Shown: positions 1-64,000 of the stretch, in pieces | How the letters are laid out: each line of letters opens with the position of its first letter | Position numbering within the stretch: position 1 is the first letter of the stretch | Assembly (NCBI GenBank): GCA_001567245.1 | Contig: LMZU01000016.1 | Coordinates: 467-64,466, forward strand | DNA from: Microgenomates bacterium OLB23 | GTDB lineage: Bacteria > Patescibacteriota > Microgenomatia > UBA1406 > HO2-37-13b | Direction: 5' to 3' | Length of the DNA: 64,000 nt | Position numbers and translations under genes: made by a program | Notes under the pieces: model-generated | The model's input: only the letters and a program-made list of their open reading frames with translations | What the model was told of the DNA's origin: nothing | Databases searched by the model: none

Positions 1-1436
1 ACCAAGGTTTGGGCGCTGTTGCAGGCCACTCACATATGAGTGATTTACCACGAGTTCTCACCCTCTACTTGTTTGATCTATTTTTTCCAACGTCAGCAGT
101 GCGCTATGCATATGTTTTTTTAATGTATCTCATTGGTGCTCTAGGTACATATTTTCTTATTACCCAACTCTTTCACAAATCTACACATAGAAATATCACA
201 GGAGCTATAGCAACACTGTATTACATGTTTAACCTTGGCACAATACAACAATTTTTATGTGCCATTCGAAATGTTTCCTACACAGTACGCATTTCTGCCA
301 TGGATTCTTTATTACACATTTGCATCACTTAGTTCGCCTTCTCACAAAACATTTGTAATGTTTTTTCTCATATCATTTCTCGCAACACCTCAGGCCTACG
401 CTGCGCAGCTTTGGTATGCATTTTTTGGTACCTATGTGCTGGTATTGATATTTCATATAGCACTGCATAAAGACAAATATACTCAGTTCAAGCGCGCTGG
501 TATACTTATTTTTTGACAATATGTGTTAACTCTTATTGGCTGCTCCCCAATTTGTACTACATCTCCACACAGGGAGACATGCCCCGAAATGCTAAACAAA
601 ACAGACTGTATTCCCAAGAATTCAGGCTAAGAAATCAAGAATTCGGTAGACTAAGAGATGTTGCACTATTAAAAGGCTTTTATCTTGACTGGTCTATTTA
701 TGACTTTAAGAGCGAGCAATTTGAAAACCTAATGCCCGAATGGAAAAAACACTATGAAAATCCTTTTATCTCTGTATTGGGCTATGGTGTTTTCGCCTTA
801 GTGCTTGCAGGCGTTTTTAATTACAATTAAACAAAAGTCTCCTGCCACTTCTCTTATACCTTTATTTGCACTACCATTTGCACTACTTGCTAATCGTGTT
901 TTTCCCTTCTCACTTCTTTTTGAAAACTTATTACATATCAAGCTATTCGAAGAAGCCCTACGATTTGTATTTACAAAATTGTCTATACTCCTTACCTTAG
1001 GCTATACAGTATTCTTCGCAGTCAGCGTTTTTACATTTACTCGAAAAAGCAAGTGAAAAAAGCATCCATAAAAAAAATAATCTTTGCCTTTTTTGCGCTC
1101 ATTCTTGCTCTTGGAATGCCTGTACTAAACAGGAACCTTATTTCGGATAAAGTGAAAGTTAATATTCCACCTACGTATACCGAGCTTTGGGAATTCATGT
1201 CAACTCAACCCAAGGGAACATTACTTACCTTACCCATACATACATTCTCAGGCTGGCAGTATTATGATTGGGGGTACCAAGGTTCCGGCTTTATTTGGTT
1301 CCCCCTTAAACAACCAGTACTTGACAGAGATTCTGATCGTTGGAATAACTTAAACGAGGAGGCTTTTAGAGAACTACAGTATACCCTTTATAGAAAGGAT
1401 CCCAAAAAAATTTGTTGCCACTCTAGAAAAATATAA
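1..1436 (+). pseudogene. N-terminal part of a large polytopic membrane protein, split into 5 ORF fragments (possibly AftD/DUF3367-like glycosyltransferase); 5' end outside window
   Basis: ORFs 9..332, 235..516, 513..830, 805..1056 and 1053..1436 alternate between two frames. They read as one hydrophobic protein if single-base indels are allowed at T5 252-256, T6 509-514, T5 814-818, A5 1044-1048 and A7 1404-1410. The family guess is weak. Confidence 0.5.
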
Positions 1437-2631
1437 CATTACCTATATTCTTTGGGATAAGAACAACATTTCATCAGAAGAAAAAAATCGTAAACAAATT
1501 ACATTTGAACGCGAAACAGGAATAATGATTGACGAACTACTTGCACAGGGATTAATTACACCACTCTGGAAGAAAGATGGTATTGAAGTATTTAAAAACA
1601 TCGAACCTCATCACCGCATTGAAATCATGAGTGAACTTCCCAATATTCTCCCCACTTACTATTGGGGAATTTATGACGCAGCATATGAACACTTTGGAAC
1701 CTATATATCAAATCCCGATATAAATGTACATGCAACATATCCTTACCGAAAGTTACTTAATTCTAAAGACAGGCTTAACAATAGCCTTAACACCTTTAAG
1801 CACCTTTTAATACAAAACGACATGTACATCGATGCAGCAACTATATATGCCAGTAATGCACGCAGTGCAAATGTACAACTAATGACAGATAGTAACGGAA
1901 AAAAATTTGTACGTATTACATCGGATGATGTAGAAAAAAACGGTGTGCTTATTGACTTGCCATACTTATCTCAATCTACTGCATATGTTGTCTCAATAAA
2001 TACAAAGAATGTGAATGGCATTCCTCTACGACTTTGTGTGTTTAGTTTTTACTCCAATCTATGCCATCTGTATGACGAAACAACTAGAAGTGAAACTGTA
2101 GTGCAAGACTCGTTTATTGTACCTCCGTATGTAGAAGCACAGGGGTACAGCTTGCGCATTGATAATGTTTCTTTTGGCAGTAAGCCTGCAGTGAACGATA
2201 TCTATGACATACAAGTAACTCCCATTCCTTTTGATGAACTTAACAGCATGTATTATGGAACAGATAAGCCCCTGCAGCAACAGATAACAAAAGTAGGATT
2301 TAAAGGCTATTTTAATAATACTTTGTATGCTGTAGAGACCACCACAGAACAACTAGGCAACCAACAAAACGAACTGATATTGTGGCGATCTTACAATAAA
2401 GACTGGATTGCATTTAGTACTAATAATCTTAGGGTTTTCTCGGCACACCACCCCGTGAACAATTGGGCAAATGGATGGACTATCGAATTGAATGATTTTA
2501 AGGCTGGCGAACCATTGCGAATTATCATTGTATTCTGGCCTCAGCTTCTGCAGTATGCCGGCTATGTTTTACTTATCCTTGCACTCATAGTGGCCATTGT
2601 TATGCCTAAATATCGCAGTAAGGCCTCCTAG
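1411..2631 (+). CDS. C-terminal (probably extracytoplasmic) part of the same membrane protein, ending in a TM helix
   Basis: The frame is open from 1411 (FVATLEKYNITYILWDKN...) into ORF 1525..2631. C-terminal helix YVLLILALIVAIV is followed by KYRSK. Confidence 0.5.
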   Translation, partial: FVATLEKYNITYILWDKNNISSEEKNRKQITFERETGIMIDELLAQGLITPLWKKDGIEVFKNIEPHHRIEIMSELPNILPTYYWGIYDAAYEHFGTYISNPDINVHATYPYRKLLNSKDRLNNSLNTFKHLLIQNDMYIDAATIYASNARSANVQLMTDSNGKKFVRITSDDVEKNGVLIDLPYLSQSTAYVVSINTKNVNGIPLRLCVFSFYSNLCHLYDETTRSETVVQDSFIVPPYVEAQGYSLRIDNVSFGSKPAVNDIYDIQVTPIPFDELNSMYYGTDKPLQQQITKVGFKGYFNNTLYAVETTTEQLGNQQNELILWRSYNKDWIAFSTNNLRVFSAHHPVNNWANGWTIELNDFKAGEPLRIIIVFWPQLLQYAGYVLLILALIVAIVMPKYRSKAS

Positions 2632-2632
2632 A

Positions 2633-2661
2633 AAGACAAATTTGATTAGATATGGTATACT
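2633..2661 (+). promoter_or_regulatory. Candidate sigma70-type promoter (AAGACA-17-TATACT) 7 nt upstream of ATG 2669
   Basis: Hexamers read directly. Same geometry as the stronger promoters elsewhere in the window. Confidence 0.35.
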
Positions 2662-2668
2662 ATGAGCT

Positions 2669-2932
2669 ATGATTGAACAACGAACACAAATTTCGAACAT
2701 ATTATCGCTTGGCATTGGAGGCATGATTACCCTTATTGTGCTTTTTGGTGTGTATCAATTGTTGAATTCTTATATTGAAAAAAGTATTGGCTTTAACTAT
2801 CAACATGCACGCAACGAAGCCGTTGATCAGTGTATGAAAGAAGCCCGCTCTGTGGTTGCCAATGTATTCAATGAGAGCCTGTATAGAGTGTGTCTGCAAG
2901 ATAAGGGCTTTGTCACAAGCTTGCCAAAATAA
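2669..2932 (+). CDS. Small hypothetical membrane protein (87 aa)
   Basis: ORF with one N-terminal TM helix (ILSLGIGGMITLIVLFGVYQLL). No recognisable family. Confidence 0.5.
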   Translation: MIEQRTQISNILSLGIGGMITLIVLFGVYQLLNSYIEKSIGFNYQHARNEAVDQCMKEARSVVANVFNESLYRVCLQDKGFVTSLPK

Positions 2933-2959
2933 CCATCTTCCTGTGTTACAATACATGCT

Positions 2960-3499
2960 ATGAAGATTGTCCAGGTACCCCATTCTATACTTTCTGAAAA
3001 AGTAAAACCAGTCTCTCAATTTGACCGAAGACTTGCTACCATAGTGCAAAAAATGGTTACCACCCTTCGTAACGAAAAAGACCCCGAAGGCGTAGGGCTC
3101 GCAGCAAATCAAGTAGGGCTCAACATGGCTCTTTTTATTATGCAGTCCTCAAAAAAAGCTCCATTGTATGTTTGCATTAACCCCAAAATTACCTTTATAG
3201 AAAAGATTCAAAACCCTACACCACAAAAAAAAGGTAAAAAAACTACCCGCGCACGACTTGAAGGGTGCCTGTCTATACCCCGTTTATGGGGATACGTAGC
3301 ACGAAGCCCCAAAGTGCATCTTACCTATGCAGATCTAGATGGTACAATTCATGAAAAAGCGTTCACTGGCTTTGAGGCAATTATAGTTCAGCACGAAATG
3401 GACCACCTTGACGGCATTGTATTTACACAGCGCGTTATAGAACAAAAAAGAAAGTTATACCAAGAAATTGACGGAGAGCTGGAACCGCTTAAGATTTAA
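2960..3499 (+). CDS. def: Peptide deformylase
   Basis: All three PDF motifs are present: GLAANQVG, EGCLSIP, HEMDHL. An extended -10 (TGtTACAAT, 2944-2952) lies 7 nt upstream of the ATG. Confidence 0.95.
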   Translation: MKIVQVPHSILSEKVKPVSQFDRRLATIVQKMVTTLRNEKDPEGVGLAANQVGLNMALFIMQSSKKAPLYVCINPKITFIEKIQNPTPQKKGKKTTRARLEGCLSIPRLWGYVARSPKVHLTYADLDGTIHEKAFTGFEAIIVQHEMDHLDGIVFTQRVIEQKRKLYQEIDGELEPLKI

Positions 3500-3803
3500 C
3501 TGCTGCTTGTGCGGCTTTTCTGTCTGCAAGAACCTTCTTAAGATCTGCAGGAAGATATGCAAGCTTTACTATTGGTGAGCGACCATCGAGAATATCTTTA
3601 CGAATTCGCTTAATAACTTTGGTCGCGAGGAGAACTTTTTTAGCAACACCCTCTTCGAGAATAGTCACCACTTGAAGATTAGGACTAAACACACGATTCA
3701 TTTTTTGTGCTCTTTTTTTCCAACGACCACCCGCCACACCACGATGGTGCGTATGAGTTCTGCCGTGAAGTGATGATTTTCCTGATACGTAGCAGTTTGC
3801 CAT
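3489..3803 (-). CDS. rpmB: 50S ribosomal protein L28 (with C-terminal extension)
   Basis: MANCYVSGKSSLHGRTHTHHRG...RVFSPNLQ matches the L28 pattern M..C...GK....G...SH......R.F.PNLQ. Start is the ATG at 3803. The 3' end overlaps def convergently by 11 nt. Confidence 0.75.
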   Translation of the reverse strand: MANCYVSGKSSLHGRTHTHHRGVAGGRWKKRAQKMNRVFSPNLQVVTILEEGVAKKVLLATKVIKRIRKDILDGRSPIVKLAYLPADLKKVLADRKAAQAAVKS

Positions 3804-3852
3804 GGGGTATATAATATCAAAATTACTCAGCAAAATCAATTATAATAGGCAT

Positions 3853-4484
3853 ATGGTATTGAGCGAGCTTTTTACTAATCCGGTTGGTGCAGTGCTTTTT
3901 TTGCTTTCTATTGTTGCAGCAGTCACGGTACATGAGTTTGCTCATGCTAAAACTGCTGATAATCTTGGCGACCCTACTCCTCAGCTTCAGGGGCGTGTTA
4001 CACTCGATCCCCGTTCACACTTAGACCCAATTGGCTCTCTGCTATTTTTACTTTTTGGCTTTGGTTGGGGAAGGCCAGTACCATACGATCCATATAACCT
4101 TAAGAATCCTCAAAAAGATGCCGCCATGATTGCATTGGCAGGCCCCTATCTAATTTTGGCATGGCGTTGGCTGCCGGGGTTGCGCTGCATATTTTTGGCG
4201 CAGAGTTTGCCCGCACAAACATACTGGGGGCATTCCTCTCAATATTTACCTCTACTAACATAATTTTAGGCGTGTTTAACCTTATTCCTGTGGCACCACT
4301 TGACGGTTTTCGCATTGTAGGAGGCTTGGTGCCACATGATCAGCTAGAAGAGTGGCTCAGTCTTGAGCGGTATGGATTTATTATCTTAATATTCTTAATT
4401 CTTCCGTTTGCTGGGGGTCGCTCTATCTTGCAAACCTTTATTGGGCCTGTTGTGAGCTTTTTTACGGGCATTCTGTTGCCATAA
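3853..4484 (+). CDS. Peptidase M50 / site-2 protease family membrane metalloprotease (frameshifted as assembled)
   Basis: HEFAHA zinc motif and NLIPVAPLDG motif. ORFs 3802..4263 and 4161..4484 join as ...ALAGP-LSNFGMALAAG... if one C is removed from C4 at 4143-4146. Confidence 0.8.
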
Positions 4485-4516
4485 GATTCTTCTTAAAACG
4501 CGCTTACTTTATGCTA

Positions 4517-5231
4517 TTAACTTGAGGCGGGTGTGGGGGTTGTAGTGTGACGATAATACCCTTTTATACATGCGTTGCCACTCACCTGATAGCCCTTTTT
4601 CTCGAAGTAATCTAAACAATCACCCCAATCGCTATCTGCATTCGTATCATCTTTATAGAATGCATCGACCTCTGTATCGCTTGCTGTTTGTGCAGATGTA
4701 GGCAGAGGAGCTGTGGTAGGTACTATATCTGACTCGCCACTTGTTGGTTCTGGCACTACTACGGCCGTTGTAGGAGTAACATCAAGCACTACCCCACCTG
4801 TACCATCGGTAGATTGCCCACCTGCTGCCCCATCGGGACTGGCTGGTACTTCGATTAGTGTTTCTTCGCTGCCAGCAGGGGCCGCACAATAACTTTGATT
4901 TGCTACAAGAGGCTGCATAATAACTGTATGCTCATAATTACCATCTCCAAGCGCAACTGGTGCCCCGGCCTCTGAGTGAATAAACACCAAATTACATTCG
5001 CTTAGTCCACCAGGAGGCATACTCGAAGCCAGTAAGTTACCCTGCTCTTCTGTACGATTTGTCCATGTACAGCGGGCTTCTGTGTCTTTTGTACGCACAC
5101 AGGTAAAGTTTTCTACTGCACTCGCCTGAGAGCCTCGCTTTTGGACAATACGAAACCCAATATAGATAAGCAGTAATGAAAGAATAAACCCTATACTCAA
5201 CGCGGCTATTTTTTGTGTTTTTTTTGTTCAT
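4517..5231 (-). CDS. Hypothetical membrane-anchored/secreted protein, last gene of the cohesin-dockerin operon (frameshifted in its 5' homopolymer)
   Basis: ATG at 5231 forms an ATGA overlap with the upstream stop. Removing one base from the T8 run at 5218-5225 gives MNKKTQKIAALSIGFILSLLLIYIGF, a signal anchor. The remainder is Thr/Pro/Gly-rich with a Cys-containing C-terminus. Confidence 0.5.
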
Positions 5232-5885
5232 ATGCGTAACATTGATTTGGCACCTGCGCCAACTAACATAAAGCCAAGACCGATAATACCATATAAGAGG
5301 AAATCTTCAACAACACCGGTGCGCGGGAGCTCAGAAGGAGTTTTTGCACTCCCTGTTGAGGTTTTGGGTTTAGTAGATCCTCCTACTGTAACCACAGCCT
5401 CTCCGTTAAGCGCACATTGAATAAGATCGGGTGCATCGGTAGATTTTTCTGAAATGTTAGACTCATTGGTTTCACCGGTTTCGCAGGTATATGTAAAGGT
5501 TGTGGTACCGGCAGCTTTTGCTTTACATTGCACCGACGCAAGCACTCCCTCGCCGGTTACCGACTCACCAGGACTCGATACAACACCAGCAATGTAAATT
5601 TTTCCCGGTTGAGTAAACTCTTTAATGCCAATTTCTAAAAAATCACCATCGGTAATGCTCTCAATCTCACAAATGGCAGGATCATATTCTATGAGCGCAT
5701 CAACACCAAGGATTTCTTTTTCTTCGGCGTCGGCGACTATGTCTAGTGTAAATGTTTCGCCGACATTGGTACTTATGGTTGTAGGGTCAAATTTGAGCGT
5801 CGCCGCAAATGCTGCGTTGAGGCGCGGCGACAGAGCAAAAAAAAGCCGCAAACACTATTACTATGGTAATTCTTTGAAATTTCAT
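5228..5885 (-). CDS. Cohesin-domain surface protein with LPXTG (LPRTG) sortase anchor (frameshifted in signal peptide)
   Basis: Cohesin-like core: TISTNVGETFTLDIVADAEEKEILGVDALIEYDPAICEIESITDGDF...GKIYIAGV...GEGVLASVQCKAKAAG. C-terminus has LPRTG, a hydrophobic stretch and a K/R tail. The ATG at 5885 gives MKFQRITIVIVFAAFFALSPRLNAAFA if the A8 run at 5837-5844 is shortened by 1. Confidence 0.7.
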
Positions 5886-5887
5886 GC

Positions 5888-6520
5888 TTAATTTGCTTGC
5901 AAGGTAACGCCCTGCACACTACTCAAAATATCTTGGGTTTGTGTATTCATAAGATTGGAGTCGGTTGTGTGATTGGGGCTAAACACCAGCTCAACCGACG
6001 CATTACCTGCCTTGAGCACACTAAAGCTTACTTCTACCAACGGCGACTGCGCAAATACATATGGCTCTGGCTGACTAATGCTTTGAATACCAGTTACTAC
6101 CAAATCGTTATAACCCGTTGCTTCTGCAGGTATGTCTGTTTGGTAAATGTCCATTCCTTCTACAAGCGAGAGCACATTGTGTACCTTGAGCACAGAAGGA
6201 TCATAGCGCAACACCGCATCGTATCCTGTAATTTTATCGCCCTTTGAATCTGCGGTAACTGTCATGGTAACAATGTCACCTTTGCGATATGATTGCTTGG
6301 CACCCTTTACAGCCATACCAAAAACCCCTGTTAAAGGTGCTGCTGTGGGCTCGGCAGGCTCTATTATGTGGCGCAGTAGTTGCTTTTCTTGGTCTTTGTA
6401 TTTTTCGGGTAGCTTGTTTTGCGCAACATACATAATGCCACCCACCACAACTACTATACCAATAATAGAAATTAACCCGGTGAGCAACATTTTGTTTTTT
6501 ATTTCTGCATCGTCTTCCAT
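5888..6520 (-). CDS. N-terminally TM-anchored cohesin-like protein
   Basis: TM helix LLTGLISIIGIVVVVGGIMYV. Cohesin-like segment: GDIVTMTVTADSKGDKITGYDAVLRYDPSVLKV...VEVSFSVLKAGNASVELVF...TTDSNL. Confidence 0.65.
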   Translation of the reverse strand: MEDDAEIKNKMLLTGLISIIGIVVVVGGIMYVAQNKLPEKYKDQEKQLLRHIIEPAEPTAAPLTGVFGMAVKGAKQSYRKGDIVTMTVTADSKGDKITGYDAVLRYDPSVLKVHNVLSLVEGMDIYQTDIPAEATGYNDLVVTGIQSISQPEPYVFAQSPLVEVSFSVLKAGNASVELVFSPNHTTDSNLMNTQTQDILSSVQGVTLQAN

Positions 6521-6528
6521 ATTGTTTA

Positions 6529-7380
6529 TTAATTTACTGTGTCAGATGCATAGTACACCACAACACTATTAGCAGTGCCCTTTTGCACCTGAAATACAAA
6601 CCCCGAAAATTTTTCGATATTTTCAGAAACTGTTCCTGTTCCCCAGGTAAACGTTTTAGGCTGTTTAGATGTGCCTAATGTCATTTCGATAACTGCAGAT
6701 TCTGGAGTAATTGAGGTAAGGACCAGCTTGACGTTGGTGTTTGGCACAATCAATGCTGTAGCGGTAGAAAGATCTATTTTATCGCCCACATACAAAGTGG
6801 TGCCCTGCACATCACCCAACCCATCTTGCGAGCTGGTGAGCACAATATTAGATTCTGTGGTTTCATCTGGCTTGAACATAAAATCAACTGCAGAGCTTCC
6901 CTGCGCAACGGCTCTGAACGTAATATGCGCAAGCTCAGCATTATTAAATATGCTCGCAGACTTGCTATCGAGCTTGCGAATGCCGCCAATGTATAAACGC
7001 TCCTCATTAACATTGCTAAACACCTCAAACGAAGGGAGCTTCGAAACAGCCTGGCTAAAATCAAGTACCTTTTGATTAATCTTAAGTGCAGCATCAAACC
7101 CCACTGCATCTCTTCCATCTGAGTCGCCTTTTATTGCAACAACCACCTGTTCTTCTACTTCGTAAATAAATCTTCCTGTTGCCGGTTGCGCGCTTAAGCG
7201 GCCTTTTGCCACAATTTTGCTGTTAGCAGGCTCTTTTATGCCTTCTTTGTCGGCAGTATTGCTGCCATTCATTGCACTGCCGCGATTTTGAGCAATAAAC
7301 ATTATGCCCGCGGCAGCAATTAACAACACCGTTACCAAAGCTATAACAAGAGATTTGTGTTCTTTAAGTTCTTCTATCAT
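6529..7380 (-). CDS. TM-anchored cohesin-like protein with an extra C-terminal beta-rich domain
   Basis: TM helix SLVIALVTVLLIAAAGIMFIA. AVGFDAALKINQKVLDFSQ...AHITFRAVAQGSSAVDFMF...TTESNI resembles the neighbouring cohesins. ATGA overlap with the upstream gene. Confidence 0.55.
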   Translation of the reverse strand: MIEELKEHKSLVIALVTVLLIAAAGIMFIAQNRGSAMNGSNTADKEGIKEPANSKIVAKGRLSAQPATGRFIYEVEEQVVVAIKGDSDGRDAVGFDAALKINQKVLDFSQAVSKLPSFEVFSNVNEERLYIGGIRKLDSKSASIFNNAELAHITFRAVAQGSSAVDFMFKPDETTESNIVLTSSQDGLGDVQGTTLYVGDKIDLSTATALIVPNTNVKLVLTSITPESAVIEMTLGTSKQPKTFTWGTGTVSENIEKFSGFVFQVQKGTANSVVVYYASDTVN

Positions 7381-8708
7381 TTTATGTCGGCAATATTAAT
7401 GCGCGCGGCAGTCATTAAGGCAAAGTCGACTGCATTGACAATGCCATCAAAGTTAAGATCTGCCTTACGGAGGGCATCTTCGTCACTCTTTCCCAGGTTA
7501 TTACGCACAAGTGCAAAGTCGGCAGAGTTACACACACCATCTTGCTTTCCTGCAGGAATATCACATGCAAGCTGCACAATGCCCGACAGATCAAATACGT
7601 TTGCACCATTTTTCAGTTCAATCTTTCCTTTATCACAACTGTAGGAGCCTGCTTCTGTTTCTTTTGCATCTTTGTCGCATACCTTTCTTTGAAGACAATG
7701 TTCGCACTTTACCAAAAGCTTGTAGTCTTTACGTGCAGGTACATTAAAGCTGGCCGTACCATTAAAGTGACCGTTATCATCTGATTTAAATTCAACAGTT
7801 TTATACACAGGTTCGGCAAGTCCACCATCGCCCACACCTACCCGCACTTGCATAGAATCTCGCTTTGATGGCTTCTTTACAATCCCTTGCATACGCAATT
7901 TCATTTTTACCTCAACATTTCCACCACCTTGGCCTATTACGTATTTTGCAGTTTCGCTGTTAACACTATATAAACCGGCAACAGCCTGGGGCCCTACAAC
8001 CTGAATATTTGTTACTGCAAGCGAGCCCTCGCCTTCTCCAATGACATCGAACGAAAGAGTATTTGTATATGAGGTTTTAAGCTCTGCTCCAGCACTATCG
8101 CACACATACAACAACGACATGGTGCCATTGTCGTTGTCAACATTGGTGCTTACCATGGTACATGTGGCCTCTTTTGGCGGCACAACAACTGGGCCACCAC
8201 CTACTGGAGGTGTTGTGCCTGCTCCGCCTGTGGGTACCGCTATGGTGGTTGCCGGCGGGGTTATTGCAGCGGTACGCACGTTACACGTGCCCGAAGCAGC
8301 ACCAGCAGGGATATTACAATACATTACTTGCGAGCAGTTAGGAATGGCGCTTCCGCCACAAAACCTGTCTACACACTCTTTATCGGTAGTACATGCACGC
8401 GATGTAGGCACAACAGTTGGCGTTGCACCCCCTCCGGCCGTTGGCACGGCGGTTGGTGGAATTGCGGTAGGTGCACCAACATTAGTCGCCGGAGTTGGTG
8501 TTGCGGTGAGCACATTCTGTGCAAGCAAACCCTTTACATCTGCTGGGCCAGCTACTGCGTTTCCCTTTAATATGGCTTTGTCAAAACTCAGAGCAACATA
8601 ATATGCAGAGATTTTTTTAGCACCATCATTTGATTTAATAGTTAATGCATAATTGCATGAGCTGCCTTTATCTCCCCTACACGTGGTTGGCTCAAATGTA
8701 GCGCTCAC
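7377..8708 (-). CDS. Cohesin-like + Pro/Thr/Gly linkers + Cys-rich module + C-terminal dockerin protein
   Basis: N-terminal segment ISAYYVALSFDKAILKG. C-terminal duplicated Ca-loop/helix segments: DIPAGKQDGVCNSADFALVRNNLG and DLNFDGIVNAVDFALMTAARI. May be fused to 8776..9276 (see findings). Confidence 0.65.
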   Translation of the reverse strand: MSATFEPTTCRGDKGSSCNYALTIKSNDGAKKISAYYVALSFDKAILKGNAVAGPADVKGLLAQNVLTATPTPATNVGAPTAIPPTAVPTAGGGATPTVVPTSRACTTDKECVDRFCGGSAIPNCSQVMYCNIPAGAASGTCNVRTAAITPPATTIAVPTGGAGTTPPVGGGPVVVPPKEATCTMVSTNVDNDNGTMSLLYVCDSAGAELKTSYTNTLSFDVIGEGEGSLAVTNIQVVGPQAVAGLYSVNSETAKYVIGQGGGNVEVKMKLRMQGIVKKPSKRDSMQVRVGVGDGGLAEPVYKTVEFKSDDNGHFNGTASFNVPARKDYKLLVKCEHCLQRKVCDKDAKETEAGSYSCDKGKIELKNGANVFDLSGIVQLACDIPAGKQDGVCNSADFALVRNNLGKSDEDALRKADLNFDGIVNAVDFALMTAARINIADIK

Positions 8709-8775
8709 ATCTGAGGGAATTGGCGTTGGTGTGGTGCCGGCTCCAGAACAGTTATACGTTACTGTTTGCGATGGG

Positions 8776-9276
8776 TTAAAACGTGTATAGCGTGCCTTCT
8801 ACTGGCCCACTTACCTGTGATTTTTGTGTGTCAACGGTAATAGTTACTGGCCCCGATCCAGTACACTGCACCGTACCCGATAAAACCAAACCAGACACTA
8901 GATTTTCATCTTTTTCGAGCACAACACAACTGTAGCGTGGTGAAGCTCCAATTGTTTCTATAAGTGGCTTAATTTGGGGTGTCTTCCCATCTTCAAGGGG
9001 TTTACAGGGTAACCACGAAGCAATCGTGCCATTTTGCACGGTAAGGGCTATATCTGCTGCAGATATTTTTTCGGTTGCATTCTCTGGTTTAAGCACAATA
9101 CGAAATGGGCTATCGTTTAACGTTCCTGTTGCTGGTGCAAACTCTACAACCACCTTGCTTTGAGCAGCGCTTGATTGCAACACATACCGATTTACAAACG
9201 CACCAAACATAACAAGCGCAGCAAGACCCACAACAGTAAAAAATGGCACTCGTGGTGAAACAGTACTATTAGTCAT
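8776..9276 (-). CDS. Signal-anchored cohesin-like protein (possibly the N-terminus of 7377..8708)
   Basis: TM helix FFTVVGLAALVMFGAFV. ISAADIALTVQNGTI...LVLSGTVQCTGSGPVTITV is beta-sandwich-like. Confidence 0.5.
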   Translation of the reverse strand: MTNSTVSPRVPFFTVVGLAALVMFGAFVNRYVLQSSAAQSKVVVEFAPATGTLNDSPFRIVLKPENATEKISAADIALTVQNGTIASWLPCKPLEDGKTPQIKPLIETIGASPRYSCVVLEKDENLVSGLVLSGTVQCTGSGPVTITVDTQKSQVSGPVEGTLYTF

Positions 9277-10084
9277 GATTTGTTTTCCAGATTGTTAAAT
9301 CTACACTGTTAATTGTTCCATCACCATTTACATCACAGGCGTTACCTTCACTGCGAATTGAGCTACGTAATACCTCCCAGTCACGCACATCTATTTTTCC
9401 GTCACAGGTACAATCACCCTTTGCTTTGGTTGAACAATTACCTCCAGGAACTGGTGTTATAGGAGCTCCAGGACCACCAACTACTGGTGGTGTAATGGTT
9501 ATAGAGGGTATGGGCGCCGAAGGCGAAAAGGTAATAACTACTGGGGCTGTATCAATATCGGGCACTATTTGTTGCGAGCCAACCGCCTGCCATTGTGAGG
9601 CATCGGCGAGCATAACTCTTGCATCTGAATTGCCACCATTAGCGGGAACTGTGCGTTTAAATCCAACTGTTGTAATACATTTTGTACCTGTGGCAAGCAG
9701 ATTGTCGCCTTTTATCGTGCCCAGGGTAAGTTTGAGTCCTTGTGGAACGGGGGTGTATTTCATTACATAATCGAGTCCAAACGATGCCTGGCTGCAAAAA
9801 CCTTCTTGTGTAATGCCAACCAAGTTAAGATTTTCAGAAAAACTCATTGCACCCGTTACTCCCGCAAGTCCTGTGGTGGGCTCTGTAGAGCCAAAAATAT
9901 GCACCAAACAAAGTGAATCGGGCTTGTCGTTGCATTGTATGGCTTTTTCAGAAATAAATATCTTCATGTTGGGGGCTAACTGTGCTTTTGAGGGTATGAG
10001 ATAGGTATTAATTGCCTGCCAAAAAAACAGCGTGGATAACACAAAAACTAGCCCTAGGACGGTGAGCCTGGTTGTCTTATTCAT
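9269..10084 (-). CDS. Secreted cohesin-like + C-terminal dockerin-like protein
   Basis: Signal peptide MNKTTRLTVLGLVFVLSTLFFW. LAGVTGAMSFSENLNLVGITQ. C-terminus: CDGKIDVRDWEVLRSSI...DVNGDGTINSVDLTIWKTN. Confidence 0.6.
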   Translation of the reverse strand: MNKTTRLTVLGLVFVLSTLFFWQAINTYLIPSKAQLAPNMKIFISEKAIQCNDKPDSLCLVHIFGSTEPTTGLAGVTGAMSFSENLNLVGITQEGFCSQASFGLDYVMKYTPVPQGLKLTLGTIKGDNLLATGTKCITTVGFKRTVPANGGNSDARVMLADASQWQAVGSQQIVPDIDTAPVVITFSPSAPIPSITITPPVVGGPGAPITPVPGGNCSTKAKGDCTCDGKIDVRDWEVLRSSIRSEGNACDVNGDGTINSVDLTIWKTNHD

Positions 10085-10091
10085 TATGTTC

Positions 10092-10669
10092 TTATTTTTG
10101 TGCGACGAACGCTATTCTAAATATATTAAAGTCTAACAAATCTACAACTCCATTTGTGTCGAAATCGCATGCGGTTGTTGCAGCGCTACCACTAAGCTCT
10201 TTACGAAGTAAATTAAAATCAGAGAGGTCAACTTTTCCGTCTTTTGTACCTTCTGTGGGGCCTGAACAGTCACCTGCAGTACCCCCTCCTCCGCTGGGTG
10301 GGGTTACTTTGCCGCTTACTGGTGTAATGGGGTTTGGATCAACAAAACTTCCTGTTGGATTAGCATTTCCTGGTGTTGTATTGGGTACATTTGGAATGTT
10401 TGGGTTACCTCCCCCTCCCGGTGGAGTTGTGGGTTGTGGTCTGGGGTTTTGAGGCCTATTGGAACGGCAACATGGATTGGCTTGTTGAGCAGCCGGTTTG
10501 CACGCAAGTTCCTGGTCCGTTAATATTGCTGCATCGAGCATTAGAGAGACATCGTAATCCTCTAGGTAGATCACATGCAGTGCCACAAGCCTGAGCCTCA
10601 ACTTGTTGGGCAGAGAAAGCGAAGAAAGAAAAAAGAATTGCAACAAAAAAAAAGTGTCCACCTACTCAT
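10092..10669 (-). CDS. Small secreted Cys-rich / Pro-Gly linker / dockerin protein (at least 2 frameshifts as assembled)
   Basis: C-terminus: GKVDLSDFNLLRKELSG...DFDTNGVVDLLDFNIFRIAF. The ATG at 10669 with the A9 run 10645-10653 shortened by 1 gives MSRWTLFFVAILFSFFAFSAQQVEA-QACGTACDLPRGLRC.... Confidence 0.55.
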
Positions 10670-10675
10670 TCATTC

Positions 10676-10705
10676 AGAATAACATACATTCAATTTTATT
10701 GTCAA
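10676..10705 (-). promoter_or_regulatory. Sigma70-type promoter TTGACA-18-TATTCT, 6 nt upstream of ATG 10669
   Basis: Perfect -35 at 10700-10705 and -10 at 10676-10681, read on the minus strand. Confidence 0.5.
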
Positions 10706-10716
10706 TGAATTTGTGA

Positions 10717-11869
10717 CTATTGACCGATGAGATTTCTTAACACCTGATTAGATGATCGAAGAATAAAGTTGTACAGGTTTGGATTTTCGGTTCTTATGGT
10801 ATTCCCCAGCTGAACACCAGATGATTGTGGAAATCTAGGACACGATACCTCGTCGACACACCCGCAAAATTGTGGGTAATGAAAGCAGAATAGTTTTGGG
10901 TCGAGACAACTTACAAATCCTGACCCGCCTGGGATTGGGTATCTTCCACATAGGTCTGGATTAGGTTTACAAGCATAATAAGTTGGACAGGAACTTTGGC
11001 TACCATCACACCCCTCTTTCCTACGATCATCAGAACAGAATGATTTATCAATACAGTAACACTTCACTTGTTCATTTCGATCCGGAATCGAAGCACATCC
11101 ATCTGTTTGACGAACACACTTACAATCTCCCAATGGATCCTGAGTATCACAAGGTTGATTTTTTTTCAGATCTAAACATGATGTGCCGTTTGAACATTGC
11201 GGTAAGCCTCGACCGCAAACTTCAAGGCATCCCTGAGCAACAACTAGTGTAGGGCTTGGATTAATTCTTACAATGCCAGATATTGGAATAGTAGTTAGAC
11301 CAACAAAAATCGACGTGGGTATGGGTTTACATAATCTAGGATTACCCTGTTCACACCTTAATCCAGAACAACAATTAACCGCGCCACCACATACATCATT
11401 TTGCTGCAAGCAAACTGGCGTTGGAGTAACTGTTAATGAAGGAGTTAATGTTGGTGTATTTTGACCAGTTGTTGGAGTTGGGGTAGCAGTTGCGGTAGCT
11501 CCTGCACAACAAAATTGTTTGTACTCCTGTACCCACTCGCTCAATGAGCGACACCTACACTCTCCACTTGGAAGTCGTGGCATTTCGCGACCATCTGCGC
11601 AAATCATGGGTTTAGAATACTTCTTGTGGTCTTCACAATAGTAAAAAACCACTAACTCCGCATTTGTTTTGAGTATCGCCGAGTCGACTCTCGACATATC
11701 TCCTTATAGCTCTGTCACTATCTGTACAAGCTGGAATATTCGCTGGAGCAACTTGTGCCTCTGACGATGTGGTAAATGATGTGTTTAGATTGCTAGATAT
11801 GAGCGAGGTGACAAACAGTGAAAGACCAACCAAAAGTGTACCAGCAATAGCAGCAAACCGTGTGTCCAT
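10717..11869 (-). CDS. Secreted Cys-rich protein (signal-peptide fragment 11633..11869 + body 10717..11697)
   Basis: The fragment encodes a signal peptide (AAIAGTLLVGLSLFVTSLISS). The body has about 40 Cys with CC doublets (QFCCAGA, VNCCSGLRCEQG) and Thr/Pro linkers. The junction lies near 11697-11705. Fusion versus two genes is unresolved. Confidence 0.5.
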
Positions 11870-11875
11870 TGCTTA

Positions 11876-11904
11876 AGTAAAACACAGCTAAAAAACTCTG
11901 TCAA
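11876..11904 (-). promoter_or_regulatory. Sigma70-type promoter TTGACA-17-TTTACT, 6 nt upstream of ATG 11869
   Basis: -35 at 11899-11904 and -10 at 11876-11881 on the minus strand. Confidence 0.45.
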
Positions 11905-11925
11905 TAGGAATGTTGGTGGCAGGCA

Positions 11926-11957
11926 TAAAAAAAGGCCCCGGATGGGGCCTTTTTTTT
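11926..11957 (-). terminator. Rho-independent (bidirectional) terminator downstream of rplL
   Basis: A8, then GGCCCC (11934-39), loop GGAT, GGGGCC (11944-49), then T8. Confidence 0.8.
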
Positions 11958-11979
11958 AATTTCACAACAAGACACGGTC

Positions 11980-12402
11980 TTATTTAAGCTCCGCTTTACC
12001 GCCTGCTTCTGTGATTTTTGCCACAGCTGCATCGGCATCTTCTTTTTTAGCACCGGCGAGAATCTCTTTTGGAGCTTCTTCGACGAGCTTCTTAGCATCC
12101 ATAAGTCCAAGCTCAGGCTTGACCTCACGAACTGCCTTAATAACAGCGAGTTTGTTTGCACCTGCGTCTGTGAGAACAACACTGAATGACGTTTGTTCTT
12201 CAGCGGCTTCACCACCAGCTGCTGCTGGAGCACCAGCCATTGGCATAGCAGCCATTGCTGGCATTGCGGACACACCAAACACCTCTTCGAGGTGCTTTGC
12301 CAACTCTGAGAGTTCCAAAGCCGTAAGTCCTTCGATCTCTTTTGCAATTTTTTCTACTTTTGCTGAAAGTTTTGTTTCGTTTACTGTTTCTTCATCTGCC
12401 AT
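11980..12402 (-). CDS. rplL: 50S ribosomal protein L7/L12
   Basis: Ala/Met/Pro hinge and conserved C-terminal domain (KLAVIKAVREV...GLMDAKKLVEEAPKEI...KEDADAAVAKITEAGGKAELK). GGAGGTG Shine-Dalgarno sequence 8 nt upstream. Confidence 0.95.
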   Translation of the reverse strand: MADEETVNETKLSAKVEKIAKEIEGLTALELSELAKHLEEVFGVSAMPAMAAMPMAGAPAAAGGEAAEEQTSFSVVLTDAGANKLAVIKAVREVKPELGLMDAKKLVEEAPKEILAGAKKEDADAAVAKITEAGGKAELK

Positions 12403-12427
12403 ACCTTATTCACCTCCTTTAAATATA

Positions 12428-12991
12428 TTAATTAGCCTTTTCTGCCGCGTTTTTAAGCACGGTTACTAACTGTGTGGCGTTAAACTTAAGACCATACACA
12501 AGCTTTGTGGCAGGTGTATAGAGCGACCCAATAATCTTGGCAACAAGCTCTTCTTTACTTGGCAAATCTGCAAGTTGTGAAAGTCCGGCTTGCACATATA
12601 CTACCCCATCAATCAAGCCGACCTTAAACTGCATACCTTCTTCTTCTTTTGAAAACGACTTGAATGTTTTGAGGCTTGTAACCCAGTCTTGTGAAAGAAA
12701 GAGCACTGCAGATTGCCCCGAAGTATTATCAACGAGTGTGCTAATTTCTTCTGGCTTCATCATTTTTGCATGAGCATTATATTTTTCTAGGGCTACTTTA
12801 AATAGTGAGTTCTTAAGAATCATAAGACCAGATTTTTGTGATGGATCTGCAGAAAGTTCACGAAGTTTTGCACGGAATTCTTCTAGTTTTTTATGTTTGG
12901 TGCCACCAAAACCCACAACAATAAATTGAGGATTGTCCTTTAGTAGTGAAACAACATTTTCTACGTATGCACGCTTTTGTGTATTTGCCAT
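12428..12991 (-). CDS. rplJ: 50S ribosomal protein L10
   Basis: Lies immediately upstream of rplL. Length and N-terminal pattern (KRAYVENVVSLLKDNPQFIVVGFGG) are typical of L10. Confidence 0.9.
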   Translation of the reverse strand: MANTQKRAYVENVVSLLKDNPQFIVVGFGGTKHKKLEEFRAKLRELSADPSQKSGLMILKNSLFKVALEKYNAHAKMMKPEEISTLVDNTSGQSAVLFLSQDWVTSLKTFKSFSKEEEGMQFKVGLIDGVVYVQAGLSQLADLPSKEELVAKIIGSLYTPATKLVYGLKFNATQLVTVLKNAAEKAN

Positions 12992-13068
12992 GTGTGTGTT
13001 CTACCGCTGGAACTTGTGAGTAATTTATGTCTTGCGACGACCCGCGGTCTCTGAACATGGTTATTATA
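12992..13068 (-). promoter_or_regulatory. rplJ promoter (-10 TATAAT at 13063-13068) and ~65-nt leader with a GACC-GCG-GGTC hairpin (possible L10 autoregulatory leader)
   Basis: Unlike most genes here, rplJ has a long 5' leader. Hairpin read by eye. The function is inferred from known L10-leader biology. Confidence 0.35.
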
Positions 13069-13085
13069 TGGCATGGTATGCAAAA

Positions 13086-13385
13086 TTACAAGCTATTATT
13101 AGTATAGTAGCCAAACATGCCATCTTGAAGTTGGCGCGAGGCTCTTGCTACTGTAGTACTGCTTACTTTTAATAACTTAATTATGTCTGCATAGTCATAG
13201 CCGCACTCAAGCAAAGATACAATGGTTATGCGCTGGCCTATGCGATATGCCTCAAGTGGCGTTAACACGCTGAGAATAAATTCTCGTGCGGTTTTTTCTG
13301 TGGAAATGTTTTTAATATGCACAACAAGAACGTCAAAGTAATCTGAGTCTAGTAGGTGTGAAGTTGTTATTATGCCTGCATTCAT
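13086..13385 (-). CDS. TrpR-like YerC/YecD family DNA-binding protein
   Basis: LTPLEAYRIGQRITIVSLLECGYDYADIIKLLKVSSTTVARASRQLQDGMFGY matches the YerC/YecD pattern T..E...R..I...L..G.sY..I.....S..T..R..R.L..G..GY. Confidence 0.6.
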   Translation of the reverse strand: MNAGIITTSHLLDSDYFDVLVVHIKNISTEKTAREFILSVLTPLEAYRIGQRITIVSLLECGYDYADIIKLLKVSSTTVARASRQLQDGMFGYYTNNSL

Positions 13386-13495
13386 AATGTGAGATTGTAA
13401 ATGTTGAGTGTTAAAAATTAATTATGTAAGTAGGGCTAGGTGCTTTTTACTTATGTTGCAAGAGTTTTAGTTTTTCACATATGTATGTATCTTCA

Positions 13496-13642
13496 GAATT
13501 CGCGACTTTAAAGTAGTAAAGAGCATATAGCGAGCTGAGTGTATTTATTACAGTCTTTGCACCACTTTAGAGTGGTAAAGTGACAGTGCACATTTGAAGC
13601 AAATATCAGCTTCCCACTTTACCAATATAAAGTCGCGAATTC
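13496..13642. repeat. 147-bp element bounded by perfect 15-bp terminal inverted repeats (GAATTCGCGACTTTA / TAAAGTCGCGAATTC), with internal hairpins
   Basis: Arms at 13496-13510 and 13628-13642. Internal TGCAC...GTGCA, CCACT-TTAG-AGTGG and GGTAAAGTG/CACTTTACC pairings. Both flanks carry TCA. Confidence 0.7.
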
Positions 13643-13700
13643 TCAAACAGTATATATAAGGTGACAGAGTTTCAGATTTAACCTTAACAAGTTCTTGCAT

Positions 13701-13728
13701 TTGCCAGCTATTTTAGATAACGTATATA
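13701..13728 (+). promoter_or_regulatory. Promoter TTGCCA-16-TATATA, 7 nt upstream of ATG 13736
   Basis: Hexamers read directly. Confidence 0.45.
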
Positions 13729-13735
13729 TATCTAT

Positions 13736-14239
13736 ATGCGCACAACGCAACAATACATACAAATTATTACAAAGATCATTGTTATGTTGGTATTGTTGGC
13801 ATTTCCCCTTTCGCCCGTATTTGCTGCAGTTCCCCGTACTGCAACCACAGATGGATTTACCCAACAGCCTGCACCAAATCAAATTGTTGTAAAATACAAA
13901 AAAGATCTTTCTCCACAAACTTTGCAACTGCAGGCCGATCAGCGAAAAACCACAAAAGCCAAGCTTTTTGGCAATATTCGACTCCTTCTTGATAACCTCA
14001 AATATAAAGCAAACAAGCAAGAGCTACCCGAAGAACACCTACTACGCATTCAACAAGCCGATACAACAGCTGGTGCAAAAAACAAAACACGCATTTTTGA
14101 TGCAGACGATCAAAATCAACGAAATCTGTTTGTTATTGAGCTTGACGGTAAAAAAACTATAGAACAGGCAATTGCAATATACGAAAAACTACCAGAAGTT
14201 GAATATGCAGAACCAAATTATACATTTTATGCCTTTTGA
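13736..14239 (+). CDS. Secreted stand-alone subtilase-propeptide (inhibitor I9)-like protein
   Basis: Signal peptide ...LLAFPLSPVFA. IVVKYKKD... and the terminal LPEVEYAEPNYTFYAF mirror the propeptide of the adjacent S8 protease (EFIIKYKDG...VEYIEPNYIYTAF). Confidence 0.6.
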   Translation: MRTTQQYIQIITKIIVMLVLLAFPLSPVFAAVPRTATTDGFTQQPAPNQIVVKYKKDLSPQTLQLQADQRKTTKAKLFGNIRLLLDNLKYKANKQELPEEHLLRIQQADTTAGAKNKTRIFDADDQNQRNLFVIELDGKKTIEQAIAIYEKLPEVEYAEPNYTFYAF

Positions 14240-14255
14240 TACAGTACAATAAATC

Positions 14256-15888
14256 ATGGCTAGTATGAAAAAAAATTATCTTGAGTACGCTAATTGTGGC
14301 AGCACTTGCTTTGGGTGCATGTACCAGTACTTCGTACGCTCAAACACAAGAGCTTGCACCAGCAGTGCCAGGAGAATTTATTATTAAATACAAAGACGGT
14401 CACTCACCTGCTCAACTAGAAGCGGCTGCAAGCTCTGAGCTGCAAACACCCTCTCTTTTGCAACGCATACGTACTATGTTTGGTGCAGAATCTCCCATGC
14501 AATCTGAGCTTAATTCGCTGAAAGCGCTCGAATCTAAGTACGACCTGCAATCTGTGAGCGCGCTAGAAACATATGACCAACCAGGTGCGGAAGCACTTTT
14601 TAACGAAACATATATATATAAATACAATACCGATGTAAATACAACCGACGTAATGAGAGATTACGAAAATATTGATGGCGTTGAATATATAGAACCAAAT
14701 TATATATATACAGCCTTTAAGGCTCCTAATGACCCTAACTATAATAGTTTATGGGGCATGAAGATTATTAAAGCCGAAGAGGCATGGGAAATATCTACTG
14801 GTGCGCAAACAGTAAAAGTTGGTGTGGTTGATACGGGAATAGAGGTAAATCACCCAGATTTAAAAGCTAATACCCTCAAGAGTGAAGGCATGGGCCCCGG
14901 CTGCCCCAACAATACCGATACAGGCAATCATGGTTCTCATGTTGCAGGCACAATAGGTGCTGTGGGCAATAACACTACTGGCGTAGCAGGTGTAAACTGG
15001 GCCGTAAGCATGAATGGTTACGCAGTATTGTGTGCCGGCGGATCGGGTTCTTTAGCATCTATTGCCGCCGGCGTAAATAAAGCGGTTGCTGACGGTAACA
15101 AAGTAATCAACATGAGTCTTGGCGGCAGCAGCGACTCTACCACCTTTCATAATGCCATTATCAACGCCAAAAACTCTGGCGTTACCGTTGTAGTGGCTGC
15201 GGGCAACTGCTGGAATCAGCCACAATCTCAAAAATGCCCGCTCTCAAACCCTACCCAACGTGGAAGCTCTGATTATACCTACCCTGCAGCATACCCAGAG
15301 GTAATTACAACTGCAGCTACCACATCGAGCGATCAATCTGCATCCTTTTCTAATCGAGGACGCGCCAACGACATTGCTGCGCCAGGTGTACAAATTGAGT
15401 CAACATGGCCCCCATCTACATATCAATCAATAAGTGGCACAAGCATGGCCTCTCCCCATGTGGCAGGCGCAGCTGGGCTGCTTTTGTCTGTTAACCCCAA
15501 CCTTACACCAGACCAGGTACAAAATGCCCTGCAGTGTACTGCCGATGATCTTGGCGCCGCAGGCTGGGACGAAGTATTTGGTCATGGTCGCCTCAACCTA
15601 AAAAAAGCAATAGATGCGGTGCAAAGTGGTAACATTCCTACCTGCTCTACGCCAGGACAACCACCTAGCACACCACTCCCTACAAATCCTGGTGGTGCCA
15701 CAAATACACCTGCCCCCACAGGCGGCCAACAAGTGCATCCCTGCCCAGAAGAAGCAGCTAAAGGCAACTATAACTGCACAACACCTACCGATGACAACGA
15801 CTACAAAGCCTGGGAAGCAGAATTTAAACAAGGCGTTTCATCACTTTCGCCTTGGTTTGAATATATTCGCAAAGCCATTTACAACTAG
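14256..15888 (+). CDS. Subtilisin-like serine protease (peptidase S8) with own I9 propeptide; probable lipoprotein (frameshift in signal peptide)
   Basis: Catalytic triad motifs VGVVDTGI, HGSHVAGTIGA, SGTSMASPHVAGAAGLL. ATG 14256/14265 joins ORF 14281..15888 if the A8 run 14268-14275 is shortened by 1, giving M(ASM)KKIILSTLIVAALALGAC with a lipobox LGAC. Confidence 0.9.
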
Positions 15889-15890
15889 CT

Positions 15891-16187
15891 ATGAGAATTG
15901 GTCCTTTCTATTTTGATAGTAAAGAAGTTTTTCTAATTATTGCTGTTGCACTACTTGCTGCGGCTCTCTATTTTAATATCCAGCTCATTTTCTTCGAGCC
16001 GCAGGCACTACTTACTCTCGCCATTATCTTTCTTATTCTAAAGGGCCTTTTACCCTCTACCCATAATGAGGCATTTTTTATTCATGCCCTTGTGACAGTC
16101 TTTTTAACTATGTTCCTGCCGCTCTTTCAGGTAATTTTGTTTTACGCTGTCACATTCGTCTTTTTTAAAATGCTACGAGTAATTTGA
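15891..16187 (+). CDS. Small hypothetical integral membrane protein (98 aa, about 3 TM)
   Basis: Hydrophobic ORF directly after the protease stop. No recognisable family. Confidence 0.4.
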   Translation: MRIGPFYFDSKEVFLIIAVALLAAALYFNIQLIFFEPQALLTLAIIFLILKGLLPSTHNEAFFIHALVTVFLTMFLPLFQVILFYAVTFVFFKMLRVI

Positions 16188-16208
16188 TTGATATAGCAAT
16201 CCGCTCTA

Positions 16209-16237
16209 TTGACAGGGTATAACACCTCCTTTATAAT
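16209..16237 (+). promoter_or_regulatory. Consensus sigma70 promoter TTGACA-17-TATAAT, 7 nt upstream of ATG 16245 (leaderless geometry)
   Basis: Perfect hexamers at 16209-16214 and 16232-16237. Confidence 0.6.
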
Positions 16238-16244
16238 ACGATCT

Positions 16245-16439
16245 ATGTCATTTGAGAACTTACCAGATCTTTTGACTATTCGTGAAGTCGCTGATATTCT
16301 GCGCGTATCTCCTTTAACGATCAAGAGATGGGGAAAACGAGGAAAGCTTCCTGCAATTCGTATTAACTCTCGTGGAGATCGCCGTTATAGAAAAGAAGTC
16401 GTACTCCGCATGCTAGGCGTAGATGTAGAAGCTGCTTAA
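16245..16439 (+). CDS. Excisionase/MerR-type helix-turn-helix DNA-binding protein
   Basis: LLTIREVADILRVSPLTIKRWGKRGKLPAIRINSRGDRRY is a typical HTH_17/excisionase-family signature. The start is set by the promoter position. Confidence 0.65.
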   Translation: MSFENLPDLLTIREVADILRVSPLTIKRWGKRGKLPAIRINSRGDRRYRKEVVLRMLGVDVEAA

Positions 16440-18559
16440 GCTCTGCGCGACCTTCCCGCTCCTGCTACTCCCGCACCTACTGCTGCACCACCAAGCGCAC
16501 CCGCATAGCTAGCTGTTGGAACATTAATCGCCGCCGTTGTCAGACCAGAAAGCATTGTGCCTGCCGCAGCCGATGCCATGAATACACCTCCGGCAGACAA
16601 CCCAAGTATTAATAATGCGAGTTGTTTGTTGCTCAATCGCCCTATTTTTTCTCTCCAAGAACCTGGACCCTTTAATACGTCACTCTTTAAGAGATCGTCC
16701 AATTCTTTTATGTGCTGCTTGTTAGTTTCGAGGGCTTGCTCGAGTATTCCCTGCCCCCAGGTACTGTTTTTAATTTTGATAATTTCATTTGTAGTTAAAC
16801 GGCGCACACCTGTACGGCGGCGCTGCAGCCACCCACGACTTGCATACATTTTGTCTTGCAATGTTTGGGCTGCCAAACTTTGCCCCTCGGCCTGCAACCA
16901 ACCTGCATCTTTTAACTTGCCAAGCATGTAATCACTCCCAAATTCACGTGTTCTATTCATCATATTAATAATGGCAACTTCGGGCCCCGTTAAGTAATAT
17001 GTGTCTGAGCCAGGTGGTGTAGCTGCTGGTGGTGTTGTGCCAGATGTTACCGCAAACCAAACACCTGTAGCGTCATCCTTACGGCTGATATGAACTGTGT
17101 TATCATCGTTTTTAACGATATAATACTCTGCGCTTGGACGCATCATATCGGTAAAATCTTCATTAATTGCCACTCCATCTATTTTGCCTTCGACGGTTTT
17201 GTGTCGTTTTGCACGAAGCTCTCTATATTGCTTCTCGTCAATATCTTTTGCTTTTGCTGCAGACTCTTCGAGCGCCTTGTCTGCTGCTGCCTTTGCTTTG
17301 TCAAGGCGCTCCATAAGCTCTTGCTCAACACCTTTTTTAAATATGTTTTCGAGCTCCGAAACCGCAATCTCTTCTGCACGACCTTTGGCCGCCTCAAGCT
17401 TTTTAAGCATTAATATTTGCTCACCTTGTTCAGATCTAGCACTAGACAAAGCCTCTTTTGCTTGTTTTAGGTCTTCGAGTTTTTGTTTAATCTCATCATC
17501 CAATCGTTTTTGGTCGGCCTCTATAGCATCTATTGCTGCCTGCCTCACAGATTTATCAACCAATTTTCCGCTTTTATTTTTTAGCTCACTTTCAATAAGT
17601 AATTTCCTGCCATTAATATCTTTTATTATATCGGCCTCAGATCTTGTACCTTTAAAACCTTTCCTTTTTGCATCTCTCATCTCAGCATCAAAAAATGAAA
17701 CCTCTTCCTGAAGAAATTTTAATTTGCCATCAATTATTAAAATTTCCCCATCAATGGATGCCATTTCTTTCTTCTTGTCTTGTATTGCCTTAAACTCCTT
17801 ACCTTCAACGGCTGTCTTTTTTGAAGGGTCTATATTACGATCAAATTCTCTCCTACGAGCTTTCAATACATCAACCTCACCAACAACAGGTGGATGAGCA
17901 GTAGCATCTCCTTCAAGTTTTTTAAGCTCAGCTTCGAGCTTAGCAACTTTCGCTGCAAGTGCATCTCTCTTCCTTGCTACTTCTGAATACTCATCAGCAA
18001 CCTCACCCTTATTAATTGCAGATTCAAGCAGTGCCTGTTTTATTTTTTCTCGTGCGAATGGGTCTTGTAGGTATTGTTCGGCAAGTGCTTTTGCAGCGTT
18101 AACTCTTTGCCTTGGATCAATAATTGCAACAAAATATTCTGCCAAAGCAGGGTGAGTACTAAGAAACTTACCTGTTTGCTTAATAACCTGTTGACCCTCA
18201 GTGGTTGCCTTAAACTCTGCAAAGCTCTTTTGATCATCAAAATACTCTTTTACAGCATCAAGTATTGTGCTTGCTCTATTGAAGCGTGTTTCATAACCAC
18301 TAGGAGGTGTTGCCCCTAACAGTCGATCAATACTCCCATTATCTCTCAGTATCCCAATAGACACATCAAGATTTGCACGTAATATATCTATACTCACCTG
18401 CTCGCCAGCGGCAATTTCAAGCCCAGTAAAAACATCTTCGTCTGCCTCTGCCCTTAATGTTGCAGCAACCTTTTTGGCATGTTCTTTTCTTACAGGCACC
18501 GTTGACGATTCTGCTCTTGCTACCGCCTCTTGTGCTATTTCGCGTAATGTATCTGACAT
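16436..18559 (-). CDS. 707-aa coiled-coil protein with C-terminal Gly/Ala-rich TM segments (hypothetical)
   Basis: Long heptad-like Lys/Glu/Ala-rich stretches. C-terminus: LALLILGLSAGGVFMASAAAGTMLSGL...GALGGAAVGAGVAGAG. Confidence 0.6.
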   Translation of the reverse strand: MSDTLREIAQEAVARAESSTVPVRKEHAKKVAATLRAEADEDVFTGLEIAAGEQVSIDILRANLDVSIGILRDNGSIDRLLGATPPSGYETRFNRASTILDAVKEYFDDQKSFAEFKATTEGQQVIKQTGKFLSTHPALAEYFVAIIDPRQRVNAAKALAEQYLQDPFAREKIKQALLESAINKGEVADEYSEVARKRDALAAKVAKLEAELKKLEGDATAHPPVVGEVDVLKARRREFDRNIDPSKKTAVEGKEFKAIQDKKKEMASIDGEILIIDGKLKFLQEEVSFFDAEMRDAKRKGFKGTRSEADIIKDINGRKLLIESELKNKSGKLVDKSVRQAAIDAIEADQKRLDDEIKQKLEDLKQAKEALSSARSEQGEQILMLKKLEAAKGRAEEIAVSELENIFKKGVEQELMERLDKAKAAADKALEESAAKAKDIDEKQYRELRAKRHKTVEGKIDGVAINEDFTDMMRPSAEYYIVKNDDNTVHISRKDDATGVWFAVTSGTTPPAATPPGSDTYYLTGPEVAIINMMNRTREFGSDYMLGKLKDAGWLQAEGQSLAAQTLQDKMYASRGWLQRRRTGVRRLTTNEIIKIKNSTWGQGILEQALETNKQHIKELDDLLKSDVLKGPGSWREKIGRLSNKQLALLILGLSAGGVFMASAAAGTMLSGLTTAAINVPTASYAGALGGAAVGAGVAGAGRSRRA

Positions 18560-18561
18560 AA

Positions 18562-18825
18562 TTAGTTTACTTTTGAATCATCTAGTGACTGTATATAAGC
18601 AGATAATTTGTCTATAACTTCTTTTTCTTTTTCTTCTACAACCTTACCTGCCTCTACTGTTTGCGTATTCTTAAACACCGGCCATTTTTCGTTAAGCTCT
18701 GCAAGAAACCCATCTACCTCGTTTTCGGAAATAGAACTGGTTCTATCGAGAATAAACCTAGCGGCTTCACGCATTTGTGACATTGAAAGCTGTTCAGATT
18801 CGACAGCGGCAATAAGGTCATCCAA
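18562..18825 (-). CDS. Small acidic hypothetical protein (87 aa)
   Basis: ORF lying 2 nt upstream of the coiled-coil gene start. No motif recognised. Confidence 0.45.
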   Translation of the reverse strand: MDDLIAAVESEQLSMSQMREAARFILDRTSSISENEVDGFLAELNEKWPVFKNTQTVEAGKVVEEKEKEVIDKLSAYIQSLDDSKVN

Positions 18826-18918
18826 AAGTTTTTTTGAAGAGTATGAACAAAACTATTATCCGCATTATCGTTATGCATATTGAACTATAGCACGTTTAAA
18901 AAAGTACTGTCAAGCGTA

Positions 18919-19575
18919 TTACTGCTGCTGGGGTTGCACAGACCCAGCAGACGGAGCAGAAAAATCTGGAAGATCGGGTTGTGACTTAGACTCCAAATCT
19001 GAGAGCACCCCATCGAGCTGACTTTGTGGGTTTGCCGGTGCCATGTTTGGTGTTACGGGGCTTGCCGTGGTTGCTACCGCCTCAACGGGCGCAGCAACTG
19101 GTGCAGGGGCTGTTGCCGCGGTTGACATTGCAGACATATCGGGCATTGTTGGCATTACAGGAGCTGAAGCAGTGCCTATAGGGGCAGCAGCGGGTGCAAC
19201 TGACATATCGGGCGCTTCGTCTATACCTGGCATACTTGGCATGTTAGGGGTTGCATCTGGCATTGATGAGGTGGTATCAGATGGAGCACTGGTTTCATCA
19301 TTAGCCGGCATAGCCATATCATCAGCTGCTGGCATGGCTGGTTCTGCAGCTGGCATAGGGGCTGCCGCATCAGGAGTGGCTGTTAAAGTTTCTGCTGGAG
19401 CTCCAGAAGATAGTCCAAGTGCTGTTTCAAACTCACTTTGAGTAAATCCTTTGAGCCCTACTTTTTCTCCGCTGTCTTTTTCAATCATGGTAAACGGCAC
19501 ACCTGCAAATTTGTCAGAAACATCAAGCATTTCTGTAAGGAATTGTCGATTTTCTTGAACATTTTTTTTCTTCAA
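18919..19575 (-). CDS. Hypothetical protein: ~55-aa N-terminal domain + Ala/Pro/Met-rich disordered tail
   Basis: Repeated M-P dipeptides (MPAAEPAMPAADDMAMPAND...NMPSMPG...VMPTMPDMSAMS). TTG start as in the ORF track. Confidence 0.5.
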   Translation of the reverse strand: MKKKNVQENRQFLTEMLDVSDKFAGVPFTMIEKDSGEKVGLKGFTQSEFETALGLSSGAPAETLTATPDAAAPMPAAEPAMPAADDMAMPANDETSAPSDTTSSMPDATPNMPSMPGIDEAPDMSVAPAAAPIGTASAPVMPTMPDMSAMSTAATAPAPVAAPVEAVATTASPVTPNMAPANPQSQLDGVLSDLESKSQPDLPDFSAPSAGSVQPQQQ

Positions 19576-19705
19576 ATTGAAGTCCTTTGGTGGTGAGGAA
19601 GTCTTTTTTCTTGCTTACAAAACGGGCAGTCTGTAATAGTATAAACGGTTATTTTCATAATCTACGATTCACTATAATTAGTTTTAATTTCGTTGTCAAG
19701 AACTA

Positions 19706-19734
19706 TTGTGAATTCTCTACCCATTGTGTACCAT
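19706..19734 (+). promoter_or_regulatory. Candidate promoter TTGTGA-17-TACCAT, 7 nt upstream of ATG 19742
   Basis: Weaker hexamers but the same geometry as the consensus examples. Confidence 0.35.
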
Positions 19735-19741
19735 CCTACAT

Positions 19742-20541
19742 ATGGGATTGCTTAAACATTACCCGGTGAGTTTTATTTTTTGTATAGTTATATTTTTGAC
19801 ACATATACATAGTGCACATGCCGCATATTTATACCTCGACCCCACCACAGGTACCATTAACAGCAGCACGGCAAGACTTGAAGTAAAAGTTCGCATTAAT
19901 ACCGAAGGCGAAAAACCCACAACAACAGATGCAATTATTTCTTACGACGCAGCAAAGCTGAAGGTTGTACAGGTAAAAGAACCAGGACAAAGCGAAAAAT
20001 TCTTTCCACGCTTTTTTCTTAACAGCAAGCCCGGCAAGGTGTTTGTAGGATCTGCAATATTGCCACAAGGCACCCCACAGTCGGGCGATGGGCTTATCGC
20101 AACAATTGTTTTTGAAGGCGTAAGCGATGGAGCAGCCACTGCCAGCGTAGTTTGTGAAGATGGCAAAACCACCGATTCTAACATTACCCTAAAAAAAACC
20201 AGCGTGTTACTGATATTGCCGACTGCAGCAAAACCACCAGCTCAACCATAACCATAAGTGGCGTTGGTGGAGGAACAATTACTCCAACTTTGGGGCTTAG
20301 TGGAACTCCAAGACCTTCACCAACATCGAGACTTAGCGCTACTCCTGCACCATCTACAACAACGCCAACACTTGCACCAACCCTTACTGCAACCAATACT
20401 CCTACCCCATCGCTATCGCCTACTCCTAGCACTACCCCTTCTCAATTACCAGAAACCGGCAACATCGAACCAACTACCATTGCTATATCTGTAGGCATAG
20501 CATTAACAGTGCTCAGTATTATTATTAAAATGCTCTTATGA
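19742..20541 (+). CDS. Cohesin-domain surface protein with LPXTG (LPETG) sortase anchor (frameshifted)
   Basis: Signal peptide ...IFLTHIHSAHA. Cohesin-like core: ARLEVKVRINTEGEKPTTTDAIISYDAAKLKVVQV...GLIATIVFEGVSDGAATASV...TTDSNI. ORFs 19724..20251 and 20290..20541 join if the A8 run 20191-20198 gains 1 base. C-terminus: Thr/Pro linker, LPETG, hydrophobic tail, K. Confidence 0.7.
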
Positions 20542-21092
20542 ACAATTTCATGAATACATTAAAAAACCTTAAACCATCTACCCTGCTTATTCTTTTTTCT
20601 GCATTGCTATTGCCGCTGGTTTTAGGCGGCATATATTACACCACACAAATTCGATCAAAAGCATCTGGGAGCGCTGAAATTTTAGATGCAAAAGCGGTGC
20701 GCATATCTAATGTGGCCGCCGAAATTTCGTTTCGCACAAGTATTGCTGTACAAACCACCCTGCAGTGCGCCTTATCTCGTACAGGAGTGCGCTTTTTTGC
20801 GGGCGAAGACGCAGATGCCACTACACAACACCTTATTAATACCCAACAATTTAATGTGACACTAAATACAAATACTCCTTACTACTGCTATATATATAGT
20901 GGTGACCAAAAGCCTACAGAAATTTTTGTACCTGCTAGCCCACTCAGCAAAACATTTGGCATAGATGGCTCTGCATTCTCTAATGATGTATATGGGGCTT
21001 GTAAAGGCGACGAAGATTATGACCCTTCTCTTGACATTAATCAAGATGGTTGCGTGTTGCTCAATGATTTAAATGAGTTTCCAGAATATTAA
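20538..21092 (+). CDS. TM-anchored Fn3-like protein with a single C-terminal dockerin-like Ca-loop
   Basis: TM helix LLILFSALLLPLVLGGIYY. C-terminus: DINQDGCVLLNDLNEF. ATGA overlap with the previous gene. Confidence 0.45.
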   Translation: MNNFMNTLKNLKPSTLLILFSALLLPLVLGGIYYTTQIRSKASGSAEILDAKAVRISNVAAEISFRTSIAVQTTLQCALSRTGVRFFAGEDADATTQHLINTQQFNVTLNTNTPYYCYIYSGDQKPTEIFVPASPLSKTFGIDGSAFSNDVYGACKGDEDYDPSLDINQDGCVLLNDLNEFPEY

Positions 21093-21109
21093 CCCACTAT
21101 ATAAAGCAC

Positions 21110-21139
21110 TTGACAAAGCGTTTTTTAAACTCGTAGAAT
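21110..21139 (+). promoter_or_regulatory. Promoter TTGACA-18-TAGAAT, 6 nt upstream of ATG 21146
   Basis: Perfect -35 at 21110-21115. -10 at 21134-21139. Confidence 0.6.
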
Positions 21140-21145
21140 GGTACC

Positions 21146-21715
21146 ATGGATAAAGTAGAAACAGACATTCAAGAATTCCACACACTTCACCCTCAAAAAA
21201 AGCTAAAAGTTCTTGCCATTATTGCCGCTATTTTTATTGCAAGTGTTGCAGGCGGGCTTTATTTTTCTACAAAAAGCAATACCCCATCTACAACCACAAA
21301 AGATTCTGAAGCCCCAAAGGGAACTTCTCAGCTTATTATGCAACCTGAGACTTTGAGTATTACAAAGGGTCAAACAATTAAAGTAAGCGTTATGGTAAAA
21401 GATACAGGCTCACAAGCTACAGACATTGCTATTGGCTACGATCCAAAGCTTGTTGAAGTATCTAACATAGTAAACGGCGATGTCTTCCCCGATATGCTGC
21501 GCAGCGAAATAGTAAACAACCAAATTATAGTTTCAGCAGCAGTAGACCCCAACAATCCTAACGACATAAAAACAGGAACCGTTTTTTCGTTTATGCTCAA
21601 AGGCCTCACCACTGGAGAAGCAACTCTTACGTTTGATAAAGATATAACCATAGCGGCAACTAACGGAGTTAACACTCTGGGTAGCGCTGAACCAGTAACC
21701 ATTACCGTTAAATAA
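21146..21715 (+). CDS. TM-anchored cohesin-domain protein
   Basis: TM helix VLAIIAAIFIASVAGGLYF. Core: GQTIKVSVMVKDTGSQATDIAIGYDPKLVEVSNIVNGDVF...GTVFSFMLKGLTTGEATLTFD. Paralog of 24787..25332 and 34038..34641. Confidence 0.7.
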   Translation: MDKVETDIQEFHTLHPQKKLKVLAIIAAIFIASVAGGLYFSTKSNTPSTTTKDSEAPKGTSQLIMQPETLSITKGQTIKVSVMVKDTGSQATDIAIGYDPKLVEVSNIVNGDVFPDMLRSEIVNNQIIVSAAVDPNNPNDIKTGTVFSFMLKGLTTGEATLTFDKDITIAATNGVNTLGSAEPVTITVK

Positions 21716-24700
21716 TGAACGTATTGCGAACAACAAATCGACAACGAGGCGAAGTTGCCTCTTTTCTAACCATTGTTTCAATGGTCGTACTTTCGTTAGG
21801 TCTTTTTGTAGGTTATAGACTCAACAGCAGCACTGCAACTATTAACCCCGCTCCACAAGCCGCAGGCCCAGCTATTTCACAAGCAATCCCTGCCGATGGT
21901 GTAGATCGTCATGATCAGGTATGTTTCCCTGGTGGAGACAAAAACCAGCAAGTTCGTGACAAGTTTTGTAGAACACGTATGTACCCTTCAACTCTTTTAA
22001 GAGATACCATTAAGCGAGCAGATTCTCGTGCAAAACGATTGTTTGAAGCAATATACAGTGGAACAGAACAGTCTAAACCCAACCCAGCAACTACTGTTAT
22101 AACCGAAAAAGACCAGCGAACCGTGCGTTTATATGGCGGACTCTGTCTTAATCGCAGTTCTCTAGAAGACACAAAACTACAAACTAGTGACGTAGAAGTC
22201 TACGTTAGTTTGTTTGGCGTAAGAAAGTTCTACGACAGTAAAAACCAGGTTGGCATTGAAGAACGAGACATAAATGAAGTGCTTCGCTACAAAATTGCTG
22301 CTGCCGAAGATAAGTTGGGCTCTGACAGCGACGACACGCTTTTTCCTGCACAAGCTCGCCGAGATATATGTACATTTACCAATGGCGCAGTTGATGCAAC
22401 TGACTATCGCTCCACCGATAACCCTCTTCTTTTTTCTATTCAAATGGCTAAAGCAAGCATAGAGAGTGCAATCGAACGTGCAAAAAAAGACTCTACAATT
22501 CAGCAAAAGTTTGACACTAAAGAGTGCTCTGTGTACATTCACCTGCGCGATAACATTGCAGCGGGCGCTGCACAGGGATCCACAGGCAGCAAACCCAAAG
22601 ACACATATAATATATACAAAGTAGATTTGCGAGATGTGCTTGGCAAAGAGGCAGAGACTATTTGCCCGCCAGTCACCGCTACACCAACCCCACCAGTGAG
22701 TACAAGCCTACCCTCAACCCTCAACACCCAGCAAGTAACTGTAACAGTAACACCTCCGCTTGGCGCACGATGTTTTGAAAAATGTACACCAAGCACGGTA
22801 TGTGCAAAAGATCCTTCTACAAAAGGCCCCTTGCTCTGCTATAATGCCGATGGATTAGGCGGTTTAAAGCCTTTCCCTACTACCGTTGATGCCCGCGAAG
22901 ACGGCAGCCTTGAGCCAAACACAGAAAACCTTACCCTTTGCGCACCTGGCGACAACAACTGTCTTTGCCTTCCAACAAAATGCCAATTTAACCCAGCGCT
23001 CTGTAAAACCAAGCTCGATGCTTGCCCACAATCGGTTACGCCTACAATTACCATATCAGTGACACCACCCACTACCATTACCGTTACTCCACCAACTGAC
23101 ACCCCCACAAACCCTCCACCATCAATCACAACCTACCCTGAGGCATGTACATTCGACGCAGTCGCATACGTACAAGAGTGCACCACCTTTGATCAAAATG
23201 GTCAATGTAAAAGAGGCACAGATGGCCGCTTTATTGCAAGGAGCATAGATGTGGGTAATCTAGGCTTGGCATGGGGTGCAAGCAACAACAAACAAATCGC
23301 GGGTGGACGATATGGCTCTGAACCAGCAACACCATTTAAGTATTTGCAAAACACATTCGTTGGAGCACTTGATTCGCTTAAGGCACGCTTCCCCTATTTG
23401 GCGAGCATTGGCATAAACGAGCTCACCTTTATAGATCACAAAGCCGAAGTTCCCCTTCAACCTGGAAAGAATCCGCTTGAACCTGGGTCTGCAGCTGACT
23501 TAACACCAGAAGGTAGAGCAAAGAATCCAATCCTTATAGACCCATTTAATCAGCACCCAAGCGAGCAATACTTTAACCGCGAAACAGCGCAAGTGCGCCT
23601 GTATGCAGACTTTGCTAACAATGGCTATCGTATAGTACCCGAAGGTAACGAAATTCAGTCATGTATTAATACTCTTACTGGCACACCACTTGGTGCCTGC
23701 GACTTAGCTTCATTCCAGGCAAATCGTGTAAATGAAACACTGCGCCCTGGTACTCCAGATTCGGTTGGCCGTGATCCTCGCGACACCATCGATGGTCTAA
23801 CAGTAGGATGTGGACAAAACATAGTCTACGGCTGGACACTGCAAAAATGCAACAATGAGCCTGCAGATTATGTGTTTGTAATAGATGTATCAACCTCAAT
23901 GAGTACAGGCAAAGACCTCTCTGGTGACCTAAAAATAGATGCAGCAAAAAAATCTATTAATGCCTTCCTTACTACAATTAGTACATTCAGCAAAGATAGC
24001 CGCGCAGCATTGGTACAGTTTAGTTCAAAAGACAACACCCGCATTGTAGAGGGTCTTACTTCTAATATTGCTCAAGTGCAGAATGCGCTTAGTACCAAGC
24101 TCACAGTAAAAGCAGGAACATGTATAGAAGAAGGCCTTGGTCAAACCATCAGCCTGCTTCAGGGTATGCAATCAAACAGAAAAACATATGTGGTATTCCT
24201 TACAGACGGCCTTCCTAACTGTCCAGATAGAGCACCTCAGTCTGACTCTATTAAAATCATAGAGGCACATGGTAACACCTTGCGCAGTATGAGCAACCTT
24301 AAAACCTATGCAATTGGTGTAGGCAACCCAAACCTTGAAGGAGTTGGTGCCGACGTTGAATTATTCGAAGTAATTAAGCTCATTGCAAGCACACCAGAAA
24401 CAGCCTTCTCAGCATCTGGTGATGTAAGCATCAATGATATTTATGCAAACATTCAAACCGAACTTAACTCTTGTGCTCGATCTGAGGCTTTATATGCCAA
24501 CTACATTTCATCTCAAGATATTAACGGCGATGGCGTAATTAACACCATAGACCTCTTCCTTGTATACGACAACTACTTCCAAAAAGGACAAGATTTGCCA
24601 GAAGACCTTAATGGCGACAAAGTAGTTAACTCTCTTGACGTGTCTATCATAGTCAACAATATGGGAAAGATAATCCCCCAAGAAAACAACACAGCACAAA

Positions 24701-24726
24701 AGTCGCTTGGTGATGTCTTTAATTAA
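21715..24726 (+). CDS. 1003-aa surface protein: TadG-like N-terminal anchor + Cys-rich region + novel conserved domain + vWA domain + C-terminal dockerin
   Basis: N-terminus QRGEVASFLTIVSMVVLSLGLFVG. vWA MIDAS motif DYVFVIDVSTSMS, then GTCIEEGL and VVFLTDGLPN. Dockerin: DINGDGVINTIDLFLVYDNYF...DLNGDKVVNSLDVSIIVNNMG. Its start overlaps the cohesin stop (TAATG). Confidence 0.8.
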   Translation: MNVLRTTNRQRGEVASFLTIVSMVVLSLGLFVGYRLNSSTATINPAPQAAGPAISQAIPADGVDRHDQVCFPGGDKNQQVRDKFCRTRMYPSTLLRDTIKRADSRAKRLFEAIYSGTEQSKPNPATTVITEKDQRTVRLYGGLCLNRSSLEDTKLQTSDVEVYVSLFGVRKFYDSKNQVGIEERDINEVLRYKIAAAEDKLGSDSDDTLFPAQARRDICTFTNGAVDATDYRSTDNPLLFSIQMAKASIESAIERAKKDSTIQQKFDTKECSVYIHLRDNIAAGAAQGSTGSKPKDTYNIYKVDLRDVLGKEAETICPPVTATPTPPVSTSLPSTLNTQQVTVTVTPPLGARCFEKCTPSTVCAKDPSTKGPLLCYNADGLGGLKPFPTTVDAREDGSLEPNTENLTLCAPGDNNCLCLPTKCQFNPALCKTKLDACPQSVTPTITISVTPPTTITVTPPTDTPTNPPPSITTYPEACTFDAVAYVQECTTFDQNGQCKRGTDGRFIARSIDVGNLGLAWGASNNKQIAGGRYGSEPATPFKYLQNTFVGALDSLKARFPYLASIGINELTFIDHKAEVPLQPGKNPLEPGSAADLTPEGRAKNPILIDPFNQHPSEQYFNRETAQVRLYADFANNGYRIVPEGNEIQSCINTLTGTPLGACDLASFQANRVNETLRPGTPDSVGRDPRDTIDGLTVGCGQNIVYGWTLQKCNNEPADYVFVIDVSTSMSTGKDLSGDLKIDAAKKSINAFLTTISTFSKDSRAALVQFSSKDNTRIVEGLTSNIAQVQNALSTKLTVKAGTCIEEGLGQTISLLQGMQSNRKTYVVFLTDGLPNCPDRAPQSDSIKIIEAHGNTLRSMSNLKTYAIGVGNPNLEGVGADVELFEVIKLIASTPETAFSASGDVSINDIYANIQTELNSCARSEALYANYISSQDINGDGVINTIDLFLVYDNYFQKGQDLPEDLNGDKVVNSLDVSIIVNNMGKIIPQENNTAQKSLGDVFN

Positions 24727-24749
24727 TTAAACAACCCCCTATTTTTCTC

Positions 24750-24779
24750 TTGACAAACATCTTTTAAAAACCGTACAAT
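24750..24779 (+). promoter_or_regulatory. Promoter TTGACA-18-TACAAT, 7 nt upstream of ATG 24787
   Basis: Perfect -35 at 24750-24755. -10 at 24774-24779. The track start at 24778 lies inside the -10, so ATG 24787 is preferred. Confidence 0.6.
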
Positions 24780-24786
24780 GGTTTTC

Positions 24787-25332
24787 ATGCAACAAACAAC
24801 AACCCCTCAACCTAATAAGAACATTGCGCTCATTGGTATAGTTTTTTTTATCTTCGCTGTAAGTCTTATAATGGGCCTTTTGTTTGCACAAAAAAACGGC
24901 ACCTCAACTAAAACCGCTGAAAAGCAAAGCTTAGAAGGAACCACAAAGCTTTCTCTAAAGCCCCAGGCAATGCAGCTAAAGAAAGGTGAAAGCACACAGG
25001 TAACTGTTGAGCTTTCGGGATCGCCATCGCAAGCCGCAGACATTGTTGTGACATTTAATCCAAAACTAGTTAAGGTTTCAGAAGTGGCTAATGGTACAGT
25101 ATTTTCTGACATTCTACGCAGCGAGGTACAAGATAACCAAATAGTTGTTTCGTCTGCGGTAGACCCAAATAACCCTACCAATTTAAAAGAAGGAGTACTC
25201 TTTTCGTTTACGGTAACCGCCCTTGCTTCTGGAGACGCTACACTAGACTTTAACAAAGACTTAACCATCACTGCTCATAGTGGCACCAATACACTAGGTA
25301 CAGCAGAACCAGTTACCTTATCAATCAAATAA
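24787..25332 (+). CDS. TM-anchored cohesin-domain protein (paralog of 21146..21715)
   Basis: TM helix [21 protein letters not shown]. Core: [40 protein letters not shown]...[21 protein letters not shown]. Confidence 0.7.
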
Positions 25333-25358
25333 GCCAACGGCAAACATACAGAATAAAC

Positions 25359-27651
25359 ATGAAAATATTTAGTAGAAGCACCACTGGTCAGCGGGGCGAG
25401 ATTGCCTCGTTGTTAACCATTGTGTCGATGTTGGTAATTACTGCGGGTATTATTGTAGGAACACGCATTAATCAAGCCCGATCGCCACTGTCTACTTCAC
25501 CTTTAGCTGTAGATGGCCCCACTCCAATTGAGCTAGGTTACACTGGTGGTAGATGGTTTGATGGATCACAGGGCCTTATTTGTGCCGCTGAGTTTACCTG
25601 TAATGCAGATCCTCTTATTCAAAAGCTAGAAATTCGGTCACTAGATGGCACACAAAAATTTGAACTCGGTGTTGATGTATCTGGACGAGGAAACCCAAAT
25701 GGCACGCCTATTGGCAAAACAATTACCGGCGCATGTAGCAACCGCTCATATGGCATTCTAGTAAATTGGGACCCCCGCATTGAATACACACAAGCTCAAA
25801 AAGCTAATGTAAAAAAGTCAACCGGCTACGAAATTAAGAAAGGCCAAATTTTACTTAGCGTTCGCCAGGGCCCCGCTGATCACAAATATTTTGTATACGA
25901 TCGCCCAGCATGGCTTACCGGCAGCGAAGACGCCATTTTTTACTTTGAGTTTGATGCAAAAACTGCTGGTGTCACAAGACGTTATTCACAAATAGCAAAA
26001 GGTAAAAAAGGTTGCGGCCCAGAGGTTACACCTTCGCCAACAACAACAATTACGGTAAGCCCTACCCCCACAACATTGCTTTCGGGTAGTCCAACCCCTA
26101 CGCCAACAACAATAGTCAATTCGTGTAACTACAATGCATTGGTTTATGTGCAAGAATGTACGCGCTTTACCGCCCAAGGCGAATGCGCACGCGATACTAA
26201 TGGAAGATTTTTTGCTCAGGCACTCAACCCAACCGAGCTGGCAAAATTTGGCACCATAAATAACAAACAGCTCGCTGGTGGTCGTTATGGCGAGGGCCCG
26301 GTTTCTAAATTTAGCCTGTATACTGGCAATGTGAGTGAGGCTTCTAGCATTGTCAGCACATTCCCTTACTTCACTGGAAGGTTAGGCAGTCAGCTTGCAT
26401 ACTTTAGATATGATTCTAGTCAACCTGTTCCAGCTGGGGTTGACCCAACCGCACGTGGAAATGGAATTTTTATCCCCCCAACCTTTACCCACCCCAACGA
26501 ACGATATGCAAATAAAGAGAACGCTTTTGTGCGGCTTACTATGGCACGACCAGAATACGCAGTAGTGCCAAACGGTAATGAAATTGTTTACTGCAAAAAA
26601 CGACATAAAAGGTAATTTTATTGGCGCATGTGGTAGCAATGGGCTACAGTACGACCCAAATGTAGACCCAGCAAAGCGTCACCCTCGCGATACCATTGAT
26701 GGTCTTACCGTTGGCTGTGGCCAAAACATTGTGTATGGCTGGACAGTACAAAAATGTAATGCAAACTTTGATTACGTATTTGTAATGGATACTTCTACTT
26801 CTATGATGCGTACACGCGATGTATCTAGCGGAAACAAGCTAAAAAAAGATGCAGCTAACGAAGAATTACAAGACTTTCTCACCAATATTAAGAACAGTGG
26901 TGGTGATCATCGTGCTGCCCTTATACAGTTTAATCATCGATCAGATACTCGTGTAGTAACACCGCTCACCAACAACATTGATACTGTTAAACAAGCTGCA
27001 ACAAGCGGACTAACTTATAAAGAAGGAACCTGTATAGAGTGTGGCCTGCAAACAACATTAACCTTCCTTCAAAATGAGCGACAAGACAAGTCGCGCCGGG
27101 TGGTGGTTGTATTCCTTACAGACGGCCTCCCCAACAGTGACCCCGGCGCACCAAAAGCTGGCGGGTATGAGGGAGATATTGCTGCAGTCGCAGGCAGGCT
27201 TAAAGCTCTTAATACTGCAGCAACGGGTAATGTGCCCCCAACAGTTATTGGTATTGGCTATGGAGATCCTAACTTTTCGGGAGCACCCCAACCAGGAGAC
27301 CTTGTTAATGCAGAGCTTATTAGAGTCATAAAGCTCTTCACCACCGATGACACATGGGCCTTCTCTACTGCTGCAAACGTAAGTATTACAGAGGTATTCA
27401 ATCGTATTCAACAAAGCCTTAACTCGTGTGCTCTAAACGAAAAGCTGCATGCTGCATTTGTAAAATCTAAAGATGTCAATAACGATGGTATTATTAATAC
27501 AGTTGACCTATTTGCACTGTACGATGCGTACTTTCAAAAAGGTACCAACCTTGCTGGCGATCTTAACCAAGACGGGATCATTAATTCTCTTGATATCTCA
27601 CTCCTAATCGGTGATCTGGGAACAGTAGTCGAACCAGGCACTGAACAATGA
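25359..27651 (+). CDS. Paralog of 21715..24726: TadG-like anchor + conserved domain + vWA + dockerin (frameshifted)
   Basis: ORFs 25359..26615 and 26578..27651 join (..NGNEIVYCKNDIKGNFIGAC..) if the A6 run 26595-26600 loses 1 base. QRGEIASLLTIVSMLVITAGIIVG. MIDAS DYVFVMDTSTSMM. Dockerin: DVNNDGIINTVDLFALYDAYF...DLNQDGIINSLDISLLIGDLG. Confidence 0.75.
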
Positions 27652-28437
27652 AACACCTACTACTTGTATCGAGCATACTCATCGTCGCATTCGGCATATT
27701 GCTAGGATTTATTTTTTTTGCAGGCAGATACACCTATTGCATTGCTTTCTGAAGCCAGCAACACTAATAGTGCAGCCTATTATTGCCCTGTAGATATTAC
27801 CCTATACGTACACGAGCAAGATACATTAGGTCAGCAAGTTCCACTTTCGCTAGAGAGCTACCCAGAGCTTGATTTAATGCAATGGAGCATTACTACAAAT
27901 AATGCACAGTCTGCTCCCCTATATTTTAATGAGCTTCCACTTATGCAATATTCTGCAAAAAATACTTTTTTGTCACTTGTAACAGACCCAAAACAGGCAG
28001 ATATGTTTGCTAAAAAAGATGTTGCTGCATTACAGCTTAACTATCAATCTGATCTTTTTCGCGTTGTAAAGCAAGAGGTAGTTACCTGCGCATCTGCAAC
28101 ACAACAAAACCTGTGCAACACACAAACAGAAGATGAAAGTAACAATCAGCAACAGCTTACTACGCTCTCCGCTACAATGGATTGCGGTATGAAGCTTGTG
28201 GCTGGCTGGGTTGTAGAGAAAGTTGCAACAAACACATCACCATCATCAGCCACTACGGCTACCACTATTGTTCAATGTGATCTTAATAGCGACGGGGCCT
28301 GCAATACATTTGATCTGTTTGTAATATTAGACACATATGGGAGCAAAGGTTCGGGGCTTAATGGAGACCTAAACAATGATCAAGCTGTTAATGCACTCGA
28401 CTACACCCTTATGACAAGTCGAATTTCTCTCTTGTAA
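27648..28437 (+). CDS. Signal-anchored protein with C-terminal dockerin (frameshift in TM region)
   Basis: ATG 27648 (ATGA overlap) joins ORF 27718..28437 if the T8 run 27712-27719 loses 1 base, giving MKHLLLVSSILIVAFGILLGFIFLQADTP. C-terminus: DLNSDGACNTFDLFVILDTYG...DLNNDQAVNALDYTLMTSRI. Confidence 0.6.
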
Positions 28438-28460
28438 TATATACGCTTCTTATCTAGAAT
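28432..28460 (+). promoter_or_regulatory. Promoter TTGTAA-17-TAGAAT, 6 nt upstream of ATG 28467
   Basis: Hexamers read directly. Confidence 0.45.
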
Positions 28461-28466
28461 GATCTT

Positions 28467-30141
28467 ATGTACGTGGTAAAAACTGCGATTATATCTGTTG
28501 CTGTAGCTTTGTGTGCAACTTTTATTATGATCGGTGTGGCTTATGGACAGTCTAAACCCGAAATTACCTACATCAAAAATTCTGACATTGGGTTTACCAT
28601 ATCTGATCTTACCCCTTCTCGTCAGTGGGACTATATTGCAAGCACTAACTTTTGCTTTAGCTTTAACCCACCCACCGCAAATGGCAGTGCGGCAGTTCAG
28701 GTTACTATGGAGCTTAAAGACAAAGCAAACCCGTCTTCTACAGTAGAGGAGGTCATTGGGGCATCTGTTAATCAGCTCATTACTAATCCTTCTACTGTGC
28801 GTTGTGGCTCTAGCACGCTCCGCAGGCTTACAGCACAAGCGCCTTTCAACATACCACCCCAGGAACGATGGGTTGAGGCATGCCCACGCATAAAGGTAAA
28901 AGTAGTCACAAAAGGGCCATGGCGACCATTTCCGCAAGAAGATGTAGCATATATAGAAAGAAGTTTTCTATGCCCAGACGGCATAGTTACCACAGCGCCT
29001 ACCGCAGCACCAACCACCCCTCCTTCTACCCCTTCTCGCATTCCATTTAGGCCCCGACCCACTACAATACCGCCTACGAGCACTCCAACACCAAATGTAA
29101 ATGCTATTGAAGGGCGTATTACTGTGTTTTCTTGTGCACAACCAGAAACTGTAACGCTAAGCTACTGTGATGATCCTTCTGGAGCAAGCTGCGCTGATCT
29201 TAACCTAGCCACCACACCACAAGATCAGGCAATTTGGCTTGATGATGAAACAAATGAGCGCACATTTATATATAAGTACCGTATTACAAAAGATAAGTCG
29301 GGTAATGCGCTTGATCCGTCTAAAACATATTCTGTGTTTAATGCAAATGCCCGCATCAAGCGTTTTTAAAGATACTAATATAGAGTCATTTGCATCATTA
29401 AAAGAAGATAAAAAAGAAGTTCGCGTACCTGGTAGTCGTGATTTGAGCATATATGCCGCCGCACAAACCTGCGCGTGTGTATTTCATGCACGTGCCCATG
29501 TGCGCGATGCAGATACCGGAGAAATAACCACAGCACTAGATGAGCAGCTAGTGCCAGGGAAAGATCTTACTTTTGGTAGTGCCAACGATATGCAAATTGC
29601 CACCAGAGGAGATAAACCCGTAAGCCCTTTTACTAATGGTGTGCTCGATGTGCTCGAAAGCCTTCATGATATTAACTATAGTAATGAGGTAGGGCCTTGG
29701 ACTCCCTATGGTACCGATGGCACTGCCCACGTGCGCCTATATGCTCCCGGATACACCATTGTAAAGCAGCGCTGCCAAACAACAGCAGCCAGTCAGGTGC
29801 ATGCATGCCCCGATGGTAAATTAGAAGAAGAGCTTACCCCCCGAGATGACCGTAACTTTTTTGGCTTTAGAGTTGCCTGTGGCGTAGACGTTTCGTATGA
29901 CTGGTATATTAGAAAGAACCCTATCGCAAATGCAGAAGGATTTAATGTAACTAAACCCGAAGATGTAGACATAAATAACGATGGCTTTATTAATACAGCA
30001 GACCTGGTTACATGTATTGACGAATGGGGCAAAAAGTCTGGTGCACTTGTGTGTGATATTAATAAAGACAAGTCTGTAGATGCTCTTGACCTTTCTTTGG
30101 TTACCAGTTTACAAGGCATAGACATTAATGAAGCTCAGTAA
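28467..30141 (+). CDS. Signal-anchored modular surface protein with C-terminal dockerin (frameshifted)
   Basis: ORFs 28467..29369 and 29239..30141 join (..NARIKRFKDTNIESF..) if the T5 run 29363-29367 loses 1 base. TM helix IISVAVALCATFIMIGVAY. Dockerin: DINNDGFINTADLVTCIDEWG...DINKDKSVDALDLSLVTSLQG. Confidence 0.6.
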
Positions 30142-33100
30142 CTTTAATAGCCGGGGCTCTGTGGTAGGAATGCTTGTAGCTGGTGTGAGCGTTGTTGCGC
30201 TTGTCGCAACAGTTATTGGGGTAATGCAAAATAGTGTACAACGAAGCTCAGATGCCGCGCTCAACTCAACCGGCGTTATGCTGCAAGAAGGCACGCTTGA
30301 TGTTGAGCGCATCGATGACAACCACGTCGAAATAAGTGGACAAATTTGTTACTCGCGCCACTTGCAAAGTGGCGGCAAAGAAGAATGGACACTCTGGGCA
30401 ACAGACAACCGCGGCAAAGCATTAGAAGGAGAAAACGATGGTAGCCATATAGATGGCGGTCGACTTTTTGTAGCCGGCAACGGTAGTTTCCCTGCTTCGT
30501 GTGAGTATGTCGACCGGGCTGCAGGCATTGGCGCCATGCGTGATAAAAACCAAAAGCAACCACATCGGTTTTCTATAATTGCAACTACTTCACGCCGCAT
30601 TACCGACAGTTACTGCCCAGAAGTATTTCTCAATTATCGTGGCACATGGTTTTCTGGCACACCATTTGCAAAAATTAACCTCAAAGATTATGCAAACATA
30701 TGTACCCCATCATCTGGCTCAACTCCTTCTACTAGTCCAAACCCTGGCTCTGCTACCGAAGAACCACCAGCACCAACCGAACCTGTTGTAACTCCCACAA
30801 ACTCGCCCACCCCAACCCCAGACTTTACCGTAAGTGGACGGGTATCAGTATATGGATGTAAAAAACCTGATAGAGCAACTGTTGAATACTGCGAAGGAGA
30901 AACCTGTAATGAACTCAATGGCGGAAAAGTAACATCCACTCCATTTACCTCTGGACCTTCTGAAAACGGCATTTGGCTTGAAGATGGCAATGATGATAAT
31001 ACATGGATTTTTAATTATCGTATTAGTGTTGATCATGATGGCAAGCCACTTGACCCGTCAAAAACATATTTTATAACTCGCGCACTCGGATTTTTCGATG
31101 GCGAGCAGCTTTTTATTGACTCAGAACGTGAGCAAGGAGAAAAACTCCGCATGAAGCCTGGCACACAAAGAGATCTTAAAGTATATGCAAACCGTACCTG
31201 TGGCTGCTCATTTGATGCCGTTGCATATATAAAAGATACAAATGGCAACCTTATAACCGAGCTCGACAACAAGCAAGACCAATTCGGCACAAAAAATAAC
31301 AAGCAAATTTTTGATCGTGGCGATAGCCCAACCGGATCAGTTATATTCAATAACCTTGGCAGCAACCCGGGTCGTGTTGATTTTCATCTTACCGATCTTG
31401 GAGACTTTAGAGATGCCCATACATGGGGGCGTGATGCGTTGGCGGCGGTTAAACTCTACGCAGATGGCTGGAACGTAGTAAAACAAGAGTGCACAAGTAA
31501 AAACCCAAGCGTTCCCGCATGCCCTGGCTATACTCAGTCATGGAACGCCACCGACATGACCAAACTACGCAATCCAAAGGTATTTGAAAATATGCGTGTT
31601 GGGTGCAATGTAAATGTAGAATATGGCTGGATTATAGAGAAGGCTCCAGAACCTACACAGGCCCCAGAACAACCACCTATTGGGGGTGCTCCTATTGGTT
31701 CTATATCGTGCGCTTTACGTGATGATGCAAATCCGGCTGCGCCACAAAACCAAGGTTGCCGACCTCAAAACTTCCGCATTAAACAAATAAAAGAAGGCAC
31801 TGCAAACCTTGTCTGGGATGTTGCTGCAAGTTGTCCTTCGTTCCGCGAAGGCAGCGACCGCTATTGGATTATTGTAAAAAAAGAAGGGTACAGAACAAAT
31901 TGTAGCTTCACGCCGTGGCATGAAAGACGAAGATACTGGTGTTGGAGCAGATGATCATGATAAGGGCGTACCTCCCCACCAAATTGTAGTGCAGCCAGAG
32001 TTTGTTACCGATGATGATGGTGACAAAGAATATTATTTTATGGAAGGTCAAGAATATACCGCCTATCTTTATAGCTACCTCGATAAAGACAATAGTTGTA
32101 TGAGCCTGCCAATTTCTCTCGACTTTACGGGTGTTGCGCGTGATGACTCAGAGGATCCAGAAGAACCTGGAGATCCGGGTGATCCAGGTAGCGGTGGAGT
32201 GTGTCCTCAGTGGTGCGCAACCGTAGATTACTGTCGAAGTCAAGGCTGGGTAGACAAAAACCCACCTGCTGGTGAGCATTGTAGTGGCGCAGACGAAAAG
32301 TGGTGCTGCCCACCAGGCACAGAGCCACCAGGTGGCGAAGGCCCAGGCGGTGGTAATCCTGGTAATCCAGGTGGCGGTAACCCAGGACAACCTGGTAACC
32401 CAGGCGGCGGCACCGGCGGTGCGTGCCCAGCAGGGTCACTAGGCGTACCAGGAAGCAGCGGTGAGTCTTTTATAAAAACCAGTACTGCAAGTGATGCGGG
32501 AGTCTGCTCTACTACATATCCCGGCTCAAAACCAGTCGACGCATCTGATGGTGGCTTTTGTTGTACAAGTGGTAGTAGTGGTGGCATTGGCGGTGAGCCT
32601 GATAACCCCTATCAATGCAACTCAAATGATTATGGGCCAATCGCTGCAGCCGCAAATTACTGTGTTCCTCAAAATGGTTTTCAAGCTTATACCCACCCAA
32701 TCAAAGCTGATGGAACAAAATCTACAAGCCAGCATTGTTGCGTAGTTCATGCAGGAATCGGGTCATGCCCAGCCACAGAAGGACTCAGAGGAATTCCCAA
32801 TAAAAATCCGAGTCGTGGCATTCCTCAGGGCAAGGGCTATGCACAAGAACAGTGCAAAAGTGAATACGGCAGCAACTTCTCAAGTGTAGAACCTGCCCGG
32901 GGTCGCACATTACAAACCGGATGGTGTTGTAAGGTAACGAACAACTTTGGTACTTGCGACAATAACAAAGGAGAATTTGGACAGAATGGAAGGTCTCCTG
33001 CCTTTACTAGCAAATCAGCTGCGCAAAAGCAGTGCTCAGATATGGGTAATCCTAAATGTAGAGCAGCGCAATCACGAACAGGAACTGGTTGGTGTAGCGT

Positions 33101-34001
33101 CACAAGCGCACTACCAACCCCCACTGCAATAGTATTACAATGCCCCGCTGGATTTACTCAACACAAGAACGAGGGTCGGGTATGTCCACTTAATCAGACA
33201 GCATACATTGCAAGAGGCTTCCCCGCTGATCAACTTTGTTGCAAAAACGAACTCCTTCAGAGCTGTACAGGTAACTATTTTGGTGTCAATAAAGGTAATA
33301 ATCCAATCAGATTGCCAGGAAAACCTGGAGACGCCACACTATCGCAAAAATGTAAACTGGACAATGGTACTGGTAACTACCTTTTTGAAACAACTTCTTC
33401 AGATACAAAATTGTGTTGCGAGAAAAAACCTGTTGAAACCCCAAAGCCCAATGCTCCCAAGTACACAGTTACTATTAAATACAATATTACCGTACCAGGA
33501 GCCATAGACTTTACCCTCACCCCAAAACTCGCTGGGCCAATTCCTATACTACGTACCGGCAAGGAATTTTCTAAATCTGTATTCCACTTCGGTAGAACGT
33601 ATGAGCACACGGTCGAATACACAAATATAGAGAAGAATAACTATACAGTTCAATGTTCAATGAGAATTGCGGGTAACACTGGAAAGCCCTGTAATAACGC
33701 AGTAATAGACGTATCGAGGAATGTATGTTATGAATACAATATTACTGTCGAAGGCACTACCATGACGCAATCTGCACTTGGCAAAGAATGTAGCACAGGC
33801 TCGGGTGGCTCTGGCGGTGGCGGATTTTTGAGCGCTGAGCTTGACATGAACGGCGACGGGGTTATTAACACCATCGATCTTCAATACATATACGATGAAT
33901 ATGGCGCCGAAGGCGCAACTACTACAGATGTAAATGATGATGGCGCAGTAAATGCACTTGACCTCTCCATTTTCATGAACTCATTTGGTACCGAGCTCTA
34001 A
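30128..34001 (+). CDS. ~1290-aa signal-anchored modular surface protein: shared modules + GNP-rich linker + 7 Cys-repeats + dockerin (frameshifted)
   Basis: ORFs 30128..31954 and 31920..34001 join (..YWIIVKKKGTEQIVASRRGMKDED..) if the A7 run 31876-31882 loses 1 base. N-terminus RGSVVGMLVAGVSVVALVATVIGV. Dockerin: DMNGDGVINTIDLQYIYDEYG...DVNDDGAVNALDLSIFMNSFG. Confidence 0.6.
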
Positions 34002-34031
34002 TTGACAAACAATTCAACACCTCTCTATAAT
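34002..34031 (+). promoter_or_regulatory. Consensus promoter TTGACA-18-TATAAT, 6 nt upstream of ATG 34038
   Basis: Perfect hexamers at 34002-34007 and 34026-34031, starting 1 nt after the upstream stop. Confidence 0.6.
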
Positions 34032-34037
34032 GAATAC

Positions 34038-34641
34038 ATGGACACCATTGCCACTGTTGTGCGTAAAGATGTAAAAGAATTTCTTACCCTCAGCCCACAG
34101 GTTAAATTCTTACTTACCATACAGCTCATTATTTTATTTATTTTAAGCATACTCATTGGCATTATCTTTTCACCTAAGTTTAAGCACAACGTCATGCGAC
34201 AAAAACGTTGTGAGCAACGAAACCACAGACACCACAAAAGAAAGCGTGAGACTTTCGCTTTTGCCACAAAGTAAGCTTATGAAGCCAGGCGAAGAGGTTA
34301 CATTCTACGTCACAATGAGCGGAGACCCTGCCTATGCACTAGATACGCACATAACATATGATCCCGAATACGTAGCAATACGCAATGTACAAAATGGTGA
34401 CATGTTTGACAGGGTTATTCTTAATGAAATTAAAACGAATACTATAGTATTTTCTGCCGCATACGACCCCGGCAAAACCACCTTTAAGCAAGAAGGTATT
34501 GCATTTACCTTTACCGCAAAAGCACTCAAAAAAACCCAAGAAACCCTTTTACTCTTTGACCTTAAAAACACTATTGCAGCACAAGATGGCACAAACATAT
34601 TAAAAAATGCCGAGCCGGCTACCATACATATTTTTGATTAA
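34038..34641 (+). CDS. TM-anchored cohesin-domain protein (frameshifted)
   Basis: ORFs 34002..34274 and 34156..34641 join (..SILIGIIFHLSLSTT..) if the T4 run 34167-34170 loses 1 base. Core: GEEVTFYVTMSGDPAYALDTHITYDPEYVAIRNVQNGDMF...GIAFTFTAKALKKTQETLLLFD. Confidence 0.65.
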
Positions 34642-34644
34642 ACC

Positions 34645-36764
34645 ATGAAGACACTTGCACTTGCGGTTTTAGCCATTATGTCTATTGGTCTTTTAGTAGG
34701 CTCACGGTTTGTAACTAACCCCAACCTAAACGAACGCAGAACGCAAGCCAATGTACCCGATGCCCTCACTGTAGTACAAAATCAAGACGTATCGGTTGAG
34801 TTTACCAGCCTTGCTCCCCATAATCGCTGGGACTACATGCTCACCGGCGGGCTTTGTTTTACAAACAACCCCCCCCACTAATGGCAAATGGAAGGTAAGC
34901 GTATACCACGACGGGCTCATTAACCCAGAAATTGCCATAGGTGCAAGCGTACAAAGAACTGTCACCAACCCATCACAGGCTCGCTGCCGAGATGGCTCAC
35001 CCATGCTCATTTTTAATGCGCCCATTAACATGCCGCCTGCAAACAGGCTACATGAAAACGAAGACTGCCTACCTGCCGGTGATGTAGATGTGCGTGTTGA
35101 TACAGCTGGCCCACCCTGGCAAATAGAATCAGATATAGCCACAATTGCTCGTGATTACTTTTGTCCCGATGACCCAGCGCCTACTGACAATCCAAATCAA
35201 TCGCCTACCCCAGCTCCTAATGGTGATGTAAATGTAAACCTTCAGCTAGAAGGAACATGGAATAGCAATTTTAATGAGTTTCAGGCCACAGCCAGAATGT
35301 GTGATTTTGACGAAAGTGGCGATGTTGACTGGGAAAGTTGTGGCGAGGGCAGTAACAAATCGTCAAGTACCGACATTACACGTAAGAGTACAGGAACAAG
35401 CATTAACAAAACAGTTACATTAAACATTGCCGATACCCAGGGCGGCCCAAAGGCACTGGTAATAATTTATGACTACAAACGCACCGATGGCAAAATTGAT
35501 AACACCGGCATACAGGTTGAGGTTGTCAATAACACCGAATGCGGCCCTTCAGAAGTAGATTTTGGCGCGTATGTATGCGGCGTAGATGCCGGCGGCGCTC
35601 CACTTAATACCTCTTTTAAGCTTGTACTCCCCACTCACAATGCAACAGCATATGAACTGAGACTAGGCAGAGAGGTTAATGAATTTCGCGAGATCATAGA
35701 GCCCTGCACACATGCCATTGATACTAATAATAAAAATGGAACTGCTGCTCAAGGTGAGCGAGGACAATGTAGCTCATATGCAGAAGGCAATACCATTAAG
35801 GTAGCCTTTCACAATAGAGAATCTACCGAGCAAAAAATATACTGGCTTCTAGGCAGATGTAACGGAACCTTTGACGATAACGAAGGATATTGTGAAACTA
35901 ACGCTCCAGTAGAAACCACAAACCTCGTGCAAAATATTTTTGATGCAGAACAAACACTTACCCTTCCTGCGGGGCAGGTTGCCGTATGTACATTTGATAA
36001 ATCAAAATACCCAACTACAGAAAACGAGGCAAATGTGCGTAGCTCTGGAGCTGTTTCGTGTGTTACTGCAGCACCAACTGCAACACCTGTTCACACCTTA
36101 ACCCCATCACCAACAGCAACTTCTACACCAACACCAACACCGGTGCGTGCAACTACCCCTAACCCCGGCACAGGCACGCCTGTTCCCGATGCAGATGCTG
36201 GTTACTACACAAGCATTTTCGTTTTATAATGGCTCGTCACGCGCGGTTACCAGCATTACCACACTCACCTGCTACGGCGCCTCCAAGTCTGATTGTGTAT
36301 CTGAGTTGGTAAATACGTCTATTCAACCACGACAAAGGGGTACTGTAGAAACAGATCTTGTGCTACCTCGAGGCGTAAATGATTATGTGGTTAAGTGTCG
36401 TGTAACATTTGCTGGCAGTTCAACTCCAGTAAACTGCCCCAATGAGGTAGCAACACCACTGCGACAAAACGTGCTTTATCGTATTTCAGCTTCAGATGGG
36501 GGCATAACAGGACAAGGAGTTACAGAGATTGATGCATGTGATGTAAACAACGATGCGTGCTGTAACGCAAATGATTTTTCTGTTGTTGCAACTAAATATG
36601 CCGAAGAAATTAACCCAACTGAACAAAATGCATCGGACATAAATGGTGATGGCATTATTAATGGTTTTGACCTCGTATTCACGCAGGCCAACTTTGGAAA
36701 AGGTCAAGGGTGTAGACTTAATCTTGCTCCAGAATTGAACCCTGAATTGCGTCGGGAACCGTAG
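34645..36764 (+). CDS. Signal-anchored modular surface protein with C-terminal dockerin (2 frameshifts)
   Basis: ORFs 34645..34881, 34796..36229 and 36147..36764 join at the C8 run 34869-34876 (..CFTNNPPTNGKWKV..) and at a T4 run near 36216-36222. Dockerin: DVNNDACCNANDFSVVATKYA...DINGDGIINGFDLVFTQANFG. Confidence 0.6.
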
Positions 36765-37089
36765 TCTTCAAACTACGTTTTTTAGAAGATGATTTGGTTG
36801 TTTTTGTAGATGCTCCCTTTTTTGTTAATTCTGCCGGCCATGCACCCAACTCTTTAAGCTTCCACATAAAGAGCGCGCCTTTGCGGCGCGCGCCAGAATC
36901 TACAACAAATTGCAATGCCTTGTGCAATACGGGCCTTGGCAATTGCTTTGCCAGGCGTATGTATAGTGCTTTATGGCGTTCGTCCTCTAGTTTTTCGGCA
37001 AGATGAACGCCAAACGACTGATATTCACGCGAAATATAGCGGTCTTTAGTAGGATTAAAGGTCTTGAGCACATCTTTTATTGAGTCCAT
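36718..37089 (-). CDS. Hypothetical protein (123 aa) with a basic Ser/Lys/Thr-rich tail
   Basis: Intact ORF convergent with, and overlapping by 47 nt, the preceding dockerin gene. No motif recognised. Confidence 0.45.
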   Translation of the reverse strand: MDSIKDVLKTFNPTKDRYISREYQSFGVHLAEKLEDERHKALYIRLAKQLPRPVLHKALQFVVDSGARRKGALFMWKLKELGAWPAELTKKGASTKTTKSSSKKRSLKTTVPDAIQGSILEQD

Positions 37090-37109
37090 GCTGACATTAG
37101 TATACAGTA

Positions 37110-37137
37110 TTGCAATGGCCCATAATAATGATATAAT
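37110..37137 (+). promoter_or_regulatory. Promoter TTGCAA-16-TATAAT, 6 nt upstream of ATG 37144
   Basis: -10 at 37132-37137. Favours ATG 37144 over the GTG 37138 track start. Confidence 0.4.
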
Positions 37138-37143
37138 GTGAGC

Positions 37144-37851
37144 ATGTTTGCACCATTTATACAGTATTTATTGCAGAGCGGCGTATCGGAGTATGCATTG
37201 ATTGTGCTCCTTTTTTTGCCTATGGTTACCGCGCTCATTACATTCGCGCGCTATGTTATTGGTATCCGCACCATTAACATATATACCACTGTATTGCTTG
37301 CCTATGCCCTGCTCGATTTGGGCTACACGCCTAAAGGCAACATAGATTATGCAGCCACCATTATATATGGAGGTCTTATTATGTTTGCCATTTCTTCAAT
37401 TGGACTATGGATTCATCAGATACTATATGCCTCTCGCCTTCATTACCTTGCAAAAGTTAGTATTGTGTCTTCTTTTGCAGTTATGGGTGTTTTCACACTC
37501 CTATATGGGGCGACATTGGTTAATCAGGTTGATTTGAACATGATCAACCCTATTACCATACTTCTTTTTATTGTCGCGCTAGAGTCGTTGGTAAAAAGCT
37601 CTGTGCGCCATGGCATAAAAAAGGCTGTGTACTTAATGACCCATACTATTGTGCTTGCAATTGGTATTTTCTTTATCATGAGTCAAGAAATTATGCAAAA
37701 TGCCGTATTTGATTACCCCGAAATCTCACTGCTTATGATTGTGCTCAGCTTTATTGCTGGAAAGTGGCGCGGTCTTAAATTACTAGAGTTTATTCGCTTT
37801 AGAAACATTCTTAAACAAGACGTACATGATTCTGAAGATTTTGGCGAATAA
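37144..37851 (+). CDS. 7-TM membrane protein of the type associated with ATP-grasp ligases (7TM_transglut-like, lacking the transglutaminase domain)
   Basis: Polytopic protein. The N-terminal pattern ALIVLLFLPMVTALITFARYVIGIRTINIYTTVLLAYALLDLG resembles the 7TM module found beside alpha-L-glutamate-ligase-like genes. Assignment is from recollection plus gene context. Confidence 0.5.
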   Translation: MFAPFIQYLLQSGVSEYALIVLLFLPMVTALITFARYVIGIRTINIYTTVLLAYALLDLGYTPKGNIDYAATIIYGGLIMFAISSIGLWIHQILYASRLHYLAKVSIVSSFAVMGVFTLLYGATLVNQVDLNMINPITILLFIVALESLVKSSVRHGIKKAVYLMTHTIVLAIGIFFIMSQEIMQNAVFDYPEISLLMIVLSFIAGKWRGLKLLEFIRFRNILKQDVHDSEDFGE

Positions 37852-37856
37852 GTCGC

Positions 37857-39263
37857 GTGTTTTTGGGTTTGAATGAACGCAATATATCGTACGTCAAAAA
37901 GTACAATCTTCCCTCTGCTCGAAAAGCTGCAGATAACAAAATTCTCACAAAAAATACTCAAAGAGGTTGAAGTGCCAACCACATTAGTGCTGCATGTTAT
38001 TAAAAATGTTGATCAATTAGCAAGTCTTGACGTTAATACACTGCCAAAAACATTTGTTGTAAAGCCAGGTAGTGGTGTCGCGGGGCAAGGCATTGAGATT
38101 ATATACAACCGCGACAAACAAGGTAATTTTATTAATGCGCAAGGTCATAAAATTTCTCCAGAGGCATTAAAAAATCTTATGGCCAACATTTTAGAGGGTG
38201 CATTCTCTCTAAACTATAGTCCAGATAAGGTGCTTATAGAAGAAAGAGTAAAACCACACCACAAACTGCGCCCCTTTAGCTACAAAGGTGTGCCAGACAT
38301 TCGCGTCATTGTGTTTAAAAAAGTGCCTGTTATGGCAATGGTGCGCTGGCCCACCAAAGATTCGGCGGGGCGCGCAAACTTTTCGCAAGGTGCCGCAGGC
38401 AGTGGAATAGACTTAGCCACCGGCATTACCACCCACACTATAAAACAAACTAGCGAGGGGCGCATTGTTGATCTTGAATTTGTTGATGGTACGCGTACGC
38501 GCTATTCGGGTTTTAAAGTGCCCTATTGGGATAAAATCCTAACATATGCGGTCAAAGCCGCTAAAGCTACCAACCTTGGTTTTTGTGGAGTTGACTTTCT
38601 TATAGATCGTGAACGCGGCCCGTTAATTGTAGAAATCAATGCCCGACCTGGATTACGCATACAACTGGCCAATCAAGATGGCCTTAAATGGAGGCTCGAA
38701 CAAATAAAGAGAGTTCGCATTAAAACTGTTTCGCATGGTATTCGCCTTGGTAAAGACTTGTTTGGCGGTGAAGTTGAAGAAGAAATTGAGGCAATCGCAG
38801 GTAAAAAGATAATTGGTCTTATTCAGCCAGTTAAACTGTATCATAAAACAGAAAAGCGCAGCATAACTATTATGGCAAAAGTTGATACTGGTGCAACCTA
38901 CTCCTCTATTGACCGACAAATTGCAATTGATCTTGGCTATGGCGAAGCCGTTGCTCAATTTGAAAAACTCAATATACCTAAACAAATTCTTACACGCGAA
39001 GAAGGCATTGCCATTGCAGAAAAATATCATACTCAGCTCACAGAAAACAACCAAGATATTATCAACACTGAAGTTATCGTCAATAGTAACGGAAGAAGTT
39101 ACCGTATTATTCTTGGGCTTCGTGCAAAAATGCAAGAAAAAGAAATTTCTTGCACACGCAACAGTTACAGACCGCAGTAACTTGGTATACCCTATGATTA
39201 TAGGCAAAAAAAGATCTTAAAGAATTTTTAGTAGATCCAAGTAAAAAACCTGCAACAGCATGA
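37857..39263 (+). CDS. ATP-grasp (alpha-L-glutamate ligase-like) fused to a C-terminal retropepsin-like (RimB/PF05618-type) aspartic peptidase domain (3 frameshifts)
   Basis: GTG 37857 gives FLGLNERNISYVKKYNLPSARKAADNKILTK, joined at the A6 run 37949-37954. ATP-grasp motifs: FVVKPGSGVAGQGIEII, VLIEERV, CGVDFLIDRERGPLIVEINARPG. Peptidase motif: AKVDTGATYSSI. The tail TVTDRSNLVYPMIIGKKDLKEFLVDPSKK is restored by removing 1 base from A5 39137-39141 and from A7 39206-39212. The stop overlaps the next ATG. Confidence 0.7.
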
Positions 39264-40084
39264 GTAAAAATATAGCTATATTTGCTTCGGTAGTTAACGA
39301 AAAAACTAGAGCATCCTTTCCCCGAGGGTTATTTTCATATAACGATGTTGCTATTATTATTGATCAAAAAAGCAAAAACCCTATAAAAATCTTGGTTGGC
39401 ACAAAAGAAATATCTACCTTTGACCTTGTATACTTTAGAACCTGGAGAAAATATGCTCTTATTGCCTTCCCTATGGCTCGCTATCTCAAAATGAAAGGTG
39501 TAAAAATTATTGATACAGAAATTCTTAAAAGTCAGGTTGATTCTAAAACATATGAATATATCTGCGCAGCTGAACACAATGTACCAATTCCACGTTCAAT
39601 TATTGCCTGCAAAGTGAAGCTAGTCACCATGAAGAAAACAATTCACGATACCTTTACGCTGTATCCGCTCATTGTCAAAGCGGCCGAAGGCAAACAGGGT
39701 CGAGATAACTTTTTAGTAAAAAACTTTACAGAACTTAAGAAGGTGCTGAGTAACTACCCTAACGACAAATTGTTTATTGTGCAAGAATATATTCCAAATA
39801 ACTTTGATTACCGCTTTCTTGTAACAGGGTACAAAACTGCTTTGGTTTATAAACGTATTCGCACCAATGAGATATCACATTTAAATAACATTTCACAAGG
39901 TGGGTTACGTGAAATTGTAGATGCGAACAAGCTTAAAAGCCTATGTAAGATTGCTGAGAAAATTAGTAAAGCACTTTATCGTGAAGTTTGTGGCGTTGAC
40001 ATTATTATCAGCACAAAAACAGGTGAGCCCTATGTATTAGAAGCAAACTCAGGACCACAACTCAACTTTAAGCCCGCAACTTAA
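39260..40084 (+). CDS. RimK-family ATP-grasp ligase
   Basis: LIVKAAEGKQGRDNFLV, LFIVQEYIPNNFDYRFLVTGYK, CGVDIIISTKTGEPYVLEANSGPQ are typical RimK-like ATP-grasp blocks. Confidence 0.7.
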   Translation: MSKNIAIFASVVNEKTRASFPRGLFSYNDVAIIIDQKSKNPIKILVGTKEISTFDLVYFRTWRKYALIAFPMARYLKMKGVKIIDTEILKSQVDSKTYEYICAAEHNVPIPRSIIACKVKLVTMKKTIHDTFTLYPLIVKAAEGKQGRDNFLVKNFTELKKVLSNYPNDKLFIVQEYIPNNFDYRFLVTGYKTALVYKRIRTNEISHLNNISQGGLREIVDANKLKSLCKIAEKISKALYREVCGVDIIISTKTGEPYVLEANSGPQLNFKPAT

Positions 40085-40111
40085 GGCAGTTAAGAGTTAC
40101 TTAGCAAGGGT

Positions 40112-40993
40112 ATGAAAAGAGTACTCCTACTTTCTTCCGAACCACCTGTTAAGCCAAAAGTTATGTATTTGCTCTCAAGAAATCGTGAAGAGATAGGGTT
40201 ACAATCGCATGCGACCACATATACACATCTTGCAATAGCTCTTGATGCAGAAAACAAATCATCTGAAATATTCGTTGACGACAGGCCTTTTGATATGAGT
40301 GGCGTGTACTTTCGTGCATGGGCAAACTATGCTGCCATGTCGAGTGCGCTAGCTGTCTTACTTAAAAACAAGAAAGTTCCTTTCACAAACTCAGATGTGG
40401 GCACATCTGGATCAGACAGTAAATCATACGATTACTGCAAGCTCTTTAACCATATACGACTTCCCCATACTATCATTGCTTACCCAGAGTGGCTTATTAT
40501 TAATGCCGCTATGCTTGAGAATAGATTTCAGTATCCATATATCCTAAAGGCTTCTGATGGGAGGCAAGGTTATGACAACTATCTTATAAAGTGTAAGGCT
40601 GAACTTACAAAAAGTCTCAAAGGATATAAGAAGAATGCCCTATTCATTGTTCAGGAGTTCATCCCAAATTCTTTTGACTATCGCATTATTATTGTTGGTG
40701 GTAAAGCCATGCAAGCATACACAAGGACGAGAGATCCGAAATCTTCATCTCATGTAAATAATGCTTCACAAGGTGCTTCAAAAACTGTGGTTAATCTTAC
40801 AGATATTCCAAAGCTATGTAGGCTTGCAGAGAAAGCTGCAAAAACACTGAAACGAGAGATTTGTGGCGTAGATATAATAGTAAGTTCAGAAAGTAAAAAA
40901 GCCTACCTTGTTGAGGTTAATTCTTCGCCCAGTCTTCCCTATGACACTACAGTCAGACTAATCCAGTCGTACTTAACATCGACTCTAAAATAA
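40112..40993 (+). CDS. RimK-family ATP-grasp ligase (paralog)
   Basis: YILKASDGRQGYDNYLI, LFIVQEFIPNSFDYRIIIVGGK, CGVDIIVSSESKKAYLVEVNSSPS. Confidence 0.7.
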   Translation: MKRVLLLSSEPPVKPKVMYLLSRNREEIGLQSHATTYTHLAIALDAENKSSEIFVDDRPFDMSGVYFRAWANYAAMSSALAVLLKNKKVPFTNSDVGTSGSDSKSYDYCKLFNHIRLPHTIIAYPEWLIINAAMLENRFQYPYILKASDGRQGYDNYLIKCKAELTKSLKGYKKNALFIVQEFIPNSFDYRIIIVGGKAMQAYTRTRDPKSSSHVNNASQGASKTVVNLTDIPKLCRLAEKAAKTLKREICGVDIIVSSESKKAYLVEVNSSPSLPYDTTVRLIQSYLTSTLK

Positions 40994-41786
40994 GCTTATT
41001 TTTCTTATCGGGGCCATTACCTGCAAACCCAGGAACCTCAAGAATTAAAGGGATATGGGCAAGACGCTGGTCAGAAAGAAATGTTTTTATTCCTTCAAGG
41101 CCAATTTCGCCTTCTCCAATGTTTTCATGACGATCGTGCTGCGATCCACATGGTGTTTTTGAATCGTTCACATGAATACAAGCTATTTTATCTATACCAA
41201 TGAGTCGCTCTACATCATCTAGCCAGCTTGTTGCCACTTCACTATTGCAAATATCAACGCCAGAAGCAAAAAGATGTTGGGTATCAATACAAAACTGTAT
41301 GCGGTCAGACTGAACTTTTTCAAGAATTTCTACGCATTGCTCAATTTTAAAGACAATTCGTTTTTCTGATGCCATGTTTTCTACAAGAATTTTCTGTGAC
41401 GTAGGAGTATCTGAAAGTATATGACTAAGACTATCACATATTTTTTCTATGCTTCCGCTGCCAATATGCACGATCGTTCCACTACTACCTAATATTGCTC
41501 CTACTTGAAGATAGTTTTTGAGCGAATTTACCGAGAGTACATCCAAATTTTCATTTTCACTACCCAAATTGACCAAATATATGGCATGAAAGAAGAGTGC
41601 CTTCATTTGTGCGTTGGTATAGGCAGTCAAGAATTTTTGTATGTCCTCTTCGGTGTAGTTATTTGGTTTGAATGTGCGCGGTGATGAAACAAAAATTTGC
41701 AGGGCATTAAAATCCTCTGCCACCGCGCGCTCTACAGATTTGTGAAGACCGCCTGCAATAGATACGTGTCCACCAATAATGCTCAT
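40953..41786 (-). CDS. nfo: Endonuclease IV (deoxyribonuclease IV)
   Basis: IGGHVSIAGGL, HIGS, FCIDTQHLFASG, IHVNDSKTPCGSQHDRHENIGEGEIG and IPLILEVP match the Nfo metal-binding blocks. Confidence 0.9.
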   Translation of the reverse strand: MSIIGGHVSIAGGLHKSVERAVAEDFNALQIFVSSPRTFKPNNYTEEDIQKFLTAYTNAQMKALFFHAIYLVNLGSENENLDVLSVNSLKNYLQVGAILGSSGTIVHIGSGSIEKICDSLSHILSDTPTSQKILVENMASEKRIVFKIEQCVEILEKVQSDRIQFCIDTQHLFASGVDICNSEVATSWLDDVERLIGIDKIACIHVNDSKTPCGSQHDRHENIGEGEIGLEGIKTFLSDQRLAHIPLILEVPGFAGNGPDKKNKLILESMLSTTGLV

Positions 41787-41811
41787 GTGTGCTTTGCCTT
41801 TGTTACAGCAA

Positions 41812-42345
41812 TTACTTAAGCTGGTTTTTTATTTCTTCTGCAATATCAACAAAAATACGCTCGTATAATACCTCCAATTCTTCCTTGGTAAAATTCTGAA
41901 GCACATATGATTCACCGCTTACCCTGTTTTGTTGATCTCGCCCATCAACACCAATGCGCACGCGCATAAAGCCTATATCTTTTATGTGTTGCTCAATAGA
42001 CAGCAGGCCATTGTGCACTTTTGGGCCTCTTCCTGTCTGAATTTTATAGCTACCAAACACTATGTCCAGGTCATCATGTACCACAACAATATGGCTGTGA
42101 GGGATATTGTAAAAATTGGCTACTGCACTTACTGCCTTGCCGCTATCATTCATAAACGTCTGTGGTTTTAGCAGTAAGAGTTTTTCGTGTTGCTGCATTA
42201 TCTCGCCCACTTTGCCAAACAATTTTTCATTATGCTTCCACTCTACCTCACCTTTCGCCAGCCACTCTAAAAACATAAAACCTACATTGTGACGAGTGTG
42301 TACGTATTTTTCTCCGGGGTTGCCCAGCCCAACAAGCAGTTTCAT
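41812..42345 (-). CDS. pth: Peptidyl-tRNA hydrolase
   Basis: MKLLVGLGNPGEKYVHTRHNVGFMFLEWLA and VVHDDLD are canonical Pth motifs. Confidence 0.95.
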   Translation of the reverse strand: MKLLVGLGNPGEKYVHTRHNVGFMFLEWLAKGEVEWKHNEKLFGKVGEIMQQHEKLLLLKPQTFMNDSGKAVSAVANFYNIPHSHIVVVHDDLDIVFGSYKIQTGRGPKVHNGLLSIEQHIKDIGFMRVRIGVDGRDQQNRVSGESYVLQNFTKEELEVLYERIFVDIAEEIKNQLK

Positions 42346-42380
42346 AGAATATAGTATACTGTACTTTCAGCTCACCGTAT

Positions 42381-42461
42381 GCCGGGGTGGCGAAATGGTA
42401 GACGCGCACGCTTCAGAAGCGTGTGTCGCAAGACATGGAGGTTCGAGTCCTCTCTCCGGCA
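42381..42461 (+). tRNA. tRNA-Leu (anticodon CAG), class II with long variable arm
   Basis: Acceptor GCCGGGG/CTCCGGC (one G-U pair). Anticodon stem CACGC/GCGTG with loop TTCAGAA. T-loop GGTTCGAGTCC. Discriminator A. CCA is not encoded. Confidence 0.9.
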
Positions 42462-42507
42462 CAACCTCGGGGGGTGATTTAGCGCACCCCCTCGGACTAA
42501 ATAAGAT

Positions 42508-42750
42508 TTAACTTTTATTTAACATAAAAAAGGCTGGCGGAGGGCCGCACCCCAACTCATGATCACGGGCTGCTGCCGCGTTGCTGAGTGCTTCTGCCTC
42601 CGCCTGGGTGTAGCTGCCAGACTTGAAGCCGCAGTAGCGACACAGACGATGATACTTGTTGTCAGGACCGACACCCCAACACATGTCTTCCCCGCACCAA
42701 GGACAGATCTTAAGCACCTCAATCGTCCTTTCTTGTAGAGAGGCTGGCAC
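42508..42750 (-). CDS. Small zinc-ribbon protein (80 aa), GC-rich relative to neighbours
   Basis: CPWC...(17)...CRYC four-Cys ribbon. By eye the composition is clearly more GC-rich than the flanks. Confidence 0.4.
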   Translation of the reverse strand: MPASLQERTIEVLKICPWCGEDMCWGVGPDNKYHRLCRYCGFKSGSYTQAEAEALSNAAAARDHELGCGPPPAFFMLNKS

Positions 42751-42819
42751 CTCTCAAAAGTTGGTGTTCATTATAGCACAGCATGAGTTTAAACCCAGTA
42801 TTTTTGCTATACTGAGTAC

Positions 42820-43755
42820 ATGTTTAATATGCCCGAGCCCACGCTGGAATCACTGAAAAAACACATTGGCGTACTTGCACTGCAAGCAGGATTCCTTGTA
42901 CTCCTTGCGCTCAGCTATGGCGGCTTTGCACTCAATACCTATGTAAAAGAAGCCTCAATACCCTCTCACATTACCTCTCCCCTTGCTTACGAACAACAAA
43001 CAGCACAAACATCAGAGGCTGTTTTAGGAGAAGACACCGCAGAAACCCCTGTAGAAGAACCTCTAGAAGAATCCGAAACTATGCCAGAACCCACTATGTA
43101 CCCACAACCTCCACGTAAGGAGTATGCAATCGCCATCTATGGCGACTCCATGGTCGATACCATGGGTGAACGACTAGAGTATCTTGAACATGCTCTCTTA
43201 GAGCGTTACCCAGAAACAACATTTCGCCTATATAACTACGGCGTAGGTTCACAAAATATTCATAATGGTCTTGAACGTTGGAATAAACCATTGCGCTACC
43301 AAGATCGCGACTTTCCGGCAATTACCGAACTCAGACCAGACATTATTATCGTCGGCTCATTTGCCTACAATGTGCTAGTGCCGCACGATCGCAATGCACA
43401 CTGGCTTGGCTATACTGAGCTTGTACAGCGGGCACAGCGCCTTACGCCACACGTGTATATGCTTGCAGAAATTGCACCAATGCGACGTGGTTTTGGCTTT
43501 GGGCCAAACGGGGTAAATTGGGAGCCGTCAACTGCGTGGAGCCATACAGAAAAAATTATTGAACAGCTAGAAAATGTACTGGGTCTTGCACGAACGTTGC
43601 AAGTGCCGCTTATTGATGCATACTCACCATCACTTCAAGATGGTGTAAAAGAAGGCAAACGCGAACTTGTGAATCCTAGTGATAATATTCACCCTTCAGT
43701 AGAGGGGCACAAGTTCATCGCGAAAACGATTGTAGATGCTTTGAAGTTTAGATAG
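42820..43755 (+). CDS. Membrane-anchored SGNH/GDSL-family hydrolase
   Basis: Block I IAIYGDSMVD (GDS) and block V DNIHPSVEGH (DxxH). N-terminal TM helix. -10 TATACT (42808-42813) lies 6 nt upstream of the ATG. Confidence 0.7.
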   Translation: MFNMPEPTLESLKKHIGVLALQAGFLVLLALSYGGFALNTYVKEASIPSHITSPLAYEQQTAQTSEAVLGEDTAETPVEEPLEESETMPEPTMYPQPPRKEYAIAIYGDSMVDTMGERLEYLEHALLERYPETTFRLYNYGVGSQNIHNGLERWNKPLRYQDRDFPAITELRPDIIIVGSFAYNVLVPHDRNAHWLGYTELVQRAQRLTPHVYMLAEIAPMRRGFGFGPNGVNWEPSTAWSHTEKIIEQLENVLGLARTLQVPLIDAYSPSLQDGVKEGKRELVNPSDNIHPSVEGHKFIAKTIVDALKFR

Positions 43756-43767
43756 AAGAGGCAGATT

Positions 43768-45012
43768 CTACTTACGTTGAGTATATTTATCAATAGGTAC
43801 CGCATATCCAATACCCTCAATATATGAAGGATTATACCCATATTGGACAGCTGTCCCTCTAATACCAAGCATTACATTTGCAACATCACCTGGATAGCTT
43901 ATTTGAGTTTTGAATGTACCCGAGGAAGAATAATGAATACCCACAAGTTCTCCCTCTGCATTTACTAAGCCAGAGCCACTTCTTCCTGCAAATGAGAATG
44001 GAATATCCTCTCTCCCGTTATCGATGACACTTCCAAATGCATACAGCATATTACCCACACTATCGTATCCAATGACTCTACCCCTTATGGGTTTAATTTC
44101 GTAGCTCCCTTTTCTATTAAGTGTATAGCCTGCATATCCAAGACCAAAAATAGGGTCTCCAATATCAGGTTGGTTATTTGCAATGGGCACAATTCCAAAT
44201 CCTCCACCAAGTTCTTCAACACTATAGCCCATCATAGCGATGTCATTTTTTTTACTTACCCATTCCGGTTCTGCACTAAAAAAACTGATGCCATTTTTTC
44301 CAATCTTTGCATATGGGTGTCCAAGTTCATGAGAATAGGTACCAACTGGAGCAGCCACATGGCGATTTGTTAATACTTTTCCTGGGCCAATGCTAACACC
44401 AGAACCATAACCTTTGTATTCATGCTGTGCCTCGCCTGATTCTGCAAAACCTGTTTCTTCCCACACTCTTACCATCATTGTTGCATCACGAAGTCTGTTC
44501 CAATATTCAGGAGCAAGATCTTCTGTAATTGGTTCTGGAATTCGATAATCATTACATCCTATGTCTGGAAAATTTAATGGTGATGTTGTGCATGATGTGC
44601 CAGTGCGGTCAACATTCTTTATTGGATTCCCTTGCACATATCCGTACCTATTCGGCCCCTCTACCTTATCTGCCTGGATAAACGCACCCAACTGTGGGCT
44701 ATAGAAACGTGCTGCTGCATGATAGATGCCTGTATCTTCAAGCTTTCTGTGTCCTGTAAACTGTCTATCGTAGAGGTTTTCTACATCTTCCACGTCTGTG
44801 CCATATGGGTAGTATGCTCCCTCTCTTGTTGAACCCAAATAGTCTTTTGTGATCAGCGTTTCTTTATCATCTTCTTTCAATATCATTGTTTGGTTTGAAG
44901 TCGGGATATATAATCGCGAGGTAGTTTCTGTCGCATGGGCCATGTTACATATGCCTCCAAGTTGGAGAAATACATAGCCGCATATTAGTATGGTGAAAAA
45001 TTTAATGCGCAT
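43768..45012 (-). CDS. Secreted 'RHS core-end' protein with C-terminal trypsin-like (S1-type) serine peptidase domain
   Basis: Signal peptide. YIPTSNQ...YYPYG...DRQFTGHRKLEDTGIYHAAARFYSPQLGAFIQADKVEGPNRYGYVQGNPIKNVDRTGTSC. Then an ordered H/D/S triad: VLTNRHVAAP, KKNDIAMMGY, AGRSGSGLVN. Confidence 0.6.
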   Translation of the reverse strand: MRIKFFTILICGYVFLQLGGICNMAHATETTSRLYIPTSNQTMILKEDDKETLITKDYLGSTREGAYYPYGTDVEDVENLYDRQFTGHRKLEDTGIYHAAARFYSPQLGAFIQADKVEGPNRYGYVQGNPIKNVDRTGTSCTTSPLNFPDIGCNDYRIPEPITEDLAPEYWNRLRDATMMVRVWEETGFAESGEAQHEYKGYGSGVSIGPGKVLTNRHVAAPVGTYSHELGHPYAKIGKNGISFFSAEPEWVSKKNDIAMMGYSVEELGGGFGIVPIANNQPDIGDPIFGLGYAGYTLNRKGSYEIKPIRGRVIGYDSVGNMLYAFGSVIDNGREDIPFSFAGRSGSGLVNAEGELVGIHYSSSGTFKTQISYPGDVANVMLGIRGTAVQYGYNPSYIEGIGYAVPIDKYTQRK

Positions 45013-46258
45013 AAGCTTCGTTACCCATAAATCCTCTCATAATAGCGCTCTCTAAATCGTGAATAGGTTTTTGTACAACTGGATTTGTTCTAAAATGATT
45101 TGTTGCCCCAAAATGCGTACCTGCATTCGTAAGCACACCCTGCAGTTGAGGAACCGACCTGTTAAGTCCTTTTTTCACAAATGAACCTCCAAGCTTTCCT
45201 CCACCATAGCGACCTAACAATGAAACCTTGAGACCAGCCTTTGTCGCCAGATAGTTTGTAGTAAGCGCAGAACCGAGCGTTACCCCATCCATTTTTTGCA
45301 TGTCATGAACAGTGCCATATGCAATAAGTGGAGAAACAATCACCGACTCGGCCGCAAGTTCGTACGTAAGGTGACCTGCTTTTGAACCAGCCATCGCACG
45401 CACAAACGAGGGACTTTTTTCTAGAAAGCGCGCGTATTGTGGGTTCATAAACCCACGCGCACTACTTATCCACTTTCCACCTACTGCGCCTACAACACCT
45501 TGGGTAACAAGCTTTTCCGCATCAAAATCGCCTTGTAAACCTTGTGCAACCGCTTCAATACCGACGCTTCCTACTGCTCCCTGAACTGCCGAATACTGGA
45601 GCGCACTCCCAGCTGCACCAGAAATGGATGATGCAACTCCCGAGCCAGCTATAACAGGTGCTGCATAAATGCCCCCAGCTACAACCACTCCTGCTGCTGT
45701 GCCACCGACTATTGGGTAATAAATTCTATCGGGGATACCCTGGTCTGGGGGCATTTCATATATATCCATGCCTCTGAACTCGGGCTTTAGCGTGTACATG
45801 GTGTAGTAGTCGCTTAGGTCAATATATTGTGGTTCTTTTGGTAGCTCACATTGTGTAACGCATGTGCCTGTTGGGTCGGTATAAGTTACGGGGTTATTAA
45901 CTGCATAGATATAGCGATGGGGGCTTTCTACACGATCAGCGTGTAAAAACTGCCCTAGCTGTGGGTTATAAAATCTTGCACCCGCGTGGTAAACACCAGC
46001 ATCACCAAGACTACGATGGCCGGTAAATTGACGGTCGGTTGAAGTTTGTGTATTCTCAACATCTTCACCGTATGGATAAAAGCTCTTTTCTCGTACAGAA
46101 CCCAAGTAATCGTTCACAGCTATTGAACTCTTATCACCCTCCTTTATTATCATTGTCTGACTCGAAGTAGGAATGTAAACACGAGAATTTACTGAAGCAA
46201 AAGAGGATTTCGGAAAGACCAAAATGAAGAAAATAACACTCAAAAGCCTCTTCTTCAT
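45002..46258 (-). CDS. Secreted 'RHS core-end' protein with Gly-zipper region and unknown C-terminal domain
   Basis: Start at the ATG 46258 (MKKRLLSVIFFILVF). ...DRQFTGHRSLGDAGVYHAGARFYNPQLGQFLHADRVESPHRYIYAVNNPVTYTDPTGTC. Then GGTAAGVVVAGGIYAAPVIAGSGVASSISGAAGS. Confidence 0.55.
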   Translation of the reverse strand: MKKRLLSVIFFILVFPKSSFASVNSRVYIPTSSQTMIIKEGDKSSIAVNDYLGSVREKSFYPYGEDVENTQTSTDRQFTGHRSLGDAGVYHAGARFYNPQLGQFLHADRVESPHRYIYAVNNPVTYTDPTGTCVTQCELPKEPQYIDLSDYYTMYTLKPEFRGMDIYEMPPDQGIPDRIYYPIVGGTAAGVVVAGGIYAAPVIAGSGVASSISGAAGSALQYSAVQGAVGSVGIEAVAQGLQGDFDAEKLVTQGVVGAVGGKWISSARGFMNPQYARFLEKSPSFVRAMAGSKAGHLTYELAAESVIVSPLIAYGTVHDMQKMDGVTLGSALTTNYLATKAGLKVSLLGRYGGGKLGGSFVKKGLNRSVPQLQGVLTNAGTHFGATNHFRTNPVVQKPIHDLESAIMRGFMGNEAYAH

Positions 46259-46262
46259 ATAA

Positions 46263-47738
46263 TTAATTATTAGATGGTTGGATAACATGAACCCGATTTG
46301 CAGGTACAATACCCCGATACAACATTTCATTTGGAGTTTCTTTTAGTCTGTCAAAATTAGACCAAAGCCATGGACTTGTTTCACGATCAACATTACCAAA
46401 ACCAGCGCTTCGAGCAGCTAGCATAAAATATTTTTCTGCACTATCACCAAACAATCTTAAATCAAGCCCAACATCTGTAACTTCACCACGTTTAAACCAT
46501 GCACCAATAACTGTACCTTCTTGACCAGCATATGTATTACGAGCCAAATTGTAGTCTGGTGTCCAAGAGGAAAAATGTGAATCAGCTGAGTGTCCTAAGA
46601 ATGCATGTCTATAAGGTTCTGTTACTAAGTATGAAGCTCCGGGAATAAATTCGCTTGGATCTGATCTTTGTACCAAAGTTCCCATCCCGTATCCATTATC
46701 AGGGCCTGTATATAGTCCACCTGGGACCACATCACCTCCATCATATCCTGCTCTTAATCCCTTATAAAGGAACATCATATCGTTGAATTGATTTGATTCA
46801 TCAGGAATAAGGTGTCCTGGAGCAAATCTTGTATCAAGCTGCCTATATATTCCGCCTGCATTAAAAGTTGGCGGCAAATCTGCCCCTGTTGCTATCTGTG
46901 CGCCTGCTTCAACAGCATTCATACAGTTCGGGTTGGTCATACATGTACCTGTTGCTATCTGTGCTCCACCAACTAATCCAACAGCACTCGTTGCACCAAC
47001 ACCTGTACTTACCGCGCCAATTGCTGCAGGTGCTGCAACTGCACCCAAGTAACCGACACTTGCACCTGCTACTCCACCTGCTAATCCAGCACCCAAAACC
47101 CTTGCCGGCTCTTGTACAGAGCCGTATTGTGCAACTTGACTCCCCTTTTCATAGCCAGCTCCAAAGCCGGCGCCAAATGCCGCTCCACCTATAATAATAG
47201 CTGCCACTACAATAGGTACAATCTTTCCTGAAGGATCTGTATATACTGTAGGGTTTGCGGCTGCATACATATATCTATTCGGCCCTTGCACTTTATCTGC
47301 CGAAACAAAAATGCCGAGCTGTGGATTGTAAAACCGTGCGCCTGCATGGTACACGTCCGTATCTTCTAGGCTTCTATGACTGGTAAATTGTTTGTCTGTT
47401 ACTGTGTTTGGCTCACCACTAGTCATGCCATATGGATAATATTCCTGCGAGTCGTTTGCATTATTTGAGGCAACAACTCTAGTAGAGGTTATGTGATCTT
47501 GAATAAGTAAGTTTTCATCTGCATCACTAGTTTTCATGTAGGTCGAACTTGCTCCTGTGGGAATATAAAGTTTACTTACTCTTTTTCCGGCTTGTTGCGT
47601 GCGAGTTGGCTCGGGAACATCTGGTTGTTGTGCTCTAGAGACATTAATGCGTGCTAGCGGAATAAGAAAAAAATACGTCAGTGAGAAGACTGACGCAGTG
47701 AGAATTGCGACATGTTTAATTAGTGACTTCTTCTTCAT
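46263..47738 (-). CDS. Secreted 'RHS core-end' protein with Gly-zipper region and unknown C-terminal domain
   Basis: Signal peptide MKKKSLIKHVAILTASVF. ...DKQFTSHRSLEDTDVYHAGARFYNPQLGIFVSADKVQGPNRYMYAAANPTVYTDPSGK. Then IVVAAIIIGGAAFGAGFGAGY...GAGLAGGVAGASVGYLGAVAAPAAIGAV. Confidence 0.55.
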   Translation of the reverse strand: MKKKSLIKHVAILTASVFSLTYFFLIPLARINVSRAQQPDVPEPTRTQQAGKRVSKLYIPTGASSTYMKTSDADENLLIQDHITSTRVVASNNANDSQEYYPYGMTSGEPNTVTDKQFTSHRSLEDTDVYHAGARFYNPQLGIFVSADKVQGPNRYMYAAANPTVYTDPSGKIVPIVVAAIIIGGAAFGAGFGAGYEKGSQVAQYGSVQEPARVLGAGLAGGVAGASVGYLGAVAAPAAIGAVSTGVGATSAVGLVGGAQIATGTCMTNPNCMNAVEAGAQIATGADLPPTFNAGGIYRQLDTRFAPGHLIPDESNQFNDMMFLYKGLRAGYDGGDVVPGGLYTGPDNGYGMGTLVQRSDPSEFIPGASYLVTEPYRHAFLGHSADSHFSSWTPDYNLARNTYAGQEGTVIGAWFKRGEVTDVGLDLRLFGDSAEKYFMLAARSAGFGNVDRETSPWLWSNFDRLKETPNEMLYRGIVPANRVHVIQPSNN

Positions 47739-48177
47739 ATTGGCCGAAAAGATAAATTTGCTTCATTGGTATTTCTGCATTCGCCGACTCGTACTCTTCT
47801 TGAAGGTTCATTGCTCCCCCTTCATCGTAGTAGAATCTATACACTTTCTTAAAGTTATCGTCAGCACATGCCCCTTTTTTGTTTTTCTTAAGCCCCAAAA
47901 AGATTAACTCTCCCTCACGGTTATAGCGATAGCAATTGCTTTCGTCATTCTTCATGCCGCCCTCATTTGTATAGCTTATATCAAACGAACGTGTGGTAAC
48001 TCCCTCAACAACTCCGGTGGGAGTAACGCTTATTGGAGCAGTAGTTGGAGTTGTTAGTGGCTGCAGTTTTGTTGGTACTGGACTAACTGTTGTGCTTGGA
48101 ATAACTTCTGTAGGTTCTTCTCCGGTGACTTCTACTGTTTTCGGGGCAAAGAATGGATAGGCAGATGAATACTTCAT
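47716..48177 (-). CDS. Either a separate 153-aa protein or, more likely, the C-terminal tail of the YD-repeat giant protein
   Basis: ATG at 48177. However, removing 1 base from the T9 run 48197-48205 fuses it in frame to the upstream ORF (..GRMLKKNEKDSVAMKYSS..). Contains a Thr/Pro linker and YD-like YRYNREGELIFL / YRFYYDEGG. Confidence 0.35.
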   Translation of the reverse strand: MKYSSAYPFFAPKTVEVTGEEPTEVIPSTTVSPVPTKLQPLTTPTTAPISVTPTGVVEGVTTRSFDISYTNEGGMKNDESNCYRYNREGELIFLGLKKNKKGACADDNFKKVYRFYYDEGGAMNLQEEYESANAEIPMKQIYLFGQYEEEVTN

Positions 48178-48193
48178 AGCCACACTATCTTTT

Positions 48194-64000: not shown

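Follow-up and report, generated by a model that had tools for sequence, protein, structure and literature searches.

Known RHS and TcC proteins enclose their payload in cis, and the current picture of RHS and Tc cocoons is that they fold around their own toxin. The window analysed here (the whole stretch of 64,000 nucleotides) carries three abutting genes that each encode a signal peptide, an RHS core-end and a different C-terminal domain. What are core-ends for when each is exported on its own? A preliminary description offered three readings: a split RHS system with the shell supplied in trans, stand-alone toxins directed against a host instead of kin, or recombination cassettes. We favour the first: this ultra-small bacterium of the CPR/Patescibacteria type (CPR, candidate phyla radiation) would have an RHS polymorphic toxin split into two components, which would be assembled in trans after Sec export. 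Judging from the sequences, we give this reading a probability of about 0.6. A shell without core-end adjoins the three genes, and the ends of the two components are complementary. We found no description of such a split RHS system in the literature searched.

Shell and tip genes in the window

The three genes, hereafter tips, lie on the minus strand as first described, with a 4-nt gap between tips 1 and 2 and an 11-nt overlap between tips 2 and 3. The preliminary description was right to raise a split system but overlooked the shell itself, which is the next gene upstream. Shell and tips form an operon-like array, in which a plug-less shell of YD repeats, carrying an export signal of its own, is followed by three core-end "cartridges" with different payloads:

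52810–52838, minus strand: candidate promoter resembling sigma-70 sites (TTGACA-17-TAGTAT), some 30 nt ahead of the shell ATG
47716–52778, minus strand: RHS shell gene without core-end, directly upstream of tip 1, present as three ORF pieces (49839–52778, 48194–49744 and 47716–48366)
49854–49861, minus strand: A8 homopolymer (T8 on the plus strand), first shell frame break by three-frame translation
48197–48205, minus strand: A9 homopolymer, second shell frame break by three-frame translation
47674–47697, minus strand: hairpin resembling an intrinsic terminator (9-bp stem, 6-nt loop, then U7)
46263–47738, minus strand: tip 1, secreted RHS core-end protein, 491 aa
45002–46258 (ATG at 46258), minus strand: tip 2, secreted RHS core-end protein, 418 aa
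43768–45012, minus strand: tip 3, secreted RHS core-end protein, 414 aa
42820–43755, plus strand: GDSL/SGNH hydrolase with an N-terminal hydrophobic segment (Pfam Lipase_GDSL_2), convergent with tip 3

The shell comprises, in order, an N-terminal signal or anchor, a dockerin-like module (aa 68–117), an N-terminal plug region and YD repeats; its C-terminal part has a Pro/Thr-rich loop and then the final hairpins, ending in KQIYLFGQYEEEVTN before the stop. Its pieces match RHS_repeat (PF05593, E 5.8e-15) and YD_repeat_2x. None of them matches TIGR03696, the NCBIfam RHS repeat-associated core domain. Five further shells, orthologous or analogous to it (L001, L007, L021, L064 and L009), likewise match YD_repeat_2x and none TIGR03696. 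Dockerin and RHS_repeat were the sole Pfam domains of the shell pieces; no SpvB, TcdB_mid or TcA-type domain was detected, and there is no TcA-like gene in the locus.

The two frame breaks of the shell are most likely sequencing or assembly errors, because many further genes of the window are also frame-broken relative to their counterparts in L001, the orthologous locus of a complete 938-kb genome. At the first break the other frame carries on exactly at the A8 tract, where L001 reads uninterrupted (...LEEKNAAGFKK...). The L001 shell is one intact ORF of 1680 aa with the same C-terminus, to which tblastn joins the three pieces at 78–80% identity, and it scores 43.8 bits for the YD/RHS repeat shell (PF05593/TIGR01643, cut-off 15.8).

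The tips begin, as previously noted, with what look like Sec signal peptides: the n-region is basic, the h-region hydrophobic, and an AxA-type site follows, all read by eye and with a hydropathy rule. By eye, cleavage is predicted at ...VSRA/QQ in tip 1, ...SFA/SV in tip 2 and ...AHA/TE in tip 3. A stretch of about 115 residues between signal peptide and C-terminus matches TIGR03696 with 57.8, 60.8 and 62.6 bits (E 1e-15 to 4e-17), well above the curated cut-off of 32.5 bits, which bears out its earlier identification as the last YD hairpin and the RHS core-end; the tips themselves have no YD-repeat match. The tip core-end profile aligns end to end with the core-end of RHS and Tc proteins of solved structure (SGS4 2616–2735, YenC2 605–689 and TccC3). 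The catalytic-type residues of the RHS autoprotease (R135/D148/D168) are invariant in 10 tips and align with those of YenC2 and TccC3. The DPxG motif is present in tips 1 and 2 and replaced by DRTG in tip 3. A cartridge consists of a predicted Sec-type signal peptide, the last shell hairpin, the core-end (plug and aspartyl autoprotease) and a payload, all encoded on the minus strand:

Tip 1, aa 1–36 (47631–47738): signal peptide
Tip 1, aa 56–172 (47223–47573): hairpin and core-end, ending DPSG/K
Tip 1, aa 173–265 (46944–47222): Gly/Ala-rich hydrophobic helices
Tip 1, up to aa 290: conserved linker CxxNPxC...GADLPP
Tip 1, aa 291–491 (46266–46868): variable C-terminal domain with no assigned fold
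Tip 2, aa 1–21: signal peptide
Tip 2, aa 26–132 (45863–46183): hairpin and core-end, ending DPTG/T
Tip 2: linker with MPPDQGIPDxIYYP
Tip 2, aa 183–265: Gly-rich hydrophobic region, then a C-terminal region with no assigned fold
Tip 3, aa 1–27: signal peptide
Tip 3, aa 33–139 (44596–44916): hairpin and core-end, ending DRTG/T
Tip 3, aa 203–359 (43936–44406): trypsin-like serine protease domain (Trypsin_2)

The evidence for a promoter is weak, since promoter-like sites are no commoner in this region than in shuffled sequence. The terminator-like hairpin lies 20 nt past the shell stop, within the signal-peptide codons of tip 1. It has a folding energy of -11.9 kcal/mol (z = -3.9), and the bases of its stem do not vary among four genomes, even at synonymous third positions, whereas loop and flanks do. 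Such a conserved hairpin would lower the expression of the tips relative to the shell, which is not what one would obviously expect for a 1:1 complex. The GDSL hydrolase is conserved beside the tips in closely related genomes, with the same position in L001 and L002; in L007 it does not adjoin the tips, and the downstream gene is a different opposite-strand ORF.

Shell and tip ends in other CPR bacteria

A plug-less shell followed by one to three signal-peptide tips was found in more than 10 independent CPR assemblies, with the layout occurring in Saccharibacteria, Roizman-, Woese-, Gottesman- and Amesbacteria. A stop, a new start and a signal peptide mark the junction between shell and tip. 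In the window the shell stops 23 nt past the ATG of tip 1, and the same overlap occurs in L001, L002 and L003; L007 has a 4-nt ATGA overlap and L005 a 4-nt gap. Because independent assemblies keep the split junction in differing configurations, it is not an artefact of the error-prone window.

We placed the shell ends and tip starts on a profile of 197 positions built from the C-termini of single-chain RHS proteins. Shell end and tip start fall respectively at 33 and 29–32 in L052, at 30 and 33 in L073, at 53 and 54 in L009, at 62 and 67 in L021, and at about 85 and 84–86 in L036 and L064. In the clade of the window they fall at about 66 and 65, the shell end being placed by manual alignment of KQIYLFGQYEEEVTN to KTLYVGGLYEVDKTS. 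There are four different break points; the lineages break at different places, yet shell end and tip start are complementary and together always make one complete RHS of the canonical form. Shapirobacteria have a fused homologue, a single-chain RHS whose interior residues 1457–1594 align end to end with the mature N-domain of the L009 tip (44% identity).

Short proteins of this kind are common: 95 of 165 (median 427 aa) have a signal-peptide-like N-terminus directly before the core-end, in a set that combines the 150 best representatives from the core-end search with earlier matches. Some signal-peptide tips (L014, L016, L022 and L025) sit in housekeeping neighbourhoods with no adjoining shell, and these could act alone, a point against split assembly. 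In the three MAGs from which several contigs were retrieved, such tips are accompanied by a shell locus elsewhere (L021, L018 and L029).

Payloads and immunity genes

The C-termini of the three tips are unrelated to one another, as the preliminary description had it. The payload of tip 3 is a Trypsin_2 domain (PF13365, 41.2 bits for a cut-off of 27.6 in Pfam), in which the triad can be read from the sequence (His in TNRHV, Asp in NDIAMM and Ser in GRSGSG); a payload of this type is also present in the L005 tip. No solved structure showed detectable similarity in sequence to the C-terminal regions of tips 1 and 2. Right after the cleavage site they carry 41 (tip 1) and 23 (tip 2) small-xxx-small motifs, in long Gly/Ala-rich hydrophobic stretches that recall the Tse5-type pore-forming toxins. 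Tse5 is an Rhs protein whose C-terminal toxin has glycine zippers and inserts into membranes, and the likeness of tips 1 and 2 to it is one of resemblance only. We infer for tip 1 a Gly-zipper hydrophobic module followed by an enzyme-like domain. Tip 2 has a Gly-rich domain that may be membrane-active, judging from its composition and from a very low-confidence, all-helical model. The AlphaFold models are very poor (pLDDT 38 for tip 1 and 31 for tip 2), so that the folds of N-domain and payload have no structural support.

Payloads are exchanged between orthologues. The C-terminal domain of tip 1 is swapped after GADLPP, and the position of tip 3 holds a protease in the window and a different domain in L001. 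Orthologues of tip 2 (P0002–P0004) are 46–67% identical. The domains found across tips and orthologues include Trypsin_2, NTP_transf_2 and a kinase-like domain.

The reported lack of interleaved immunity genes extends to better-assembled loci: no ORF of at least 60 aa lies between tips in the window or in L001–L003, L018, L021, L032 and L064. Of the 13 inter-tip junctions examined (in 13 loci), 11 have gaps no longer than 139 nt and only the one in L052 contains small ORFs; immunity genes are absent almost everywhere. Corrected frames do not bring them back, since shell and tips are free of frame breaks in the complete-genome orthologue (L001), which still has no immunity ORFs. We propose that such genes are unnecessary because the toxins would never fold in the cytoplasm of the producer.

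Proposed assembly in trans, its rivals and known systems

In the two-component system all four proteins would be exported unfolded by Sec. The N-terminal dockerin might tether the shell to cohesin proteins of the cell surface. Outside the cell, the N-terminal beta-hairpin of a cartridge would complete the strand spiral of the shell; the core-end would then plug the cage and cleave after DPxG, leaving the payload associated with the shell, probably inside it. The three cartridges would compete for one shell, giving a single type of cage with interchangeable payloads aimed at a foreign (host) cell. The earlier suggestion that the toxins target a host and not kin would fit this split RHS. Sec-dependent Rhs proteins presumably fold only once exported (PMC10327511), and extracellular co-folding of two exported halves is therefore plausible. 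A payload of about 250 aa would, however, have to enter in trans a shell that is either already formed or still co-folding, which is a point against split assembly. A more tentative extension, to which we grant slightly less than an even chance, is RHS encapsulation without a covalent link. A surface-tethered, plug-less shell would be loaded extracellularly, by beta-strand complementation, with Sec-secreted cartridges of plug, autoprotease and payload, some of them encoded elsewhere in the genome. The result would be a modular and possibly reloadable cage of an epibiont against host cells, evolved by repeated fission at different hairpins.

The tips might instead be stand-alone secreted pro-toxins, their core-end serving only as a self-cleaving pro-domain that frees the payload once Sec has exported it, and the shell working independently or with tip 1 alone. 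We consider this unlikely. A pro-domain would need no shell hairpins, whereas the tips carry a variable number of them that exactly complements the cognate shell end, and the plug is missing from every shell tested. The own start and signal peptide of each tip suit a pro-toxin, as does the terminator-like hairpin that parts shell from tips. So do the solitary tips in housekeeping surroundings, except that these share their MAG with a shell locus in the three MAGs with several contigs.

Even less probable are classical displaced "orphan" rhs tips, i.e., silent cassettes that change the toxin by recombining into the main gene. A cassette would find no core-end to replace in the main gene, and the region shared by the tips is only 63–70% identical in DNA (over 125 nt of the N-domains), with no long identical tract. 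The tandem array directly behind an rhs-type gene does look like such cassettes, and the payload differences at orthologous positions indicate that cassette exchange occurs over evolutionary time. Yet the ATG starts and signal peptides are conserved across phylum-level lineages, immunity genes are lacking, and true orphans without signal peptides, as in Chloroflexota loci, start mid-repeat, unlike the tips of the window. The cassette reading of the preliminary description is thus poorly supported. Hardly credible is a single-chain RHS broken by errors or decay, or a fusion of shell and tip 1 by programmed frameshifting. The window is error-prone, with many genes including the shell frame-broken at homopolymers, and tip 1 is in frame +1 relative to the shell across the overlap. 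But the junction recurs, with differing geometries, in a complete genome and the independent assemblies; in a fused protein a cleavable signal peptide would end up within the shell; no slippery site can be recognised in the overlap (GAA GAA GAA GTC); and tips 2 and 3 would be left unexplained.

If plug and toxin are exported separately and several cartridges share a shell, this natural and widespread system would show that completion of a cage in trans, outside the cell, is possible. Its minimal docking module (1–4 hairpins and the core-end) could serve to engineer the loading of cargo. The system is a concrete, testable candidate for the means by which CPR epibionts with reduced genomes attack or manipulate a host, and it would explain a large class of short metagenome proteins whose sole annotation is "RHS repeat-associated core domain-containing protein".

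Single-chain RHS/YD toxins, such as RhsA, Tse5 and the Sec-dependent WapA type of monoderms, share with the window the YD-repeat shell, the TIGR03696 core-end, the DPxG autoprotease motif and a hypervariable C-terminal toxin; WapA-type proteins likewise carry an N-terminal Sec signal on the shell. In the window, by contrast, the shell and the core-end with toxin are separate genes, each with a signal peptide, there are several alternative core-end-plus-toxin genes per shell, and no immunity genes follow the toxins. The orphan rhs-CT/immunity modules of Enterobacteria likewise line up core-end fragments in tandem behind an rhs gene, with C-termini that diverge, but they lack starts and export signals, are near-identical in DNA to the main core and have an immunity gene each, none of which is true of the tips. 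The B/C part of Tc toxins (TcB and TcC, e.g., YenB/YenC2 and TcdB2/TccC3) is a cocoon of two polypeptides, as the window system would be, to judge indirectly from the complementary break points and the fused homologue. Its C subunit ends in a core-end and a hypervariable toxin, several alternative C subunits exist per B subunit, fused and split versions occur in nature, and there are no immunity genes, all as in the window system. TcC, however, brings about 600 shell residues and encloses its own toxin in cis, whereas a cartridge brings only 1–4 hairpins and the plug; and in the CPR system every part has a Sec signal, with no TcA, SpvB or TcdB_mid by Pfam.

Secreted core-end genes downstream of a plug-less shell

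We found the three tandem minus-strand ORFs of the preliminary description exactly as claimed, with a gap of 4 nt between the first two and an overlap of 11 nt between the second and the third. We call them tips 1 to 3; they follow an RHS gene, the shell, at whose end tip 1 begins.

47716-52778, minus strand: RHS shell gene, directly upstream of tip 1, in three ORF pieces (979, 516 and 216 aa)
49854-49861, minus strand: A8 homopolymer, shell frame break located by frame comparison
48197-48205, minus strand: A9 homopolymer, shell frame break located by frame comparison
46263-47738, minus strand: tip 1, ORF of 491 aa
45002-46258, minus strand: tip 2, ORF of 418 aa, start MKKRLL at 46258
43768-45012, minus strand: tip 3, ORF of 414 aa

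A longer ORF of tip 2 extends to 46330, but we chose the MKKRLL start, which precedes the hydrophobic leader. The signal peptide proposed earlier is predicted for each tip: the n-region is basic, the core hydrophobic and the cleavage site of the AxA type. In all three tips this leader precedes some 115 conserved residues, whose assignment to the RHS core-end (the plug of the cage) was confirmed by the NCBIfam profile TIGR03696, with 57.8, 60.8 and 62.6 bits for a curated cut-off of 32.5. The core-end profile aligns over its full length with solved RHS-family core-ends (among them mosquito SGS4/SGS1, YenC2 605-689 and TccC3). An Arg and two Asp are invariant in ten tips; in the alignment they fall on the autoprotease region of the solved RHS proteins. 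Past the DP(S/T)G motif (DRTG in tip 3) the tips have nothing in common, and these C-termini, the payloads, are wholly different, as had been stated. Each tip is a cartridge of hairpin, plug, autoprotease and payload. The tips lack immunity genes: no small ORF separates those of the window, also as described, and among 13 inter-tip junctions from 13 loci small ORFs occur at one (locus L052).

The shell stops 23 nt past the ATG of tip 1, which lies in the +1 frame. Its pieces together encode an N-terminal hydrophobic leader (all four proteins carry export-type leaders), a dockerin-like module scoring below the Pfam cut-off (19.9 vs 22.9 bits), YD/RHS repeats, a Pro/Thr-rich loop and final hairpins ending KQIYLFGQYEEEVTN at the stop codon. 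TIGR03696 was absent from the window shell pieces and from five shells of different lineages, all of which have YD repeats. The frame breaks of the shell are most likely assembly errors and not decay, since they fall in homopolymers and many other genes of the window, including at 34-40 kb and 53-56 kb, are broken relative to their orthologues in the related locus L001 (an ATP-grasp gene in five frames, a DUF2207 gene in four, and cohesin and dockerin genes, against three frames for the shell); real slippage-prone tracts are a less likely possibility. In L001, on a complete 938-kb chromosome (OZ246401.1), the shell is one intact ORF of 1680 aa with the same C-terminus. It is followed by three tips in the order seen in the window, then by the GDSL hydrolase, Pth, endonuclease IV and ATP-grasp genes, also as in the window. 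We are highly confident that these are genuine separate genes for secreted core-end toxins behind a plug-less shell.

The 10.5-kb block of GDSL hydrolase, shell and tips is flanked by tRNA-Leu(CAG) (42381-42462) and tRNA-Ser(GCU) (52974-53060). At 37138-40993, three ATP-grasp genes of the RimK/ATPgrasp_ST type come after a 7TM-transglutaminase-like gene; these genes adjoin endonuclease IV and Pth and are syntenic with L001.

Distribution and complementarity of the split design

The same succession of plug-less shell, stop, start, signal peptide, core-end and variable C-terminus was found in all the loci of the table. As judged from these sequences, the split is real, conserved and widespread in CPR bacteria.

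Table. Loci with the split design, with shell ends and tip starts in profile positions
Close clade of the window: L001, L002, L003, L005; window clade, shell end about 66, tip start 65
Saccharibacteria MAG: L007, 1673-aa shell ending KQTFLFGSYEEVYEK at its stop codon and overlapping a 441-aa signal-peptide tip by ATGA
Roizmanbacteria and relatives: L018, L021, L029, L032, of which all but L029 have two or three tips; L021, shell end 62, tip start 67
Woesebacteria: L051, L052; L052, shell end 33, tip start 29-32
Amesbacteria: L064, three tips; shell end about 85, tip start 84-86
Gottesmanbacteria: L009, L036; L009, shell end 53, tip start 54; L036, shell end about 85, tip start 84-86
Further locus: L073; shell end 30, tip start 33

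Shells and tips were mapped onto a profile of 197 positions, for which eleven single-chain RHS proteins supplied the C-terminal regions. The window-clade shell end was placed by hand, by aligning KQIYLFGQYEEEVTN with KTLYVGGLYEVDKTS in an Anaerolinea RHS, and its tip start by the profile. The break point varies by lineage, and shells that stop earlier pair with tips that start earlier. On this mapping, shell and tip are complementary at each break, with no part lost and none doubled. The earlier suggestion of a split RHS is thereby supported and sharpened: the plug-less partner lies directly upstream and complements the tips. A fused relative exists as well: in a single-chain Shapirobacteria RHS, the internal residues 1457-1594 match the mature L009 tip N-domain over its whole length at 44% identity. 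Mapping of the split point on solved structures was abandoned in favour of the single-chain profile, because the shell gave only a weak match to Tse5 repeats among RHS proteins of the PDB.

Searched with the profile, 1.84 billion representative proteins gave 90,574 core-end matches. We classified 165 proteins, comprising the best 150 representatives of these matches and the hits of our earlier searches. A signal-peptide-like N-terminus directly before the core-end characterised 95 short proteins (median 427 aa); 59, also short, lacked a signal peptide and began mid-repeat, as classical orphans or fragments do, and 11 were long single-chain RHS. In the genome scan, non-CPR phyla encoded canonical single-chain RHS of 1,900-3,000 aa, often with orphans downstream that lack signal peptides (Chloroflexota, Nitrospirota, Omnitrophota, Streptomyces and Methanolapillus among others). 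The genomes of cultured methanogens (Methanolapillus, L079 and L084) have such long genes and orphan tips, and signal-peptide tips also occur on contigs (L031, L043) of MAGs labelled Woesearchaeota or uncultured archaeon (DPANN-type). Solitary signal-peptide tips lie in housekeeping neighbourhoods at L014, L016, L022 and L025, and in their MAGs a different contig holds a shell locus (L021, L018, L029), an arrangement that a cartridge acting in trans would allow.

The records of L001, L003, L005, L014 and L016, MAGs of the window clade, are titled "uncultured Gammaproteobacteria". Outside the window clade, the next-nearest relatives of its endonuclease IV include those in Saccharibacteria and Nealsonbacteria MAGs (37-39% identity), plus unclassified and "Gammaproteobacteria"-titled ones. 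Given these relatives, a complete chromosome of only 938 kb and an RHS design that CPR lineages have too, these titles are probably mistaken.

Payloads and the shell/tip 1 junction

The payload of tip 3 contains a Trypsin_2 serine-protease domain, in which a His/Asp/Ser triad can be recognised. Those of tips 1 and 2 had no match in Pfam, NCBIfam or PADLOC, nor with phmmer among PDB sequences. Their AlphaFold2 models were unusable (tip 1, six sequences, pLDDT 38; tip 2, four sequences, pLDDT 31), and Foldseek found nothing in the PDB at E ≤ 0.001 for tip 1. We rejected a reading by eye of the tip 1 C-terminal domain as an R-S-E ADP-ribosyltransferase, as the "R" is not conserved in homologues and the model gives no support. 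In both tips, Gly/Ala-rich hydrophobic helices start right at the predicted cleavage site. Tip 1-type proteins (homologues P0012-P0020) are conserved through this Gly-zipper module and a motif segment, then switch abruptly to unrelated domains. Two features of tip 1 are listed here:

46869-46943, minus strand: CxxNPxC...GADLPP segment (aa 266-290), conserved in P0012-P0020
47674-47697, minus strand: hairpin resembling an intrinsic terminator (9-bp stem, U7 tract, -11.9 kcal/mol, z = -3.9)

After GADLPP, the window tip 1 has a domain with no known match, P0016 a nucleotidyltransferase (NTP_transf_2) and P0019 a kinase-like domain. The abrupt switch places the boundary of variability, or recombination, about 120 residues past the RHS cleavage site and not at it. 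From such comparisons, cassettes clearly are exchanged over evolutionary time.

The terminator-like hairpin lies 20 nt past the shell stop codon, within the signal-peptide codons of tip 1. The window, L001, L002 and L003 agree in every stem base, even at synonymous third positions, but differ in the loop and the flanking codons; the hairpin is absent from L005. It may be an attenuator setting the ratio of shell to tip expression.

Proposed assembly, rival explanations and known systems

From comparative sequence evidence alone, we propose that shell and cartridge are exported separately and assembled in trans outside the cell, to which we give a probability of about 0.6. Both would be exported unfolded by Sec, in line with the view that Sec-dependent Rhs proteins do not fold until they have left the cell (PMC10327511). 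The shell would then be tethered via its dockerin to cohesin proteins. Besides the shell, the window encodes three cohesin-domain proteins and several other dockerin proteins:

21146-21715: cohesin-domain gene
21715-24726: dockerin-bearing protein with VWA domains
24778-25332: cohesin-domain gene
27718-28437: dockerin-bearing protein
31920-34001: dockerin-bearing protein
34156-34641: cohesin-domain gene

The cluster (21146-36764) looks like a cellulosome-like surface display in a genome-reduced bacterium. Strand complementation would complete the cage, the tip hairpin extending the shell sheet after IYLFGQYEEEVTN (L001 shell) and the core-end sitting inside the opening; autoproteolysis would follow after DPxG. 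The payload would be delivered to a foreign cell, with the Gly/Ala-rich helices of tips 1 and 2 as putative membrane-insertion modules. Immunity would be unneeded because the toxins would never fold inside the producer. In five shells (L009, L036, L051, L052, L073), the C-terminal 170-430 aa past the last RHS hairpin are Pro/Thr-rich linkers and Cys-rich domains, which would adjoin the opening proposed for docking.

The main rival to trans-assembly is that the tips are stand-alone pro-toxins. Solitary tips are accounted for on this view; the lineage-specific number of hairpins in the tips, which matches the truncation of the shell, is not. Classical orphan cassettes recombining into a main gene are a weaker explanation. 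The domain switch after GADLPP indicates that payloads are indeed exchanged over evolutionary time, yet recombination of this kind needs a core-end in the main gene, and the shell has none. Orphan cassettes also lack the starts and signals that are present and conserved in these tips, and the DNA that they share is almost identical; in the tips the best common tract is 125 nt at 63-70% identity. Finally, an immunity gene follows each orphan cassette, as against the single junction with small ORFs. An artefact, or programmed frameshifting, at the shell/tip 1 junction is excluded by the recurrence of the split in independent assemblies and by its varied junctions (23-nt overlap, ATGA overlap, 4-nt gap), which differ between lineages; the overlap also has no slippery motif.

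The CPR design is mechanistically provocative. Full-text literature searches, including some on Saccharibacteria, Patescibacteria and CPR, gave no description of a split RHS with signal-peptide core-ends; one Saccharibacteria paper reports a conventional RHS of 2487 aa with an immunity gene (PMC6031116). In its proposed working, the most similar system is the B/C cocoon of Tc toxins, which likewise consists of two polypeptides, comes with alternative C subunits and without immunity genes, and exists fused as well as split. However, we found neither TcB/TcC N-terminal domains nor a TcA partner for shell and tips, and Tc toxins are split in mid-cocoon whereas the CPR proteins are split only one to four hairpins before the plug. 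The Sec-dependent RHS toxins of the WapA type resemble the shell/tip system too, but canonical RHS toxins are single chains with immunity genes, and the CPR system is neither single-chain nor paired with immunity. It is therefore a member of neither the Tc nor the canonical RHS toxins as these are defined.
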